A DNA stretch of 62,353 bases from a bacterium (GTDB lineage Bacteria > Fidelibacterota > Marinisomatia > Marinisomatales > UBA1611). Each line of letters begins with the position of its first letter. Within the stretch, counting starts at the first letter, position 1. The position numbers and the translations under genes are program-made. The stretch is from positions 1 through 62,353 of the forward strand of contig JAYPIC010000002.1 of assembly GCA_038127595.1 (NCBI GenBank). Reading direction: 5' to 3'. Below the pieces are notes generated by a model. That model was not told the origin of the DNA, made no database searches, and saw only the letters and a list, made by a program, of their open reading frames with translations. Below are positions 1 through 62,353 of this stretch, piece by piece.

Positions 1-9
1 TCTGAGAAG

Positions 10-83
10 TGGGCGTTGAGAGATTCGAACTCCCGACATCTGCCTTGTAAGGGCAGCGCTCTGACCAGCTGAGCTAAACGCCC
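10..83 (-). tRNA. tRNA-Val (anticodon TAC)
   Basis: The reverse complement reads GGGCGTT-TA-GCTC-AGCTGGTCA-GAGC-G-CTGCC-CTTACAA-GGCAG-ATGTC-GGGAG-TTCGAAT-CTCTC-AACGCCC-A. It has a perfect 7-bp acceptor stem, canonical D, anticodon and T arms, T-loop TTCGAAT and anticodon loop CT-TAC-AA. No CCA is encoded. Confidence 0.9.
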
Positions 84-116
84 ATACGCTTAACGAAATT
101 ATAAAATTTTAAGTTA

Positions 117-2519
117 TTAAGCTTTAGAAAATTTTCTTTTCTTAATAACCTTTGGCAGGGCAACATAAAGGACATCCCAAATTTCTTTTGCAAAATGAAA
201 CTTCATATCTTTTGAAACATGTTTGGGAACATCTTCGATATCCTTTTTATTTAAAAAAGGTAAAATAACTTCTTTTATACCTGCACGATGGGCGGCAGTA
301 ACTTTTTCTTTTACGCCACCAATTGGCAAAACATTTCCACGAAGTGTAATTTCCCCTGTCATTGCAACTTTACTCTTTACTGGTACATTTGTAATCAGTG
401 ATACTAATGATGTGATCATACTAACCCCAGCAGATGGACCATCTTTAGGAATTGCACCCGCAGGTACATGAACGTGTAAATCTAATTCCTCATTAAAGTT
501 AGAATCGATTCCAAAATCATCTGCATGCGCTCTCACAAAAGTCATCCCAGCAGTAGCAGATTCTTTCATTACATCACCTAATTGACCAGTCAATGTCAAT
601 TTTCCTTTACCTTTCATTTTAGTTGATTCTATAAAAAGTATGTCACCTCCTGCAGCTGTCCAAGCTAAACCAGTAACAACGCCTGGTTCTGTAGTCCTTT
701 CAGCCAATTCAGAATGAAACTTTGAAGCTCCTAAGTAATCTTGAACTTTTGATTTTGTTACCTTGATATTTTTTGAATCTTCTTCTACAACTTCTCTAGC
801 AACTTTTCTTAAAACATTTGCTATCTCTCTTTCAAGTTGTCTAACTCCAGCTTCTCTAGTATATGAGCTAATTAACTCTTTAATAGATGCGACATCTAAA
901 GAAACCTCAGATTTATTTAATCCATTTTCTTTAATTTGTTTTGGGATTAAATGCTTTTTTGCTATTTGTAATTTTTCATCTTGGATATATCCAGAAAATT
1001 CTAATATTTCCATCCTATCACGAAGAGCAGGAGGAATATTTCCGTAGTTATTTGCAGTAGCTATGAACATAACCTTACTCAAATCAAAATCGAGTTCAAG
1101 ATAGTGATCATTAAAAGAGTGATTTTGTTCTGGATCTAATACCTCTAACAGAGCAGAAGATGGATCTCCTCTAAAATCAGATCCTAGTTTATCAACTTCA
1201 TCAAGCATAAACACTGGATTGTTTGTGCCTGCCTTTTTAATGTTTTGAATTATCCTACCTGGAAGTGCACCAATGTAAGTTCTCCTGTGGCCTCTAATTT
1301 CTGCTTCATCCCTTACACCACCTAAAGATAATCTTATAAATTCTCTACCCATTGACCTAGCAATAGATTTTCCTAGAGAAGTTTTTCCAACTCCAGGTGG
1401 GCCTCCAAAGCAAAGTATAGGTCCTCTAACACTTCCATCAGGATTTCTCTTTTGCTTAAGATTTCTAACAGCTAGATATTCAATTATTCTTTGTTTAACT
1501 TTTTCAAGACCATAATGATCAGTATCAAGTATACTTAGTGCCTCTTTAAGATCAATTCTGTCTTTTGATGATTTGCTCCATGGCAGGTCGGCGATCCATT
1601 CAATATATGTTCGAGATACATTATACTCAGGTGATTGTGTAGGGATTCTAGTAAGCCTATCAAGTTCTTTCATAGCTACTTTTTCAGATGCCTCAGGCAT
1701 TTTTGCATCCTTTATGCGCTCTTCTAATTCTTTGAGTTCTACAGTCCCTTCATCTTCACCTAATTCTTTCTGAATTGCTTTCATTTGTTCTCTGAGGTAA
1801 TACTCTCTCTGAGTTTTAGCTATTTCGTCATGAACTTCAGTCTGTATTTCTTCACCTAATTTTATTCTTTGTATTTCTCTATTAATAATAGATATAGCTT
1901 TATCAATTCTACTTTTTATGTTAACCTCTTCGAGAATTTCTTGTTTTTCTTGATTCGGGAGAGTCATTAAAGAAACCGCTCTGTCAACTAGCCTATTTGG
2001 TTTTTTGATATTTGAAAGCATCCCTGTGTGTTCTTCCGTCAAGTTTGGAGCTACCTTGATAAGGTCAGCAAAAGACGTCCTTAAATTGTCAACAATATCA
2101 TCAAGTTCTAATGAATCAGAAATTGGATCATCGCTAACTTTGCTAGCAGCAGCTTTGAAATAAGGCTCTTTACTTAAGTAATCTAAAATTTTTACTCGAG
2201 CTATACCCTGTACTATTGCAGATTTGCTATTATCAGGCATAGCAAAAACTTTGAGCACTGTAGCTAATGTACCATATGAATATAGATCTTCAGTGGATGG
2301 GTCCTCAATGGAACCGTCTTCCTGAGCTACTACTATGATGTATTTTCTTTTTTCAAGCTCAATATCTGAGATTAACTTAAGCGATTTTTCCCTACCTATA
2401 TATATGGGTATCACTTGTTGAGGAAATAAAACAGTATTACGCAATGGCATTACAGCGTATTCTTCTGTTCCTTCAATATTAATGTTTTCAATGTCTTTTT
2501 CTGATAATTTTTCTGCCAT
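117..2519 (-). CDS. lon: ATP-dependent Lon protease (LonA type)
   Basis: 800 aa. N-terminal LON domain (AVMPLRNTVLFPQQVIPIYIGR), AAA+ Walker A GPPGVGKTS, Walker B FMLDEVDK, protease Ser motif PKDGPSAGVSM. Confidence 0.95.
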   Translation of the reverse strand: MAEKLSEKDIENINIEGTEEYAVMPLRNTVLFPQQVIPIYIGREKSLKLISDIELEKRKYIIVVAQEDGSIEDPSTEDLYSYGTLATVLKVFAMPDNSKSAIVQGIARVKILDYLSKEPYFKAAASKVSDDPISDSLELDDIVDNLRTSFADLIKVAPNLTEEHTGMLSNIKKPNRLVDRAVSLMTLPNQEKQEILEEVNIKSRIDKAISIINREIQRIKLGEEIQTEVHDEIAKTQREYYLREQMKAIQKELGEDEGTVELKELEERIKDAKMPEASEKVAMKELDRLTRIPTQSPEYNVSRTYIEWIADLPWSKSSKDRIDLKEALSILDTDHYGLEKVKQRIIEYLAVRNLKQKRNPDGSVRGPILCFGGPPGVGKTSLGKSIARSMGREFIRLSLGGVRDEAEIRGHRRTYIGALPGRIIQNIKKAGTNNPVFMLDEVDKLGSDFRGDPSSALLEVLDPEQNHSFNDHYLELDFDLSKVMFIATANNYGNIPPALRDRMEILEFSGYIQDEKLQIAKKHLIPKQIKENGLNKSEVSLDVASIKELISSYTREAGVRQLEREIANVLRKVAREVVEEDSKNIKVTKSKVQDYLGASKFHSELAERTTEPGVVTGLAWTAAGGDILFIESTKMKGKGKLTLTGQLGDVMKESATAGMTFVRAHADDFGIDSNFNEELDLHVHVPAGAIPKDGPSAGVSMITSLVSLITNVPVKSKVAMTGEITLRGNVLPIGGVKEKVTAAHRAGIKEVILPFLNKKDIEDVPKHVSKDMKFHFAKEIWDVLYVALPKVIKKRKFSKA

Positions 2520-2643
2520 AAATAAACCTATTTGATTTTTTGACAGAGTGGTGCAACCACTATGCCAACTTTTAAAATGTTAAATTTTGTACTTTTATTT
2601 CCCGTCTATGCTAAAATGGCGCACAAAGCGTTGGCAAATTGAC

Positions 2644-3516
2644 TTAAACTACTTTGTCAGATCTTTTTGCTATTAAACGAGCTTGCTCGTCCGCATGATA
2701 GGAACTTCTAACTAAAGCCCCTGATTCAACAACTTCAAAACCAATTTTTAATCCAAAGTTTTTATAATTTTCAAATTCTTCATTTGAAACATAACGGTGA
2801 ACTTTCAAATGATTGGTTGTAGGCTGAAGATATTGCCCTATTGTAAAAATTGAAACTCCAGCATAATAAGCCTCTTTCATTGTATCAATGACTTCTTCAA
2901 ATGTTTCTCCTAAACCAACCATTAAACCAGTCTTAGTTTTTAAACCGTAATTGGCTGATGCTTTTAGAACGTTTAAACTTCTTTGCCAGTTGGATTGCGT
3001 TCTTACAGCCTTACTGATACGCTCAACACATTCTAAATTGTGACTAAATATTTCAGGTTCAGCAATAAACACTTTTTCTAAAGCTGTATGGTCTCCCCTG
3101 AAATCAGGAGTTAAGACCTCTACTGTACATTCTGGAACTTTTTTATGAATTTCATTTATTGTCTGCGCCCAAATTGATGCACCATAATCTCCTTTTAAAT
3201 CATCCCTATCTACAGAGGTAATAACAACATGTTTAAGTTGCATTTTTTTTACTGCCAATGCCGTTCTCATTGGCTCTAGCGGGTCATCCCAAGTTGGCTT
3301 TCCTGTTTTTACAGCACAAAACCCACATGCTCTAGTGCAAATATCACCCAAAATCATCAAAGTCGCGGTCCCTCTATTCCAACATTCATAAATGTTAGGG
3401 CAATTCGCTTCAGCACATACTGTATTTAGATTTTGATCTTTTACGATGTCCTTAACGAATTTATAATTTTCACCAATTTGTAACTTTATTTTGGGTTTAT
3501 ATTCTTTCTGTAGCAT
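2644..3516 (-). CDS. lipA: lipoyl synthase (radical SAM)
   Basis: 290 aa. N-terminal auxiliary-cluster Cys motif CAEANCPNIYEC and radical-SAM motif CTRACGFC. Confidence 0.95.
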   Translation of the reverse strand: MLQKEYKPKIKLQIGENYKFVKDIVKDQNLNTVCAEANCPNIYECWNRGTATLMILGDICTRACGFCAVKTGKPTWDDPLEPMRTALAVKKMQLKHVVITSVDRDDLKGDYGASIWAQTINEIHKKVPECTVEVLTPDFRGDHTALEKVFIAEPEIFSHNLECVERISKAVRTQSNWQRSLNVLKASANYGLKTKTGLMVGLGETFEEVIDTMKEAYYAGVSIFTIGQYLQPTTNHLKVHRYVSNEEFENYKNFGLKIGFEVVESGALVRSSYHADEQARLIAKRSDKVV

Positions 3517-3524
3517 TTTTTTAA

Positions 3525-4814
3525 TTATAACAAAGTTTCAAAATCAATATTTTCTAAATGGTTTTTTATTTTTAGCAAAAATTTTGCTCCTCCAGCACCG
3601 TCAATTAACCTATGGTCAAAACCGAGCGAGAGCATCATCATATTTCTTATTGCGATAATATCTTTATCATCTTTTTCTATCACAACGGGCTTTTTTATGA
3701 TCTTACCAGTACCTAATATACCAACGTTTGGCTGATTAATTATAGGTGTACCAATCAATGCATCGAAGATACCAAAATTTGATAATGTAAATGTAGAACC
3801 TTGTAAGTCATCTGGACTAATAGTACCATCTCTAGTTTTTTCAACAATCCCATTAAGCTCTCGACAAATTCCTAACAAGTTTTTCTCATCACATTTTAAC
3901 ATGCAAGGCACCATAAGTCCACTATCGATCGATACAGCTATGCCCATATTAACATTATCGTGTTTAATTTGAGATTGACCATCAAAAGATGAATTAAACT
4001 CAGGCATTTCCATCAAAACTTTTACTGTACAGTATATGATGAATGGGGTATACGTAAGATAAAAACCCTCATCATCATAAAATGATTTTTCTCTCTTTTT
4101 TACAAAATTTACTACCCCGGTCATATCCACTTCGTTCATAATATGAACATGCGCAGATGTATCTAAACTATAACGCATATGTTCGGATATCTTCTTACGC
4201 ATGTTATCAATTTCAATTATCTTACTGCTTTGATTGACATAAAGATCTTTTTTAATATCAACTGAACCTTTTTTCTTTATCTTAGCTCCTGATGCGATGT
4301 ATTTTTCTAGATCTTTTTTTGTTATTCTCCCATTTTTACCTGTGCCATTAATTTGTTCTAATTCTGCTAATGATATGCCTTGCTGTTTTGCTAAATTTGT
4401 AACAGCTGGAGAGACTGTAGCACTTACATTGCTACTTGAAATTTTAATGGAATTAATTTTTTCAGTCTGACTTACAAAATCACTCAAACCCTCTTTTTCA
4501 ACCTGTTTTTCTTTTTGATCATCTTTCATAAGCTCATCAGGTTCTTCAATACTTTGTATATTGTCAGTTTCAGTTTTACTTGTTTCAATCCTAGCAATGA
4601 CCTCTCCGACATCGATAACATCATTTGGTTGTGCTAAAATCTCTATAACAATTCCCCCATTCGGAGCAGGAATTTCAGAATCAACTTTATCAGTTCCAAT
4701 TTCGAGCAACGTTTCATCTGCTGCGATAGGTTCTCCAACTTTTTTATACCATTCTAAAATAGTGCCTTCAGTGATACTCTCTCCCATTTTTGGCATTACA
4801 ACATCTATAACCAT
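3525..4814 (-). CDS. dihydrolipoamide acyltransferase, E2 component of a 2-oxoacid dehydrogenase complex
   Basis: 429 aa. N-terminal lipoyl domain with lipoyl-lysine context EIGTDKVDSEIPAP, E3/E1-binding segment (PAVTNLAKQQGISLAEL), catalytic C-terminal motif DHRLIDGA. Confidence 0.9.
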   Translation of the reverse strand: MVIDVVMPKMGESITEGTILEWYKKVGEPIAADETLLEIGTDKVDSEIPAPNGGIVIEILAQPNDVIDVGEVIARIETSKTETDNIQSIEEPDELMKDDQKEKQVEKEGLSDFVSQTEKINSIKISSSNVSATVSPAVTNLAKQQGISLAELEQINGTGKNGRITKKDLEKYIASGAKIKKKGSVDIKKDLYVNQSSKIIEIDNMRKKISEHMRYSLDTSAHVHIMNEVDMTGVVNFVKKREKSFYDDEGFYLTYTPFIIYCTVKVLMEMPEFNSSFDGQSQIKHDNVNMGIAVSIDSGLMVPCMLKCDEKNLLGICRELNGIVEKTRDGTISPDDLQGSTFTLSNFGIFDALIGTPIINQPNVGILGTGKIIKKPVVIEKDDKDIIAIRNMMMLSLGFDHRLIDGAGGAKFLLKIKNHLENIDFETLL

Positions 4815-4817
4815 TTT

Positions 4818-6821
4818 TTAATACTCCAATAATTCCTTAATTGCATTTGAAATATCACTAACCTGCACCAACACATCATCCTCTAAAAACCAATTATATG
4901 GTACTGGACTATCTTTAGATGCAACTCTTTTAATAGGTCCATCTAGGTATTCAAAATATCTATCAGCAATTACAGAACACAATTCTGCACCAGGACCATT
5001 GGTTAAATTGTCTTCATAGACAACTAATACTTTACCCGTTTTACTTATAGATTCTTTTATTGTATCATAATCAATTGGGTTAAGTGTTCTAAGGTCAATA
5101 ATCTCTATAATATTATCACTTTTACTAATTTGCTGTGTAGCCTCTATGCTTTTTTGAACCATAGCACCCCAGCATATTACAGTCAAGCTATCACCTCTAG
5201 TTACATAATTGGCCTTACCAAATGGTAGGACATAATTTTTCCCAGGCTCTTCTGTTGCTGCAAATGGTTGACGATATAAACCTTTATGCTCCATAAAAAT
5301 AACAGGATCATTCATTCTGCATGCCATTTTTAATAGACCTTTTGCGTCTCTTGCATTTGACGGATAAGCAATATAAATACCTGGCATATGGATAAAATAA
5401 CCATCAATAGATTGACTGTGACATAATGCTCCATGAATGTAGCCTCCGACTGGAACTCTAATAACTATCGATGAACTCCAAGTATTATTAGACCTATACC
5501 TCATAACTGAAACTTCATTTCTAATTTGCATCATTGCAGTCCATATATAATCACCAAATTGAATTTCAACAACAGGTTTATAACCTGTCACTGCTATACC
5601 TACAGCTGTGCCAATTATGCTTGACTCAGCCAATTGAGAGTTAAAAACTCGTTTTTTCCCGAACTTTTTTGATAGACCTTTAGTGGCTGTAAAAACACCT
5701 CCCTTGGGATCAGCAATATCTTGTCCGTATATAACCATCTTATCATTATATTCCATTTCTTCATGTAACGCGTGATTAATTGCATCAACCATAACAATGT
5801 TATCAGAAATCTTTGTTAGTTTTGGTTCAGATTTAACTTTGTCTTCGCTATATACATATCTAGTAGCGAATTCTTTTGGCGGATGACCTTGTTTATCTGC
5901 CCATTCAGTATCTTTTGAAATTTGTTTCTTTATTTGATTTTCAATTTTATTTGAATTTGTTTCAGTAAATATTTTTTTATCTATACAAAATTGTTTGAAC
6001 AAAATAATAGGATCTCTTTTTAAATCCTCCTCTAATGATTTTTCAGTTCTATATTTCCTTTGATCATCCGAGCTGGAGTGAGGCATTAATCTGACAACAT
6101 TTGAAACAATAACTGAAGGCCCTTTACCTCTTCTAGCTCTTTCCACAGCTTGTTTAAAGGCTAAATGAGTTTCAAAGAAATCAGTCCCATCAACTTGATA
6201 TTTAGATAGATTTTCATAACCACTGACTAACGAAAATACGGATCCAGCAGTTTGTTCAGAGCGATGAGTGCTAATGGCATATTCGTTATCTTGAATGTGA
6301 AAGATAACAGGAGCTTTTTCTCTTCCTGCCCAATTCAAAGCCTCATGAAAGTCTCCCTGACTAGTTGTCCCCTCCCCAGAAGAAACATAAACCACTTCTT
6401 TTGAGTTTTCCAGCTTCCTAGATATTGCGCAACCAACTGCTTGTAAATATTGAGTACCTGTTGCGCTAGACTGAGATACTATTCTTAAATCCTTATTACC
6501 ATAATGCATAGGCATTTGCCGTCCCCCAGAACCAGGGTCATCAGCTCGGGCAAGAAATGACAATAAATGCTCTCTGGTAGTAATCCCCAAAGCTAAAGTA
6601 AACGCACCATCTCTGTAATAAGGATAAAACCAATCACTTCCACCTTTAAATGTCAAAGCAGCAGCTAATTGTGAGGCCTCATGCCCAGAGCAACCCATAT
6701 GAAAAAAACTTTTACCCTGTTTTAACAAAATTAACATCTTTAAATCCAATTCTCTAGCAGTAACCATCTTGGTAAATACTTCGGTTAGTTGTTTTTTTGT
6801 AAAACCGTTGAACCTAGCCAT
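4818..6821 (-). CDS. 2-oxoacid dehydrogenase E1 component, fused alpha and beta subunits (TPP-dependent)
   Basis: 667 aa single ORF. The alpha part carries the TPP-binding region SGEGTTSQGDFHEALNWA. The beta/transketolase-like part has FNSQLAESSIIGTAVG and a C-terminal domain. The fusion format is typical of FCB-group bacteria. Confidence 0.9.
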   Translation of the reverse strand: MARFNGFTKKQLTEVFTKMVTARELDLKMLILLKQGKSFFHMGCSGHEASQLAAALTFKGGSDWFYPYYRDGAFTLALGITTREHLLSFLARADDPGSGGRQMPMHYGNKDLRIVSQSSATGTQYLQAVGCAISRKLENSKEVVYVSSGEGTTSQGDFHEALNWAGREKAPVIFHIQDNEYAISTHRSEQTAGSVFSLVSGYENLSKYQVDGTDFFETHLAFKQAVERARRGKGPSVIVSNVVRLMPHSSSDDQRKYRTEKSLEEDLKRDPIILFKQFCIDKKIFTETNSNKIENQIKKQISKDTEWADKQGHPPKEFATRYVYSEDKVKSEPKLTKISDNIVMVDAINHALHEEMEYNDKMVIYGQDIADPKGGVFTATKGLSKKFGKKRVFNSQLAESSIIGTAVGIAVTGYKPVVEIQFGDYIWTAMMQIRNEVSVMRYRSNNTWSSSIVIRVPVGGYIHGALCHSQSIDGYFIHMPGIYIAYPSNARDAKGLLKMACRMNDPVIFMEHKGLYRQPFAATEEPGKNYVLPFGKANYVTRGDSLTVICWGAMVQKSIEATQQISKSDNIIEIIDLRTLNPIDYDTIKESISKTGKVLVVYEDNLTNGPGAELCSVIADRYFEYLDGPIKRVASKDSPVPYNWFLEDDVLVQVSDISNAIKELLEY

Positions 6822-7455
6822 TAACTTTTATACCTTTAAAATTTCTAGAGAAAAGATTTATAACCTTTGATTTCATTTCAGCCATTGAAGGCACTTCATT
6901 TCCTATGATATTTTCCATTGAAGTAATTCCATAATCTTCAATCCCACAAGGGATAATAGAATTATAATATTCTAAGTCTGGGTTAACATTTATTGAAAAA
7001 CCATGCATTGTAACCCATTTACTTATTCGTACACCTAGGGCTGCTATTTTTTTGTCTTTAACCCAAACACCAGTTAAACCTTTTTTTCTACCAGCAATGA
7101 TACCATAATCGCCGAGAATATCAATGATTAGCTGCTCTAACTTTCTCATATACCAAGTAATACTACGTTTATAATGATTTAAATCTAATATTGGATATCC
7201 AACTAATTGGCCAGGACCGTGAAAAGTAATATTACCACCCCTATCTGTCTGAATGACTGATGCATCATTGACAAAATTTAGCAAGTGTTCCTTTGGAGCA
7301 TTTTTGCCCAGAGTATATACTGGAGGGTGTTCTACAAGAAGAAGATGATCTTCAATCTCATTTAATATACGCTTAGTTTGAAGTTTTTTCTGTAATTCCC
7401 ATGTCTCATTAAAATCAGATAAGCCTAAATCTAAAATATTATGGGAGGGACTCAT
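6814..7455 (-). CDS. lipB: octanoyltransferase (lipoyl(octanoyl) transferase)
   Basis: 213 aa. Motifs DRGGNITFHGPGQLVGYPI, KIAALGVR and catalytic Cys context IIPCGI. The coding sequence overlaps the E1 gene by 8 bp. Confidence 0.92.
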   Translation of the reverse strand: MSPSHNILDLGLSDFNETWELQKKLQTKRILNEIEDHLLLVEHPPVYTLGKNAPKEHLLNFVNDASVIQTDRGGNITFHGPGQLVGYPILDLNHYKRSITWYMRKLEQLIIDILGDYGIIAGRKKGLTGVWVKDKKIAALGVRISKWVTMHGFSINVNPDLEYYNSIIPCGIEDYGITSMENIIGNEVPSMAEMKSKVINLFSRNFKGIKVNG

Positions 7456-7458
7456 TAT

Positions 7459-8025
7459 CTAGGTTCTATTTAAACCAATAATTGATAAAAATTCAGTCCT
7501 AGTTCTATCAGATTCTCTAAATTTTCCAAGCATTGATGATGTTGTGGTCCAACTATTTTGTTTTTCAACACCTCGCATTTGCATGCACATATGTTGACCT
7601 TCCATGATAACAGCCACCCCTACTGGATCTAATATATCTTTTACCGTCTCAGCTATTTGCCTTGTAAGCCTTTCTTGAACTTGCAACCTTCTAGAAAACA
7701 TATCAATTATCCTAGGAATCTTAGAAAGTCCAACAACTTTGCCATTTGGTAAATAACCAACATGCGCTCTTCCGAAAAACGGTATGAGATGGTGTTCACA
7801 AAGACTAAAAAACTCAATATCTCTTACAATGACCATGTCCTTCGCATCTTCTTTAAATATTGCATTATTAATAATTTTTTCGAGATCCTGGTTATAACCT
7901 TTAGCAAAAAATTGCCAAGCCTTTGAAACTCTTTTTGGAGTTCTCAACAATCCTTCCCTAGATGGATCTTCACCAATCTCTTTTAAAAGTTGAGTAGTAA
8001 GGTTTTCTATGTTTTTATTTTCCAT
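7459..8025 (-). CDS. folE: GTP cyclohydrolase I (FolE type IA)
   Basis: 188 aa. Zinc/active-site motifs [12 protein letters not shown] and [12 protein letters not shown]. Confidence 0.93.
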
Positions 8026-8043
8026 TTTAATTCTTTCTATATA

Positions 8044-8718
8044 TCATTCTTTTGCGATGTCTATCTTCCCTTTGAGAAGGTATATGATACCATATATAAT
8101 AGGGGTGTCAACTAGCGCCATTAACATTTTAAACGTCCAGCCATCGATGATTGCAGATATAATTTGATCACTATTCCAAACGCCAACAAATAAAATACAT
8201 ATGACTAATATTGTGTCTAATAGTTGAGATGCAACTGTTGAAGCATTATTTCTAAGCCATAAATGTTTACCGTTTGTAAGTCTTTTCCAAAAATGAAAAA
8301 TCCTTACATCCACGAATTGTGCAAATAAATACGCCGTCATCGATGCAGCTATAATTCTCCAAGCGTTTCTAAAGACCGAGTTGTAAGTTTCATCAGTCAC
8401 TAGGGAATCTGGTATCGCATCAAATTGACCGCCTAACCACAAGAAAAGAAGAACAAACATTGATGCTATAAAACCAGCAAATACCACTAGGTTTGCCTTT
8501 TTTTGCCCATATAACTCTGATATTAAGTCGGTTACCAAAAAAGTGAATGGATATGGCAGTATACCTGCAGAAACAATAAAAACCTTGAATCCTAAGTCTA
8601 CAGTAACAAATTTATTTGCAATGAGATTACAAGTTACTAGTGAGGCTATGAAAACCCCAGCGAGAACCAAATAAAGCTGATCTTTTAAATTATTCTTTGC
8701 CAGGTCCATAGTAATCAT
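8044..8718 (-). CDS. queuosine precursor (preQ0/preQ1) transporter, YhhQ/COG1738 family
   Basis: 224 aa polytopic membrane protein. It has the family-typical segment PYPFTFLVTDLISELYG and sits between folE and queD. The start is uncertain (M1 or M4), and the ORF overlaps the queD 3' end. Confidence 0.8.
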   Translation of the reverse strand: MITMDLAKNNLKDQLYLVLAGVFIASLVTCNLIANKFVTVDLGFKVFIVSAGILPYPFTFLVTDLISELYGQKKANLVVFAGFIASMFVLLFLWLGGQFDAIPDSLVTDETYNSVFRNAWRIIAASMTAYLFAQFVDVRIFHFWKRLTNGKHLWLRNNASTVASQLLDTILVICILFVGVWNSDQIISAIIDGWTFKMLMALVDTPIIYGIIYLLKGKIDIAKE

Positions 8719-9106
8719 TAAATATTGAATGCGTCTCTACAAGCCTAATGCGATGAAGTTTGCAATCTGTTATGTCATTAAAAATTTGATCCCATATCCA
8801 TAATAATAAATTTTCTGAGGAAGGCTGTTTATCTTTGAACCATTCCACATCTTTTTCAATTTGAGAGTGGTCAAGCACATCTACAACCTTGCTTTTCACT
8901 ATCTTATTTAAGGTTGGCAAATCAACTAACCATCCAGATCCAGGATCTATTGGACCGGTAACAGAAACTTCCAGCACATAATTATGTCCGTGGGTATTAT
9001 AATCTTTACCAAAAACTTCTAAATTTTTTTCTTCACTCCACGAGTCGTTACCATATTTGTGGGAGGCACAAAAATGGTACTTTTTAGTAATAATGGGATA
9101 ATTCAT
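8690..9106 (-). CDS. queD: 6-carboxy-5,6,7,8-tetrahydropterin synthase
   Basis: 138 aa PTPS-fold protein. Zn-binding His pattern (FCASHKYG ... NTHGHNY) and a C-terminal HRIRLVET segment. Confidence 0.88.
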   Translation of the reverse strand: MNYPIITKKYHFCASHKYGNDSWSEEKNLEVFGKDYNTHGHNYVLEVSVTGPIDPGSGWLVDLPTLNKIVKSKVVDVLDHSQIEKDVEWFKDKQPSSENLLLWIWDQIFNDITDCKLHRIRLVETHSIFNDYYGPGKE

Positions 9107-9244
9107 ATTTTTTTATTGTTTGTATTATGCAAATAAATTAATGCACAATTTACATTTTTTTATACTAATAGAACAAACTCAAAAAATAGCTCAATAAATT
9201 TGATTTAATAATTCTAGAAAGGTTTTTCTACCACTTAATTTTGC

Positions 9245-9592
9245 TTATAAAAGCTCTGAAATCACAGAAGGTAAATTCTTAACTAAACTTGATTTAGGTA
9301 ATATTAGATCGCACCCAGCAGATTTTAATTTCTTTAGGTCTTTAGCTTTTAATTCTTTTAATGAGCCAATAATTTTTAGCTCATGCCTCTTTAGCTCTGA
9401 AACTAAACCTACTGAGGAAAATACATCTTCATCTAAATCAATTATTGCTAGGATAGATTCATACGCAAAATCATCAGGGCTTGTATTTTCATCACAAAAT
9501 TCGACATTCATTTCATAGTCAACGCATGCGCTAGAAACTTTTGACCCTAATTCAAAATCCTTAATAAATAATAAAATATTTTTCATAATCAT
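9245..9592 (-). CDS. hypothetical protein, CheY-like receiver-fold candidate (stand-alone)
   Basis: The pattern of beta-strand ends resembles a receiver domain: NILLFIKD, ILAIIDLD (putative acceptor Asp), KIIGSL, DLILPK. I prefer the ATG at 9590..9592, which forms an ATGA overlap with the upstream stop (TGA 9589..9591). The ORF track start at 9613 would overlap by 25 nt. Confidence 0.4.
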   Translation of the reverse strand: MIMKNILLFIKDFELGSKVSSACVDYEMNVEFCDENTSPDDFAYESILAIIDLDEDVFSSVGLVSELKRHELKIIGSLKELKAKDLKKLKSAGCDLILPKSSLVKNLPSVISELL

Positions 9593-9951
9593 AGTTTGGG
9601 AACAAGGTCCCAATTAAAATCGGTTGATGAAGTTAACGCTTGATAGGCATCACTTACTTTATTTATTTCTTTTAATAGTTTTTTTACATCAATATCTCTT
9701 TGCAGTCCATCAAACTCTATAAATTTTTCTCTACATTTATTTAAAAGACTCTTTGCTCCATTTAAATTATTATTTTCAAGATGCACAAAACTTACGCTTA
9801 GCTGAATTAACCCCTGCACAAACCTTCGATCTTTCAAATAAAAATCCGACCAAAGCTCTTCCCATGATTCGTGTGCTTCAAAATATTCACCAGACCTAAA
9901 ATAAGTTAAGCCCTCTTGAAAAAGGTTTTCAATTTTTTGTAAATCATTCAT
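9589..9951 (-). CDS. DUF309 domain protein
   Basis: 120 aa. Characteristic DUF309 signature FRSGEYFEAHESWEELW ... RFVQGLIQLSVSFVHLENNNLNGAKSLL. Confidence 0.75.
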   Translation of the reverse strand: MNDLQKIENLFQEGLTYFRSGEYFEAHESWEELWSDFYLKDRRFVQGLIQLSVSFVHLENNNLNGAKSLLNKCREKFIEFDGLQRDIDVKKLLKEINKVSDAYQALTSSTDFNWDLVPKL

Positions 9952-9957
9952 TTTTAT

Positions 9958-10935
9958 TTACTCATTTTTAAGCAGGCTATCAACATGGGATTTGATGTTT
10001 ATACTACAACCAATATTGTTTAAATATCTTAATGCATCTAGAGCATTTATTTTTTCAGAAATCATGTTATACGATTTTCCATTTAAAATAATTTTTTCAG
10101 CTACGCTTATAAAATCAATTTTCCTATTTTTTATCTGAATATCTTTCATATTATTTTCAGTAGCTATCGAAAAATTTTCATGAAGCCAAGATGAAATTTC
10201 TCTTCGATAACTTCTAAGGCGAACGTAGTCTCCATCCCAAATTCTAGATGCAGTAGCGTATTTTACTAATTTTTGAACGTCCCTCTCACCTGCAATATTT
10301 ACAACAAAATCTTTGGGTGCGCAATCTTTCCGACTGTTAGGTTTTGGTAAAGAATTTCTTTTAATTTTATTTACTAGAAGACACGCATAGGTCCAAACAT
10401 GGGACTTCTTCTGTTTAAAATTAAAAGCTCGAAGCAGATGAAAAATCATCACAATGTTTGAATCTATATTTTGTAGCCCTAGATCTGCTATAGTATCAAT
10501 AATTGATCGCGACCGATCTGATACAAAATAGATACTAGGCATCAGCTCATCAACACTATTCCAGTCGCAAGCTTGTAAAGCATCCTCAAGTTCCCCTACA
10601 AAGACTGAAGATATGGAGTCGTCCTCAATTTCTTTTTTTTGAATTGCATCATTGTAATTAATAATTTTTCTTTCTTTACTCAGATGCAAGCCATATGATA
10701 ATAATGGTTCTGATGGATTCGTTCTATTATCTCCTATGATATTTTTAATACAATTCATAGTAACTAATGGATGAATCTTTTCATTATCTTTACTTTCTAT
10801 CGAAGCTGCAATGTAGAGAAGATCATTCAAAAAATTTACGAGATTTTCTCCGCCTAATAATGCTTTTTCTAAAAAAGGTGAACATCTACTAAAGTCACCC
10901 TTTCTTAGGTGACTAATAAGAGGATTTTCTGCCAT
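9958..10935 (-). CDS. hypothetical protein (325 aa, no recognisable domain)
   Basis: Long uninterrupted ORF, co-directional with and 6 bp upstream of the DUF309 gene. No signal peptide or motif that I recognise. Confidence 0.6.
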   Translation of the reverse strand: MAENPLISHLRKGDFSRCSPFLEKALLGGENLVNFLNDLLYIAASIESKDNEKIHPLVTMNCIKNIIGDNRTNPSEPLLSYGLHLSKERKIINYNDAIQKKEIEDDSISSVFVGELEDALQACDWNSVDELMPSIYFVSDRSRSIIDTIADLGLQNIDSNIVMIFHLLRAFNFKQKKSHVWTYACLLVNKIKRNSLPKPNSRKDCAPKDFVVNIAGERDVQKLVKYATASRIWDGDYVRLRSYRREISSWLHENFSIATENNMKDIQIKNRKIDFISVAEKIILNGKSYNMISEKINALDALRYLNNIGCSINIKSHVDSLLKNE

Positions 10936-10940
10936 TAAAC

Positions 10941-11702
10941 TTATTTAAGATTTTTTTTGTATCTACCGAGATAATAAAATACTTGAATGGATAAACCCGT
11001 TGCCCTAGAATATTCTGATGGGGAACCAAAACCCTCACCGGGATACATAGGATCATAATCATTATACCTCCCATCATATGATGAGTCTAATCGAGTAGAA
11101 GTTTTCCATTCTTTCCCAGTAACATTCCAATTTGAATCAAACACCTTAAATAAAGGCATAGAATTAAAATCATGATAATATCCAATTTCATAACCAAATT
11201 TTTCTGAGATCTTCTTCCCTCTTAAAAACCCTACTCTCATACTAGATTTATTGTCAGGAGTTATGCCTTCTGGAATTAACATAAAACGAGTGCCACTCCA
11301 TGATATTCGATTAAAACTTTTCTTCTTTTTACTCATTTTTGAAAATAGCCCACCAGATTTTTCTTTAAAGCGATAATATGTTATGTCAAAGTTTCGATTT
11401 GGATTATAACTCCAGGCAAAATTCATGACATCCCAAGCATTTTCTCGCCTCATTACTGTACGACTAAGATCAATACCAGTACCATAAATAGGCAAACCAA
11501 CTCTATACCCAATTTCAGTATTTTGATCCAAACCTTTACGAAACCAAACTACTGGTAATACATTTTCAGCTGCTAATGCATAGCCCCATACTTGCTCATT
11601 TTTTTTCAAAGTCCCTGGATGGACAACAGGATGAGAAGCACATCCAATCAGAAAAAACAAAAAAGTTAAACTGATAGTTAAAAATAATTTTCGCATTACC
11701 AT
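10941..11702 (-). CDS. hypothetical lipoprotein
   Basis: 253 aa. Signal peptide with lipobox FLIGC|ASH. Aromatic-rich, beta-rich composition suggests an outer-membrane association. Confidence 0.6.
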   Translation of the reverse strand: MVMRKLFLTISLTFLFFLIGCASHPVVHPGTLKKNEQVWGYALAAENVLPVVWFRKGLDQNTEIGYRVGLPIYGTGIDLSRTVMRRENAWDVMNFAWSYNPNRNFDITYYRFKEKSGGLFSKMSKKKKSFNRISWSGTRFMLIPEGITPDNKSSMRVGFLRGKKISEKFGYEIGYYHDFNSMPLFKVFDSNWNVTGKEWKTSTRLDSSYDGRYNDYDPMYPGEGFGSPSEYSRATGLSIQVFYYLGRYKKNLK

Positions 11703-11743
11703 TACATTGATAAATATATTTATTAAAATAATTTTATCAGTAA

Positions 11744-13525
11744 TTATTTTAAATAAATCATTTTTCTACTAAACAAAATAGGTAGGTATCCCTCAACCTC
11801 AGCATTTATTGTGAAAAAATAAACACCCGTTGAAAAACTCTCTGCATTCCAGTCAAAATTGTACTTGCCACTATTATAAAATTCTTTATCAGAGAAAGTG
11901 GTTTTTATACGCCCTGTCGCATCAGTCACATATAGAGATAATGTTGCATCTTGGAGTAAATCAAAAGAAATGCGAGTAGTGCTATTGAATGGATTTGGAT
12001 AATTTTGATATAGAACAAAAAGCTCAGGAATTAAATCAGCATCCATTGCACTTATTTTATCTATATTTTTAGATCCAAAAGTATTTTTACCCGTTTTAAT
12101 CCATTTTCCACCATCTGGGAAACGGTGATTGCTTAAGTCATCTTTAGCGTAAATCTTAAATAATTCTAATGTATGAGTTTCATTATTTTCAACAATATTA
12201 TGCTCAATTAAAATATGACCAATATCATCTGAAAAATTAATATTAAACGTAGAATCAATATATTGCAGATCAAAGGAAGGATCAAAATCAAGAGCCCATA
12301 TATCCTCGCCATTTGCACTAATAATAAATTTATTTGATCCAGTGTAAGTACCAGCAACCTCTATGGAAAGACTATTTGACCCTGACTTCCAACTAATTTC
12401 ATTTATCCAAATCTCTGAACTTTCTTTTGACATTTTTAAACTAGCAATACTATTTGTTGGGATTATTTCATTCTTTAAAGTTTTACTAATCTTTTTATCT
12501 TCAATTAATTCGATATGATCTACTTCTTTGTCATTAATTATTAGTTTAGCATAAGTCCAATTTTCTGGAATACTTCTTTGAAAAACTTGATTTGATAAAA
12601 TTTCTGAATTATTAATTGCAATATGCTCATCAAGAAAGGATAGTTTCATATCATTTTGATCTAACTCACTATCATTTATAACTAATAGTTCAACTATAGC
12701 TTTATCACTTTGATTTTCAGCACCCAATATGATAACAGGGGAAAGACTATTAATGACTTTTACATAATCTTGAAAAGAATCTTTTAAAACAAACCAATTA
12801 TTTTTTGCGGTAGTAAAAATATTTTTTGTTTCAGACTTCCACTCTTCAGGAGTAAGTAGAAAATAATTTCTATATAATTGTTCATTGTTTTGAAATTTTA
12901 TAAAAACATCATCTTCGAAATAATATTTCTTTTCTGCTTCGAAAATAGGACTAACGTCATTAATTGCATTCAAGGGGAAATTTTCAACCCAAAGGCCAAT
13001 ATCTATTGTTTCCTCTGACATTAAGTTAATCAAGGCATCGACTGACTGCACGTTAATACCTGTGTTATCCTCAATGATTTCTTCTCTAATGATGGCCCTA
13101 AATAACTGCAGAGCAGTGTGCTCCAATTTGACTTTTTGTATATTCCCTTTTTTAATTGATCCAAAAGAGGGTTTTAAATGGTCACTCTTATATCTATTAT
13201 TATCAATATCTATTACCTCTACGTAATAAAAATATCGAATATTATTTTTACAATTAATATCAAGAAATCTATTTTTAGTGATTTCATCTGATGAGATATT
13301 AGCATTCAATGAAAAATCACTTTTTGATCCAGCTCTTCTAAAAACATTGACTTCTTTGATTTCTATTTCATCAGGAACAGACCAGTGTAATAGCAGAGAA
13401 CCTATACCATCATATATATTAAGATCTATATGATATACCTCTTCTAGAGCAGGCGACGGTTTATCTGGCCACAATGTTCCTGCTAGAAAGATAAAAAATA
13501 TAAAATTTTTGACTTTTTTAATCAT
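11744..13525 (-). CDS. secreted protein with T9SS type-A C-terminal sorting domain
   Basis: 593 aa. N-terminal signal/TM segment. The C-terminal ~85 aa carry the T9SS CTD signature (YQNYPNPFNSTTRISFDL ... GVYFFTI ...). Confidence 0.75.
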   Translation of the reverse strand: MIKKVKNFIFFIFLAGTLWPDKPSPALEEVYHIDLNIYDGIGSLLLHWSVPDEIEIKEVNVFRRAGSKSDFSLNANISSDEITKNRFLDINCKNNIRYFYYVEVIDIDNNRYKSDHLKPSFGSIKKGNIQKVKLEHTALQLFRAIIREEIIEDNTGINVQSVDALINLMSEETIDIGLWVENFPLNAINDVSPIFEAEKKYYFEDDVFIKFQNNEQLYRNYFLLTPEEWKSETKNIFTTAKNNWFVLKDSFQDYVKVINSLSPVIILGAENQSDKAIVELLVINDSELDQNDMKLSFLDEHIAINNSEILSNQVFQRSIPENWTYAKLIINDKEVDHIELIEDKKISKTLKNEIIPTNSIASLKMSKESSEIWINEISWKSGSNSLSIEVAGTYTGSNKFIISANGEDIWALDFDPSFDLQYIDSTFNINFSDDIGHILIEHNIVENNETHTLELFKIYAKDDLSNHRFPDGGKWIKTGKNTFGSKNIDKISAMDADLIPELFVLYQNYPNPFNSTTRISFDLLQDATLSLYVTDATGRIKTTFSDKEFYNSGKYNFDWNAESFSTGVYFFTINAEVEGYLPILFSRKMIYLK

Positions 13526-13600
13526 GAATATTTACACGTATAGACCTACAATTTCGACCATAATTGAAGATATGGCAAGTATTTAATTTTTAAGCCTAAT

Positions 13601-15253
13601 TTAATTAAGCAATGTTATTTTCTGTGTTCTACTACCACCTGGCCAGGCTATCTTGATAAAATAAACACCACTACTATTCCGACTGCCGTCCCATTTTATA
13701 TCCATGCTATGAGCATTCGTAGCTCCTTTTTCCAATGTCTGAATCAATTGACCATTAACATTAAAAATGGATAGAATTATGTTTGGTAAAATTGACTCGC
13801 TCTGAATTCTAATAGATGTAGTAGGATTAAATGGATTAGGGTATGCGTCAAAGACTTTCAAGGCATTTGGAGTTATTTCTTCATCTTTTATTGCAGTAGT
13901 AAATTGATAATTAATAGCTGCCCATGTATTCAAAATGCCATAACCATACATGTTGTCTGGACTATTAGATAAAGAGGCAGTCATCATCATTGCTTCCCTT
14001 ACCTGCATATTTGTCCATTCAGGATTAGCACTCAAAACTACTGCTGCTGCCCCAGCTGCTAAAGGAGCCGAAAAAGATGTTCCTGATGCTGTTCTATAAA
14101 TGTCTTCAGTATTTGACCTTACACAATAAGTGCTAACACCTAATGCACACACCTCAGGTTTTATTCTACCATCGTACGTAGGGCCACGGCTACTAAAGTT
14201 TGCTATAATTCCATCTCTGTTTACAGCTCCAACAGATATAACAGAATCAGCATCTGCTGGAGTAATTATGTAATACCAAGGGTCATCCCCTTCATTACCT
14301 GCTGAGTTTATACATAAAACACCCAGATTGGACGCAATGTCAATTGCAATAGTTGTCACAGCACTATTTCCATCTAGATCTTCATAAGAATACCAATCTA
14401 AATAACCTAGTGAAGCACATGCAATGTCTGCCCCTAAAGATTCACCCCATTCCAAAGCAGCAACATAGTTATCTTCCTCTTGCTGTATCTCTTCAGCCAT
14501 AATCTCAGTTTTCGCAAGTAAGTATTCAGATTTAAATGCTGGCCCTATAAGGTTTCCTGGTGCATAGCCAGCCATCACGCTTAAGCACAATGTCCCATGA
14601 TTATCCTGATTTTCTAATATTTCTTGATCTGTTTCATTAGCAGTATTTTCATCGTTGTTTACAAAATCATACTGAGCAATGAGATTTAGAGAATCATATG
14701 CAGTATGACCTAATTCATATCCAGTATCAAGATACAAAACCCTAACGCCCTGGCCAAAATAACCAGCTATATGAGGAATGCGGCAATTAATTTGCTCAAT
14801 CTGATCATAACTAGATCCATATTCAATATTTCTACTTTGATCATTCATGTTTCCAATATCTTGGATAGATTTTTTTTTCGTATGCTGATAGACTGGCTTA
14901 ATTTTTTTTACAAAAGGTAGCTTTTTAATTAGGTTGATTTTTTCTATATCTGCAATTACTGAAACAGCATTAAGCCAACGGCTTTGAATATTGACTTCTA
15001 CATCCAGTTCTTTGATTTCATCGATATAATTTTGATTTAATAAATAATCATATTTTGTAGGTTCAAACAGATTATGCTTGATTCTTCTTTTAATTGAAGC
15101 GTCATCAAGATCAACAATTCTTGTAGAATCTTTTTTATCAAAATAAACCCATACCTTATATAAATCACCTCTGCGTCCAGCTTCAATATTTTGTGGTTTT
15201 ATATCATTCGAATGTAGAAATGATATGAAAATAAAAAATAAAAATGCTATCAT
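13601..15253 (-). CDS. S8 (subtilisin-family) serine peptidase with T9SS C-terminal sorting domain
   Basis: 550 aa. Catalytic triad contexts VLYLDTGY (Asp), NHGTLCLSVMAG (His), SGTSFSAPLAAGAAAV (Ser). C-terminal CTD AYPNPFNPTTSIRI ... GVYFIKI. Confidence 0.9.
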   Translation of the reverse strand: MIAFLFFIFISFLHSNDIKPQNIEAGRRGDLYKVWVYFDKKDSTRIVDLDDASIKRRIKHNLFEPTKYDYLLNQNYIDEIKELDVEVNIQSRWLNAVSVIADIEKINLIKKLPFVKKIKPVYQHTKKKSIQDIGNMNDQSRNIEYGSSYDQIEQINCRIPHIAGYFGQGVRVLYLDTGYELGHTAYDSLNLIAQYDFVNNDENTANETDQEILENQDNHGTLCLSVMAGYAPGNLIGPAFKSEYLLAKTEIMAEEIQQEEDNYVAALEWGESLGADIACASLGYLDWYSYEDLDGNSAVTTIAIDIASNLGVLCINSAGNEGDDPWYYIITPADADSVISVGAVNRDGIIANFSSRGPTYDGRIKPEVCALGVSTYCVRSNTEDIYRTASGTSFSAPLAAGAAAVVLSANPEWTNMQVREAMMMTASLSNSPDNMYGYGILNTWAAINYQFTTAIKDEEITPNALKVFDAYPNPFNPTTSIRIQSESILPNIILSIFNVNGQLIQTLEKGATNAHSMDIKWDGSRNSSGVYFIKIAWPGGSRTQKITLLN

Positions 15254-15256
15254 ATC

Positions 15257-17575
15257 TTAGTTTGATACTAAGTTAATTATCATTAATAGGTCCAAGATAT
15301 TTATCTCCCCATTATCATCTAAATCGCAGAAAGTAAGTTCATAATTGCTTGGTTCTTCACCTCTTGATATCATATCTGCTACCCCAATTATATCAAATAT
15401 ATTTACAGTACCATCTGATGTTTGATCTCCAAGTAATCCCAATGAAAATCCATTAATAGAAAAATCATCGAAAACAAAACCATCGCCTTCCACATATTGG
15501 TCCGAATCCTGAATGAATCGAAACGCTAAAGGCTTATTACCGTTTAGTTGATTTAAATAGATTTTTTCTATGACCCAGCTACTCTGACTTCCATCATAAC
15601 CGTATTGACCTAGTGGTTGTGCAGTTGCTCCATTTCCTTGAACAGTATAATTCCCCATCAAACTCAACCAACCATCTTCCTCCGTGTAAGCTTGAAAGCG
15701 AACAAAATCATATCCATCTTCTATATCCCACAGCGCAGAATAAGAAACAAAAGGATTTGCAATAAAACTGAAATCTAAATCTATTTCTAATGTGGCTGAG
15801 GAGGATATTTCTGCACTATAGTTACCATTTGGACTATCTGTTAGAGCATACAACCCGATTGATGGCTCATTAGTTAGACCCCAATCTCCGTCAACAGACC
15901 ATTGACCAATACCAGAATTAAAATCTTCTTGATAAAGCAAGGTCTGATTACCAATAAAAAATCTAAGTGTGTCTTTATAATTAAAACTTTTTTCATCTTG
16001 AATAGAAATTTTAATTGAGGCCTCAGAAAAATAAGCTACCTGGTCTGATACATTTAATTCAAAACTAATAGTATCTTTTTGCCAAGAATTTAATTCTCCA
16101 ATTTCAACTAATTGGTTTTCAATACTTATTAGTTGAGATAGGGGCTCAATTTTTATAGAAACTGCCCCACTAGAACTAGCTAAGCCTCTGTTTAATATTT
16201 CAAGATTTGCAAATGCTAATGCCCCTGGTAATAAATCATTTGAAAAATCATACGAACCCAAAACAAAATCACTTCCAGCTGTAAATGCAAAAACTTTATT
16301 AGGCCCAAATTGATTATCGCATAACTCTTCAACATCACTCTCAGATGGCCAAAATCCCTGAGATGAAGACCCTACTTCTGGCGTGTATGTGATAATACCA
16401 TTATTACCATAAGTCCAGTCCACCGCATCTCCATTTACTGTATATCCTATCGTTTCATATCCTGTCCCAAAATTAAAATTATTAAGATCAGACATTTCTT
16501 GAGCTAAGCCTCTGTAGATCATAAGGTCACCATAATCTGGGTAAGATCCATCTCCAAATGGATGAATATATACATTACCAAAACTATGATAATGTAATAC
16601 ATTTTTAAAATTTCTATTTAAAATAAAGTCTTTAACGATTTCAATTTCTGGCTCTGAAAATGCCGATTCTCCTCTATATATCGCGCTGCATGGATCAGGA
16701 CTAGATCCTGTGTCATTAGCACCCCAACCAAAGCCATAATTTCGATTAAGGTCTACACCTCTTTGAGTGCCTAACCCACATCCAGTATCTCTTCTATTTT
16801 TCCTATGCATTCCTCCACCATCGGGTTCGATCTCCTCATTATAAATGTAACCATCTGGATTCACTACAGGGATAAACCAAAGTTCTCTTTCATTAATAAG
16901 ATAATTTGCCTCAGAAGAATCTATATCGTAAGACTCAATAAGATTTTGAACAAAATAAAAAAGATTCATCATGCTAAGAGGCTCTCTAGAGTGGGTAAGC
17001 CCTGTGTATAGGACCTCAGGTTCATCTTCGTCTTCATTAACATTATCAGAAAGTTTAAATGCCCAAATATCATTACCCTCAACTGACTGACCTAATATAA
17101 TTTTTTCTGAAATTATTTCAGGATACATATTTTTTAATTCTTCATGTCTTTGATTTAATTCACTCCAAGTATAGTTACCTAGCATACTTCCTAATGGAAA
17201 ATTTCGTTCATTCAAAACTTCAACATTTCTGTCCTTGTAGTAGGAGGTTAAATCATCAATTAGAACTTCGAAAAATAGATCTAGACCCTCAAGAATTAAC
17301 TTCTCTTGCTGAGATACAACTAAGTCTAGATAAGTGCCAGACCTCATAATGCTGTGGTCCAAAGCAATTCCAGAGTCTTGGATAGTTTTAATGATGGAAG
17401 GAGACGGGTACCAAAATCTTATTGATGAAAAAATTTCAGTTTTAGCAAATAAACAAAAATTTAATATTACAAAAAATAAACTTCTGCTTAATACACGCGT
17501 TAAGAATTTTCTTTTATCCAATCTGTAGTTACCGATTTGGGACGCGTTATAGGTATTCCAAGTGCTCTCTCCCAA
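15257..17575 (-). CDS. M14 zinc carboxypeptidase with C-terminal dockerin-like Ca-binding repeats
   Basis: 772 aa. M14 Zn ligand contexts GLTHSREP and LHYHSFGN, plus VVNPDGY. The C-terminus has two EF-hand-like dockerin repeats, DQTSDGTVNIFDI and DLDDNGEINILDL. The start is uncertain: the ATG at 17575 overlaps the citrate synthase 3' end by 76 nt, and a TTG at 17521 lies immediately before the signal-like segment KRKFLTRVLSRSLFFVILNFCLFA. Confidence 0.85.
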   Translation of the reverse strand: MGESTWNTYNASQIGNYRLDKRKFLTRVLSRSLFFVILNFCLFAKTEIFSSIRFWYPSPSIIKTIQDSGIALDHSIMRSGTYLDLVVSQQEKLILEGLDLFFEVLIDDLTSYYKDRNVEVLNERNFPLGSMLGNYTWSELNQRHEELKNMYPEIISEKIILGQSVEGNDIWAFKLSDNVNEDEDEPEVLYTGLTHSREPLSMMNLFYFVQNLIESYDIDSSEANYLINERELWFIPVVNPDGYIYNEEIEPDGGGMHRKNRRDTGCGLGTQRGVDLNRNYGFGWGANDTGSSPDPCSAIYRGESAFSEPEIEIVKDFILNRNFKNVLHYHSFGNVYIHPFGDGSYPDYGDLMIYRGLAQEMSDLNNFNFGTGYETIGYTVNGDAVDWTYGNNGIITYTPEVGSSSQGFWPSESDVEELCDNQFGPNKVFAFTAGSDFVLGSYDFSNDLLPGALAFANLEILNRGLASSSGAVSIKIEPLSQLISIENQLVEIGELNSWQKDTISFELNVSDQVAYFSEASIKISIQDEKSFNYKDTLRFFIGNQTLLYQEDFNSGIGQWSVDGDWGLTNEPSIGLYALTDSPNGNYSAEISSSATLEIDLDFSFIANPFVSYSALWDIEDGYDFVRFQAYTEEDGWLSLMGNYTVQGNGATAQPLGQYGYDGSQSSWVIEKIYLNQLNGNKPLAFRFIQDSDQYVEGDGFVFDDFSINGFSLGLLGDQTSDGTVNIFDIIGVADMISRGEEPSNYELTFCDLDDNGEINILDLLMIINLVSN

Positions 17576-18771
17576 ACCATTTGAGCTATCATCCCCATAC
17601 TTCTTGAAATACTAAACAAAACTGTATAAAAATTAAATTCTTTAAGCCCATAGTGATAAAGAAGCGAACCAGACGCAGCATCAACATTTGGCCATGGATT
17701 CTTCGCTTTACCTTGCTCAGTTAAAACTTTCGGAGCAATATCAAATAATGAGTTTACAATTTCAAAAACATCGTCGTTTTTAATATGATCTCTACCAAAA
17801 TTTATAAATGCGGTAAAACGAGGGTCTGGACAACGCAACACCGCATGCCCATACCCTGGAATAACTTGTCCAGACTTAAGCCTATCCCAACAAAAATCTT
17901 TAAGCTGTTCTTTCGAAGGTGCTCCACCAAAATGATCATGGACATCAAGTACAAACTTTAAACACTCTTGATTCGCTAACCCATGAAGAGGACCAGCTAA
18001 TCCATTTAGCCCTGCGGAGACAGAATAAAAAGGGTCAGATAAGGCTGACGCAACAGTATGAGAGGCAAATGCACTTACATTCCCACCTTCATGATCACAA
18101 TGCAACATAAAATAAAGCTGCATTAGTTTATGGAAGTCCTTTCCTTGATCAGACATACCCATCATATGAACAAAATTCCCTGACCAATCTAAACTACTAT
18201 CAGATTCAATTCTATCTCCTTTATTAAAACGCATTCGATAAATACCTGCGCCTAATTCAGGAAGTTTAGATATTAATTGAATTCCATCCTCTAAAATATA
18301 TTTCCAGAACTCACCTTTATGCATACCTTCATCATATTTTCTTCTAAAAATACTTTCATTTTGCATTGCTAAAATCCCAAGATTAAACATGGTCATGGGA
18401 TGACTATCTTTTGGCATCTTTTCCAGCACAGACCATACATATCCGGGGACTTTAGAATGAAGGGAATATTGAGCTTGCAAATCAGCCAGCTCTTCTGAAT
18501 TGGGAAGTCTTCCTGTAAGCAACAAAAAGAATACTTCCTCAGGCAAAATATTTACGATGTCCAACAATGGATATCCTCTTATTATTAAACCTTTATCTGC
18601 AGATACGGAAGAAGTGTCACAAACAAAAGCCTTGATTCCTCTTAACCCAGAATATGCTTGAGCAACAGATACCGTACTTATTTGAGTATCACCTTTTTCA
18701 GCTACGAGAGATTTTATGTCTTGCTGTGTCTCTGGTATTAATTTTTCTAATTCTTTTTTTAATAAGCTCAT
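17500..18771 (-). CDS. gltA: citrate synthase, eukaryote-like type
   Basis: 423 aa. Long stretches match the mitochondrial-type enzyme: HCDHEGGNVSAFASH, LNGLAGPLHGLANQE, VIPGYGHAVLRCPDPRF, EQGKAKNPWPNVDAASG, YTVLFSISRSMG. Confidence 0.93.
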   Translation of the reverse strand: MSLLKKELEKLIPETQQDIKSLVAEKGDTQISTVSVAQAYSGLRGIKAFVCDTSSVSADKGLIIRGYPLLDIVNILPEEVFFLLLTGRLPNSEELADLQAQYSLHSKVPGYVWSVLEKMPKDSHPMTMFNLGILAMQNESIFRRKYDEGMHKGEFWKYILEDGIQLISKLPELGAGIYRMRFNKGDRIESDSSLDWSGNFVHMMGMSDQGKDFHKLMQLYFMLHCDHEGGNVSAFASHTVASALSDPFYSVSAGLNGLAGPLHGLANQECLKFVLDVHDHFGGAPSKEQLKDFCWDRLKSGQVIPGYGHAVLRCPDPRFTAFINFGRDHIKNDDVFEIVNSLFDIAPKVLTEQGKAKNPWPNVDAASGSLLYHYGLKEFNFYTVLFSISRSMGMIAQMVWERALGIPITRPKSVTTDWIKENS

Positions 18772-18790
18772 ATATATTATTTCCTGTTTT

Positions 18791-20041
18791 TTAAAAACAC
18801 CTTGTCACTAATCCAGAAAAAACTTTTGGAAAGAAAAATGTAGATTTTTGAGGCATAACCTCGCCCTTCCCTGCAATGTTAAACACATCATCGAGGGAGG
18901 GAGGATTTACAAAACAAACTATTTTATAATCTTCTGCTTTCAACATTTCTGAAGGTGGATTGTTTCCCCTTAAATAAGATAAGTATTTCAAATCATCTTG
19001 ATTATTTGTATCAATATCAAAAACATTTTTCAATAAAAAAGAGTGCAAGATATTTGTATCTAACTCCCTGAGCTCTTTACTCTTGTTAGGCATTTTACGC
19101 TCAAGACTATTCCAAGATTTAAAGTCCAAAACAAGTCCAGTATTTGATGATTTATGAAACAGACCAAGTGTGCATTTTTTACCAGCTTGATTCTTCATTT
19201 TACTTAGTAATTGATCAACGCCATCACATTCTTCATAAGTAAAATCTTTTATCAACTTCTCCTTTATGTCTTTAATTGAAATATCTTTTTCTTTAATCAA
19301 TCGATGAGTTGGTAAGATTTCCATGCCTGGATTCTTACTATTAACTAGTGTCACCATCACTTTCTCTGAACCAGGAATGGAATTATTTTTTGCATATTTT
19401 AATGCTGTTTTATAACGATGGTGTCCATCAGCAATCACTAATTTTTTATCTTTTAAAGCACCGATAAATTGCCCTGTTAGGTTTTCATCTTTTACAGCCC
19501 AAACCTTATAATGGATTTCATCTAATTTAGTATCAATCACAGGCTTATCAGCCATGCTTTTGTGAATGTTCTCAAGTACCATGTTTTCATCATCATAGAT
19601 CATAAAAATTTGGCCTGAATTTGCAGATGTTGATTCCATTAATTTATAACGGTCATCAAGATGTTTATCTATCGTTTGTTCATGAGGCAGCACTTCATCT
19701 CCGAGTTCAGAAAGTGTCAGAGCACAGATACATCCAATTCTTTCTACTAAATTCCCCTCAACTAAGAAAGATTGAGATAAAATATAAATTGCAGGCTGGC
19801 TTTCCTCAACCAAAACGCCACTACCAACCCACATATTAAGAGTATTAGCAGCTGAGGAGTATTTTTCATCTCCTGCTGTATTATTCAAATTAATCCGAAT
19901 GTAATTATGAGGTGAAGCATCATAGTATTGATTTTGCTCTTCTGGAGTGATCACATCATATGGAGGCACAATTACATTTTTTAAATCATCTATGATTTCA
20001 TGGTTGTAACGCCAACCTTTAAATGCAGAAACTTTTGCCAT
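18791..20041 (-). CDS. DUF1015 domain protein
   Basis: 416 aa. N-terminus AFKGWRYN ... VIVPPYDVI and central ADGHHRYKTAL are typical of DUF1015. Confidence 0.75.
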   Translation of the reverse strand: MAKVSAFKGWRYNHEIIDDLKNVIVPPYDVITPEEQNQYYDASPHNYIRINLNNTAGDEKYSSAANTLNMWVGSGVLVEESQPAIYILSQSFLVEGNLVERIGCICALTLSELGDEVLPHEQTIDKHLDDRYKLMESTSANSGQIFMIYDDENMVLENIHKSMADKPVIDTKLDEIHYKVWAVKDENLTGQFIGALKDKKLVIADGHHRYKTALKYAKNNSIPGSEKVMVTLVNSKNPGMEILPTHRLIKEKDISIKDIKEKLIKDFTYEECDGVDQLLSKMKNQAGKKCTLGLFHKSSNTGLVLDFKSWNSLERKMPNKSKELRELDTNILHSFLLKNVFDIDTNNQDDLKYLSYLRGNNPPSEMLKAEDYKIVCFVNPPSLDDVFNIAGKGEVMPQKSTFFFPKVFSGLVTRCF

Positions 20042-20061
20042 ATTAAATATTTAAATTTGTT

Positions 20062-20772
20062 TTAAAATAAACTTCTAGCTTCATTTAAGTCCTCTATAAA
20101 ATCAATTTCGAGACAAGGAAGGTCAGAAACGTCGCTATAGTATACATCAACTTCTTTTAAAAGAGGTTCGATCCCAGCCTCAAAATAATCAGATTTTCCT
20201 CCTGCATCAATCAATTTAGTTAATGAATTAGAAAATAACATATTAAAATCTTTTGAAAGTTTAGCTACTCCTAAAAACTCACCTAAGCAGTGCTCCTCAA
20301 TTAATTCTTTACCAATCGCTTTTATTTTTTGATTTGCACCCTCAATTACTTTAACCTCTTCTCTTCCACACTTTTTTATATCTACCGCTAAAACAGTTTC
20401 GTACTTAGAATCATTGATTCTTGTAATGAGTTCTGGCGGATATATTACATCTGCATTCATTAGGATATGATCCTCTAAAACTAATTTTCTACAACCAAGG
20501 TAGACCGAATATGCAGTATTGGTCTCAAAATAATGATTATTGATAATGAATTCAAATGACAATCCTGGAAAAGTCTCTGTAACATGTTTAATTAACATTT
20601 CACGGTGATAGCCAACTATCATAGTAACCTCTTGAATACCAATATTTTGAATTGCTTCAAGCTGATAGTTAATAATCGGCTTACCACCTACATCAAGAAG
20701 ACACTTTGGGGTATTATATGTTTCAGGGTAAAGCCTTCTTGATACGCCTGCAGCTAAAATAAATGCTTTCAT
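20062..20772 (-). CDS. sugar/alcohol-phosphate nucleotidyltransferase (NTP_transferase fold, LicC/IPCT-like)
   Basis: 236 aa. N-terminal nucleotide-binding signature MKAFILAAGVSRRL ... PKCLLDVGGKPII. Substrate unknown. Confidence 0.75.
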   Translation of the reverse strand: MKAFILAAGVSRRLYPETYNTPKCLLDVGGKPIINYQLEAIQNIGIQEVTMIVGYHREMLIKHVTETFPGLSFEFIINNHYFETNTAYSVYLGCRKLVLEDHILMNADVIYPPELITRINDSKYETVLAVDIKKCGREEVKVIEGANQKIKAIGKELIEEHCLGEFLGVAKLSKDFNMLFSNSLTKLIDAGGKSDYFEAGIEPLLKEVDVYYSDVSDLPCLEIDFIEDLNEARSLF

Positions 20773-20779
20773 AATTCCT

Positions 20780-21742
20780 CTATGGTAATACTTTGATAAT
20801 ACTAGAATTTACATCAGCCTTAGTTATTGACCTTAGGCAACAAATATTTTTTCTACAAGGTTTACAACGATGACTTTTGTCAATTAAAATAGAATGTTCA
20901 CCAATTGGCCCAGTGACTATTGATCTATTTGCTCCAAAAAAGGAGATAGTTGGGACTCCAATGATGGATGAAATGTGGCCAAGTCCACTATCTGTGGCTA
21001 AAGCATATTTACATAATGAAATCAAAATCATACTTTCTCTCAAACTGTATTTACCACACAAGGAAGTGATGCTCAAATCATTATTATTTTTAATTATTTT
21101 CTCCGCTTCCTCCGATTCTTTATCTGAACCAAAAATCAAATAATTTTCATTTGATTCATTAATCCATTCAGATATTTTTTCATGCGGTAAGGTCCTTGCA
21201 GCTGCAATACTAAAAGGAAATAAGGCAACGAAATCCTTTAATTCTAAATTTTTAATTTCATTTTTACCCCAAAGTAATTCTTTCTCAGTAAAAAAAATGA
21301 ATTCCCCGTTGGAATCAAATTTTGTTCTATTTATCAATCGTAGATATTTTAAAGATCTATGAACTTTTTTTGGAGGTAATTCAGGCTTATGAGTTAAAAA
21401 TAGCCCTCTACCTTGAACATTAAACCCAATTCGCTTAATTGCTCCAGACAACCACATAATTATGGAGCTTCTAAAGGAGTCGGTTAGGGAATAAAATACA
21501 TCAATATTTAAATTTCTTAATGACAATCCAATACTAAGTGTATTGACGAGTCCATTATTTTTACCACTAGGGATTACAATTAAATCATCGATATCTGGGT
21601 GGTTTAGATACACCGAACTGACCCATTTCTTGCATAGTATAATGATTTTAGAGTCAGGATGTTTTAATTTGATATTACTAATAAATGGCAAGGAGAGTGC
21701 TGCATCACCCACCCAATTTGGGCTATAGATTGCAATATTCAT
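20780..21742 (-). CDS. glycosyltransferase family 9 (LPS heptosyltransferase, WaaF-like)
   Basis: 320 aa. N-terminal SPNWVGDAALSLPFI and C-terminal ATDSGLGHISSIIGVPTISFFG are typical of GT9. Confidence 0.85.
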   Translation of the reverse strand: MNIAIYSPNWVGDAALSLPFISNIKLKHPDSKIIILCKKWVSSVYLNHPDIDDLIVIPSGKNNGLVNTLSIGLSLRNLNIDVFYSLTDSFRSSIIMWLSGAIKRIGFNVQGRGLFLTHKPELPPKKVHRSLKYLRLINRTKFDSNGEFIFFTEKELLWGKNEIKNLELKDFVALFPFSIAAARTLPHEKISEWINESNENYLIFGSDKESEEAEKIIKNNNDLSITSLCGKYSLRESMILISLCKYALATDSGLGHISSIIGVPTISFFGANRSIVTGPIGEHSILIDKSHRCKPCRKNICCLRSITKADVNSSIIKVLP

Positions 21743-21743
21743 T

Positions 21744-22832
21744 TCAAGATAATTTTTTCTCTATTTCATCTACCAATCTATAAGATGACTTACCATCTTT
21801 TTTGTATAAATAATGGCTATGAGCAACTTGTCTAAGATCTGACATTTCTTCTGGATGATCAGTAGCAAAAGCAATACTTCTGTGAAGCTCTGATGGATAA
21901 TCAACTTTATATACAAAGTCCAATTCTTGCATTCTTTCTAGGTCTAGTTTTTTTTTAAATCTTTTACTAAAAATTCGATGCCTCAATCTAAGCTTTAAGC
22001 ATTCTACCTGAATGATTGGTCGATTTAAGGGCAAAAATTCAAATATAGTAGATGACAAATCACTGATTAGAACATCAGCAATTAGAAAATATGGAATGAT
22101 ATTATAATCACTACTATCCAGGAGATATATATTATCATTTTTGATTGATAGGTTCTTCGCTATTTGGCTTTGGTGAACATACCTTTTTTGGAACCAAGAG
22201 AAGTTATGAAGTTTGAAAATAATATTATATTCACTAGATATAAATTCTAATTCCTTATATATATTTTCAAAAGAAGTTGGATAGAATGTTGGAGCATATA
22301 AAACAGTAGGCAGATCATTTTTTATACCAATACTATCTTTTAAGCGTTTATTTGCTTTTTCATTTGTAGTGTAAAGAGGATCAATTTTAGTAAAACCAGT
22401 TAAAGCTAAGTCTGCTGAATTAGATTGAATCAATAACTTCTGATACCTTGATTCTGATTCCACTGATCTAATATCAATTCTATCATCAATGTCATTATAA
22501 TAAGACTGCTTAAGCCCGATGCCATGATACACCATCACTGTTAGCGTATTATCTGAAGCTATCTTAGTTATCTGTCCAACATTAGCAACTAAAATGATAC
22601 TAAAGTTCTCATTTAGAATCTTTTTGATTCTTAATTCTTCATCATCTGCATCAATGGTATTAAGCCCTAAATCCTTGCATGCCAGGCAGAACAAATCTCT
22701 TTCTCTTTGATTAATATGTTGAGGCATAGAAAAATAAATATCATAATTACCTCTATTTTTAAATTCATCAACTATCGGCAAGAAATTAGGTAAATAGTAT
22801 AAATGATGAGTTTCAAAAAGTACTTTTATCAT
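21744..22832 (-). CDS. CDP-alcohol (CDP-glycerol type) glycerophosphotransferase family protein, TagB/TagF-like
   Basis: 362 aa. Family motifs VYHGIGLK, TVLYAPTFYP, VLISDLSSTIFEFLPLNRPII. Confidence 0.8.
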   Translation of the reverse strand: MIKVLFETHHLYYLPNFLPIVDEFKNRGNYDIYFSMPQHINQRERDLFCLACKDLGLNTIDADDEELRIKKILNENFSIILVANVGQITKIASDNTLTVMVYHGIGLKQSYYNDIDDRIDIRSVESESRYQKLLIQSNSADLALTGFTKIDPLYTTNEKANKRLKDSIGIKNDLPTVLYAPTFYPTSFENIYKELEFISSEYNIIFKLHNFSWFQKRYVHQSQIAKNLSIKNDNIYLLDSSDYNIIPYFLIADVLISDLSSTIFEFLPLNRPIIQVECLKLRLRHRIFSKRFKKKLDLERMQELDFVYKVDYPSELHRSIAFATDHPEEMSDLRQVAHSHYLYKKDGKSSYRLVDEIEKKLS

Positions 22833-22841
22833 TTTAAAAAA

Positions 22842-23969
22842 CTATCTGTTTATTCTTTTTAATATTTCATCGCGTGCGCGTATTGAGGCAGACCCATCAA
22901 GCTTGTATAGCATTTTTTTTTGATACTCTTCAATCAAGGCTGTGTTTTTATTGTTTTGATTTAATGCTTTTTCTATGGCAAGAGGTAACTGCTTAACATT
23001 ATCTGCTAAAAAACAAAATTTTTCAACTTCATCATTCATTTCTTTATCCAATCTTCTTTTGTATAGCCTTTTCTGAAAAATTCTATGGGATAATTTTAAG
23101 TGATAAAACCGATTTACAACTACTGGTTTTGATAATGCAATCATTTCGTATATAGTACTGCTCGCATCAGTTAACAAAAGGTCAGAAATTTTATAATAAG
23201 GAGTAACATTATACTCGGCCGGTTCTAATAATCTGATATGATCAAATTGATCTATTAATTTAAAAATTAACTTTCTTTGACCTTTTAGACTTATACCCCC
23301 AAAGCTATCTAGATAATAGGTCCACATATGTGGCTTGATTATTAGATTGTAGCCTGAGGTAATATCTCCAAGCGATAATCCTAACTTTTCAAGTGAGCTC
23401 GGATAAAATGTCGGAGCATATAGTATTGTTTTTTTTGATTTATCTAAACCAAGTGATTCCTCTTTATCTTTATAATAATTAGAATTTTTATTAAACAGCG
23501 AATCAAGTTTAATGTAACCAGTCAAAACTAAATCAGTATCTACTCCATGCTTTCGAAGCTGATCTATTCTATATCGCCCTTCAACAAATCTTACGTCAAG
23601 CCTTTTATTATTATCTCTCCAATAAGAGGGCTTAACTCCAATACCATGATAAATCATAATTACCAACGTAGTTTTACTTACATAGGATTCAATTTCATAT
23701 CTAGACCATCCACAAATAAAAACATCTAAGTTTAATTTTTTAATTTTAGTTTTCCTGATATCCTCATTTTCATGAAAAATAAATGACCCTTTTCTTTTAT
23801 TCAAAATTGATGTGCAAATTTCAATTTCCTCTTTTCTATTTTTACTAGATGTAGAAAAAAAAATTTTAAATCTATCGTCATTCTCTAGCAAATCAATGAG
23901 AGGGTCAAATTGAGCAAGATGATAAAGATGATACACATCAAACAAGATAGAAATCTGATTTTCCATCAA
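22842..23969 (-). CDS. CDP-alcohol glycerophosphotransferase family protein, TagB/TagF-like (paralogue)
   Basis: 375 aa. Motifs IYHGIGVK, TILYAPTFYP, LLLTDASSTIYEMIALSKPVV. Clearly paralogous to the neighbouring gene. Confidence 0.8.
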   Translation of the reverse strand: MMENQISILFDVYHLYHLAQFDPLIDLLENDDRFKIFFSTSSKNRKEEIEICTSILNKRKGSFIFHENEDIRKTKIKKLNLDVFICGWSRYEIESYVSKTTLVIMIYHGIGVKPSYWRDNNKRLDVRFVEGRYRIDQLRKHGVDTDLVLTGYIKLDSLFNKNSNYYKDKEESLGLDKSKKTILYAPTFYPSSLEKLGLSLGDITSGYNLIIKPHMWTYYLDSFGGISLKGQRKLIFKLIDQFDHIRLLEPAEYNVTPYYKISDLLLTDASSTIYEMIALSKPVVVNRFYHLKLSHRIFQKRLYKRRLDKEMNDEVEKFCFLADNVKQLPLAIEKALNQNNKNTALIEEYQKKMLYKLDGSASIRARDEILKRINR

Positions 23970-23972
23970 TAT

Positions 23973-25802
23973 TTAGCTTTTAAACTGCTTTTTGTATAAT
24001 CTTGTATAAACGCCGTCCTTTTCAAGTAAATCTTTATGAGAGCCGGAGTCTGCAATTTTACCATCTTTCATAACAACAATTGTATCAGCGTTTTCAACAG
24101 TAGTAAGCCTATGGGCAATTACTAAAACAGTTCTATCTTCCATTAAATTATCAATTGCTTTTTGTACGAGGAATTCAGATTCAGTATCTAGAGATGAAGT
24201 TGCTTCATCAAGTATAAGTATTGATGGGTTTTTAAGTATTGCTCTAGCAATTGCAATTCTTTGCCTTTGCCCTCCAGACAAACGCACTCCTTTTTCACCA
24301 ATTATAGTATCAAAACCATTTGGCTGATCAATGATAAAATCGTATGCATTAGCATTTTTTGCCGCCTCATACAACTGGTCATCAGTAACGCTTTGAAGCC
24401 CATATTTTATATTAGCACCTATCGAATCATTAAACAGAATGGTCTCTTGCGAGACAATACCCATCATCTTTCTCATTGATTTAATATTTAAATCTCTGAT
24501 ATCTGCTCCATCAATTTCAATTGCGCCACTAGCAACATCATAAAATCTAGGGATTAAATCTGCAACGGTCGACTTGCCTGCACCACTTGCACCAACTAAT
24601 GCTGTAACAGTTCCTTTTTTCATTTTAAATGAAATATCTTTTAAAATGTTTTCAGTCCCATCATAATTAAAAGTCACATTCCTAAAGACAATGTCATTTT
24701 TTACATCACTTATTATAATTGCATTTGGCTTAGAAGTAATTGGAGGTACAGTATCAAGCACTTCAAATACTCGTTCAGCAGAAGCAAATCCTTTTTGAAG
24801 GTTTATCCCAACATTACTTAGAGAACGTATTGGTTGTAATACGCTGAATAGAATTAATATAAATCGTATAAAATCCTCTGAATTCATGTCCCCAGATACT
24901 AGGACATCATGCCCGCCAATCCACAATAGGATCACTGCAATAAATGCACCAATCATTTCAGTTATCGGGGACGAAACTAATCGCAACCTAGCTTGCCTTA
25001 GGTCTAGAGCATAGTGACGCTCCTGTTCTTTTTTAAAGCGAACTGTTTCAAATGCTTCCATTGCAAAAGATTTAACTATCCTAATCGAATTCAAATTCTC
25101 ACTCATCATACCCATTATTCTTGCAATTTTTTCTGCAGTTCTTTTTGATCTTCTTCGGATACTTTTACCAATTATAACTACTACAACTCCTGTAAGAGGA
25201 ACTATTACAATAGATAAAAGTGCAAGTTTCAGATTAATTATAAATAAAAGAGATATGAAAACTATAATATTAATTGGCTCAACGAACAGCTTATGAAAGC
25301 TAGTCCCAAAAGCTACACGCATGTTCGAGACATCATTTATTACTATAGATGATAATTCTCCTGTTTGCCTCTTATCAAAAAAAGATAAAGACATATTTTG
25401 CAAATGAGTATAAAGCTGAGCTCTTAATTTTTTAATTAAATTAAATTGGATGTAGGTCAGTGATATATTTTTGATGTAAAGAAAAAAGTTTTTGATCAAA
25501 AAAGATCCAATTAAAGTGTAACATAAGACTTTTAATGATTCTATTGCTGTACTTCTAAGTATTAGTTCATTCGTCCAATATTTAAGTTGATCATTAAGAC
25601 TTACTTTAGAACTAGCTAAAATGTTTTGATTCATTATTAGTTCATCAAAATCAGTTAGAATGTTGTTAAACAGCGTTGCTGTTAGCCAAACTGATAACCC
25701 ATTAAATGCAACATAAATAAAAGCTGATAATGATGATAGTACAAGAAAAGGCCAATAACCAGATACCAGCTTATAAAGTCTTTTGTAAATAGATCTATCC
25801 AT
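23973..25802 (-). CDS. ABC exporter, fused permease/ATPase (MsbA-like lipid/glycolipid flippase)
   Basis: 609 aa. Six-TM N-terminal domain, Walker A GASGAGKST, signature LSGGQRQRIAIARA, Walker B ILILDEATS. Confidence 0.88.
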   Translation of the reverse strand: MDRSIYKRLYKLVSGYWPFLVLSSLSAFIYVAFNGLSVWLTATLFNNILTDFDELIMNQNILASSKVSLNDQLKYWTNELILRSTAIESLKVLCYTLIGSFLIKNFFLYIKNISLTYIQFNLIKKLRAQLYTHLQNMSLSFFDKRQTGELSSIVINDVSNMRVAFGTSFHKLFVEPINIIVFISLLFIINLKLALLSIVIVPLTGVVVVIIGKSIRRRSKRTAEKIARIMGMMSENLNSIRIVKSFAMEAFETVRFKKEQERHYALDLRQARLRLVSSPITEMIGAFIAVILLWIGGHDVLVSGDMNSEDFIRFILILFSVLQPIRSLSNVGINLQKGFASAERVFEVLDTVPPITSKPNAIIISDVKNDIVFRNVTFNYDGTENILKDISFKMKKGTVTALVGASGAGKSTVADLIPRFYDVASGAIEIDGADIRDLNIKSMRKMMGIVSQETILFNDSIGANIKYGLQSVTDDQLYEAAKNANAYDFIIDQPNGFDTIIGEKGVRLSGGQRQRIAIARAILKNPSILILDEATSSLDTESEFLVQKAIDNLMEDRTVLVIAHRLTTVENADTIVVMKDGKIADSGSHKDLLEKDGVYTRLYKKQFKS

Positions 25803-25878
25803 TAATAATTAAGTAAAATATTTTCAATTAAATAATAGTTTAGTATAAATAAACGATATATGCAGGCTATTAAATAAA

Positions 25879-26643
25879 TTAAAGGTCTAGACTCAAAGAT
25901 ACCGGACAGTGGTCTGAACCCATTACATCCTGATGAATTTCTGCATCTTTACACAGTTCTGCAAGGTCTGAATTAACAAAAAAATAATCAATACGCCAGC
26001 CAACATTCCTTGCTCTTGCACCCATTCTATAGGACCACCAAGAATAACGATCCGGCTCATCATGAAAAAGCCTAAAAGTATCAACCCAACCATCTTCAAC
26101 ATACTCATCTAGCTTTTCTCTTTCAATAGGCATAAAACCAGAAGTGTTTATATTTTCTTTTGGTCTAGCTAAATCAATAGGGTGATGAGCTGTATTCCAA
26201 TCACCAGCAACAATAACATTGTTACCAGATTCTACTTGTTCATTTATCATAGGAAGTAGGTCATCATAAAAATCTAATTTATATTTTAGGCGAGTGTCAT
26301 CTTTTTGCCCATTTGGAAAATATATATTGTAGAGTAAAAAATCATCATGTTCTGTTAGAAGCACTCTACCCTCCACATCATACTTATCAATGCCTAACCC
26401 TTCCTGCACATATAAAGGTTCATTCTTACAAAATGTTGCAACTCCACTATAGCCACGTCTTTCTCCTGAATGCCAATATGCATTATAGCCATGGTCTTTC
26501 AAGATTTCAGAGCCCAATTGATCCACATGGGCTTTAGTTTCCTGAATACACAAAATATCTGGTGACTCGTGCTCCAGCCACTCAAAAAGCCCTTTTTTAG
26601 TCGCAGCTCTTACTCCATTAACATTCCATGAAAATAATCTCAT
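25879..26643 (-). CDS. xth: exodeoxyribonuclease III (AP endonuclease)
   Basis: 254 aa. MRLFSWNVNG, LCIQETK, AGDWNTAH, GSDHCPV. Confidence 0.93.
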   Translation of the reverse strand: MRLFSWNVNGVRAATKKGLFEWLEHESPDILCIQETKAHVDQLGSEILKDHGYNAYWHSGERRGYSGVATFCKNEPLYVQEGLGIDKYDVEGRVLLTEHDDFLLYNIYFPNGQKDDTRLKYKLDFYDDLLPMINEQVESGNNVIVAGDWNTAHHPIDLARPKENINTSGFMPIEREKLDEYVEDGWVDTFRLFHDEPDRYSWWSYRMGARARNVGWRIDYFFVNSDLAELCKDAEIHQDVMGSDHCPVSLSLDL

Positions 26644-26649
26644 TTTTTC

Positions 26650-28326
26650 TCACTTTTTTTTTAATTTTTTAATACTATGTTCTATTTTTTTTATAATAGC
26701 ATCTCTATTCGTAATTATACTCTCATCGATATTTAATAAAAAGCCATCATCCTCTACCATAATTTCTGAATTTTGGGTACCTTGTGATAAACCCTCTACA
26801 ATAAAAGTTTTAACAGGGTGTAATTTACCTTTTACTTTGACTTCATTGGAAGGTTTGCAAGTAATCTCATCTTTGATAATATTATATGTGTTTTCAGAAA
26901 TTAGTATACTATTTGAACCTGCTAACCCTTCTAACCTTGAAGCCAGGTTTACCCCGTTACCAATCACAGTATAATCTAACCTGTCTTTCGAACCAAAGTT
27001 CCCTACTGTACATATGTCAGAGTGTATTCCTATCCTTATTGATAGCTCATCTGAAATACCTTGATCTCTCCACTTCTTTTTAATTACTTTTAACTTGGAA
27101 AGCATTTCCATTGCCATTCTTACACACGAAACTGCATCTTTTTTTATCCCAGCGGTTTTGGGGTCTCCAAAAAATATCATGATTGCATCGCCGATATATT
27201 TATCAACTGTGCCTCCATATTTAATGGCAATATTTGTCATTTCAGTTAAATAATCAGCAATGAGATTTGTAAGCTGCTCAGGCTCTAATTTTTCTGTTAA
27301 TAATGTGAAACCCTTAATATCAGAAAAGAAAATAGTTAGGTTTTTCCTACTAGTATTTATCGTTACATCTAGTTCTCCACTAAAGATTGAGTTGAATACC
27401 TGAGGGGAAAAATATTTAGATAATTTTTCTAAAATCATTTCCTTTGTTTTAGCCTCACTAATATCTGTACTATACATTAAATAAAATTCAAATTGTGGAG
27501 TAAATACAATATCAGAAGAAAATGTTTTCTGGCCAACATAATGTTCAATGTTCTTCAATCCCGAACCGTTAGACTTTTCAATTTTTGATATGATCCAATT
27601 ATCAATTTTATCTCCTAAAGAAATCCCCCATTCTTTAATTATGAATAAAGCTGCTTCGTTGAAATATTCAAGGGTAAAATCTTTATCAAAACGAAGGACT
27701 GGGTTTGGATTCTGATCAGGAAATTTCCTTATAAGTTTTTCTGCTGTAACATCAGAACAATAAATAATTATAAACCCGAATTCTTTTACTGGAACTAGAT
27801 TAACATTGTAGGTAGTATGACCAAATTTTATTTGCCCAGAATTAGAATTTGATGTCATTGCAACCTCCCCAACCAAAGACAACAAGTCTTTATTTAATAC
27901 ATCACCTATTTTCAATTCATGATGATCAATAAATGATCTTGATGCCTCATTGAAGTATATTAGAGCGCCCTTGTAATCTACCTGCATTACTGGATTGGGA
28001 TTTTGATCTGGAAACGTTGAAATTATTTTTTTTGCGGTAATATCTTGAAGATATACATTATAACTACTTAGTTCTTTTACATAAACTGATCTAACCAGAT
28101 AGTGATATTTGTCTGTTTGAATCTCAAAATCTTTTTTATCATTAAGATTTTTAAAAATATTTTTTGGAACGCATTTATCCTTAACTTGATTCCAATATTG
28201 AATGATTTCGACAGAAGGCTTATTAAAGTATAAAATTTTTCCTTCTTCTGATACCCTCATCACAGGATTAGGGTTTTGGTCAGGAAATTTTTCAAATATT
28301 TTTATTATTTCATTATTAGTATTCAT
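26650..28326 (-). CDS. class III adenylate/guanylate cyclase with three N-terminal PAS-like modules
   Basis: 558 aa. C-terminal cyclase domain with LTIFFSDIKGFT, KYIGDAIMIFFG, DYTVIGNGVNLASRLE. The N-terminal half holds three ~95-aa repeats, each opening with FPDQNPNPV. Confidence 0.88.
   Translation of the reverse strand: MNTNNEIIKIFEKFPDQNPNPVMRVSEEGKILYFNKPSVEIIQYWNQVKDKCVPKNIFKNLNDKKDFEIQTDKYHYLVRSVYVKELSSYNVYLQDITAKKIISTFPDQNPNPVMQVDYKGALIYFNEASRSFIDHHELKIGDVLNKDLLSLVGEVAMTSNSNSGQIKFGHTTYNVNLVPVKEFGFIIIYCSDVTAEKLIRKFPDQNPNPVLRFDKDFTLEYFNEAALFIIKEWGISLGDKIDNWIISKIEKSNGSGLKNIEHYVGQKTFSSDIVFTPQFEFYLMYSTDISEAKTKEMILEKLSKYFSPQVFNSIFSGELDVTINTSRKNLTIFFSDIKGFTLLTEKLEPEQLTNLIADYLTEMTNIAIKYGGTVDKYIGDAIMIFFGDPKTAGIKKDAVSCVRMAMEMLSKLKVIKKKWRDQGISDELSIRIGIHSDICTVGNFGSKDRLDYTVIGNGVNLASRLEGLAGSNSILISENTYNIIKDEITCKPSNEVKVKGKLHPVKTFIVEGLSQGTQNSEIMVEDDGFLLNIDESIITNRDAIIKKIEHSIKKLKKK
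27427..28326 (-). repeat. three tandem ~95-codon intragenic modules (PAS-like, FPDQNPNPV-initiated)
   Basis: KFPDQNPNPVMRVSEEGKILYFNKPS at about aa 13, TFPDQNPNPVMQVDYKGALIYFNEAS at about aa 104, KFPDQNPNPVLRFDKDFTLEYFNEAA at about aa 201. Each module closes with D(I/V)(T/S)(A/E)xK. Confidence 0.8.
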
Positions 28327-28388
28327 TGTTATAACATTAAAGTATCTTCTTATTAATCTATGAAATAGAATTGTAATAATTTTATCAA

Positions 28389-28580
28389 ATGAAAAGAAAT
28401 TTCATATATCATATTTTTAGTCCTAAATCTATTAAAATAAGAATAACGACATTCATATGGGTACTATTCTGCTCATGGTTTTGGACAGGAGATCCAATGA
28501 AATCTGTGGGCCTTTCTGTTTCTGTGTTAGCTGGATCAATGGTAATTCAGGGTTTTTATGAATGGATTTACGATAGTTAA
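28389..28580 (+). CDS. small membrane protein (possibly DUF2061-like)
   Basis: 63 aa ORF in an otherwise empty 256-bp gap. Two hydrophobic segments and a C-terminal GFYEWIY reminiscent of DUF2061. Weak evidence only. Confidence 0.35.
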   Translation: MKRNFIYHIFSPKSIKIRITTFIWVLFCSWFWTGDPMKSVGLSVSVLAGSMVIQGFYEWIYDS

Positions 28581-28582
28581 AT

Positions 28583-29683
28583 CTAATTTTTAATTATTTT
28601 CAAAAATTTCCAATCCGAAGCAATAGCTCCAAAAACTCCAAATCCACCATTAATACCTATTGAACGCCCTTTAGTAGTGGAGGAGTTTAGAAGCGCATTT
28701 GAATACTCACCAGGCTCGCCAACAATGAAATATTCGTAATAATTATCATCAAATGCAGTCAATCTTAGTACATAATCCTTAACGATAACTCCTTCATCTT
28801 CAGAAAAACATAGCCAAGGATAAATTGATGGGTTGTTTTGCATTCCATCATTGAGATCAACGATAAACGGATCAAAATATCCCCCACACCAACCTGTATT
28901 AGAGTTATCATTCCACCAATCGCCAAGCATAACTTCAGCAGTAACCAATGCTTTACCTCTTGGTTCGTAATCATAACTTATATCAAATGGTTCGTCAACA
29001 AAGATAGTATCAGTTATTGATCCTCTTTGAAAGACTGAATTCAACTGAGGTTTAAAAGGGGTAGTAAGAAAACCAGTTACTGGATCAAAATTAGGAGCTG
29101 TAATGCTAAGTGTATAATTCTGTCCCTCTTGTGGCCTAAAGTTACCTGTAGTATCGATATAAAAATTCAACCTGAAGTTATTTGTATCAAACATAGTTGT
29201 ATCAAAATCGATATTGTATCCATCTATGAATATAGTAGTATCAACCATTATTGTATCGATCATTTCAATGTTTTCAACAAATGTAAATTCAAATCCTACT
29301 CCATTGTCATCTGTTACAAATACAGAAGCATCTTTGATTATTGCAGCAGGCTCATAAATCGAATCAACTTCCCAATATCCCTCATCATCACCCTCACACC
29401 AACACCTTTCATCTTCTTCCTCCGCCTCACAATTGCAATAAAACAATGTATCAACTCTAGAAAAACGTTGGGAGACTTCGTTTAAATCAGTTGTCCTATA
29501 CAATCCTACAAAACTTGTGAATCCAGGATCTAAATTTAAAATTCCAAAAACATTTAGCACGTGATCATAATTAGATTCTATTTCCTCCCACTCTCTTTCA
29601 ATACCAATGCAGCTAAATATTAGCAGGAGAAACAATAGTAAAGACGGCTGATATTTATTTTTAAAAGTCAAATTTAATTCCAA
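28583..29683 (-). CDS. DUF4249-like lipoprotein, partner of the upstream TonB-dependent receptor
   Basis: 366 aa. Lipobox LIFSC. C-terminal GINGGFGVFGA motif. Overlaps the receptor gene 3' end by 23 nt. Paralogous arrangement to 47011..48225. Confidence 0.6.
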   Translation of the reverse strand: MELNLTFKNKYQPSLLLFLLLIFSCIGIEREWEEIESNYDHVLNVFGILNLDPGFTSFVGLYRTTDLNEVSQRFSRVDTLFYCNCEAEEEDERCWCEGDDEGYWEVDSIYEPAAIIKDASVFVTDDNGVGFEFTFVENIEMIDTIMVDTTIFIDGYNIDFDTTMFDTNNFRLNFYIDTTGNFRPQEGQNYTLSITAPNFDPVTGFLTTPFKPQLNSVFQRGSITDTIFVDEPFDISYDYEPRGKALVTAEVMLGDWWNDNSNTGWCGGYFDPFIVDLNDGMQNNPSIYPWLCFSEDEGVIVKDYVLRLTAFDDNYYEYFIVGEPGEYSNALLNSSTTKGRSIGINGGFGVFGAIASDWKFLKIIKN

Positions 29684-32120
29684 AGGTAATAATTAAAGGA
29701 AACATTGGCACTGCTCTTCTTTCTACTCCAATACGATTGCCTGTAAAAGGGTCTGTTTTTGTTCGATATGCATAGCTTAATACATTTAGATGTTTTGTAA
29801 CGTTCATTATTTGCCAATAGGTATCATAATTGAAATGACCTATTTTCCCTTTCTTACGAGTCATGCCAACATCAATCCTGAAATATTTATCATATCTTTC
29901 AGTATTTTTTTCTCCGATGATATAGCTGTCAACTGGATACCAATATGTTTCACTATCAAGATTTTGTTGCCAGTCGTAAACCCTGCCTAATATTTTTGTG
30001 TAAGGATTGCCGCTAGACATTGTTAATCCAAAATTAGTTTGAATATCATCTGTTAGATCATAATTAAGTATCAAATTAAGAGTATGTGTTCTATCAAAAT
30101 TAGGGTGATGCCAACCACTTGGCTCATTATAATAATTTGCCTCAGAGAAAGTATAACCGAGCCAACCATTTAGCTTCCCGGATGATTTTTTAAGCAGAAG
30201 CTCAATCCCCCAACTATTCCCTTTTGTATCCCAAAACTCATTCAATGTCGTGTCAGTTGAGTTACTTTCTTCAAAGGTATTAGGATTTTCTTGCTTTATC
30301 GTTAAAAGATTGTCAAATGTTTTTTTGTATACTTCTAAACGATAAAAAATATTTTGAGAAGACATATACTCAGCACCTCCAATTAAATGTTGAGAAATAC
30401 TAGCATCTTTATCCTCCGGTATCCCTAGCCAAAGTTCAACCAAACGCAGATTCTCATCTTGGTTATTTGCTGTTGTTAAAAATTGATGATATACCCCCCA
30501 ATTAATTTTAAAAGCAATATCTGAATTGTAATGATATTTCAGTCCAATCCTTGGATCAAAATATATTTTATCATGAAGGTTATAATCTGTAGCTCTTAAC
30601 CCTATCTGCATTTTTACTTTTTCACTATAATTAAGTTTATCTTGAATAAATAAAGAAACTTCTCGGGTTTTATTTTTCAAGTCTAGTGGAACCCAATTTA
30701 ATAGAGTATCTTGCGTTTCAAATTCGATATCAATACCTAGATCATATCCAACATTTTTTAATTGAAACCCTCCCGTTATCTCGTGCATATTATTCGCTTT
30801 CCAAATGATTTCAGTCTCCAATGTATTATCATTGATTTTATCGAATATACTATAATCAATATTTTGAACTCTAGTTGCTGAGGAATCAGAATAAGTAAAG
30901 ATGTCTTCTTGGTCAAAACTAAAATTAAAATTAAATCTATAATAACTATTCGAAACAAAAGTCTTTGATATAATTGTGGGTGAGACAATCCAACGCCACG
31001 TTAAACCATTGGTTTTATTGCCCCAAGGCCAATCAATTCCAAATTTAAACTCCCTGGATACATTTACATCAGTGTCGTTATAATTTTCTTTTTCATCAAA
31101 TGACCAATTTAGAATATCATCTCCATAAAACCTTGTATATGTCAATCTATGATTTTCGCTAATATCCAAATTAGCTTTAATTTGATAATCATAAAAATAA
31201 TATGGAAATTGAAAATACTCATTTGAACCATCTGCTTTCTTCCCAATAGGTATTTTTAATGCATCAATTACTCGGTCAAAGTAGGTTCGCCTGCCTGAAA
31301 TCATCCATGAACCTCGCATACCTTTGTAACTAGGCATAGGACCTTCCAATAAAAGTTTGCTTGATATTAAGGATATGTTAGACATCCCCTTAATTCGATT
31401 TACATTACCCTCTCTATTGATAATATTTAAAATCGCTCCCATTCTACCACCATATCGCGCAGGGAACCCCCCTGCATGAAAATCTGCCTCTTTTATTGCA
31501 TCTGTATTGAATGTTGAAAAAATACCTCCTAAGTGGTAAGGGTTATAGACCGTAATGCCATCAAGCATAATTAGATTTTGATCTGGAGTACTCCCTCGAA
31601 CATATAAAGCGCTAGAAAAATCACTTGATGTTTGTACTCCAGGTAACATTTGTAAAGTCCTAAAAACATCAGGCTCAATAAAAGCAGGTGCAGAATTAAT
31701 TTCTCTTAAGTCTAAAGATATTTGACTGCTTTCAATGCTCCTTTCAAATTTTTGTCTTTCTGCTGTAACAATGATCTCTGATGTTTCAATGACCTCCTGA
31801 TCAAGAAAAATTGTTAATCGGATAGATCCAGAATCATTAATCGTAATTTCTTTTTTGAAAATACCATAGCCTATCATCGAAGCATTAAGTGTATAACTAC
31901 CCAAAGGGATATCAGAAATAACAAAATAACCATCTCTGTTAGTTGCAGCACCCAAAGATGTATTTTCTAGAAATATATTTGCGTAAGAAATTGGCTCACC
32001 ACTTGACTCTTCTCTAACAAATCCATTTATTGATTGAGAGAACAATAAACCACTCAATGAGAAAAGAAATAGGAGCCTTATAAAAATTGTATTTTTTGAA
32101 AGGTTTGATTTAAATATCAT
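29661..32120 (-). CDS. TonB-dependent receptor with N-terminal CarboxypepD_reg-like domain
   Basis: 819 aa. Signal peptide, CarboxypepD_reg segment INGFVREESSGEPISYANIF ... GYFVISDIPLGSYTL, plug motif ALYVRGSTPDQNLIMLDGITVYNPYHLGGIFS, terminal Phe (GIKFDF). Confidence 0.9.
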   Translation of the reverse strand: MIFKSNLSKNTIFIRLLFLFSLSGLLFSQSINGFVREESSGEPISYANIFLENTSLGAATNRDGYFVISDIPLGSYTLNASMIGYGIFKKEITINDSGSIRLTIFLDQEVIETSEIIVTAERQKFERSIESSQISLDLREINSAPAFIEPDVFRTLQMLPGVQTSSDFSSALYVRGSTPDQNLIMLDGITVYNPYHLGGIFSTFNTDAIKEADFHAGGFPARYGGRMGAILNIINREGNVNRIKGMSNISLISSKLLLEGPMPSYKGMRGSWMISGRRTYFDRVIDALKIPIGKKADGSNEYFQFPYYFYDYQIKANLDISENHRLTYTRFYGDDILNWSFDEKENYNDTDVNVSREFKFGIDWPWGNKTNGLTWRWIVSPTIISKTFVSNSYYRFNFNFSFDQEDIFTYSDSSATRVQNIDYSIFDKINDNTLETEIIWKANNMHEITGGFQLKNVGYDLGIDIEFETQDTLLNWVPLDLKNKTREVSLFIQDKLNYSEKVKMQIGLRATDYNLHDKIYFDPRIGLKYHYNSDIAFKINWGVYHQFLTTANNQDENLRLVELWLGIPEDKDASISQHLIGGAEYMSSQNIFYRLEVYKKTFDNLLTIKQENPNTFEESNSTDTTLNEFWDTKGNSWGIELLLKKSSGKLNGWLGYTFSEANYYNEPSGWHHPNFDRTHTLNLILNYDLTDDIQTNFGLTMSSGNPYTKILGRVYDWQQNLDSETYWYPVDSYIIGEKNTERYDKYFRIDVGMTRKKGKIGHFNYDTYWQIMNVTKHLNVLSYAYRTKTDPFTGNRIGVERRAVPMFPLIITFGIKFDF

Positions 32121-32946
32121 ACAATAGGATACGGTATGTTTTTAATTTATTAAACATTTCACCCTTCATATTGCCTTTAAAATAAATTCTATTCATCCTG
32201 TTAATTTTTTTCCTAAAAAACCATTTTAGAAGTCGCATACCTTTTGGATACTGGCTACTCAAATAAGTTGAAGAAAGATCTCGTACAGGAAGTGCAACAT
32301 CATTAATAATTTTATCAATAAGATCATAGGTTCTTGCTGTTTCTCTTGTTATATCGATGTCTAATATGTTATGAAATGGGAAACTATTTAAGTGGTCTTG
32401 AAAAACCTTCCAATCGTGCCCCCCACCTAATGGTTTTGTACCAGTGCCTGGTTGTCTAAAAAAATCGCAGATCAATAGCTTACCATTATCATTAAGTAAG
32501 GAAGGAATTTTTTCAAATGATTTTTTGATATTTACATATTGAAAACTTTCACTGAATAATACTAAATCATATTTAGTTTTTACTTCAAGATTTTCAAAAG
32601 TACTTCTATGAACCCTAACTTTCTCAACTAGTTTATTTTCTATAGCGTCAGATAAAAAATGACTTGGTGAAACGCATTCTACTTTATAATTCTTTTCAAC
32701 TAATTTCTCAGCCAAGCCTCCAGACCCACTTCCAACATCAAGAATAGTACTAACATCACTGGGGATAGAGTTAATTATTTTTTCTGAGTGGTAGTCTTGA
32801 GATTTTTTCAAATTATCAATTGAAATTTCTAAGTCATCAGGCCAAAACCCAAAATGTAGATGCTCTGTTTTAAAGAAAAATTTGCTAAGAACTAATCCAA
32901 CTTCTAAGCCTACTTCATTTGGAGATATTTTTTTTTCATTAGCCAT
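32110..32946 (-). CDS. class I SAM-dependent methyltransferase
   Basis: 278 aa. SAM-binding motif I ILDVGSGSGGLAEKL and post-I acidic residue. Overlaps the receptor start by 11 nt. Confidence 0.8.
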   Translation of the reverse strand: MANEKKISPNEVGLEVGLVLSKFFFKTEHLHFGFWPDDLEISIDNLKKSQDYHSEKIINSIPSDVSTILDVGSGSGGLAEKLVEKNYKVECVSPSHFLSDAIENKLVEKVRVHRSTFENLEVKTKYDLVLFSESFQYVNIKKSFEKIPSLLNDNGKLLICDFFRQPGTGTKPLGGGHDWKVFQDHLNSFPFHNILDIDITRETARTYDLIDKIINDVALPVRDLSSTYLSSQYPKGMRLLKWFFRKKINRMNRIYFKGNMKGEMFNKLKTYRILLYDI

Positions 32947-32959
32947 TTAAATAATTATT

Positions 32960-33877
32960 TTAGTTGAGTTTAATCCAACCTGAATCTATGTGTTTCGATT
33001 CAGAAAAATCTGAGTGAATTATCTCTAGTAATATTTCAAGACTTTCTATAATTCTAGGTCCAGGCCTATTGAAAAATTGATTTCCGTCCGTGATGTAAAC
33101 ATTCCTATTTCTTACAGCTTTTAGACTTCCCCACCCTTTTTTTCTTTCTAATGTTTTAATTTCAATCAATGATTTTTTTATATCATAACCACATGGCATT
33201 ACAATGATTATTTCTGGATCTTGTTCAACTAGATCGTTGTATTTCATCCAAGGTGAGTGTTTACCTGCCTCACCAAAAAGATTTTTCCCGCCTGCAACTC
33301 TAATTAGCTGAGGCACCCAATTACCTGCTGCCATTAATGGGTCAATCCATTCAATAGCGGCTACGGAGGGGCTTGATTTTTGATAAACTATTTTTTCTGT
33401 ACTATCTATTTTTGCTTTAATTAACTCAACTAATTCTTTTCCTTTCTTCCTTACATTTAAATTTTCTGCAATAGTTAAAATGTCATTATATATATCTTCT
33501 ACAGAATTTGGTTCAACTGAAATGACCCTAGAAGATAATCCTGTGATGTTTTTTAGTGCGTTTTCTACATCGCTTACACTAACAGCGCATACTTCACATT
33601 GCGATTGAGTAAAAATTATATCAGGCTTTAATTCTTTTAATAATTTTTCATTTATGTAATAAATCGAAAGCGCACTTTGAACTAAAGATTTGACCTCATC
33701 ATCAACTTCCCTACTTGTTCCATCAACATTAAACTTTGGGATAGTACAAATAGGTAACTCAGAAACCTCTTCTGGGTAATCGCACTCGTGCGAACGGCCA
33801 ACCAATCTATCTCCACAACCAAGAGCATATATGATCTCTGTAGTGGATGATAGCAAAGATAGGACCCTTTGTTTCAT
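32960..33877 (-). CDS. BtuF-like periplasmic-binding-protein-fold (class III) protein, leaderless
   Basis: 305 aa. N-terminus RVLSLLSSTTEIIYALGCGDRLVGRSHECDYP and PDIIF, later IIVMPCG, are typical of cobalamin/siderophore-type binding proteins. No signal peptide is visible. Confidence 0.7.
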   Translation of the reverse strand: MKQRVLSLLSSTTEIIYALGCGDRLVGRSHECDYPEEVSELPICTIPKFNVDGTSREVDDEVKSLVQSALSIYYINEKLLKELKPDIIFTQSQCEVCAVSVSDVENALKNITGLSSRVISVEPNSVEDIYNDILTIAENLNVRKKGKELVELIKAKIDSTEKIVYQKSSPSVAAIEWIDPLMAAGNWVPQLIRVAGGKNLFGEAGKHSPWMKYNDLVEQDPEIIIVMPCGYDIKKSLIEIKTLERKKGWGSLKAVRNRNVYITDGNQFFNRPGPRIIESLEILLEIIHSDFSESKHIDSGWIKLN

Positions 33878-33954
33878 AATTTAGACCAAAATATACTTTA
33901 TTGTTATCTTACAAAAATTTATAGATTTTCTAATGCAATCTATTCAGAAATCTC

Positions 33955-35067
33955 ATGATAAAACATCATAAAAGACTCTTTTTGAACATTATATTTTTCT
34001 TGTTATTTGTTTCATACAACTGTGACAAGTTATATACAGTGAAAAACAATAATTTAAATTATAATCTTCATACCTTTTATTATGCTTGGTATGGGAATGA
34101 AGAAATTGATGGGAGTCAAAGACATTGGGATCATGAAGTTTTACCACATTGGTCAAATAATACCTGGAATGATTTACCTAACTTTCCCGGCGGTGAGGAT
34201 ATTGGTGCAAACTTTTATCCCAAACTAGGTAATTACAGCAGTAATGATGTAAACACAATATCGAAACATATAGACATGATTAAACAAGCAGGTATTGGAG
34301 TAATTACTCTTTCATGGTGGGGAGAGGATACATTTGAAGATAAAAACGTCAAATTAATTATGGACATAGCCGACGCTCAAAGAATCAAAGTCAATTTTCA
34401 TCTTGAACCCACAAAAGATAGAACGGCTGAAAAAGTAGTCGAAATGATTCAATATATTTTAGATAACTATGGAAATCATAATTCATTTTATCGTTTTAAT
34501 GGTAAGCCATTATTTTATGTTTACGATTCTTACCACATAGAAGCTAAAGATTGGGCAACAATTCTTTCCATAAATGGTGAAAAAACAATTAGGGGCACTG
34601 ACCTAGATTCCTATGTTATTGGTTTATGGGTGCATAAAGAAGAAGAAGATTATTTTATTAATGGAAATTTTGATGGTATTTACACCTACTTTGCAAGTAA
34701 TGGCTTTACATATGGGTCATCCTCAAAAAATTGGGATTATTTATCAAAATGGGCAATAAAAAATAAAAAACTCTTTATTCCATGCGTTGGCCCTGGTTAT
34801 TCAGATAGCAGAATACGACCTTGGAATACGCAAAATTTTAAATCAAGAAATGAGGGCAAATATTATGATTCAATGTTTGAGAGTGCTATCGCTTCAAATC
34901 CAAATATAATTGGAATAACCTCATTTAACGAATGGCACGAAGGCACACAGATTGAACCAGCTATTGAAAAAAAGATAAAATCATTTGACTATGAAAATTA
35001 TTACCCTCTAGATGAAAACTATTATTTAAATAGAACATTTTACTGGTCCAAACAATTTATTAAATAA
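33955..35067 (+). CDS. glycoside hydrolase family 99 (endo-alpha-1,2-mannosidase/mannanase-like)
   Basis: 370 aa. Strong GH99 blocks: HTFYYAWYGN, HWDHEVLPHW, NFYPKLGNYSS, FDGIYTYFASNGFTYGSS, PCVGPGYSDSRIRPWNTQN, GKYYD, ITSFNEWHEGTQIEP. N-terminal signal/anchor. Confidence 0.9.
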   Translation: MIKHHKRLFLNIIFFLLFVSYNCDKLYTVKNNNLNYNLHTFYYAWYGNEEIDGSQRHWDHEVLPHWSNNTWNDLPNFPGGEDIGANFYPKLGNYSSNDVNTISKHIDMIKQAGIGVITLSWWGEDTFEDKNVKLIMDIADAQRIKVNFHLEPTKDRTAEKVVEMIQYILDNYGNHNSFYRFNGKPLFYVYDSYHIEAKDWATILSINGEKTIRGTDLDSYVIGLWVHKEEEDYFINGNFDGIYTYFASNGFTYGSSSKNWDYLSKWAIKNKKLFIPCVGPGYSDSRIRPWNTQNFKSRNEGKYYDSMFESAIASNPNIIGITSFNEWHEGTQIEPAIEKKIKSFDYENYYPLDENYYLNRTFYWSKQFIK

Positions 35068-35150
35068 CTATATAAACAATAATACATCTTAATTTTTGAT
35101 TTAAATTTCAGATTAATTATTATATACTAAACACAACAAAGAAGAAAAAA

Positions 35151-36440
35151 ATGAGCAAAGAAAATTCTAAAGTTGGAGTACTAATTCCTGGTATGGGTGC
35201 AGTTGCAAGTACGTTTATTTGCGGAGTCATAGCTTGTAACAAAGGCCTCTCAAAACCAATAGGTAGTATGACACAAATGGGGTCAATAAGATTAGGGAAA
35301 AGGTCTGAAGACCGTTCCCCAATAGTCAAAGATTTTGTACCTGTTGCAGATATGGAAAATCTAGTCTTTGGAGGTTGGGACATCAACGATGAAAACGTTT
35401 ATGATATCAGCATTCGATCAGAAGTTCTTGATAAAACACTATTGGATGAAATAAAGCCAGAATTAGAAAATATTAATGTATTTAAAGCAGTATTTGACAA
35501 AGAATATGTAAGGCGTTTAGAGGGAGATTGGGTTAAAACAGGTAGTTCAAAAATGGATCTTGCAGAGCAAGTAATGGATGATATCAAAGCATTTAACGAA
35601 AAAAATGATATATCATCAAATGTAATGATATGGTGCGGAAGTACAGAAATTTATTTTGAACCATCAGATGTTCATTCATCAATCGAAAAATTTGAAGAAG
35701 GCCTTAGAAATGATAGCCCAGATATATCACCAAGTATGATATATGCATACGCTGCGATTAAACTAGGTATTCCTTATGCAAATGGTGCTCCAAATTTATC
35801 CGCAGATATTCCTGCATTAATTGAGCTTGCAGAGGCCACAAAAACTCCAATTGCAGGCAAGGATTTTAAGACAGGTCAAACTCTCATGAAAACGATACTA
35901 GCACCAGGATTAAAAGCAAGACAACTTGGAATAAGTGGTTGGTTTTCGACAAATATTTTAGGGAACAGAGATGGAGAAGTTCTAGATGACCCTGATGCTT
36001 TTAAAACAAAAGAAGAAAGTAAATTGGGAGTATTAGATACAATTTTAGAACCTGAAAAAAACCCTGATCTATACAGTGATATCTACCACAAAGTAAGAAT
36101 AAACTATTACCCTCCAAGAGGTGATGATAAAGAAGGCTGGGACAATATTGATATTTTTGGATGGTTAGGATATCCAATGCAAATTAAAGTGGACTTTCTT
36201 TGTAGAGATAGTATCCTTGCTGCTCCAATAGTACTCGATCTCATACTATTTTTAGATTTAGCAAAAAAATCAAATATGAGTGGAATCCAGGAATGGTTAT
36301 CGTTCTATTTTAAAAGCCCAATGGCTTTACCTGGCTTAGATCCTGAACATGATATTTTCGTACAACTTGCAAAATTGAAAAATACACTTCGCCACATCAT
36401 GGGTGAGGAACTAATTACTCACTTAGGGCAAGATAAGTAA
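35151..36440 (+). CDS. myo-inositol-1-phosphate synthase (inositol-3-phosphate synthase)
   Basis: 429 aa. N-terminal Rossmann segment VGVLIPGMGAVASTFICGV, KPIGSMTQ, ANGAPN, KTGQTLMKTILAPGL and NILGNRDG blocks typical of bacterial/archaeal MIPS. Confidence 0.9.
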   Translation: MSKENSKVGVLIPGMGAVASTFICGVIACNKGLSKPIGSMTQMGSIRLGKRSEDRSPIVKDFVPVADMENLVFGGWDINDENVYDISIRSEVLDKTLLDEIKPELENINVFKAVFDKEYVRRLEGDWVKTGSSKMDLAEQVMDDIKAFNEKNDISSNVMIWCGSTEIYFEPSDVHSSIEKFEEGLRNDSPDISPSMIYAYAAIKLGIPYANGAPNLSADIPALIELAEATKTPIAGKDFKTGQTLMKTILAPGLKARQLGISGWFSTNILGNRDGEVLDDPDAFKTKEESKLGVLDTILEPEKNPDLYSDIYHKVRINYYPPRGDDKEGWDNIDIFGWLGYPMQIKVDFLCRDSILAAPIVLDLILFLDLAKKSNMSGIQEWLSFYFKSPMALPGLDPEHDIFVQLAKLKNTLRHIMGEELITHLGQDK

Positions 36441-36454
36441 GAAAAAATAGTTAA

Positions 36455-37177
36455 TTGAAGTTAGTAATTATAGCTGCAGGGTTAGGCTCTAGGCTATCAT
36501 CGGTTTCAAGTGGCACTCCTAAATTATTAATGCCCATTCTAGGGACACCACTTATCAAAAAATTGTTATCAAATTGTATTGATGCGGAAATTGATAACAT
36601 TGTTGTTGTTACAGGATACAATAATCACATCATCGAAGAATATTTAAATGACCTATCCACACCGGTTAAAATTAATATTGCATATAATCCAGATTGGAAA
36701 CTTGCAAATGGTGTTAGCGTCCTTGCAGCAAAAGAATTCATTTCTAAAGGTGAAGAATTCATGATTTCCATGAGTGACCATTTTTACAATAGTGAATTAT
36801 TAAAACTCATTAAATCACAAAGTATCGAGAACACCATTGCTAGCGTTGGTGCCGATTATAAAATAAATGAAATTCACGATATAGATGATGGAATGAAGTT
36901 AGATATAGATGAAAATTCACTTTTAATAAATGCAATGTCAAAAAACCTTGATACCTATAACGCAATTGATTGTGGTATTTTTAAATGTAAATACAGTTTT
37001 TTTGATTACTTAGTTCAAGCAAAAGAAGAAGGAAATTGCTCCTTGTCTGATGCATGCAATATATTAATCGAGGAGAACTTAATGGGTAGCGTTGATATAA
37101 AAAATTATCCTTGGATAGATATTGATACCCCAGAGGCACTAGCATTTATTGAGCAAAACCCTGAAAAATATAAATAA
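36455..37177 (+). CDS. nucleotidyltransferase (NTP_transferase fold); candidate CTP:inositol-1-phosphate cytidylyltransferase
   Basis: 240 aa, TTG start. Signature KLVIIAAGLGSRL ... PKLLMPILGTPLI. Lies 14 bp after MIPS and 3 bp before a TagF-like gene. The substrate assignment is an inference from context. Confidence 0.7.
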   Translation: MKLVIIAAGLGSRLSSVSSGTPKLLMPILGTPLIKKLLSNCIDAEIDNIVVVTGYNNHIIEEYLNDLSTPVKINIAYNPDWKLANGVSVLAAKEFISKGEEFMISMSDHFYNSELLKLIKSQSIENTIASVGADYKINEIHDIDDGMKLDIDENSLLINAMSKNLDTYNAIDCGIFKCKYSFFDYLVQAKEEGNCSLSDACNILIEENLMGSVDIKNYPWIDIDTPEALAFIEQNPEKYK

Positions 37178-37180
37178 AAA

Positions 37181-38230
37181 ATGAAGGACGTTTATTATTT
37201 TGCCAACCAAGTTTATCAATATGGCCATGCTAAACCCATATATGATAAGACCGGTGGGACTTTCATTGTAAATAAATTAAATAGAGCGGCGAGATTTAAA
37301 TACTATCTTCGTTTTACAGAAAAAAATGATCCTGGATTTTTAGGGGCACCAAGAGTTATTCGTAAACCAAAAAATGAAGTTTATGATTTAGAAGGAGTAA
37401 TCATATCAGGGTCTAATTCAGAAATAAAACATGATAAAAAAAAGTCTATCTCTATTTTCATAGGTCATGGTGCAGGTGATAAAAAATTTGGAGGATCTGG
37501 AAATACCCTTGAGACATATGACTTTCATTTTGTATCTGGCCCAAAACACATTCATAAACAAAAAGATATGGGCATCCACATCCCTGAAGAAAAATTAATA
37601 AAAATAGGTTATCCTAAATTTGATGATTATGTAAATGACCGCATAGATAAAGAAAAATATTTTAATTTTTTAGGAGTTAAAGATAAAGAAAGAAAAAATA
37701 TACTTTATGCTCCTACTTGGCGATGGGGTAATGGCACGTTAGACAAGTATGGTAAAAAATTCATCCGAGCCCTCGATAATGATTACAATTTGATTATAAG
37801 ACCTCATTTTCATGATAGAAATAAAATAAAAATTTTAAAACTATGGGCGAAGTATAACGGGTTTAATAATGTCTATTTTTCTAATCCAGCTAAAATCATT
37901 AAAAATAGCACCATGAACGATTTTGCAATCTCAGACCTAATGATAAGCGATACTTCCTCAATTATTTATGAATATTTAATTACAAAAAAACCTATCATCA
38001 TTGCAAATAATGATTATGACCAACTTCATAATATGCCAGACGAATTAAGCGTTCTTTCAATAGCAAAAAGCTATGATGGTGAAAAATCTTCAATAAGTGA
38101 ACTTGTCAAATCTGATCTAGAAGATAAAAATCTTATTAATATTTATGAAAAAATGCTTAACAATTGTTTCTATTTTAATGATGGAAAAAGCACAGATAGA
38201 GCTGTTGAGTTCATAAAATCAATAAAATAA
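37181..38230 (+). CDS. TagB/TagF-like CDP-alcohol phosphotransferase family protein (third paralogue)
   Basis: 349 aa. Motifs IGHGAGDKKF, NILYAPTWRW, LMISDTSSIIYEYLITKKPII match the two paralogues at 21744..23969. Confidence 0.75.
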   Translation: MKDVYYFANQVYQYGHAKPIYDKTGGTFIVNKLNRAARFKYYLRFTEKNDPGFLGAPRVIRKPKNEVYDLEGVIISGSNSEIKHDKKKSISIFIGHGAGDKKFGGSGNTLETYDFHFVSGPKHIHKQKDMGIHIPEEKLIKIGYPKFDDYVNDRIDKEKYFNFLGVKDKERKNILYAPTWRWGNGTLDKYGKKFIRALDNDYNLIIRPHFHDRNKIKILKLWAKYNGFNNVYFSNPAKIIKNSTMNDFAISDLMISDTSSIIYEYLITKKPIIIANNDYDQLHNMPDELSVLSIAKSYDGEKSSISELVKSDLEDKNLINIYEKMLNNCFYFNDGKSTDRAVEFIKSIK

Positions 38231-38232
38231 GA

Positions 38233-39129
38233 TCAAACGGACTCTTTCTGAAATGGAATGAACTTATTCTTTCCTTCAAATTTTTTTGTGCCATTAACAT
38301 AACTAAAATATTTTCTACATTCACACGATAAATATTCAATATCAATTGGTAAAAATTCTCGTTTCGCTTCAGGCCAATACTTTTTTTGCAATTTTATCAT
38401 TTTTTCACATGTGTCTTGATGATTCTCTAAACCCAGGAATTCTTGAAGTCTATCTAAAAATGCTACAGCACCTATTCCCGTAGGTACAGGACTAGTTGGT
38501 TTTATTATATCTGGTCGAAACCATGATATGTCAATTATCGCCATAAATATTGGAAAATTATTTACCATTTTAAATCTTTCATTTACTTTATCTGTAGCAA
38601 CAATAACATTACCATCAGCACTACTAATTAAATCTGCTAATGAAGTTTTTATATCGTCAAATAACTCTACAGCAGAGTTCAATCTAGAGTGCCATTTATC
38701 ATCCCAATTTATTGGCTCAACCGGGTAAGCATTAAAATTGCACCATTGCTCAAAACTGTTTACCTTTTCTTTAAGCATTTTTTTATTAGTAAATATCTTA
38801 TTAGATATACTATCAATTACTTCTTGTTTATTGCACCACCTTGCAAAGAATAAAGCCTGTATTAATAATGGTAGATCATCTTTATATCTACCCGCAAAAT
38901 TCAGTATGGATCTACTTACTCTATCGTCCTCCCTGAAAACATTTAAAAATCTTCCATTTTGAAATATTACATCATCTGACCATGGAGAAGGCTCATTTTT
39001 TTCCCGCTTTATTCTAATTTTTTCTCTTTCCTTACAAAAATTAAAAAAATCATAAACAGGATCTTTTATATCTAATCCGTCCAAAGCATTTGCATAAGGG
39101 TTGATAAGTTCATTTTTCATCTTTAACAA
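38233..39129 (-). CDS. aGPT-Pplase-like protein (putative DNA base hypermodification / nucleotide kinase domain family)
   Basis: 298 aa. The N-terminal signature FCKEREKIRIKREKNEPSPWSDDVIFQNGRFLNVFREDDRVSRSI matches the pattern I associate with this family: R..I......G.P.PW(T/S)DD.I(L/F)....F.N(V/A)(Y/F)R..DR(V/G)(T/S). The assignment is from memory and is not an HMM hit. Confidence 0.5.
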   Translation of the reverse strand: MLKMKNELINPYANALDGLDIKDPVYDFFNFCKEREKIRIKREKNEPSPWSDDVIFQNGRFLNVFREDDRVSRSILNFAGRYKDDLPLLIQALFFARWCNKQEVIDSISNKIFTNKKMLKEKVNSFEQWCNFNAYPVEPINWDDKWHSRLNSAVELFDDIKTSLADLISSADGNVIVATDKVNERFKMVNNFPIFMAIIDISWFRPDIIKPTSPVPTGIGAVAFLDRLQEFLGLENHQDTCEKMIKLQKKYWPEAKREFLPIDIEYLSCECRKYFSYVNGTKKFEGKNKFIPFQKESV

Positions 39130-40219
39130 ATCCCTTCCAATTTTTCATATAATCTATAAAAACTTTACTCAAATCCGCTTTACGAAGATCTTCAGAACTA
39201 AATGGCATCTTTTGAGGGGAATAATCCTTGATATTTAGGTTAGCTGCCCATTCAGGATGAGGGATAGCCACTCTACCAACGCCAATTAAATCAGCTCCTT
39301 GATTCATTACAGCTTTTGCATCTTTTGTTGACCAAATTCCTCCTGTGCTAATTACGGTTGGTAAATCATCAATACTTTGGGTAAACCATTCAGTTAATGT
39401 TCTTTTATCTTTGGGGTATTCAGTAGAGCTTTTAAAACAATCCCAGCAAGATAAATGAATGAAATCAATTTCAGTCTTCGCTAATAATTTGCCTAGCTCA
39501 AGACTCTCTTCTAAATGAATACCTAGCTCATTTATTTCAGGAGATATTCTTACTCCAACAATAAATGATTCAGGGACTACTTTTTTAATCTCTTCAATTA
39601 TTCTTAATAAAAATTTTGCCCTATTATTTATACTTCCACCCCAGTTATCTTTTCTTTGATTTGTCTTCTTACCTAGAAATTGAGAAATTAAATAACCATG
39701 CGCGCCATGAAGTTCTATTCCATCAAAGCCTGCTTTTACGCACCTCAAAGCTGCTGAACTAAAATCATAAATCAGTTGTTCTATTTGCTTGATACTGGCA
39801 GCTTCAGTAAATCCTGTTGATGACAGATCGCATGGTATGATGCTAGCAGATATTGGAACTTGGCCAGTTAGCTTTTCAGGAGCCCTCATCCCTCCATGAA
39901 ATAATTGAGCAAAAATAAGACTATCGTATTTATGAATATTTTTAGTCAGTAAGGTTAATCTATCAATGAAACTATCTTCAAATACTCCAAATTCACCTTC
40001 CCATCCTTGACCATATTTTGAAACATGTGTTGCTGCTGTTGTGATAATGCCAAAGCCATCCTTTGCTCTTCGTGACAACCATTTTATTTCTTGATTTGAA
40101 ATTACTCCATCGCCATGACTTTGCTTGTTTGTCATAGCCGCTAGAACAGAACGATTTTTAATCTTCTTTTTAGTTCTTGGAAATGTATACGATAAATGAG
40201 GCTCAGATTTTTTTAGCAT
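39110..40219 (-). CDS. NADH:flavin oxidoreductase, Old Yellow Enzyme family
   Basis: 369 aa. TIM-barrel OYE motifs AAMTNKQS, AQLFHGG, AGFDGIELHGAHGYLISQFL, IGVGR. The 3' end overlaps the downstream gene by 20 nt. Confidence 0.88.
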   Translation of the reverse strand: MLKKSEPHLSYTFPRTKKKIKNRSVLAAMTNKQSHGDGVISNQEIKWLSRRAKDGFGIITTAATHVSKYGQGWEGEFGVFEDSFIDRLTLLTKNIHKYDSLIFAQLFHGGMRAPEKLTGQVPISASIIPCDLSSTGFTEAASIKQIEQLIYDFSSAALRCVKAGFDGIELHGAHGYLISQFLGKKTNQRKDNWGGSINNRAKFLLRIIEEIKKVVPESFIVGVRISPEINELGIHLEESLELGKLLAKTEIDFIHLSCWDCFKSSTEYPKDKRTLTEWFTQSIDDLPTVISTGGIWSTKDAKAVMNQGADLIGVGRVAIPHPEWAANLNIKDYSPQKMPFSSEDLRKADLSKVFIDYMKNWKGFVKDEK

Positions 40220-40227
40220 TTTTACAC

Positions 40228-41109
40228 CTAACGTTTACCAATGTCTTTAAGAATATCATAAACAACTTTTGGTTTATTTGTAATAATGCCATTAGCACCT
40301 ATTGAAACTGCATGCATGATATCTTTAGAGTTATCTATTGTCCAATAATGCACTTCTAAACCCATTTTTTGTTTTTCTTTTATCCAATCAGGAAGATTCA
40401 TACCATATTTTTTAATTGTCTCAGAATAAAACGGAAGTTGAAATGCGTCAAATTTATTTTTATAAAAAGGAACCCAACCCCAAAACATCATCCTCTTTAT
40501 ATCGCTTCTTGATGCTGCTGTAGCAATTTTATTTTTAGTCAATTTTCTAAATTTTTTAATAACCTCATAGTGTGATGATACAACAAGGATATTATCTTGC
40601 ATATTATATCTACTTATTAATTCTATGAGTTTTATAAGACCACTTGCGTCCGGGTCCTTTATTTCAATATTAATCCTTTGTTCAGGAAATTTCTTAAAAA
40701 TTTCTTCTAATGATGGAATGTAATATTGAATATTTTTAGATCTTATAATACTAGGATTATCTTTATAAAATCCAAAACCAGCATCAAAATTTCTGATTTC
40801 TGATAACGAAACATCACCAATACTTATATCTATACCTGTTATTCTTGATAGGTTCTCATCATGAATAACTGTCCAGATTTCATCTTTAGTCTGCCAAATA
40901 TCTAACTCAATTATATCAGCGCCTTGATTAATTGCTAATTCAAAAGCTTCAATTGTATTTGGAGGTAATTCAAGGGACGATCCTTGATGAGCAATTATCT
41001 GTGGACAAGGACAGTCAAAATAAGACTTACTATTTTGTGAAAATAAACTACTTAGCGAAACTAGAGCAAAGCAAACTACATATTTTAACTGATCGTATTT
41101 AGTTAGCAA
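40228..41109 (-). CDS. glycerophosphodiester phosphodiesterase (GDPD family), secreted
   Basis: 293 aa. Signal-like N-terminus and GDPD motif IIAHQGSSLELPPNTIEAFELAINQGADIIELDIWQTKD. Confidence 0.88.
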   Translation of the reverse strand: MLTKYDQLKYVVCFALVSLSSLFSQNSKSYFDCPCPQIIAHQGSSLELPPNTIEAFELAINQGADIIELDIWQTKDEIWTVIHDENLSRITGIDISIGDVSLSEIRNFDAGFGFYKDNPSIIRSKNIQYYIPSLEEIFKKFPEQRINIEIKDPDASGLIKLIELISRYNMQDNILVVSSHYEVIKKFRKLTKNKIATAASRSDIKRMMFWGWVPFYKNKFDAFQLPFYSETIKKYGMNLPDWIKEKQKMGLEVHYWTIDNSKDIMHAVSIGANGIITNKPKVVYDILKDIGKR

Positions 41110-41123
41110 AAATACTTTCTTAA

Positions 41124-41306
41124 TTAATAATCAATTGGGTCAAACATCGTCCCTATTTCTGTGGTCCCATTTGCTCTATATCGTTGGCCAGTTTCAAGAT
41201 CTTCTATTATCCATTTAGTAGGACATTTTGTCTTAATAATTAATTGAACAGATGAATCTAACTCCTCAGCCTCTTCACCATTTTTTAATTTTCTATATTT
41301 AGCCAT
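41124..41306 (-). CDS. small hypothetical protein (60 aa)
   Basis: Compact ORF filling the gap between two co-directional genes. No motif recognised. Confidence 0.4.
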   Translation of the reverse strand: MAKYRKLKNGEEAEELDSSVQLIIKTKCPTKWIIEDLETGQRYRANGTTEIGTMFDPIDY

Positions 41307-41336
41307 AATTACTCCATTTATTATGCATATTATTCT

Positions 41337-42455
41337 TTATTCAATATATAATCCTTTAGCAGTGCTTTGCATCCAATCATCTATATTTTGGTTGACATCA
41401 TCTATTTGGACCAAGTGATTCAATTCACCATTAACCCAAACACAAGCGCTTTCTATACTATAACTGTCTAGTGTGTCTCTAGGAACTTCACCAACTACAA
41501 TCACATTACCATCAGCTATCTTTATATCATAAGCAGCGCCGGTACCATATTCTGTTCTCATTCCTTCTTCAAGATCATGCAAAGTTCCATTTTTCCAATA
41601 TTGCGGTGTATATCCTCCAGTAGGGCCTTCTTGCCCAGTATCACCAAACCAATCGCGATAACCAGCGACATATATATCTTCCCCATCTATCGTTATTGCA
41701 TTACCCACTGCACCATAAACATCCATAGTTGAGGCTCCTAAAGGAAGATTAGTTCTAGTGGTATGACGCCAATATGCTGGGGTTGGTGTATATCCTGCAA
41801 AACTTGATGTTTTTAGTACATATCCGCCATAGTACCTCATATTACCATCCATAAATGCAATGTCATATACCTCCCCGTCACCACCGCTTGGCACGGGTAA
41901 ATTCGTACGATTATTACCATCTTTCCAAAAACAAGGTATTACATAATGATGATTATTCATGTAATAGCCACCAATGTATACACTGCCATTATTCCTAATT
42001 CCGATTGCAAAAGCTTGAGAATCGCCATTTACAGTCAAATCGACTTTTTGTCCATTTTTCCAATAACACGATCCATTATTATACCAACCAGCTACATACA
42101 CATCATCACCATTTACAGCAATGGCTTCAGCTTCTCCACCTAAACCAGGTAAATCATATCGTTGTTGATTAACCCAATAGCACGCATTGTAGCTTTCGCT
42201 GGTACCAGAAATATATACATCACCATTTGATACTGTAATATCAGTAGCCCATGCTCCTCCTGGAAGTTCATTTCTTACACCATCAACCCAATAACATGCT
42301 GTCATATCCCCAGCAGAATTGTAAGAACTACCTGCTACGTAAATTGTTCTATCTGGTATAAGTCGATTAACTGAACTTTTTTGATCACGATCTTTTTCAC
42401 AACTATAAAAAAATAAAAATATTGCAAACAATGGTATGTATTTATTTTTCATCAC
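41337..42455 (-). CDS. repeat lipoprotein (seven (Y/F/V)W-x-(N/D/H)-G/x blades, beta-propeller-like)
   Basis: 372 aa. Lipobox FFYSC. Seven spaced repeats: CYWVDGVRNELPG, CYWVNQQRYDLPG, CYWKNGQKVDLTV, CFWKDGNNRTNLP, AYWRHTTRTNLPL, QYWKNGTLHDLEE, CVWVNGELNHLVQ. Most are followed by a D(V/I)Y(I/V)(S/A)G(-like) strand. Confidence 0.7.
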   Translation of the reverse strand: MMKNKYIPLFAIFLFFYSCEKDRDQKSSVNRLIPDRTIYVAGSSYNSAGDMTACYWVDGVRNELPGGAWATDITVSNGDVYISGTSESYNACYWVNQQRYDLPGLGGEAEAIAVNGDDVYVAGWYNNGSCYWKNGQKVDLTVNGDSQAFAIGIRNNGSVYIGGYYMNNHHYVIPCFWKDGNNRTNLPVPSGGDGEVYDIAFMDGNMRYYGGYVLKTSSFAGYTPTPAYWRHTTRTNLPLGASTMDVYGAVGNAITIDGEDIYVAGYRDWFGDTGQEGPTGGYTPQYWKNGTLHDLEEGMRTEYGTGAAYDIKIADGNVIVVGEVPRDTLDSYSIESACVWVNGELNHLVQIDDVNQNIDDWMQSTAKGLYIE

Positions 42456-42483
42456 TAACTAATTCTGCTTTAATTAAACTCAT

Positions 42484-43125
42484 TCAAGATAAACCAAATG
42501 TATTTTTTATGCCTGAGATAACATATTCTATTGCTAACGCTCCTAGTAATAAGCCAAATACTCTCTGGATAACACTTAATAAAGATAAACTTATTATCTC
42601 AACAAGCTTAGAGGATAACCACATACAAACTCCAGCTAAAATTACAGAGAGCATCACAGGTAAAAAGCTAATAACTCTACTAATTAATTCAGGCTCAGAT
42701 TTTTCTGCGATTAGCATGGTTATTGTAATTGCACCAGGTCCAGCAATAAGTGGAATTGCTAAAGGGAAAGTAGCTAATGATATGGCAGAAATTTCATCAA
42801 TTGCTGAATCTGCTAAATTTTGCCTTCTTTCATCTCGTTTCTCAAAAACCATTTCAAACGCGATGAAAATGAGAAATAAACCGCCAATTATTTTGAAAGA
42901 ATTTATATTGATCCCCATACCATTTAGTAATGCTTGCCCCAATAATGAAAAAAAGAGAAGAATAACAAATGATATAAACGTGGCTCTCAAATAAATGCGC
43001 TTGATTTCATTTTTTTTTAACCCATGAGTGATACCTGCAAATATCGGGATAAGAGCGAAAGGGTCAATCGCTACAAAGATAAGTAAAAAATCATTCAAAA
43101 ATGTCGTTGCAAAAGAATCAATCAT
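42484..43125 (-). CDS. MarC family (UPF0056/NAAT) integral membrane protein
   Basis: 213 aa, six hydrophobic segments. N-terminal FVAIDPFALIPIFAGIT and central LAIPLIAGPGAITI are typical of MarC. Confidence 0.8.
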   Translation of the reverse strand: MIDSFATTFLNDFLLIFVAIDPFALIPIFAGITHGLKKNEIKRIYLRATFISFVILLFFSLLGQALLNGMGININSFKIIGGLFLIFIAFEMVFEKRDERRQNLADSAIDEISAISLATFPLAIPLIAGPGAITITMLIAEKSEPELISRVISFLPVMLSVILAGVCMWLSSKLVEIISLSLLSVIQRVFGLLLGALAIEYVISGIKNTFGLS

Positions 43126-43187
43126 CTAAAAATTTACTTACTTTGAAAGTAATTTTAGAAGATTTGAATTAAGAAAATAATTTATAT

Positions 43188-44057
43188 TTATGATTCAATT
43201 TGAAATTTTTTATTCATCAAAAAAATACTTATACAAAGAAATAAAGTTAAAATTATTGAGCCTTCAAAACCGAAGCTTCCGCCTGTAAATAAAACATGAC
43301 CAGCTAACTTTTGCTCAAACAAACTATTTATTTTATTGCCACTAACTTCAAAACCATATATCGGCCCTTGCAAATAATTCCATACTAGGTGAGCCCCTAT
43401 GGGAAACCATAGATTATTTTTATGAACTGTGTATATACCTAAAAATATTCCTGCAAGGAATAAATTGACCAGAGGCAATACTCCTATATTGGGGTTGCCA
43501 ATATGCATTAACATAAAAACCAAGGATGATATAGCAAGAGCAATATACTTGTTAAAAGATTGGCTTAGGTTCTGAAGAATATACCCTCTTATTGCAATCT
43601 CTTCATTCAATGATACGATTATAAAAAGAAAAAGATAAAATATCTGATCGTAGAAAGAGAAATAAGTCAGGTCTACTTTAATTAGTTTAAAAACAAATAA
43701 TATTAAAAACCCTGAACTTATAAGTACACCTCCAACTAATAATCCTTGAAAAAAATCACTCTCATAATTAGCAAGTCTCAGGCCAATTGAAGTAAAGCTT
43801 TCTTTATTAACGAATGTTTGAAAAACCCAAACTGTAAATAAAGTTCCTAGTAATTGGCAAAACATCATTAACAACATCATTTTGTTTTGCATAATTAATT
43901 CCGGATCGGAAATAAATTCTTCAAAACCGTATTCACTAAATTGTGAAACAATTAAAATTCCAATAAGGTCAAAAAGAGCAACTATGATAAAAAAAGAGAA
44001 AAAGAAAAGAAGTGCTCTTAACCACCCCTTTTTAATTAGCAGAGGTTGAGTTTCCAT
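43188..44057 (-). CDS. CPBP family intramembrane glutamic endopeptidase (CAAX protease-like)
   Basis: 289 aa membrane protein with the three CPBP motifs: EEIAIRGY, FMLMH, HLVWN. Confidence 0.85.
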   Translation of the reverse strand: METQPLLIKKGWLRALLFFFSFFIIVALFDLIGILIVSQFSEYGFEEFISDPELIMQNKMMLLMMFCQLLGTLFTVWVFQTFVNKESFTSIGLRLANYESDFFQGLLVGGVLISSGFLILFVFKLIKVDLTYFSFYDQIFYLFLFIIVSLNEEIAIRGYILQNLSQSFNKYIALAISSLVFMLMHIGNPNIGVLPLVNLFLAGIFLGIYTVHKNNLWFPIGAHLVWNYLQGPIYGFEVSGNKINSLFEQKLAGHVLFTGGSFGFEGSIILTLFLCISIFLMNKKFQIES

Positions 44058-44099
44058 GATTTATTTTACAAGGGCAGTATTATGGTTTCCTAGTATCTT

Positions 44100-44999
44100 A
44101 TGATCTATTATTTAAATCATATTTTGAATAAAGAAGAGAAAAAATTTACACTGCTTATGGTTTTCGCTATGATAACCTGGGGTTACTCTTGGGTTGGTGC
44201 GAAAATTCTCGGGCCTTATGGCCATGTTACCATTAAAATTTTTTTACGGTTTTTTTTAGCGGCTCTGGCTCTAATTCCAATTTTAATTAAATACCACGCC
44301 ACATTTAAAATTAACAAGAAAGGGTTGTTATTCATTATGTGGAATTCTATCTCATTGTGTTCATATAATTATTTTTACTTTAAGTCCACGCACATTGGTT
44401 TAGCAGGTGCAGGTGGAGTGCTTGTCACGACCTTAAATCCAATTTTGACATCTTTATTTGTTTACTTAATACTTGATAGAAAAACCGCAAAACTGAAAGA
44501 TATAATTGGACTAGTCATTGGACTTATTGGCGGCAGCATTATAATAAGAATATGGGAGATGGATATTAATCTTATGATTCAATCCGGGAATTTATATTAT
44601 ATCTTAGCTTCATGCTCTTGGGTATCCGTCACAATTGCATCTCAAAAGGCAAAAGACCAAATTCATTTTCTTACATTTAGCTTTTGGAGTTTTTTGATTG
44701 CATCATTATTAATTTTTCCTTTTTGCGAAATAGATGCTGTTATCAAAGTCATCAACTATGATTATATTTTTTGGATCAATATGATTCTTCTTTCAATTGT
44801 TGTGATGTCATTTGCAAATACAATGTATTTCTTTGCATCATCCAAAATTGGAGCAATAAAAGCTAGTTCTTATATTTTCGTCGTGCCGCTAACTGCAATT
44901 ATTTTTTCAAAAATAATTCTTAACGAACAAATTTTATCCACGACTATTCTTGGCGGTATGCTATCGATATCTGCTATCTATTTAATTAATAAAAAATAA
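44100..44999 (+). CDS. DMT superfamily transporter (EamA-like, two repeats)
   Basis: 299 aa, about 10 TM segments in two homologous halves. Typical EamA composition. Confidence 0.75.
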   Translation: MIYYLNHILNKEEKKFTLLMVFAMITWGYSWVGAKILGPYGHVTIKIFLRFFLAALALIPILIKYHATFKINKKGLLFIMWNSISLCSYNYFYFKSTHIGLAGAGGVLVTTLNPILTSLFVYLILDRKTAKLKDIIGLVIGLIGGSIIIRIWEMDINLMIQSGNLYYILASCSWVSVTIASQKAKDQIHFLTFSFWSFLIASLLIFPFCEIDAVIKVINYDYIFWINMILLSIVVMSFANTMYFFASSKIGAIKASSYIFVVPLTAIIFSKIILNEQILSTTILGGMLSISAIYLINKK

Positions 45000-45075
45000 T
45001 TTATGATTGGTTTTATCTTTATGTTTAAACAATCTTAATTTCTAATAATTCAAAAGTCATAAATAAGGTTTTAAT

Positions 45076-45390
45076 ATGGATTTAAAAGAACAAATAATTG
45101 ATGATATAAATAGTAACTCAATCATTCTTTATATGAAAGGGACCAAAGAGATGCCTCAATGCGGTTTCTCAAATAATGTAGTCCAAATACTTAATCATTA
45201 TGGTGTAGATTATAAAGACATAAATGTTTTAACAGATCCAAATATTCGTATAAAATTAAGTGAACACTCTGGTTGGCCCACAATTCCCCAGTTGTTTGTA
45301 AAAGGAGAGCTAATAGGAGGAGCCGATATCACTAACGAGCTTCATCAAAGTGGTCAATTACTTGATATTTTAGATAAAGCAAATAGTTAA
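45076..45390 (+). CDS. monothiol glutaredoxin (Grx4 family)
   Basis: 104 aa. Active site PQCGFS, WPTIPQLFVKGELIGGAD. Confidence 0.93.
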   Translation: MDLKEQIIDDINSNSIILYMKGTKEMPQCGFSNNVVQILNHYGVDYKDINVLTDPNIRIKLSEHSGWPTIPQLFVKGELIGGADITNELHQSGQLLDILDKANS

Positions 45391-45473
45391 GCCTGCAGTA
45401 TTAAAAATAGTTGGCCTCAGGTCGTTGTTAGGATAAATTTAACCTTCATATTTTTAGAGCTTTTATAAAATTT

Positions 45474-45545
45474 GGCCCGTTCGTCTAGTGGTTAGGACTC
45501 CAGGTTTTCATCCTGGCAACAGGAGTTCGATTCTCCTACGGGCTA
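45474..45545 (+). tRNA. tRNA-Glu (anticodon TTC)
   Basis: GGCCCGT-TC-GTCTAGTGGTTAGGAC-T-CCAGG-TTTTCAT-CCTGG-CAAC-AGGAG-TTCGATT-CTCCT-ACGGGCT-A. Cloverleaf with anticodon loop TT-TTC-AT and T-loop TTCGATT. G1:U72 wobble at the acceptor end. No encoded CCA. Confidence 0.88.
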
Positions 45546-45567
45546 CAAATTTTTATAGTTAAAGTTT

Positions 45568-46980
45568 CTACTCTTCAAATGTTAATTTAACTATCCTGGC
45601 AACTCCACCATAGCCACCATCCAAAAAGGCATTACCGCCGCCGATAATTATATCTCCATTATTAAGCTCGATGACAGCTTGATTGCCAAGCGTTTGCTCA
45701 GTGAATATCACTTCGCCCTCTTCGTTTATTTTAGTTAAATAACTTCTCTCATCTATGAAATAATAACCACCTCCTTGAGCTGGGGTTATATCATATATAC
45801 CTGATACATTAAATTCACCAATTATACACTCGTTCCATACATTATTACCATCTGCGGCATTGCGTTTCACAACTAAATTACTTCTCCAGCTATTACAAAA
45901 CCCTGCAGCAACGTAATTACCATCCGGAGCGAGACATATAGAATATAAAATCGCATCCCCAACAGAGTTTTTTGCTTTCTTCCAGATTTGATTACCATCC
46001 GTATCTGTTTTAACAACAAAAAATTTATATGCTCCATGTTGCGTCCCTGAATACCCAGCAAATACAATATCACCATCATCGGTTTCAATAAGCTCATAGG
46101 CTTCATTAGCAACTGAATTGGTATAGATATTCTCCCAAATTAATTCACCACTTGTATCATATTTTCTTAAAGATGCCTTACTATTCCAACCGTCATCATT
46201 CCAAGTACCTGCAATAACATAATTACCATCTGATGTTTGGATCACATCTCTTGCCCAATCGTTATTATTATTAGCAGATGATTCAGTTTTTGACCATTGC
46301 ACAACCCCATCTGAATCTGTTTTTAAGATATACATATCAGGGTAACAGTCCATTGAGGTATTACACTCGAAATAACCAGCCGCGATAAAACCACCATCTG
46401 AAGTTTCAATCGCGCTATATAATGCAGATGATCCTTCATACTTCTGTTCCCAAATAATATCTCCATTAGCATCAAGCCTAATTAATTGACCTAGATAGTC
46501 ACACTGGCTATTAACACAGTTCGTAGCATTACCAAGTGACATAATAAATCCGCCATCAGAGACAGGTCTTAAGGACCACATTTCGCCGCCTATTTCTTCA
46601 TAAGATTTTGACCAAAGAACATTCATCTGCCCACTATAATATTGACAAGTTTCGTTATCAAAGGTTGCTTGTGAATTATAATTAACAGCCGATTCATCCA
46701 TACACCCGCAAATATTGTCCCCGCCAACAACTCCTGCACAATCTACATTTTGATTGTACTCGCATGAGTCATCATCATAGGTTGCAGTACTGTCATAATT
46801 AATTGCCTCTGAGTCTGTGCACCCACATATACTTTCGCCACCAAGAACTCCTGCACAATCTTCAGTTTCGGATTCTTCTTTTTCACATGAGAGGGAAAAA
46901 ACTACACAAAAAATAAAAAAAATAAATATACCGACTTTGTTCATTTTGCTTAAATAATAATAGAGATCTTTTAAGTTCAT
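45568..46980 (-). CDS. secreted lipoprotein with two Cys-rich modules and a beta-propeller-like repeat region
   Basis: 470 aa. The likely true start is M13 (46944), giving MNKVGIFIFFIFCVVFSLSC (lipobox). Tandem DCAGV(L/V)GG..ICGC.D..A(I/V)NY..(T/Q)AT(Y/F)D...C(E/Q)Y modules are followed by repeated (S/T)(S/D)DG(G/N)(F/Y)(I/V).AG strands. Confidence 0.7.
   Translation of the reverse strand: MNLKDLYYYLSKMNKVGIFIFFIFCVVFSLSCEKEESETEDCAGVLGGESICGCTDSEAINYDSTATYDDDSCEYNQNVDCAGVVGGDNICGCMDESAVNYNSQATFDNETCQYYSGQMNVLWSKSYEEIGGEMWSLRPVSDGGFIMSLGNATNCVNSQCDYLGQLIRLDANGDIIWEQKYEGSSALYSAIETSDGGFIAAGYFECNTSMDCYPDMYILKTDSDGVVQWSKTESSANNNNDWARDVIQTSDGNYVIAGTWNDDGWNSKASLRKYDTSGELIWENIYTNSVANEAYELIETDDGDIVFAGYSGTQHGAYKFFVVKTDTDGNQIWKKAKNSVGDAILYSICLAPDGNYVAAGFCNSWRSNLVVKRNAADGNNVWNECIIGEFNVSGIYDITPAQGGGYYFIDERSYLTKINEEGEVIFTEQTLGNQAVIELNNGDIIIGGGNAFLDGGYGGVARIVKLTFEE
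46645..46860 (-). repeat. tandem duplicated ~34-codon Cys-rich module inside the 45568..46980 gene
   Basis: DCAGVLGGESICGCTDSEAINYDSTATYDDDSCEY followed after 4 residues by DCAGVVGGDNICGCMDESAVNYNSQATFDNETCQY. Confidence 0.8.
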
Positions 46981-47010
46981 CTTTTGATGATGATAAACTT
47001 ATAAAATTAC

Positions 47011-48225
47011 CTAACTATTAGGATGTATAATTTTGACAATAAATGAAGAAGAAGCTGAACTATAGAAAACACCTAGCCCACCTTCAAAATTAGAATCTGG
47101 TAATAAGTATATATTTTGACCAACAGGATCTCCTCTGAAATAGTTAAAGTAAGAATCACTGGTTGATTTATACGTCATCATATAATAGCCGTAATAATCA
47201 AAATAAAGCCACATAATTGGCGATGGGGCTCTGTCGGCATTCCATAGCCATGGATTATTCCTATATGGACTATTTCCCCTCCATGTACCATCTACAGATC
47301 CTCTTTTCAGAGGGTTTTTCCATATATCGGAGAGCCTGTTATATTCTAAACTATCATTATCAAACAATCCTTTTTCATCGCTATATATAAGGTTTATATA
47401 ACAGCTATCTCTAATACCGTTTCTATTTCTATCTGAAAAATCTTCACCTTCATCATAGGTACCGTTCTGATTTGTATCCTCATAAGGCTCTAGGTCAACT
47501 TTATCTGATTCTAAAGCATAAGAAATGATCTGAATTGTGTTATAATCATCCTCATTAAAATCAACTGCGAACAATGGCAAGCTAGCAAAACTCTTAGTGT
47601 AACAATCGCCAATTTTAAACTCGAGTGAGTCAACGTTAATATTATTCGATTCAATGTACTGAATGGGATCTTGATATAATAAGACCATTTGCTCAAATGT
47701 TAAGTTGTCTAAATTATTTACATCAACAGTACTGATTGACTCCATGCTCCCATCAGGGCATTCATAGTCTGGCATATCTATAGGAGATATTACTATTTCT
47801 TCAGGTACGCTAGTTTGAGCAATAACAGAATCGCCATCATGACTTACAACCAACCTATACGTTGTTCCAGAGCTAATTATATAATTCAACCAATACGATG
47901 CAACAGAATCAATATTTTGCATTGAGAAGTCAACAGGGTAATATCTTCCATTACCTACTGAATAAAAATGGAGCTCAGAACTATCAGTCATATTAATGAG
48001 TGTTACATTAGCATCGTCTATATAAAGCTCTTTTGCATCAACTGATTCATTAACCTCTGCTGTTCTAGAAACGAAAACGGTATCGAAAACAGGAAACCCT
48101 GCATTGATAGAAGCAAATACTACAAGTTGCTCTTGGTACTCAATTGTATTATCATCAAAGGTACATGATTGTATGACAATCATGATAAATAGTGCATAAA
48201 TAAAGTATTTCACTTTGCTTATCAT
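47011..48225 (-). CDS. DUF4249-like lipoprotein, partner of the upstream TonB-dependent receptor
   Basis: 404 aa. Lipobox VIQSC. C-terminal EGGLGVFYSSAS motif. The start codon abuts the receptor stop with no intergenic base. Contains the D/N-rich loop DTNQNGTYDEGEDFSDRNRNGIRD. Confidence 0.6.
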   Translation of the reverse strand: MISKVKYFIYALFIMIVIQSCTFDDNTIEYQEQLVVFASINAGFPVFDTVFVSRTAEVNESVDAKELYIDDANVTLINMTDSSELHFYSVGNGRYYPVDFSMQNIDSVASYWLNYIISSGTTYRLVVSHDGDSVIAQTSVPEEIVISPIDMPDYECPDGSMESISTVDVNNLDNLTFEQMVLLYQDPIQYIESNNINVDSLEFKIGDCYTKSFASLPLFAVDFNEDDYNTIQIISYALESDKVDLEPYEDTNQNGTYDEGEDFSDRNRNGIRDSCYINLIYSDEKGLFDNDSLEYNRLSDIWKNPLKRGSVDGTWRGNSPYRNNPWLWNADRAPSPIMWLYFDYYGYYMMTYKSTSDSYFNYFRGDPVGQNIYLLPDSNFEGGLGVFYSSASSSFIVKIIHPNS

Positions 48226-50586
48226 TTAAAACTCCCAGCTAAAACCGATTGTCGGGATGATTGGAAATAAGCTTATATCGTTTACCTGAAGCCTACCTTC
48301 ATCCTCTTCATCTACATTAATCTCTCCTACATCTGGTTGCCCATTACCATTTGCATCATGTTTTTCTTCGTCCCAATCTCCGTCATCATCTACTCCATTA
48401 TAAATACTTCCAACATTATATGATTTTCTAAAAATATTTTTACGATTAAAAACATTTATGATCTGAACGTAAATATCCATCTTAGATCCAAAGAACTTTG
48501 TATGATATACAAATCCTAGATCAAGTCTACTATATGGTGAGTATCTTGCAGAATTTCTTGTGCCGGGAATTGTTCTGTAAACCTCATCAGGACTTTCAGG
48601 CAGTATTTGATTGTAATATCCAATAATTGGGGTGTAAGCCTGCCCAGATTGCAGGGATAATTTCCAATTCATATCCCATTTTTGACTAATCTGATAATTT
48701 CCAAGAGCACTAAATGAATGCGTCCTATCCCAGCTATTGTAGTATTCTTCATTTTTATCATAGAATATGCTATTCATGGATTTTCTTGACACTGAAAATG
48801 TATATGCAAGCCAGCCACTTAACCTACCGCTCATCTTTTGAGCAAAAAGCTCTAAACCATATGCATAACCATTGGAGGGAGTAACAATATCAGATAAAGC
48901 TGTATCAGAAATAGCCTCATCAGTAGTTGCCCTAGACTCTTCAAAGGTAAAAAGGTTTTTTATGTCTTTGTAATACCCCTCAACTTGAAGCTTATATATG
49001 TCATTAACATACTCTTCGTATCCCAAAACGATTTGGGATGACTTTGCTGGTGCGACAGTATTATCAACTGCTATCCACTGATCTAATATTGTAGGGTTGT
49101 AATCATCTTGGAAAGTGGCTATGAACTGATGGTAGTTTCCAACTGAAAAGTTTAAGTATCTATCCTCTGTCAAAAGATATTTCATTCCAAAGCGAAGGTC
49201 TGGGAATATTGAATCGCTGTACACATTGTAAAGATTTAATCTAAATCCAGGTTCTAAAATGATTTTTTCCGATGGAGAGTATTTTAGCTTCGCGTAACTA
49301 GCAAACTCCTTGGGTTTTGTATTGATCTCAAACTGAAGTGAATCATTAAAGGAATTAGTATACAGAAATCCCAAATTTTTTATTTGAGCACCAAACTTAA
49401 CTGTACTTGAAGAGGACTTAAACCAAGAAAAGTTAGCTGCTATCGTTGCATCATCAATTTGATTATCACTGTTAAGTCCATTAGAGCCACCTAGACCAAA
49501 CTCTGTAAAAAATAAACTATTAGCTAAAAGAAAATTACCTATAAGCTTTTCAGAAAAAACTCTACGGTACTGGGCGCTTAATGTTCTGTTGCCCCATCTC
49601 CCTGATAGACCAAATGTGTCAAAAACTAGATCATCAACTCCATTATAAAAACTTAGTGAAACGCGATCTTTAGGAGATAAGTCTGAATACACATGACTTT
49701 GAACATCATAAAAGTAGTAAGGTGGAATACTTGGAACATTCTGAAAAATTTTATCAAAATATGTTCTTCTTCCTGAAAATACCCAAGCTCCCTTGTAAAA
49801 TGGGCCTTCTAATGTTGCTTGAGCAGACAAAAGAGACAAATTAGCTTTCCCCTCAAACTTTTTTTGATTTCCTTCTCTGCTAATTATATTCAAGACCGCG
49901 GATAATCTGCCACCATATTCAGCATTGTAAGCTCCCTTAATTAATTCGGCCTCTTTTACACCATCGACGATGAAATTCGAAAATATCCCTCCCAAGTGAG
50001 ATGGGTTATATACGGTGACGCCATCAAGTAAAATCAAATTTTGATCTGTATTCCCACCTCTTATAACCAATCCTGTACTAAACTCAGATGTAGTGAGAAC
50101 ACCTGGAAGCGCCTGTATTGTCCTGAAAAGATCAGGCTCTGCTAATGCAGGTGCAGATCTTAACATTCGTGGGGATAAATTAACTGTACTAGGCTGGATA
50201 TTATTTTTTCTTTTGATTTTTTCAGCGGTAACCTCAACTTCGCTGAAAGAGACAACTTCTTCTGTCAGAACTAAATCTAGTTTTACTGACTGTCCATCGG
50301 ATATATCAATTTTTTGTCTAAGAATTTTATAACCAACATAGGATACAGAAACTTCATATGAACCCTGAGGAATTTCTTGAAGTACGTAATAGCCATTTAC
50401 ATCAGTTGCCATTCCCAAGGCTAGGTCCGTAATAAAAACGTTCGCTCCAATCAATGCCTCACCGTTCGAGCTATCCGTTACAAACCCATAAACAGAACCA
50501 TTATTTTGAGAAAAACTAAAGTTCAGTTGATAGAGCAGTATTAATGCTGATTTAACTAGTAAGGTCTTTAAGAATCGTTTCTGCAT
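48226..50586 (-). CDS. TonB-dependent receptor with N-terminal CarboxypepD_reg-like domain (paralogue of 29661..32120)
   Basis: 786 aa. GSVYGFVTDSSNGEALIGANVF ... GYYVLQEIPQGSYEV, plug motif GLVIRGGNTDQNLILLDGVTVYNPSHLGGIFS, terminal GFSWEF. Confidence 0.9.
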   Translation of the reverse strand: MQKRFLKTLLVKSALILLYQLNFSFSQNNGSVYGFVTDSSNGEALIGANVFITDLALGMATDVNGYYVLQEIPQGSYEVSVSYVGYKILRQKIDISDGQSVKLDLVLTEEVVSFSEVEVTAEKIKRKNNIQPSTVNLSPRMLRSAPALAEPDLFRTIQALPGVLTTSEFSTGLVIRGGNTDQNLILLDGVTVYNPSHLGGIFSNFIVDGVKEAELIKGAYNAEYGGRLSAVLNIISREGNQKKFEGKANLSLLSAQATLEGPFYKGAWVFSGRRTYFDKIFQNVPSIPPYYFYDVQSHVYSDLSPKDRVSLSFYNGVDDLVFDTFGLSGRWGNRTLSAQYRRVFSEKLIGNFLLANSLFFTEFGLGGSNGLNSDNQIDDATIAANFSWFKSSSSTVKFGAQIKNLGFLYTNSFNDSLQFEINTKPKEFASYAKLKYSPSEKIILEPGFRLNLYNVYSDSIFPDLRFGMKYLLTEDRYLNFSVGNYHQFIATFQDDYNPTILDQWIAVDNTVAPAKSSQIVLGYEEYVNDIYKLQVEGYYKDIKNLFTFEESRATTDEAISDTALSDIVTPSNGYAYGLELFAQKMSGRLSGWLAYTFSVSRKSMNSIFYDKNEEYYNSWDRTHSFSALGNYQISQKWDMNWKLSLQSGQAYTPIIGYYNQILPESPDEVYRTIPGTRNSARYSPYSRLDLGFVYHTKFFGSKMDIYVQIINVFNRKNIFRKSYNVGSIYNGVDDDGDWDEEKHDANGNGQPDVGEINVDEEDEGRLQVNDISLFPIIPTIGFSWEF

Positions 50587-51061
50587 GTGTGTTGATATTC
50601 ACTTTCTTATATATTTTTTCAATCTTTCCATATTCGTCAATGACAAAAGTCATTCTTTTAGGAGTAAACATTCCATTTGCGCCAAAACGTTTTGCCACTT
50701 CCTTATCTTTATCGGAAAGAAAATTAAAGGGCAAATTATATTTAGTTTTAAACTTTTTTAACGCCTCAGAATTATTATAACTAATTCCAAATACTGTTAT
50801 GTTATTTTTTTCAAATTCTTCGTAAATGTTGCGGAACCCACAAGCCTCTTTCGTTCATCCAGGGGTATCAGCGTATGGAAAGAAGTAGACGACGAGCTTC
50901 TTCCCTAAAAAATTTTTTGATAATAACAACTTTTCATCTTGATCAAAAAGCTCAAAACTTGGAGCAATCTCACCTTCCATAAGTGAGATTTTTTCAGTAA
51001 AAATTGAATTTATAGTTGTTGCAAACATAATTGCTAAAATCGAACCAATTAAATATTTCAA
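50552..51061 (-). CDS. exported Bcp/PrxQ-type peroxiredoxin with in-frame UGA (probable selenocysteine) at the peroxidatic position
   Basis: Two same-frame ORFs (50855..51061 and 50552..50734) are separated only by TGA at 50855..50857. My translation of the gap is stop-free: TKEACGFRNIYEEFEKNNITVFGISYNNSEALKKFKTKYN. The joined 169-residue product is colinear with Bcp, and TGA replaces the Cys of the TPGC-x4-C motif (VVYFFPYADTPG-U-TKEAC). N-terminal signal peptide. Confidence 0.75.
50829..50843 (-). promoter_or_regulatory. candidate bacterial SECIS-like hairpin
   Basis: mRNA sense: UGA-ACGAAAGAGGC-UUGUGG-GUU-CCGCAA. The stem is 6 bp (one G.U) and begins 11 nt after the UGA, with G and U in the apical loop. 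It is short, and I judged it by eye only. Confidence 0.4.
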
Positions 51062-51063
51062 TT

Positions 51064-51993
51064 TTAATCTTTACCTAAATAGGAAAGATTTTCCTCAGAG
51101 AAAGGTATTGGATTTATATTGTTTTCTTTAAAGTATTTAGTTGAATCACACGTATTACCCTCAACGAGCATCGTCAATTGATCGGCAGTAACAGGGAACC
51201 ATGGGAATCTATCTAGAGCTTTCGCTACTGATTTCACAGCTATTACTGGGGCAGGAACCATAAATTTTTTTTTCCCTGAAGCAGAGCCTATTATTTGTAT
51301 GATTTCTTTCCATGTAAAATCTTGCCCGCCAAGTTCAATTGTCTTTAATTCGGTTTTTTCGTTTTGCAAAGAACCAACAAAACTTGTTGCGACATCTTTA
51401 ATATGCACAGGTGACATAGAAAAATTACCAGCATCAAATGGCAATAATCCCTCATGAAAAAGTGGTGCTGGAAAAGGTAGATTGATTAAATCTTTTTTTA
51501 ACTGAGAACAAAATTCAGGTCGCCCATTCCCTCTTGGGTCACCAAATATTGTTGAAGGTCTAAAAATAGTCCATTTTAGATCTGTGTTCCTTAAATATTG
51601 TTCTGACATCCATTTTGTTTTTTGATAACCTGTACCATCAGGACAAACTCCATTAGCACTCATCAAAATAAATCTGTTGACATTTGCTTCGATAGACGCA
51701 TCAATCGCATTCACCGCGCCACCAAAGTGAAGATCTTCATACGTTATTCCCTTAGACTTGAATTCTCTTATAATGCCAATGGTATAAATGACAGCATCAG
51801 TACCCTCTACAGTTTTTTTGACGGCTGATTTATCATTAACATCCCCAATTACTAGCTCACAATCACCTACTGAGGGTACTTTGTAAATTGATTCTGAGCG
51901 AACTAGTAGCTTTGGCTTGTGACCTTCAGATAAAAGATTATCGATTATGTGCGAACCAACAAAACCAGTGCCGCCAAATATTGCAACTTTCAT
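51064..51993 (-). CDS. NAD(P)H-binding atypical SDR (NmrA/NDUFA9-like)
   Basis: 309 aa. N-terminal Rossmann motif KVAIFGGTGFVGSHI. Its stop lies 2 nt before the peroxiredoxin start. Confidence 0.8.
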   Translation of the reverse strand: MKVAIFGGTGFVGSHIIDNLLSEGHKPKLLVRSESIYKVPSVGDCELVIGDVNDKSAVKKTVEGTDAVIYTIGIIREFKSKGITYEDLHFGGAVNAIDASIEANVNRFILMSANGVCPDGTGYQKTKWMSEQYLRNTDLKWTIFRPSTIFGDPRGNGRPEFCSQLKKDLINLPFPAPLFHEGLLPFDAGNFSMSPVHIKDVATSFVGSLQNEKTELKTIELGGQDFTWKEIIQIIGSASGKKKFMVPAPVIAVKSVAKALDRFPWFPVTADQLTMLVEGNTCDSTKYFKENNINPIPFSEENLSYLGKD

Positions 51994-52088
51994 TATGTAT
52001 CAGTAATCCTCTTTTTAAAACAATGTTAATTAGTGTTAATTATAAATTAGGTTATTTATCATTACGATGTCAATCTAAAATGAGCGTT

Positions 52089-55000
52089 TTAAGCGTTTTT
52101 ATTTGTTAGCCTTCCAAAAAAGTCTTTAATGTCTTCAATGATTAAATAACTCGTAGGTACTAGTATTAGAGTTATCAGCGTTGCAAATAAAACTCCATAG
52201 GCAAGTGAAATAGCCATCGGAATTAAAAATTGTGCCTGAACACTTTTCTCAATCAGAAGTGGGAATAATCCAACAAATGTAGTAATTGAAGTAAGGAGAA
52301 TAGGTCTAAACCTTCTAGGTCCAGCAGCAAGAGCCGCCTCCAAGCTTGTTTTACCATCGTCTCTTTTATATCTATTTATAAAATCGACCATTACTAGACT
52401 ATCATTAACCACTACGCCAGATAAGGCAACTATACCTATGATAGAAAGCACAGCCAGATTCATGCCCATTATTATGTGGCCTATGACAGCACCTGTGAAA
52501 CCAAAAGGTATTGCAGACATTATAATTAGCGGTTGTAAGTACGATTTAAACGGTACAGCCAAAAGTACATACACGACAAAAAGTGCTAACGCAAAATTTT
52601 TAAATAATGAACTTAGGGTGTCTCTTTGTTCTCTTTGCTCGCCCTCAAAACTATAATTAACACTAGGATAATCAAGAAGTATTGGAACTATGTGTTCAGA
52701 TTCGAATTTTGCTAAAATTTCGTTTGCATTAGCTTCACTCAGATCAACATCTGCTGTTATACTTATAGATCTTTTTCTATCCGTTCTTGTAATGGTAGAG
52801 TAACCGCTGGATAGTTCTCCTTGTGCTACTTGACCAAGAGGCACTTCTACATTATTACCAACCCTTACATTCATTTGCTCTAAATTATTTAAGCTAACCC
52901 TTTCATCTTTTGGATAACGCAAAAATACCTTCACCTCATCACGGCCACGCTGAACTCGCTGAACCTCATCTCCATAAAATGCTTGTCTAACTTGCCTGGC
53001 AAGTGACGCCATCGTAATGCCATAATTCTGCGCTTCTGGAAGCAAATTAAGTTTAATTTCATCTTTTCCTGCGCTAAACGAATCCTTAATGTCAAATACT
53101 CCTGCATAAGTTTGCAATTTATCCTTTAAACTATTAGTTACCGCCTTTAAATCTTCTCTATTCACACTTGAAAGCTGAATTTCGATTGGAGCACCGGTGG
53201 TAAAAAGATCAGAATCAAAAGTCACTTGTTTTACTCCAGGTATTGGCCCTGTTAGTTCTCGCCATATTTTTGAAATTTCAACAGTGCTAATTGGCCTCTC
53301 TTCACCAGGTGCTAGCTCAATGACACATTCTGCTAAGTGCGAACCAAAAAAAGTTGCATCTAAGTTACCAGGGCCCCTAGCTGATTGAGTTTTAATTGGT
53401 TGATCGCCAGCCGTAGATACCATATTTATAAAAATTTTAGTTTCTGGATATAATACTTCCAGAGAATCTTTAAGCTTGTATGCAGACTTTTCAATTTGAT
53501 CTAAGCCAACTTTTGTTAGTGAAACAGGGGTGCCCTCTGGATACTCAACTCCAGCAATAACTATATCAGCTTCAAGTGGCGGAAAAAAATTGAATCTGAT
53601 AAAACCACTTGCAACCAGCCCAACTGTTAAAATAAATATCGAGATTGCTATTGCAACAGTGTTACCACGATTTTTAAGAGCAAGTTCAAGAACTGGGGTA
53701 TATTTATTTTTAATAAACCCTTGAAGCCAATTATGAATCCCCATCTGAATGTCAGACCACCATTGGGAGAATCGATTTTTTTTCTTAGCCTCATTTATTT
53801 TCATATGGGCCAAATGAGCAGGCAAAATAGTTAATGACTCAATGAGAGAAAACATTAAAACTAATATGGTAACCACCGGAATGATCTTCCATATTTTACC
53901 CAAAGCGCCCTCTACCAAAATCATTGGTGAGAAGGTAACCATAGTTGTTAGAACAGCAAAAATCACTGGCTTTGCTACTTGATATGCTCCTTCCAATGCA
54001 GCATCAACTCCACTTAAACCTCTTTTTAGATAAATATGAATGTTTTCACCAACAACAATAGCATCGTCAACAACAATACCGAGAACTAAAATGAAAGTAA
54101 ATAAGGATATCATATTAATTGATACATCGAATAAAGGAAGCAACCAAAACCCACCCATGAAAGATATCGGGATGCCTAGTGAAACCCAGGCTGCCAACTT
54201 TGGCTTTAAAAACAAAGCTAGAACGATTAGAACAAGCCCAAGACCAAGATAAGCATTTTCGGTTAAAAGTTCAATCCTACCTCTAAGAATTACAGATTCA
54301 TCCTTCATTGTTGTTAAAGAGACACCAGGAGGCATGACGGGGTTCTTCTTCTTAATATATCCATGAACAGCATCTGCTATATCTAGAGCGTTCTGCTCAC
54401 CAGTCCTATATACTCTAATTAATAACGCTGGCTCACTATTAAATTTTATATCATACTCAACATCTTGAAAACCATCTACAATTTCAGCAATATCTCTGAG
54501 AAATACCGTCGAACCATCAGCTAATGATAAAACAGGAATGATCCCAAACTCTTCCCCTGTGTAGGCCTGGCCTTTCGAACGAATTAAAATTTCGCCATCA
54601 TATGTTTCTATAGCACCTCCAGGTACATCCATAGAAGAAGTACGGATTTTATTGGCTACATAATCGAACGAGATACCATATTTTTGCAAAGTATTTTCAG
54701 ATATCTCAATTGAAATTTCTCTAGGCTTTTTGCCTAGCCGTGTTTGGGTAATGTTTGGAAGTTCGCTGACCTCATCTCTTACTTTTTCTGCAATGTCAAG
54801 TAGGCTAGCCTCATCTACATGGCCATGCACAGCTATGGTTATAACTTCAGGTTGACCGTCAAAGCTTCTTATAGTTGGCTTTTCAGCATCATCAGGAAAT
54901 GATGTTATTGCATCAACTTGAGATTTTACTTCATCTTTTACCTCATCTATATCATATCCGTTCTCAACTTCAATATTTATTGAGCCATACCCTTCATTTG

Positions 55001-55253
55001 AGGAACTAGTTATTCTTTTTAATCCATTTATACCTTGCACCTGTTCTTCAACTTTTACACATATTGATTCTTCAATGTCTTCTGGAGATGCGCCGGGATA
55101 AACAACGGAAACGTTAATTATAGGAATGGTTATATCCGGGAATACCTCCATTCGCAATCTAGACAAAGTGAATATGCCAGCAATAATAATAAATACCATT
55201 AACAAATTTGCTGCTACAGTATTTAGGATGAACCAACGTATGATATTTTTCAT
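52089..55253 (-). CDS. RND efflux transporter permease (AcrB/HAE1-like)
   Basis: 1054 aa. 12-TM plus two large periplasmic loops architecture. Typical TM4 region LGIVVDDAIVVGENI. Confidence 0.92.
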   Translation of the reverse strand: MKNIIRWFILNTVAANLLMVFIIIAGIFTLSRLRMEVFPDITIPIINVSVVYPGASPEDIEESICVKVEEQVQGINGLKRITSSSNEGYGSINIEVENGYDIDEVKDEVKSQVDAITSFPDDAEKPTIRSFDGQPEVITIAVHGHVDEASLLDIAEKVRDEVSELPNITQTRLGKKPREISIEISENTLQKYGISFDYVANKIRTSSMDVPGGAIETYDGEILIRSKGQAYTGEEFGIIPVLSLADGSTVFLRDIAEIVDGFQDVEYDIKFNSEPALLIRVYRTGEQNALDIADAVHGYIKKKNPVMPPGVSLTTMKDESVILRGRIELLTENAYLGLGLVLIVLALFLKPKLAAWVSLGIPISFMGGFWLLPLFDVSINMISLFTFILVLGIVVDDAIVVGENIHIYLKRGLSGVDAALEGAYQVAKPVIFAVLTTMVTFSPMILVEGALGKIWKIIPVVTILVLMFSLIESLTILPAHLAHMKINEAKKKNRFSQWWSDIQMGIHNWLQGFIKNKYTPVLELALKNRGNTVAIAISIFILTVGLVASGFIRFNFFPPLEADIVIAGVEYPEGTPVSLTKVGLDQIEKSAYKLKDSLEVLYPETKIFINMVSTAGDQPIKTQSARGPGNLDATFFGSHLAECVIELAPGEERPISTVEISKIWRELTGPIPGVKQVTFDSDLFTTGAPIEIQLSSVNREDLKAVTNSLKDKLQTYAGVFDIKDSFSAGKDEIKLNLLPEAQNYGITMASLARQVRQAFYGDEVQRVQRGRDEVKVFLRYPKDERVSLNNLEQMNVRVGNNVEVPLGQVAQGELSSGYSTITRTDRKRSISITADVDLSEANANEILAKFESEHIVPILLDYPSVNYSFEGEQREQRDTLSSLFKNFALALFVVYVLLAVPFKSYLQPLIIMSAIPFGFTGAVIGHIIMGMNLAVLSIIGIVALSGVVVNDSLVMVDFINRYKRDDGKTSLEAALAAGPRRFRPILLTSITTFVGLFPLLIEKSVQAQFLIPMAISLAYGVLFATLITLILVPTSYLIIEDIKDFFGRLTNKNA

Positions 55254-55257
55254 CAGT

Positions 55258-56388
55258 CTAATTTTCTCTTACTGGCATTCCATCAACATATGAGTCTAAT
55301 CTGGTAGTTAACACTCTGTCATTTTTTTCCAAACCATCAGCAATGAAAGCAAAATCTTTTTCATACCTAATTACTTCAACAGACTTTTTACGCAGCACAT
55401 TAGCCTCTACTACCCAGATCATATCATTTTTAACTGCGCTTCTAGGTACAATAGTAATACCATCATATAATAGCCCATCTATCTCTGCATTTACAAACAT
55501 TCCAACCTTTAACTTTTCATTCATCCCATTCATCGGAATAGTAGCAATAACAGAGATCATTCTGGTTTTAGGATCTATCTGGGACTCTGCCCGAACAATA
55601 AAGCCGCTAGCCTGGAATGTATCTCCACCGTAGCTAGTTGTTAAAACCACGCTAGGTCTTTTACCTTTTAATAATGTAGTCCCATCTAAAGGAACTCCTA
55701 AGAAAGGAATATCTTTGTCAGCGATCGGAAGCCTTACCTCTAAATTCAATGTATTGTAAATGTCTGCAATTCTAGACCCAGGTACAAGGTTTGCACCTAT
55801 ATCAACCATTTTTTTTCTTACCCTACCATCAAAAGGTGCCAGAATCACGGTCCTTTTCAAATTTCTCTTCGATTGCTCATAGGCGGCTTCAGCTGCTGCT
55901 AATACAGCCCTTGCTTGAGCGAGTTGTGGCTCACGTAAAGTCAAACTAGAAGCATCTCCTTTGCCCACTCTTTTCCACTCAATATTGGCAAGTTTTGATT
56001 CCGCTTGCTCCCTTTCCAAAGCAAGCTTAGCTTGAAATAAACTTGATTCAGTGGTAATGAGAGCTAGCTCGTAGTCTCTTTTTTCAATTTTCATTAAAGT
56101 ATCACCAGATCTAAAACCTGCACCATCTAAAAATTTGGGAGATATCCATTCAACTTTGCCGGCGACCTCAGATGTAATAAGGATCTCATGTTCTGGCCTG
56201 ATTGTCCCCTGTGAACTTATTTTTGCTGTTACTTGTGATGGATATGCTGCCATCGTCTCAACTACTTGAGGTATTATCTTTGGTTTTTGAAACTCTGCCT
56301 CAGGCTTAAGTTTGATCATTAATACAAAAATTATTAGACTAGCTAAAACGATAACGAAAGGGGTGAATTTTCTAAAATTTATCTTCAT
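55258..56388 (-). CDS. RND efflux periplasmic adaptor (membrane fusion protein)
   Basis: 376 aa. N-terminal anchor, coiled-coil hairpin (ALEREQAESKL ... AAEAAYEQSKRNLKRT) followed by VILAPFDGRV. Confidence 0.88.
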   Translation of the reverse strand: MKINFRKFTPFVIVLASLIIFVLMIKLKPEAEFQKPKIIPQVVETMAAYPSQVTAKISSQGTIRPEHEILITSEVAGKVEWISPKFLDGAGFRSGDTLMKIEKRDYELALITTESSLFQAKLALEREQAESKLANIEWKRVGKGDASSLTLREPQLAQARAVLAAAEAAYEQSKRNLKRTVILAPFDGRVRKKMVDIGANLVPGSRIADIYNTLNLEVRLPIADKDIPFLGVPLDGTTLLKGKRPSVVLTTSYGGDTFQASGFIVRAESQIDPKTRMISVIATIPMNGMNEKLKVGMFVNAEIDGLLYDGITIVPRSAVKNDMIWVVEANVLRKKSVEVIRYEKDFAFIADGLEKNDRVLTTRLDSYVDGMPVREN

Positions 56389-56405
56389 TTTAATCTCACT
56401 ATCTG

Positions 56406-57857
56406 TTAAAAGGTTCCGCCAAATGCCAATAGCAGGTTTAGGCGAGTATGAATTTTATTTTTCTTTGCCGCAAGAACTTGAGACCTAGACAAAAACCATC
56501 TTTGCTGACTATCCATTACTGCAATCAGGTCAACTAGACCTGAATCATACCGTTCCCGAGATAACTTGTATGCTGCCTCTGCTTGCTCTGCTGCAACCTC
56601 ATAGGCATCCAAAAGAATGTTATTGGAATTTTCTGCAAAAAGAGTTTGTTCTACTTCTGAATAGGCATTTATGATGGTTTTGATTAAATCTTGCTTGGCA
56701 ATATTCAAATTTTCTTCTGCAATACTATTATTTGCCCTAATGCTTCCACCTTGGAAAAGTGGCAGCCCAACCGTTAGGCCTTGAGACCATATTTGATAGT
56801 CTTCATCAAGAATATCGTTTAAATCACTAGAAGAGGTTCCCGCAGAACTAGTAAGAATTAAGCTCGGTAAAAGAGAAGCAAAAGATTCAGATTTTTTAAA
56901 TGATGCTGCTTGAAGTTTAGCCAATGAAGACTTTATATCCGGTCTCCTATTTAGAATTTCAGATGGGATGCCGATGGTTATTTTTGGCAATTTAGAACCT
57001 AATTTATTATTTACCATGTATGTACCACTTGGATATTTTCCAAGCATTGACTCTAACCTCCTCACAAACACTAAGTATGTTTGTTTTCTAATTTCCATTT
57101 GAGCCTTTGAGGAGGCTTTTGAAGATTTGGTCAGCCTTAAATCTAGGGATGATCTTAAACCTTTATCATACCGAGCAGAAACCATATCTGCAAGTTCACT
57201 AACACTATTGTATGTCTCTTTAGATAGCTCATATTGCTCTAAGGCTTCAACAGTAGAGAAATATAATTTTGCTAACTGAATACGCATTGAAAAACTTAAA
57301 AAAGAGAGGTCGTAATAAGCAGATTGATAATCATTAGATGCGGCTCTAGCACGGTTAAATAACTTGCCCCAGACATCAAGCTCCCACTGCATTGTAAGAT
57401 TTAGTCCAAAATTACTAGAGCTAAAACTAGTCACCCCACTACCAGAATCATTAGACTGGGCAGAGTCAGGGCCACCACCAAAAAAATCATCAGAAAGTCC
57501 AAAAGCAGTTAAATTTTGTTTTCTAGAGGCTCCATTCATACCAAGACTAAAGGATGGAAGCCTAGATGATTTGTTAATTTTTAATATTTGTTTAGCAACG
57601 TTCATTCTTGATGAAATATTCTTAAGATCCGGACTACTCTGATTAAAATCATTTAAGACTCTAGTAAAAATCGAATCATCAAATGATTCCCACCAATCAC
57701 CTATAACGCTAGAACTATCTGTTAATTTTAAATCCCAAGAGGCAGGAATAGATTCTGAGATTGAAAGGTCATCTGTGGAAAATTTTTCGGCACACGCAGA
57801 AAAGGTAACTATAAAAATTATCGAGTAAAGCTTCATAAATATTGGTTGGAGGTTCAA
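56406..57857 (-). CDS. outer membrane efflux protein (TolC/NodT-family lipoprotein)
   Basis: 483 aa. Two-repeat OEP architecture. Lipobox TFSAC. The likely start is M8 at 57836. Confidence 0.85.
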   Translation of the reverse strand: MNLQPIFMKLYSIIFIVTFSACAEKFSTDDLSISESIPASWDLKLTDSSSVIGDWWESFDDSIFTRVLNDFNQSSPDLKNISSRMNVAKQILKINKSSRLPSFSLGMNGASRKQNLTAFGLSDDFFGGGPDSAQSNDSGSGVTSFSSSNFGLNLTMQWELDVWGKLFNRARAASNDYQSAYYDLSFLSFSMRIQLAKLYFSTVEALEQYELSKETYNSVSELADMVSARYDKGLRSSLDLRLTKSSKASSKAQMEIRKQTYLVFVRRLESMLGKYPSGTYMVNNKLGSKLPKITIGIPSEILNRRPDIKSSLAKLQAASFKKSESFASLLPSLILTSSAGTSSSDLNDILDEDYQIWSQGLTVGLPLFQGGSIRANNSIAEENLNIAKQDLIKTIINAYSEVEQTLFAENSNNILLDAYEVAAEQAEAAYKLSRERYDSGLVDLIAVMDSQQRWFLSRSQVLAAKKNKIHTRLNLLLAFGGTF

Positions 57858-57869
57858 CTATTAGAATAA

Positions 57870-58334
57870 TTATTCTGATATCAAATTATTATATATTTTT
57901 TTTAAAACAATTTTAAATGTTTCAACTTCTTTGCTGTTTATGCCACTAAGAACTTCATTCCTAGTTTGCTCAATTACGGGCATTACATTCTTCATTAAAT
58001 CTTTTCCTTTATTACTAAGAACTACTCTTTTTATTCTTTGATCAATTTGATCAGAGTATCGTACCAATAAATTTTTCTTTTCTAATGTATCAATTATCTT
58101 CGTTACACTCGTTTTATCCTTGCCACAGTATTCAGCTATTTCTTTTTGAGATATACCCTTCTGTTTCCATATTGGACCTAAAACTATCCATTGGTCTTGA
58201 GTTATATCCATGCCAAGCTTGTGAGCATTTTGACTAAATTTTTTTGTGCACAATCGATCGACTTGAGACATCAACATGCCAATGTCAATTTCACTTTTCA
58301 AGTTTTGACTATTAGACATATAAAAAATTACCAA
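57870..58334 (-). CDS. MarR family transcriptional regulator
   Basis: 154 aa winged-HTH protein (GISQKEIAEYCGKDKTSVTKIIDTLEKKNLLVRYSDQIDQRIKRVVLSNKG), heading the efflux operon. Confidence 0.88.
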   Translation of the reverse strand: MVIFYMSNSQNLKSEIDIGMLMSQVDRLCTKKFSQNAHKLGMDITQDQWIVLGPIWKQKGISQKEIAEYCGKDKTSVTKIIDTLEKKNLLVRYSDQIDQRIKRVVLSNKGKDLMKNVMPVIEQTRNEVLSGINSKEVETFKIVLKKIYNNLISE

Positions 58335-58350
58335 TATTTTAGTTGCACAT

Positions 58351-59703
58351 TCAACTATTAATTAGATTATTTTCAATATATGTTTGCACATTGAATTTTC
58401 TTTTGCATCCATTGTAATTCATAAAGCGGATCTTACCAAATACAGGCCTCTCAAACCATGCTCTATCATGAATGCCGCCTATACTCCATGCAATTCCAGT
58501 ATAGCCATTTGGATCTCTGCCATCTATTTGGTATTTATCATTAAGCTCTATGGCAGTTTGTTGGGCAATTTCTGGGCTGGGGCTCCATTCTAATATCTTC
58601 TTTGCCCAATACATTCTCATAAATCCATGCATTTTACCTTTTATCTTCATTTCATCTTGAGCAGCATTCCATAGGTCATCGTGAGTTTCACTATATTCAA
58701 ATTCTTCTGGAGAATATACAAATTCCCTCTCATCGTTTCTGTGCTCATTCAGCGTCTTCTGAGCCCAGGCATGAAAACCTTCAAATTGGTCATAATTTTT
58801 CTCATAGTGGCAAAAATTATCAGCTAGTTCTCTTCTAACAATCATCTCTTCAAGGTATGCGTCCTTGTCTTCAGGTGGCAAATTTGAATTTTTTATTTCT
58901 AGAGCTACTCTCTGTGGAGCAATATGACCATAATGAAAGAAAGGGCTCATGTTTGAAAGTTTGTCCAAATTTGGATCATTTCTTTGTTCATTATAATTGA
59001 CCAAACCTGATTTTATTTTTTTTAATAACTCCTGAGCGCTTTTTTCACCAGGATTTATCCAATCTAATGACCTAACACTTTTATCAAGTCTCAAAGAGCT
59101 CAAAGCATTATCCCAATTAATTTTATTTTGGGTGGCATTCAAGATATATGGATGTTTTGTCACTTTCGGCATATCAGTAAGGTAATCAGGTAGTAGTCTT
59201 TTTATTTTTGGTCTTATTGTATAAGCAGCAAATTCTTTTTTTTCTGAAGCTTGCCATACAGGAACAATATTATGAGCATCAACTTGAGATATAGGAATAG
59301 CTGTTTTCTGTAAAACTTTATTTAAACGATTTTTATATACTCTTAATGGGCTGAAATCGACAACTAAATGACCGACTTTATATTTATCTATGAATTTTGG
59401 AATAGCCTGGTCACTCTTACCTTGTAGTAAATGAAACTGAATGTTTAATTTACTTAAAGAGGATTGGACTTCTTTTAGACCATCAAACAAAAACTGATAA
59501 TGCCTAATATTTGCTTGGGAATATTTATTGTAGTAATTAAAACAGACTATTAATGGAACATTATTTTTGAGAGCAATTTTTTGGGCTTCAAGAAGTGCCC
59601 AGTTATCGTTTGCTCTCTTGTCTCTTACCATCCAATAAAGGACAGACTTACCGTTAAATACTCCATTTTTTAAATGGCGTGTTCTATCAGAGGAGTTAGT
59701 CAT
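58351..59703 (-). CDS. class II CPD deoxyribodipyrimidine photolyase
   Basis: 450 aa. Class II-specific blocks: VLYWMVRDKRANDNWAL, SNMSPFFHYGHIAPQRVAL, GKMHGFMRMYWAKKILEWS, DGRDPNGYTGIAWSIGGIHDRAW, GCKRKF. Confidence 0.92.
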   Translation of the reverse strand: MTNSSDRTRHLKNGVFNGKSVLYWMVRDKRANDNWALLEAQKIALKNNVPLIVCFNYYNKYSQANIRHYQFLFDGLKEVQSSLSKLNIQFHLLQGKSDQAIPKFIDKYKVGHLVVDFSPLRVYKNRLNKVLQKTAIPISQVDAHNIVPVWQASEKKEFAAYTIRPKIKRLLPDYLTDMPKVTKHPYILNATQNKINWDNALSSLRLDKSVRSLDWINPGEKSAQELLKKIKSGLVNYNEQRNDPNLDKLSNMSPFFHYGHIAPQRVALEIKNSNLPPEDKDAYLEEMIVRRELADNFCHYEKNYDQFEGFHAWAQKTLNEHRNDEREFVYSPEEFEYSETHDDLWNAAQDEMKIKGKMHGFMRMYWAKKILEWSPSPEIAQQTAIELNDKYQIDGRDPNGYTGIAWSIGGIHDRAWFERPVFGKIRFMNYNGCKRKFNVQTYIENNLINS

Positions 59704-59717
59704 AATTGACTAATAAA

Positions 59718-60665
59718 CTAAACTAAATTATTTAGTTCTTTAAAAGTGACGAAAGTTTTATCAATAGTATCAGAGATATCTGGTAAAAGTTCTATTCCAA
59801 GTCCGCCAAAAATAACATCAACATTTAAATCAGAAGCTGTTTTGAAAATTGAAGAGACTTGATCAGCTGTTTTTGAAATATTGTCTCCTACGACAGACAT
59901 GCAACACTGCATATTGCAAAGGTAGAAAACAATGAGATCAATTTTTTTATTTTTTATTACTTTATTAAGGTCTCCAAGTTCAGCATGGGACCCTGTATTG
60001 TATACATTATAACCTTTGTGTCTAAGAATTACCTCAGACATTACTACCCCTAAATCTGGAAGATTATCTTCGAAGTTTACACACAATGCAGACTTACCAT
60101 TAAATGAGCCATTTGGCTTGTTATCATTTAAAGCTTCAGTAGCTCTAGTAATAATTTTTCTACTTATAAAAGCCTCTGCATGAGAGAGGTATTGCTCATG
60201 AAGAGCTTTTTCTACAATCATACTACCTGGATCGATAATTTTATCAAACAAAGTCTCAACATCAATATTATTCATGTAAGATCCAGAAATTATTGTTTTG
60301 ACTGTCGTTTCATCTGACTCAATACTTGCATCTGCTAATTTGTAACTCAGTTCAGAATAACTGGCTTTTTTGATTAATTCATATATTTTTTTATGTTCAA
60401 ACTTTGCTAGCGAGACATCAGTGCTTTTAGAAGCTTTTTTGTTCGACTTATAATATTCGCGAACATTCTGCATAGTAAACTTTCTATGACCGCCTGGAGT
60501 TTTATGGCAATTGATAGTGCCGTTGTCAGTCCACCTCTTTAGAGTAGATATGTTTACGCCCAAAATATCGGAAACTTCTTTAGAATTAAGATACTTCATT
60601 AACACATAGTACATATAAAAGGCACAAAAAATAAAGTATTTTTTGAGCGTTTTGAACTTTTCCAA
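59718..60665 (-). CDS. HTH (MerR/excisionase-type) regulator with B12-binding-domain-like C-terminus lacking the cobalamin His motifs
   Basis: HTH segment LNSKEVSDILGVNISTLKRWTDNG ... GGHRKF. The C-terminal Rossmann-like segment KSALCVNFEDNLPDLGVVMSEVILRHKGYNVYNTGSHAELGDLNKVIKNKKIDLIVF has B12-binding-domain topology, but no His sits where DxHxxG would be. The likely start is M23 (60599), because the first 22 codons are hydrophobic junk. Confidence 0.55.
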   Translation of the reverse strand: MEKFKTLKKYFIFCAFYMYYVLMKYLNSKEVSDILGVNISTLKRWTDNGTINCHKTPGGHRKFTMQNVREYYKSNKKASKSTDVSLAKFEHKKIYELIKKASYSELSYKLADASIESDETTVKTIISGSYMNNIDVETLFDKIIDPGSMIVEKALHEQYLSHAEAFISRKIITRATEALNDNKPNGSFNGKSALCVNFEDNLPDLGVVMSEVILRHKGYNVYNTGSHAELGDLNKVIKNKKIDLIVFYLCNMQCCMSVVGDNISKTADQVSSIFKTASDLNVDVIFGGLGIELLPDISDTIDKTFVTFKELNNLV

Positions 60666-60712
60666 ATAAATAAGTATTTGAAATCTTAACCATATAGTAT
60701 ATAAAATTAAAT

Positions 60713-61204
60713 ATGAAAAATATATATTACATGCTTACAATAGTTTTTGTTGTTGTTCTAAATGGTGAAGAAAGATATAATAACGCAATTCCTCATTATG
60801 TTTGGGACTCTGACTCATCAAATGTTGGCCAAACAGAAATTTGGTTTCAAGATTGGACGGATTATACAAGATTATTCGTTAAATCTATCAGAGATACTTC
60901 TTCAATAGAAAAACATCCATATGCCAAAACAGATTTCAAAGATGAATATAAGAACGCCCGTGAATACAAAAAGCCTAACTATATACAATTATTAGGAAAT
61001 ATTAAATGGATTGAGCCTCAAAACTGGTCTGAAGATAATGTTAATGCGTTCAAATGGTATGTTGATAGAGATCAAAATTGGACTTATACTAATAAAACTT
61101 TATCTGGTGAAGCCAAGATCTCACAAAATAAGCTTCATTTAACCATTAAAGATTACGATAATGTAATTATTGATGTTGTTTCTAGATATAGAAAATATAA
61201 ATGA
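60713..61204 (+). CDS. hypothetical exported protein (163 aa)
   Basis: N-terminal hydrophobic signal (MLTIVFVVVLNG). Trp/Tyr-rich, no recognised domain. Transcribed divergently from the regulator. Confidence 0.55.
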   Translation: MKNIYYMLTIVFVVVLNGEERYNNAIPHYVWDSDSSNVGQTEIWFQDWTDYTRLFVKSIRDTSSIEKHPYAKTDFKDEYKNAREYKKPNYIQLLGNIKWIEPQNWSEDNVNAFKWYVDRDQNWTYTNKTLSGEAKISQNKLHLTIKDYDNVIIDVVSRYRKYK

Positions 61205-61335
61205 AGCAAAGCAGAAAATTAACATTCATTATAAAATATTTTTTTTCAATATTTTTTAAATGGTCTGTGGTTGCTGCGATTTTGATTGGGACAATCGTTT
61301 TACCATTCTATATAATTAATTTCTTTTCAAAATAG
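61201..61335 (+). CDS. possible small membrane protein (44 aa), absent from the ORF track
   Basis: My translation is MKQSRKLTFIIKYFFSIFFKWSVVAAILIGTIVLPFYIINFFSK. The ATG at 61201 forms an ATGA overlap with the preceding stop (TGA 61202..61204). One or two hydrophobic helices. Could be spurious in AT-rich DNA. Confidence 0.3.
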   Translation: MKQSRKLTFIIKYFFSIFFKWSVVAAILIGTIVLPFYIINFFSK

Positions 61336-62353
61336 ACCATTTACAAAATCCTCTGCTTTTCTCTTAAGCTCATTTTGTATTGATATGTCTTTCTTGTCAT
61401 ACATAGCTACCATCATATTCATCCTGGGATTCTTTTTAAAGAATTCTCTATTTCTATTTACAAATGACCAATACAAAGAATCCCAAACACCACACCAATC
61501 ACCTTTCTTGTAATCACTCATTTTTAAAATATAATTACTACCGCTGATGTAAGGCTTTGTAGCTAACAACCCTCCATCTGAAAACTGACTCATTCCATAT
61601 ACATTTGGTACCATTACCCAATCATATGAATCAATAAACATCTCCATAAACCATTTATAAGCAGAATTAGGCTTGATACCAATTAGTAACATTAAATTAC
61701 CTAAAATCATTAAACGTTCTATATGGTGCGCATAACCAGTTTTTAAGCATTTTTTTATAGTATCATCTAAAGGTTCTAATCCAGTCGTTCCATCATAAAA
61801 AGATTTAGGCATTGGTTTATCATAATTCCAGAAATTTGAATTTCGTTGCTTTACTCCATCTGCAACGTAAATACCTCGCATAAATTCTCTCCAGCCAATC
61901 ACCTGTCTTACAAACCCTTCTATAGAATTTAGAGGGACTGAATTGTTAGAGGAAAAGTCAAGTATCCCCTTAATGACTTCATCAGGAGTAATAAGACCTA
62001 TATTTAAGTAAGGCGTGATAACACTATGGAATAGTGTAGACTCACTTTTTACAATTGCATCTTCATATGCTCCAAAATTGGCCAGCCTTTGCTCAAGAAA
62101 TAAATGAAAAGATTCAAAAGCCTGCTTCCTGGTAACTGGATAATTGAATGCATCCATTATTCCAGGATTTAAACTATATCTTGATAAAATATGATTTTTA
62201 TGTTTGACAAAGATATCATCCTGGTAGTCTATAGCAGGAATTTCAGGTGCCTCCATATTCTTTGGAAAACGTTTCCTATTTTCATGATCGAAACTCCACT
62301 TTTCTCCAATCGGAGAACCATCATCATTCATTAAAATATTATAGCGCTTACGC
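61327..62353 (-). CDS. cryptochrome/photolyase family protein of the PhrB/CryB (COG3046, FeS-BCP-like) type, 5'-truncated by the window edge
   Basis: The reading frame stays open upstream of the listed Met to the window end (..RKRYNILMNDDGSPIGEKWSFDHENRK). Family blocks: GYAHHIERLMILGN, DSYDWVMVPNVYGMSQF, KPYISGSNYILKMSDY, LYWSFVNRNREFF. Confidence 0.8.
   Translation of the reverse strand, partial: RKRYNILMNDDGSPIGEKWSFDHENRKRFPKNMEAPEIPAIDYQDDIFVKHKNHILSRYSLNPGIMDAFNYPVTRKQAFESFHLFLEQRLANFGAYEDAIVKSESTLFHSVITPYLNIGLITPDEVIKGILDFSSNNSVPLNSIEGFVRQVIGWREFMRGIYVADGVKQRNSNFWNYDKPMPKSFYDGTTGLEPLDDTIKKCLKTGYAHHIERLMILGNLMLLIGIKPNSAYKWFMEMFIDSYDWVMVPNVYGMSQFSDGGLLATKPYISGSNYILKMSDYKKGDWCGVWDSLYWSFVNRNREFFKKNPRMNMMVAMYDKKDISIQNELKRKAEDFVNGLF

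Follow-up and report, generated by a model that had tools for sequence, protein, structure and literature searches.

The window that we analysed, a stretch of 62,353 nt with a GC content of 33%, contains an in-frame UGA codon that almost certainly encodes selenocysteine (Sec) at the catalytic site of an apparently exported Bcp/PrxQ-type peroxiredoxin. We place the probability at about 0.93 that this gene represents a Sec-containing atypical 2-Cys Bcp/PrxQ peroxiredoxin of low-GC marine Marinimicrobia (SAR406, Candidatus Neomarinimicrobiota). The positions of the gene, of its recoding elements and of its neighbours are given in Table 1.

Table 1. Features of the peroxiredoxin locus, with positions numbered along the window.
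Feature	Position	Strand	Details
Peroxiredoxin precursor CDS	50552..51061	-	169 codons plus TAA stop; TTG start; codon 69 is the Sec codon
Signal-peptide-like N-terminus, MKYLIGSILAIMFATTINSIFT	50996..51061	-	Predicted export signal or membrane anchor
In-frame UGA, predicted Sec codon U69	50855..50857	-	Peroxidatic position of P62-x-x-x-T66-P-G-U69
SECIS-like hairpin UUGUGG-GUU-CCGCAA	50829..50843	-	Starts 11-12 nt after the UGA; loop GUU at 50835..50837
Resolving Cys C74 codon	50840..50842	-	U-x4-C; also within the 5' arm of the hairpin
NAD(P)-binding NmrA/YbjT-like gene	51064..51993	-	Pfam NAD_binding_10, 6.9e-27; 2 nt separate its end from the peroxiredoxin start
TonB-dependent receptor, CarboxypepD_reg domain	48226..50586	-	Pfam CarbopepD_reg_2 and Plug

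The sequence-only reading of this DNA had described two minus-strand ORFs in the same frame split by a TGA, and retranslation of 51061..50552 bore this out. The region forms a single frame whose sole internal stop is the TGA at 50857..50855 and which closes with the terminal TAA; the ORFs on either side (51061..50855, 68 aa, ending in ...YFFPYADTPG, and 50734..50552, 60 aa) have this frame in common. The 120 nt that follow the TGA are free of stops, and the translation of these 40 codons, TKEACGFRNIYEEFEKNNITVFGISYNNSEALKKFKTKYN, was identical to the one given earlier. The joined 169-residue product is colinear with Bcp, as had been proposed, since both the solved Bcp structures and one Pfam domain span the junction. 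Orthologues align across residues 1–169 of the peroxiredoxin, and the homologous start codon is ATG in several lineages.

The Pfam domain that crosses the TGA junction is AhpC-TSA (PF00578, E=1.9e-33, residues 30–149). Among solved structures, the nearest relatives are Bcp peroxiredoxins, with 3DRN at the top (5.6e-28), and the Sec aligns to their peroxidatic residue. The best NCBIfam match, obtained with Cys in place of Sec and with the signal segment included, was to Bcp (PRK09437) at 126.9 bits; because this score lies below the equivalog cut-off of 140, we describe the protein as Bcp/PrxQ-like and not as a trusted equivalog. The active-site motif PxxxTxxC is present as P62-YAD-T66-PG-U69 and the catalytic arginine, R136, is located in K-R-M-T-F-V-I-D. 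These three residues, P62, T66 and R136, are nearly invariant (at least 90%) in our protein alignment (A1). The resolving Cys is C74 (U69-TKEA-C74), which shows the +5 arrangement of atypical 2-Cys Bcp enzymes and is also nearly invariant in this alignment. Alignments to Bcp structures and to Cys homologues agree with the original placement of the TGA exactly at the peroxidatic Cys, with the resolving Cys five residues further on.

Cys-type Bcp/PrxQ enzymes (PRK09437; Sulfolobus solfataricus Bcp1, 3DRN) are the closest mechanistic model for this protein, which they resemble in fold, in catalytic-domain length, in the PxxxTxxC-x4-C arrangement and in the conserved arginine of the R-x-T-F-[VI]-ID strand. 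However, they feature Cys instead of Sec, and most of these homologues lack a signal-like N-terminus. PrxU from Eubacterium acidaminophilum (NF040737) is an experimentally shown Sec-peroxiredoxin (PMC13188914). Both PrxU and the window protein adopt the AhpC/TSA fold and have a PxxxTxxU motif in which Sec takes the place of the peroxidatic Cys, but they represent separate subfamilies: the window protein has its resolving Cys at +5, as in Bcp, as well as an export-like N-terminal segment, and it originates from an aerobic-ocean lineage, whereas the host of PrxU is a strict anaerobe. With 25 bits against a cut-off of 270 for the PrxU equivalog model, the window protein is not a PrxU orthologue.

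The sequence-only reading had allowed for relatives with TGT or TGC at this codon; TGA is retained in 90/90 Marinimicrobia-type orthologous loci from public MAGs and marine metagenomes. Eighty of these loci are on contigs from marine metagenomes and 10 on genome contigs, of which 7 are labelled as Neomarinimicrobiota MAGs, and their amino-acid identity to the window protein ranges from 99% down to about 45–52%. TGA occupies the homologous codon in each of them, a pattern far beyond chance. In more distant homologues, which belong to cyanobacteria, Acidobacteriota, KSB1 and other groups, the Sec position is taken by TGC or TGT in 69 of 69 cases. The codon tally among all fetched sequences was TGA 92, TGC 44 and TGT 25; 91 of the TGA genes are Marinimicrobia-type, and a Blastocatellia singleton (contig L015) was also placed in the Sec group. 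The alternation of Cys and Sec, which had been suggested as a check, is evident from the alignment of the 91 Marinimicrobia-type TGA genes with the 69 TGC/TGT genes of other phyla, and at the protein level reads TPG-[W=TGA]-TKEAC versus TPG-C-TKEAC. Dozens of public gene calls write “W” at the Sec codon, so the TGA has been seen independently in further assemblies. Purifying selection acts both 5' and 3' of the TGA; downstream of it, dN/dS was 0.07–0.23 in nine of ten comparisons, and synonymous sites were saturated in the tenth.

Two sequences at the margin of this set were considered separately. The Blastocatellia contig L015 has TGA at the homologous codon, and since Cys occupies the position in 120/120 of its closest homologues, this singleton is probably an error or a pseudogene. 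It was the test case for a recurrent Cys-to-Sec conversion driven by the hairpin in Cys genes, an idea that is unsupported. P0117, a signal-bearing Cys relative with 47% identity, was rejected as a Cys orthologue; because its gene context differs, we regard it as a paralogue or distant relative.

Downstream of the UGA, the A-C-G-F-R-N codons make up a SECIS-like hairpin with a stem of 5–6 bp. The 5-bp core (+13..+25) is paired in 56/56 distinct sequences, compared with 36–69% for slid partners, and all 48 variant cells in the hairpin arms preserve pairing through wobble. No double compensatory change in the hairpin pairs was found among the 56 distinct sequences, because the protein sequence also constrains both arms. 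Of the 92 Sec genes, 87 encode C74 by TGC and 5 by TGT, and either codon pairs with the G at +23. The loop G at +18, a four-fold-degenerate position, is invariant, and the adjacent four-fold sites take all four bases. Codon choice in the hairpin among the 92 Sec genes is GGG in 92/92, TTC in 91/92 and CGY in 92/92; outside the hairpin, the same genes use these for 10%, 16% and 15% of the codons of their amino acids, and the window-wide shares are 16%, 16% and 14%, respectively. The hairpin with its GUU loop is present in 92/92 TGA genes versus 7/69 Cys genes.

The bSECIS model specifies a loop of 3–9 nt, an upper stem of 4–16 bp and a UGA-to-loop distance of 16–37 nt, together with G in the first two loop positions followed by G/U and an MFE of at most -7.5 kcal/mol (PMC13188914). 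The geometry of the window copy corresponds to this model (GUU loop of 3 nt, stem of 5–6 bp, 17 nt from UGA to loop), and its MFE of -5.1 kcal/mol falls short of the cut-off. Overall, the hairpin agrees with the bacterial SECIS model in three of its four criteria and misses the energy cut-off. The search for a SECIS near the TGA that the sequence-only reading had recommended was successful as regards a conserved hairpin at the expected distance, though not as regards its stability. According to a review, some genuine bSECIS elements do not conform to the model (PMC13188914). The 5-bp core has a mean energy of -5.0 kcal/mol (range -6.3 to -2.0), and the segment from the UGA to +48 has a mean MFE of -7.2 (range -13.4 to -3.3). 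The single-sequence fold of the window hairpin did not differ significantly from that of shuffled sequences (z = +1.16), and hence only the comparative analysis is informative. A lower stem or longer SECIS was sought with RNAalifold, whose consensus gave the 5-bp core only, and Rfam identified no SECIS or other RNA family in the window except two tRNAs.

The minimal SECIS of E. coli begins 11 nt after the UGA (PMC8659212). Like the E. coli fdhF-type element, the hairpin described here is localised in the coding region 11 nt after the UGA, presents G then U in the apical loop, and shows the consensus loop size, stem size and 16–37 nt spacing. It differs in being only 15 nt long with 5–6 bp, whereas the fdhF-type element spans 17 nt in its minimal and roughly 40 nt in its full form, and in its GUU loop, the lack of a bulged U and a stability short of -7.5 kcal/mol.

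The genes selA, selB, selD and tRNA-Sec had been reported as absent from the window, and our scans agree: ARAGORN identified no tRNA-Sec in the 62-kb window, a Pfam scan identified no Sel protein families among the window ORFs, and none of the four genes was found in the 2–3 kb flanks of 160 related loci or in about 5 kb past the left end of the window, beyond a tRNA-Val. ARAGORN and tblastn, the latter with an approximate E. coli SelD query, gave no match in the window or in any of these loci. The stretch of about 5 kb also contained no Rfam match. At the level of the lineage, selD is recorded in three SAR406 single-cell genomes (PMC5029168 Table 1); this 2016 survey lists SAR406 single-cell genomes as “orphan SelD”, without other Sec components or selenoprotein genes, and does not discuss their completeness (PMC5029168).

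When only one assembly shows an in-frame stop, the usual cause is a mistake in sequencing or assembly or a mutation that inactivates the gene, and L015 is one such case. Applied to the window, this explanation would leave a plain Cys enzyme or a pseudogene, and it is effectively refuted by the presence of TGA in 90/90 orthologous loci, which are independent of one another and were sequenced in many studies and on many platforms, by the dozens of further protein calls with W at this codon, by the low dN/dS downstream of the TGA and by hairpin synonymous sites that are frozen in TGA-bearing genes only. It is similarly very improbable that the TGA is a true stop separating two products, a 68-aa exported peptide and a C-terminal fragment of 60–100 aa. 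Two gene calls (P0099 and P0100) do begin a 100-aa product at “MKEACGFR...” just past the TGA, but this supposed internal start is K, not M, in the window and in most orthologues; the halves jointly correspond to a single thioredoxin-fold domain, colinear with Bcp structures and covered by one Pfam domain, and neither would be able to fold or act as an enzyme by itself. The public gene callers that wrote W at this codon assumed that TGA is reassigned throughout the genome, to Trp (code 4) or Gly (code 25). This explanation could account for the many database entries that give W and would suit an AT-rich genome, but it is refuted by the stop-codon usage of the window and we consider it the least probable of all. 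TGA is the stop of 10/53 window ORFs, including those at 9589..9951 and 60713..61204 that had been cited as ordinary examples, and two TGA stops separate genes of unrelated families (Vut_1 from GTP cyclohydrolase I, and adenylate/guanylate cyclase from Exo_endo_phos). The standard code gives 96.6% of the window as coding, and the peroxiredoxin's TGA is the only one in frame in about 60 kb of window coding sequence, all other genes being uninterrupted. A test for an alternative code (table 4 or 25, with TGA as sense) was negative, and an enzyme with W or G in place of the catalytic Cys would be inactive; the earlier statement that TGA is not recoded throughout the genome stands.

Recoding of the UGA to a residue other than Sec is also unlikely. 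Cys could be inserted through a tRNA-Sec-like tRNA(Cys) and a SelB-like factor, or the codon could undergo low-level read-through by near-cognate tRNA(Trp) or tRNA(Cys), in which case the mature enzyme would be a thiol peroxiredoxin or would feature another residue at the U69 position. Some bacteria have tRNA-Sec-like tRNAs charged with Cys, and this explanation is consistent with the absence of Sec machinery from the window, the flanks of the related loci and the adjoining 5 kb or so, with the SAR406 single-cell genomes reported to have selD only, and with a hairpin weaker than the usual SECIS cut-off. However, an enzyme with Trp as its peroxidatic residue would be inactive, which is at odds with the strong purifying selection on the gene, and the use of a clade-wide UGA with a dedicated hairpin to insert Cys would offer no obvious gain over the TGC/TGT of the 69 homologues. 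The spacing of the hairpin and its G-U loop features match those of SelB-binding elements, and selD is present in the lineage.

On the preferred reading of the UGA as a Sec codon, we infer that codon 69 would be read by Sec-tRNA(Sec) delivered by SelB, which would be recruited by the minimal mRNA hairpin 11 nt downstream, formed by the codons for A-C-G-F-R, the motif with the resolving cysteine. The signal-like segment of the precursor would then lead to export of the enzyme. Based on general peroxiredoxin chemistry, the U69 selenolate, positioned by T66 and R136, is expected to attack the peroxide and form a selenenic acid, which C74 would resolve to an intramolecular selenenylsulfide. This would in turn be reduced by some thioredoxin-fold reductant.

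The signal peptide noted in the sequence-only reading corresponds to an N-terminal MK and hydrophobic segment that is conserved in the Sec forms and absent from the cytoplasmic Cys homologues; export itself is predicted from it. All untruncated N-termini of the Sec group apart from L015 begin with M and K/R followed by a hydrophobic stretch, with maximum Kyte-Doolittle 15-mer scores of 1.6–3.7, and most Cys homologues (cyanobacteria, Acidobacteriota and other phyla) begin straight at the catalytic domain. Because the precursor has this signal-like segment, the mature enzyme is probably localised to the periplasm or cell envelope.

The “Peroxiredoxin (Prx)” selenoprotein family (PF00578, TxxU) was described in the Sargasso Sea and GOS marine selenoproteomes (Zhang & Gladyshev 2008; PMC2398784), with 253 Sec sequences from 34 GOS samples (PMC2398784). 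The “#Peroxiredoxin” entries of GOS Dataset S1 (PMC2398784) represent the same protein as that of the window, with reads 92–96% identical to it. JCVI_READ_1092959502526 matches the window protein at 133/139 positions, with only two of the differences lying beyond the five aligned residues at the start of the read, and JCVI_READ_1092257139374 matches at 126/137; both have U at the Sec position within the motif ADTPGUTKEACGFR. The novelty of the gene had accordingly been overrated: with near-identical sequences catalogued as selenoproteins in 2008, the identification of a Sec-peroxiredoxin is correct but not new. The GOS entries are unassembled reads that name no organism and come with no gene context, no remark on a signal peptide and no SECIS analysis of the locus. 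What the window and its relatives contribute is the lineage (Marinimicrobia), the conservation of the neighbours and the anatomy of the hairpin. Our literature search returned no paper tying Marinimicrobia or SAR406 to a Sec-peroxiredoxin, and the lineage assignment, the export signal and the dual-use hairpin appear undescribed in the literature searched.

An already catalogued marine selenoprotein is thereby tied to Marinimicrobia, with the suggestion that it works outside the cytoplasm, and the general understanding of selenoproteins is unchanged. More tentatively, and at somewhat less than even odds, Marinimicrobia (SAR406), an abundant and uncultured ocean phylum, may be genuine Sec decoders in which SelD serves a clade-wide, syntenic and exported Sec-PrxQ, and in which the SECIS is a minimal 15-nt hairpin built wholly from the C-G-F-R codons. 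The element shows how small a conserved SECIS-like structure can be and, if verified, would be a compact candidate for engineering Sec insertion. The gene also provides a clean worked example for annotation. Public gene callers either split it or read its UGA as Trp, so that a conserved antioxidant enzyme from a major ocean lineage is wrongly represented in databases.

The gene neighbourhood is conserved along with the UGA. The NmrA/YbjT-like gene is positioned immediately upstream on the same strand in 81/90 orthologous loci, and the TonB-dependent receptor follows downstream on the same strand in 84/90. In the window, the first candidate start of this receptor overlaps the 3' end of the peroxiredoxin gene by 35 nt.

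The interrupted peroxiredoxin gene was called as two minus-strand ORFs in one frame, which the sequence-only reading had joined across a TGA, with ...KKLVVYFFPYADTPG before it and TKEACGFRNIYEEFEKNN... after it, continuing into the second ORF; all of these sequence details were right. With cysteine placed at the TGA, the product matched the Pfam AhpC-TSA family (E = 1.9e-33) over residues 30–149, that is, across the junction. In the alignment to solved Bcp structures, the best of which was S. solfataricus Bcp1 (3DRN, E = 5.6e-28), the TGA falls on the peroxidatic residue. The active site corresponds to P62-x3-T66-x2-U69, with C74 as the resolving cysteine and R136 as the conserved arginine. 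The top NCBIfam match was the Bcp equivalog PRK09437 (126.9 bits, cut-off 140), followed by PrxQ, whereas the model for PrxU (NF040737), an experimentally verified Sec-peroxiredoxin (PMC13188914), gave only 25 bits (cut-off 270). Based on these scores, we assign the protein as a Bcp/PrxQ-like atypical 2-Cys peroxiredoxin and not as a PrxU orthologue.

Positions in the window of the peroxiredoxin gene, its probable recoding features and other annotated genes
Feature	Position	Strand	Remarks
Peroxiredoxin frame	51061..50552	minus	169 sense codons, one interruption, TAA end
In-frame TGA	50857..50855	minus	sole interruption of the 169-codon frame
Hairpin 5'-UUGUGG GUU CCGCAA-3'	50843..50829	minus	starts 11 nt after UGA
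MarR-family regulator	57870..58334	minus	in the peroxiredoxin gene string
TagF-like CDP-glycerol glycerophosphotransferase homologue	21744..22832
TagF-like CDP-glycerol glycerophosphotransferase homologue	22842..23969
TagF-like CDP-glycerol glycerophosphotransferase homologue	37181..38230
Protein with a match to the phage 5-hmdU DNA kinase helical domain	38233..39129		PF18723, 2e-17

An in-frame TGA could also reflect a sequencing error, a pseudogene or a changed genetic code. Related DNA came from two sources, GTDB (one genome for each species) and the marine metagenomes of JGI/ENA; the homologous codon was TGA in all 90 same-clade loci. These comprised 10 genome contigs, seven of them labelled Candidatus Neomarinimicrobiota MAGs (including JAYEFG01, JAPYOT01, PBOO01, JABGZQ01, JASLML01 and JAZFSI01), and 80 marine metagenome contigs, and they ranged from 99% down to about 45–52% amino-acid identity. 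In comparisons with ten orthologues of rising divergence, synonymous change greatly exceeded non-synonymous change, both before and after the TGA. For the downstream part, dN/dS was 0.07–0.23 in nine of the ten comparisons, the synonymous sites of the tenth being saturated, which indicates that the region 3' of the TGA is translated. The invariance of the TGA, together with this purifying selection past it, rules out a sequencing error or a pseudogene. As for a changed code, TGA is the stop codon of 10 of the 53 ORFs in the window; one such stop separates the unrelated families Vut_1 and GTP cyclohydrolase I, and a second separates a nucleotide cyclase from Exo_endo_phos. The standard code renders 96.6% of the window coding. 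No other gene in the window carries an in-frame TGA and, with the TGA stops, this rules out recoding at large. The sequence-only reading had proposed a check for Sec/Cys alternation, and this alternation was confirmed: against the TGA of the 90 clade loci, the codon is TGC or TGT in each of the 69 more distant homologues, within the motif TPG-C-TKEAC-GFR. The groups represented by these homologues include cyanobacteria, Acidobacteriota, KSB1 and Chloroflexota.

The sequence downstream of the UGA forms a short hairpin, whose commonest form among the orthologues is UUGCGG GUU CCGCGA. Folded alone, the hairpin of the window has an unremarkable energy of -5.1 kcal/mol (z = +1.16). Its five core pairs form in 100% of 56 distinct sequences, as compared with 36–69% when the partners are slid. 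All the variants are wobble-preserving single changes (U-A to U-G, G-C to G-U and C-G to U-G). No double compensatory changes were found among the 56 sequences, as would be expected of two arms that code for invariant residues as well. The hairpin codons themselves are frozen, with GGG in 92/92 sequences, TTC in 91/92 and CGC or CGT in 92/92, and the loop holds the invariant third base of GGG; nearby four-fold sites show all four bases. GGG, TTC and CGY are rare for this organism, at 16%, 16% and 14% of the codons for their amino acids across the window, and outside the hairpin in the same 92 genes they account for 10%, 16% and 15%. The hairpin with its GUU loop is present in 92/92 TGA genes versus 7/69 Cys genes. 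The bacterial SECIS model specifies a spacing of 16–37 nt, a loop opening with G then G/U and a stability of -7.5 kcal/mol or lower (PMC13188914). The hairpin agrees with three of its four criteria, namely loop size, stem size with G then G/U, and spacing (17 nt), and falls short of the stability threshold. Its offset from the UGA is the same as that of the minimal E. coli SECIS (PMC8659212). We infer that it is a minimal SelB-binding element.

A further TGA at a peroxidatic codon was observed in L015, a contig of the Blastocatellia MAG GFS_1591 (JAYTCQ010000328.1, positions 3202–3204), in a cytoplasmic-type Bcp gene that has the same TGCGGGTTCCGC hairpin. This gene shares 83% identity with a Cys gene in another fetched locus (L055), which already has the hairpin, and cysteine occupies the position in 120/120 of its closest database relatives. 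The L015 codon is probably an error or a recent null allele, a very recent Cys-to-Sec change being another reading, and it serves as an example of an unsupported in-frame TGA.

For the gene in the window, the analysis shows that the UGA at the catalytic position is conserved, that the hairpin downstream is constrained and that translation goes on past the UGA. By analogy with established bacterial Sec insertion, SelB with Sec-tRNA(Sec) would bind to the hairpin when a ribosome arrives at the UGA, and Sec would be inserted. Following general peroxiredoxin chemistry, peroxide would then oxidise U69 to a selenenic acid, C74 would resolve this to a selenenylsulfide, and a thioredoxin-fold reductant would recycle the latter. 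Genes for tRNA-Sec, SelA, SelB and SelD were found neither in the window, nor in the flanks of 160 loci, nor in ~5 kb past the left end of the window. A 2016 survey reported three SAR406 single-cell genomes with selD and without other known selenium-trait genes (PMC5029168). The selenium donor enzyme is thus present in the lineage, which does not imply the rest of the machinery.

The Sec-peroxiredoxin is likely exported, as suggested by its conserved N-terminus. All untruncated Sec forms, L015 excepted, open with M-K/R and then a hydrophobic stretch of ~15–20 residues, with ATG at the same start position in several lineages and classic small-residue cleavage motifs in several forms (e.g., ...FLSASA/KP); most Cys homologues of other phyla start straight at the catalytic domain. 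An exported enzyme would need a reductant in the periplasm, and none of the adjoining genes was identified as a candidate partner. The gene order is conserved, running from an NAD(P)-binding YbjT/NmrA-like gene (81/90 loci) through the peroxiredoxin to a TonB-dependent receptor (84/90 loci), with an AcrB-type pump farther upstream in all 34 loci with long enough flanks. In the window, the peroxiredoxin closes a string of genes on one strand (51064–58334, minus) that encodes a MarR-family regulator, an outer-membrane efflux protein, an HlyD-type adaptor, an AcrB-type RND pump and the YbjT/NmrA-like NAD-binding protein. This string may represent a module for detoxification at the envelope, controlled by a MarR/OhrR-like regulator. 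We also observed a Cys-type relative with 47% identity (P0117, at 4001–4519 of the marine contigs L161–L164), which has a signal- or lipoprotein-like N-terminus (MS...IIMISC...) and a different context of ThiI, DUF2231, glutaredoxin, BolA and a second AhpC-TSA protein with a T9SS sorting tail. Bcp-like peroxiredoxins that are probably exported thus occur in marine FCB-type bacteria with Cys as well as with Sec.

Peroxiredoxins with a TxxU motif are a long-known bacterial selenoprotein family, with 253 Sec sequences in GOS (PMC2398784); the 2016 survey counted 91 such selenoproteins in 78 genomes (PMC5029168). Two reads under “#Peroxiredoxin” in Dataset S1 of the 2008 GOS paper (PMC2398784) have U at the TGA position: JCVI_READ_1092959502526, identical to the window product at 133/139 residues with all but two of the differences confined to the first five aligned residues, where the read starts, and JCVI_READ_1092257139374, identical at 126/137. 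Since that dataset lists the same protein, the selenoprotein reading is right but was already known. The present analysis adds a lineage for the protein, its conserved synteny, its export-like N-terminus and the minimal-hairpin anatomy, of which we found no mention in the searchable literature.

Public predictions mishandle this gene: in dozens of them the TGA position is given as W, which corresponds to TGA read with code 4. Most of the database predictions P0001–P0100 have TPG-W-TKEAC and an internal Met start, code 4 having apparently been used on short AT-rich contigs. P0099 and P0100 consist only of a spurious 100-aa C-terminal fragment from a false M just past the TGA. A 2,567-bp contig of a MAG labelled “Flavobacteriaceae bacterium” (CAXRAW010000007.1) matches the window at 99–100% identity through the NAD-binding gene and the peroxiredoxin into the start of the TonB receptor. 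The NCBI name Candidatus Marinimicrobia/Neomarinimicrobiota is attached to proteins with at least 90% identity to two window proteins, citrate synthase and inositol-3-phosphate synthase. The contig is probably mis-binned or mislabelled. Of six window proteins looked up, two occur on contigs of 555 kb and 583 kb.

The window (1–120) and two NCBI assemblies (ends of L165 and L166) break at a tRNA-Val adjoining a Lon protease gene, which is present in GCA_038114905.1 and GCA_038140835.1. On a long polished contig (L168, 16741–20445), 3.3 kb past the tRNA contained no called genes or Rfam match, save one 63-aa call just past the tRNA. This region may be variable, hard to assemble or an integration hotspot. 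Window regions 28583–32120 and 47011–50586 are two copies of one two-gene unit, in which the gene of a CarboxypepD_reg/Plug TonB-dependent receptor precedes that of a protein of ~370–400 aa; this protein had no Pfam match at 1e-5 in the first unit and matched DUF4249 in the second. One receptor unit lies directly 3' of the peroxiredoxin. Two further clusters (20062–23969 and 33955–41109) contain the three TagF-like homologues, two nucleotidyltransferases, a myo-inositol-1-phosphate synthase, a GH99 glycosidase, a GDPD phosphodiesterase and a heptosyltransferase, and resemble pathways for glycerol-phosphate/inositol-phosphate polymer or lipid head-group synthesis.
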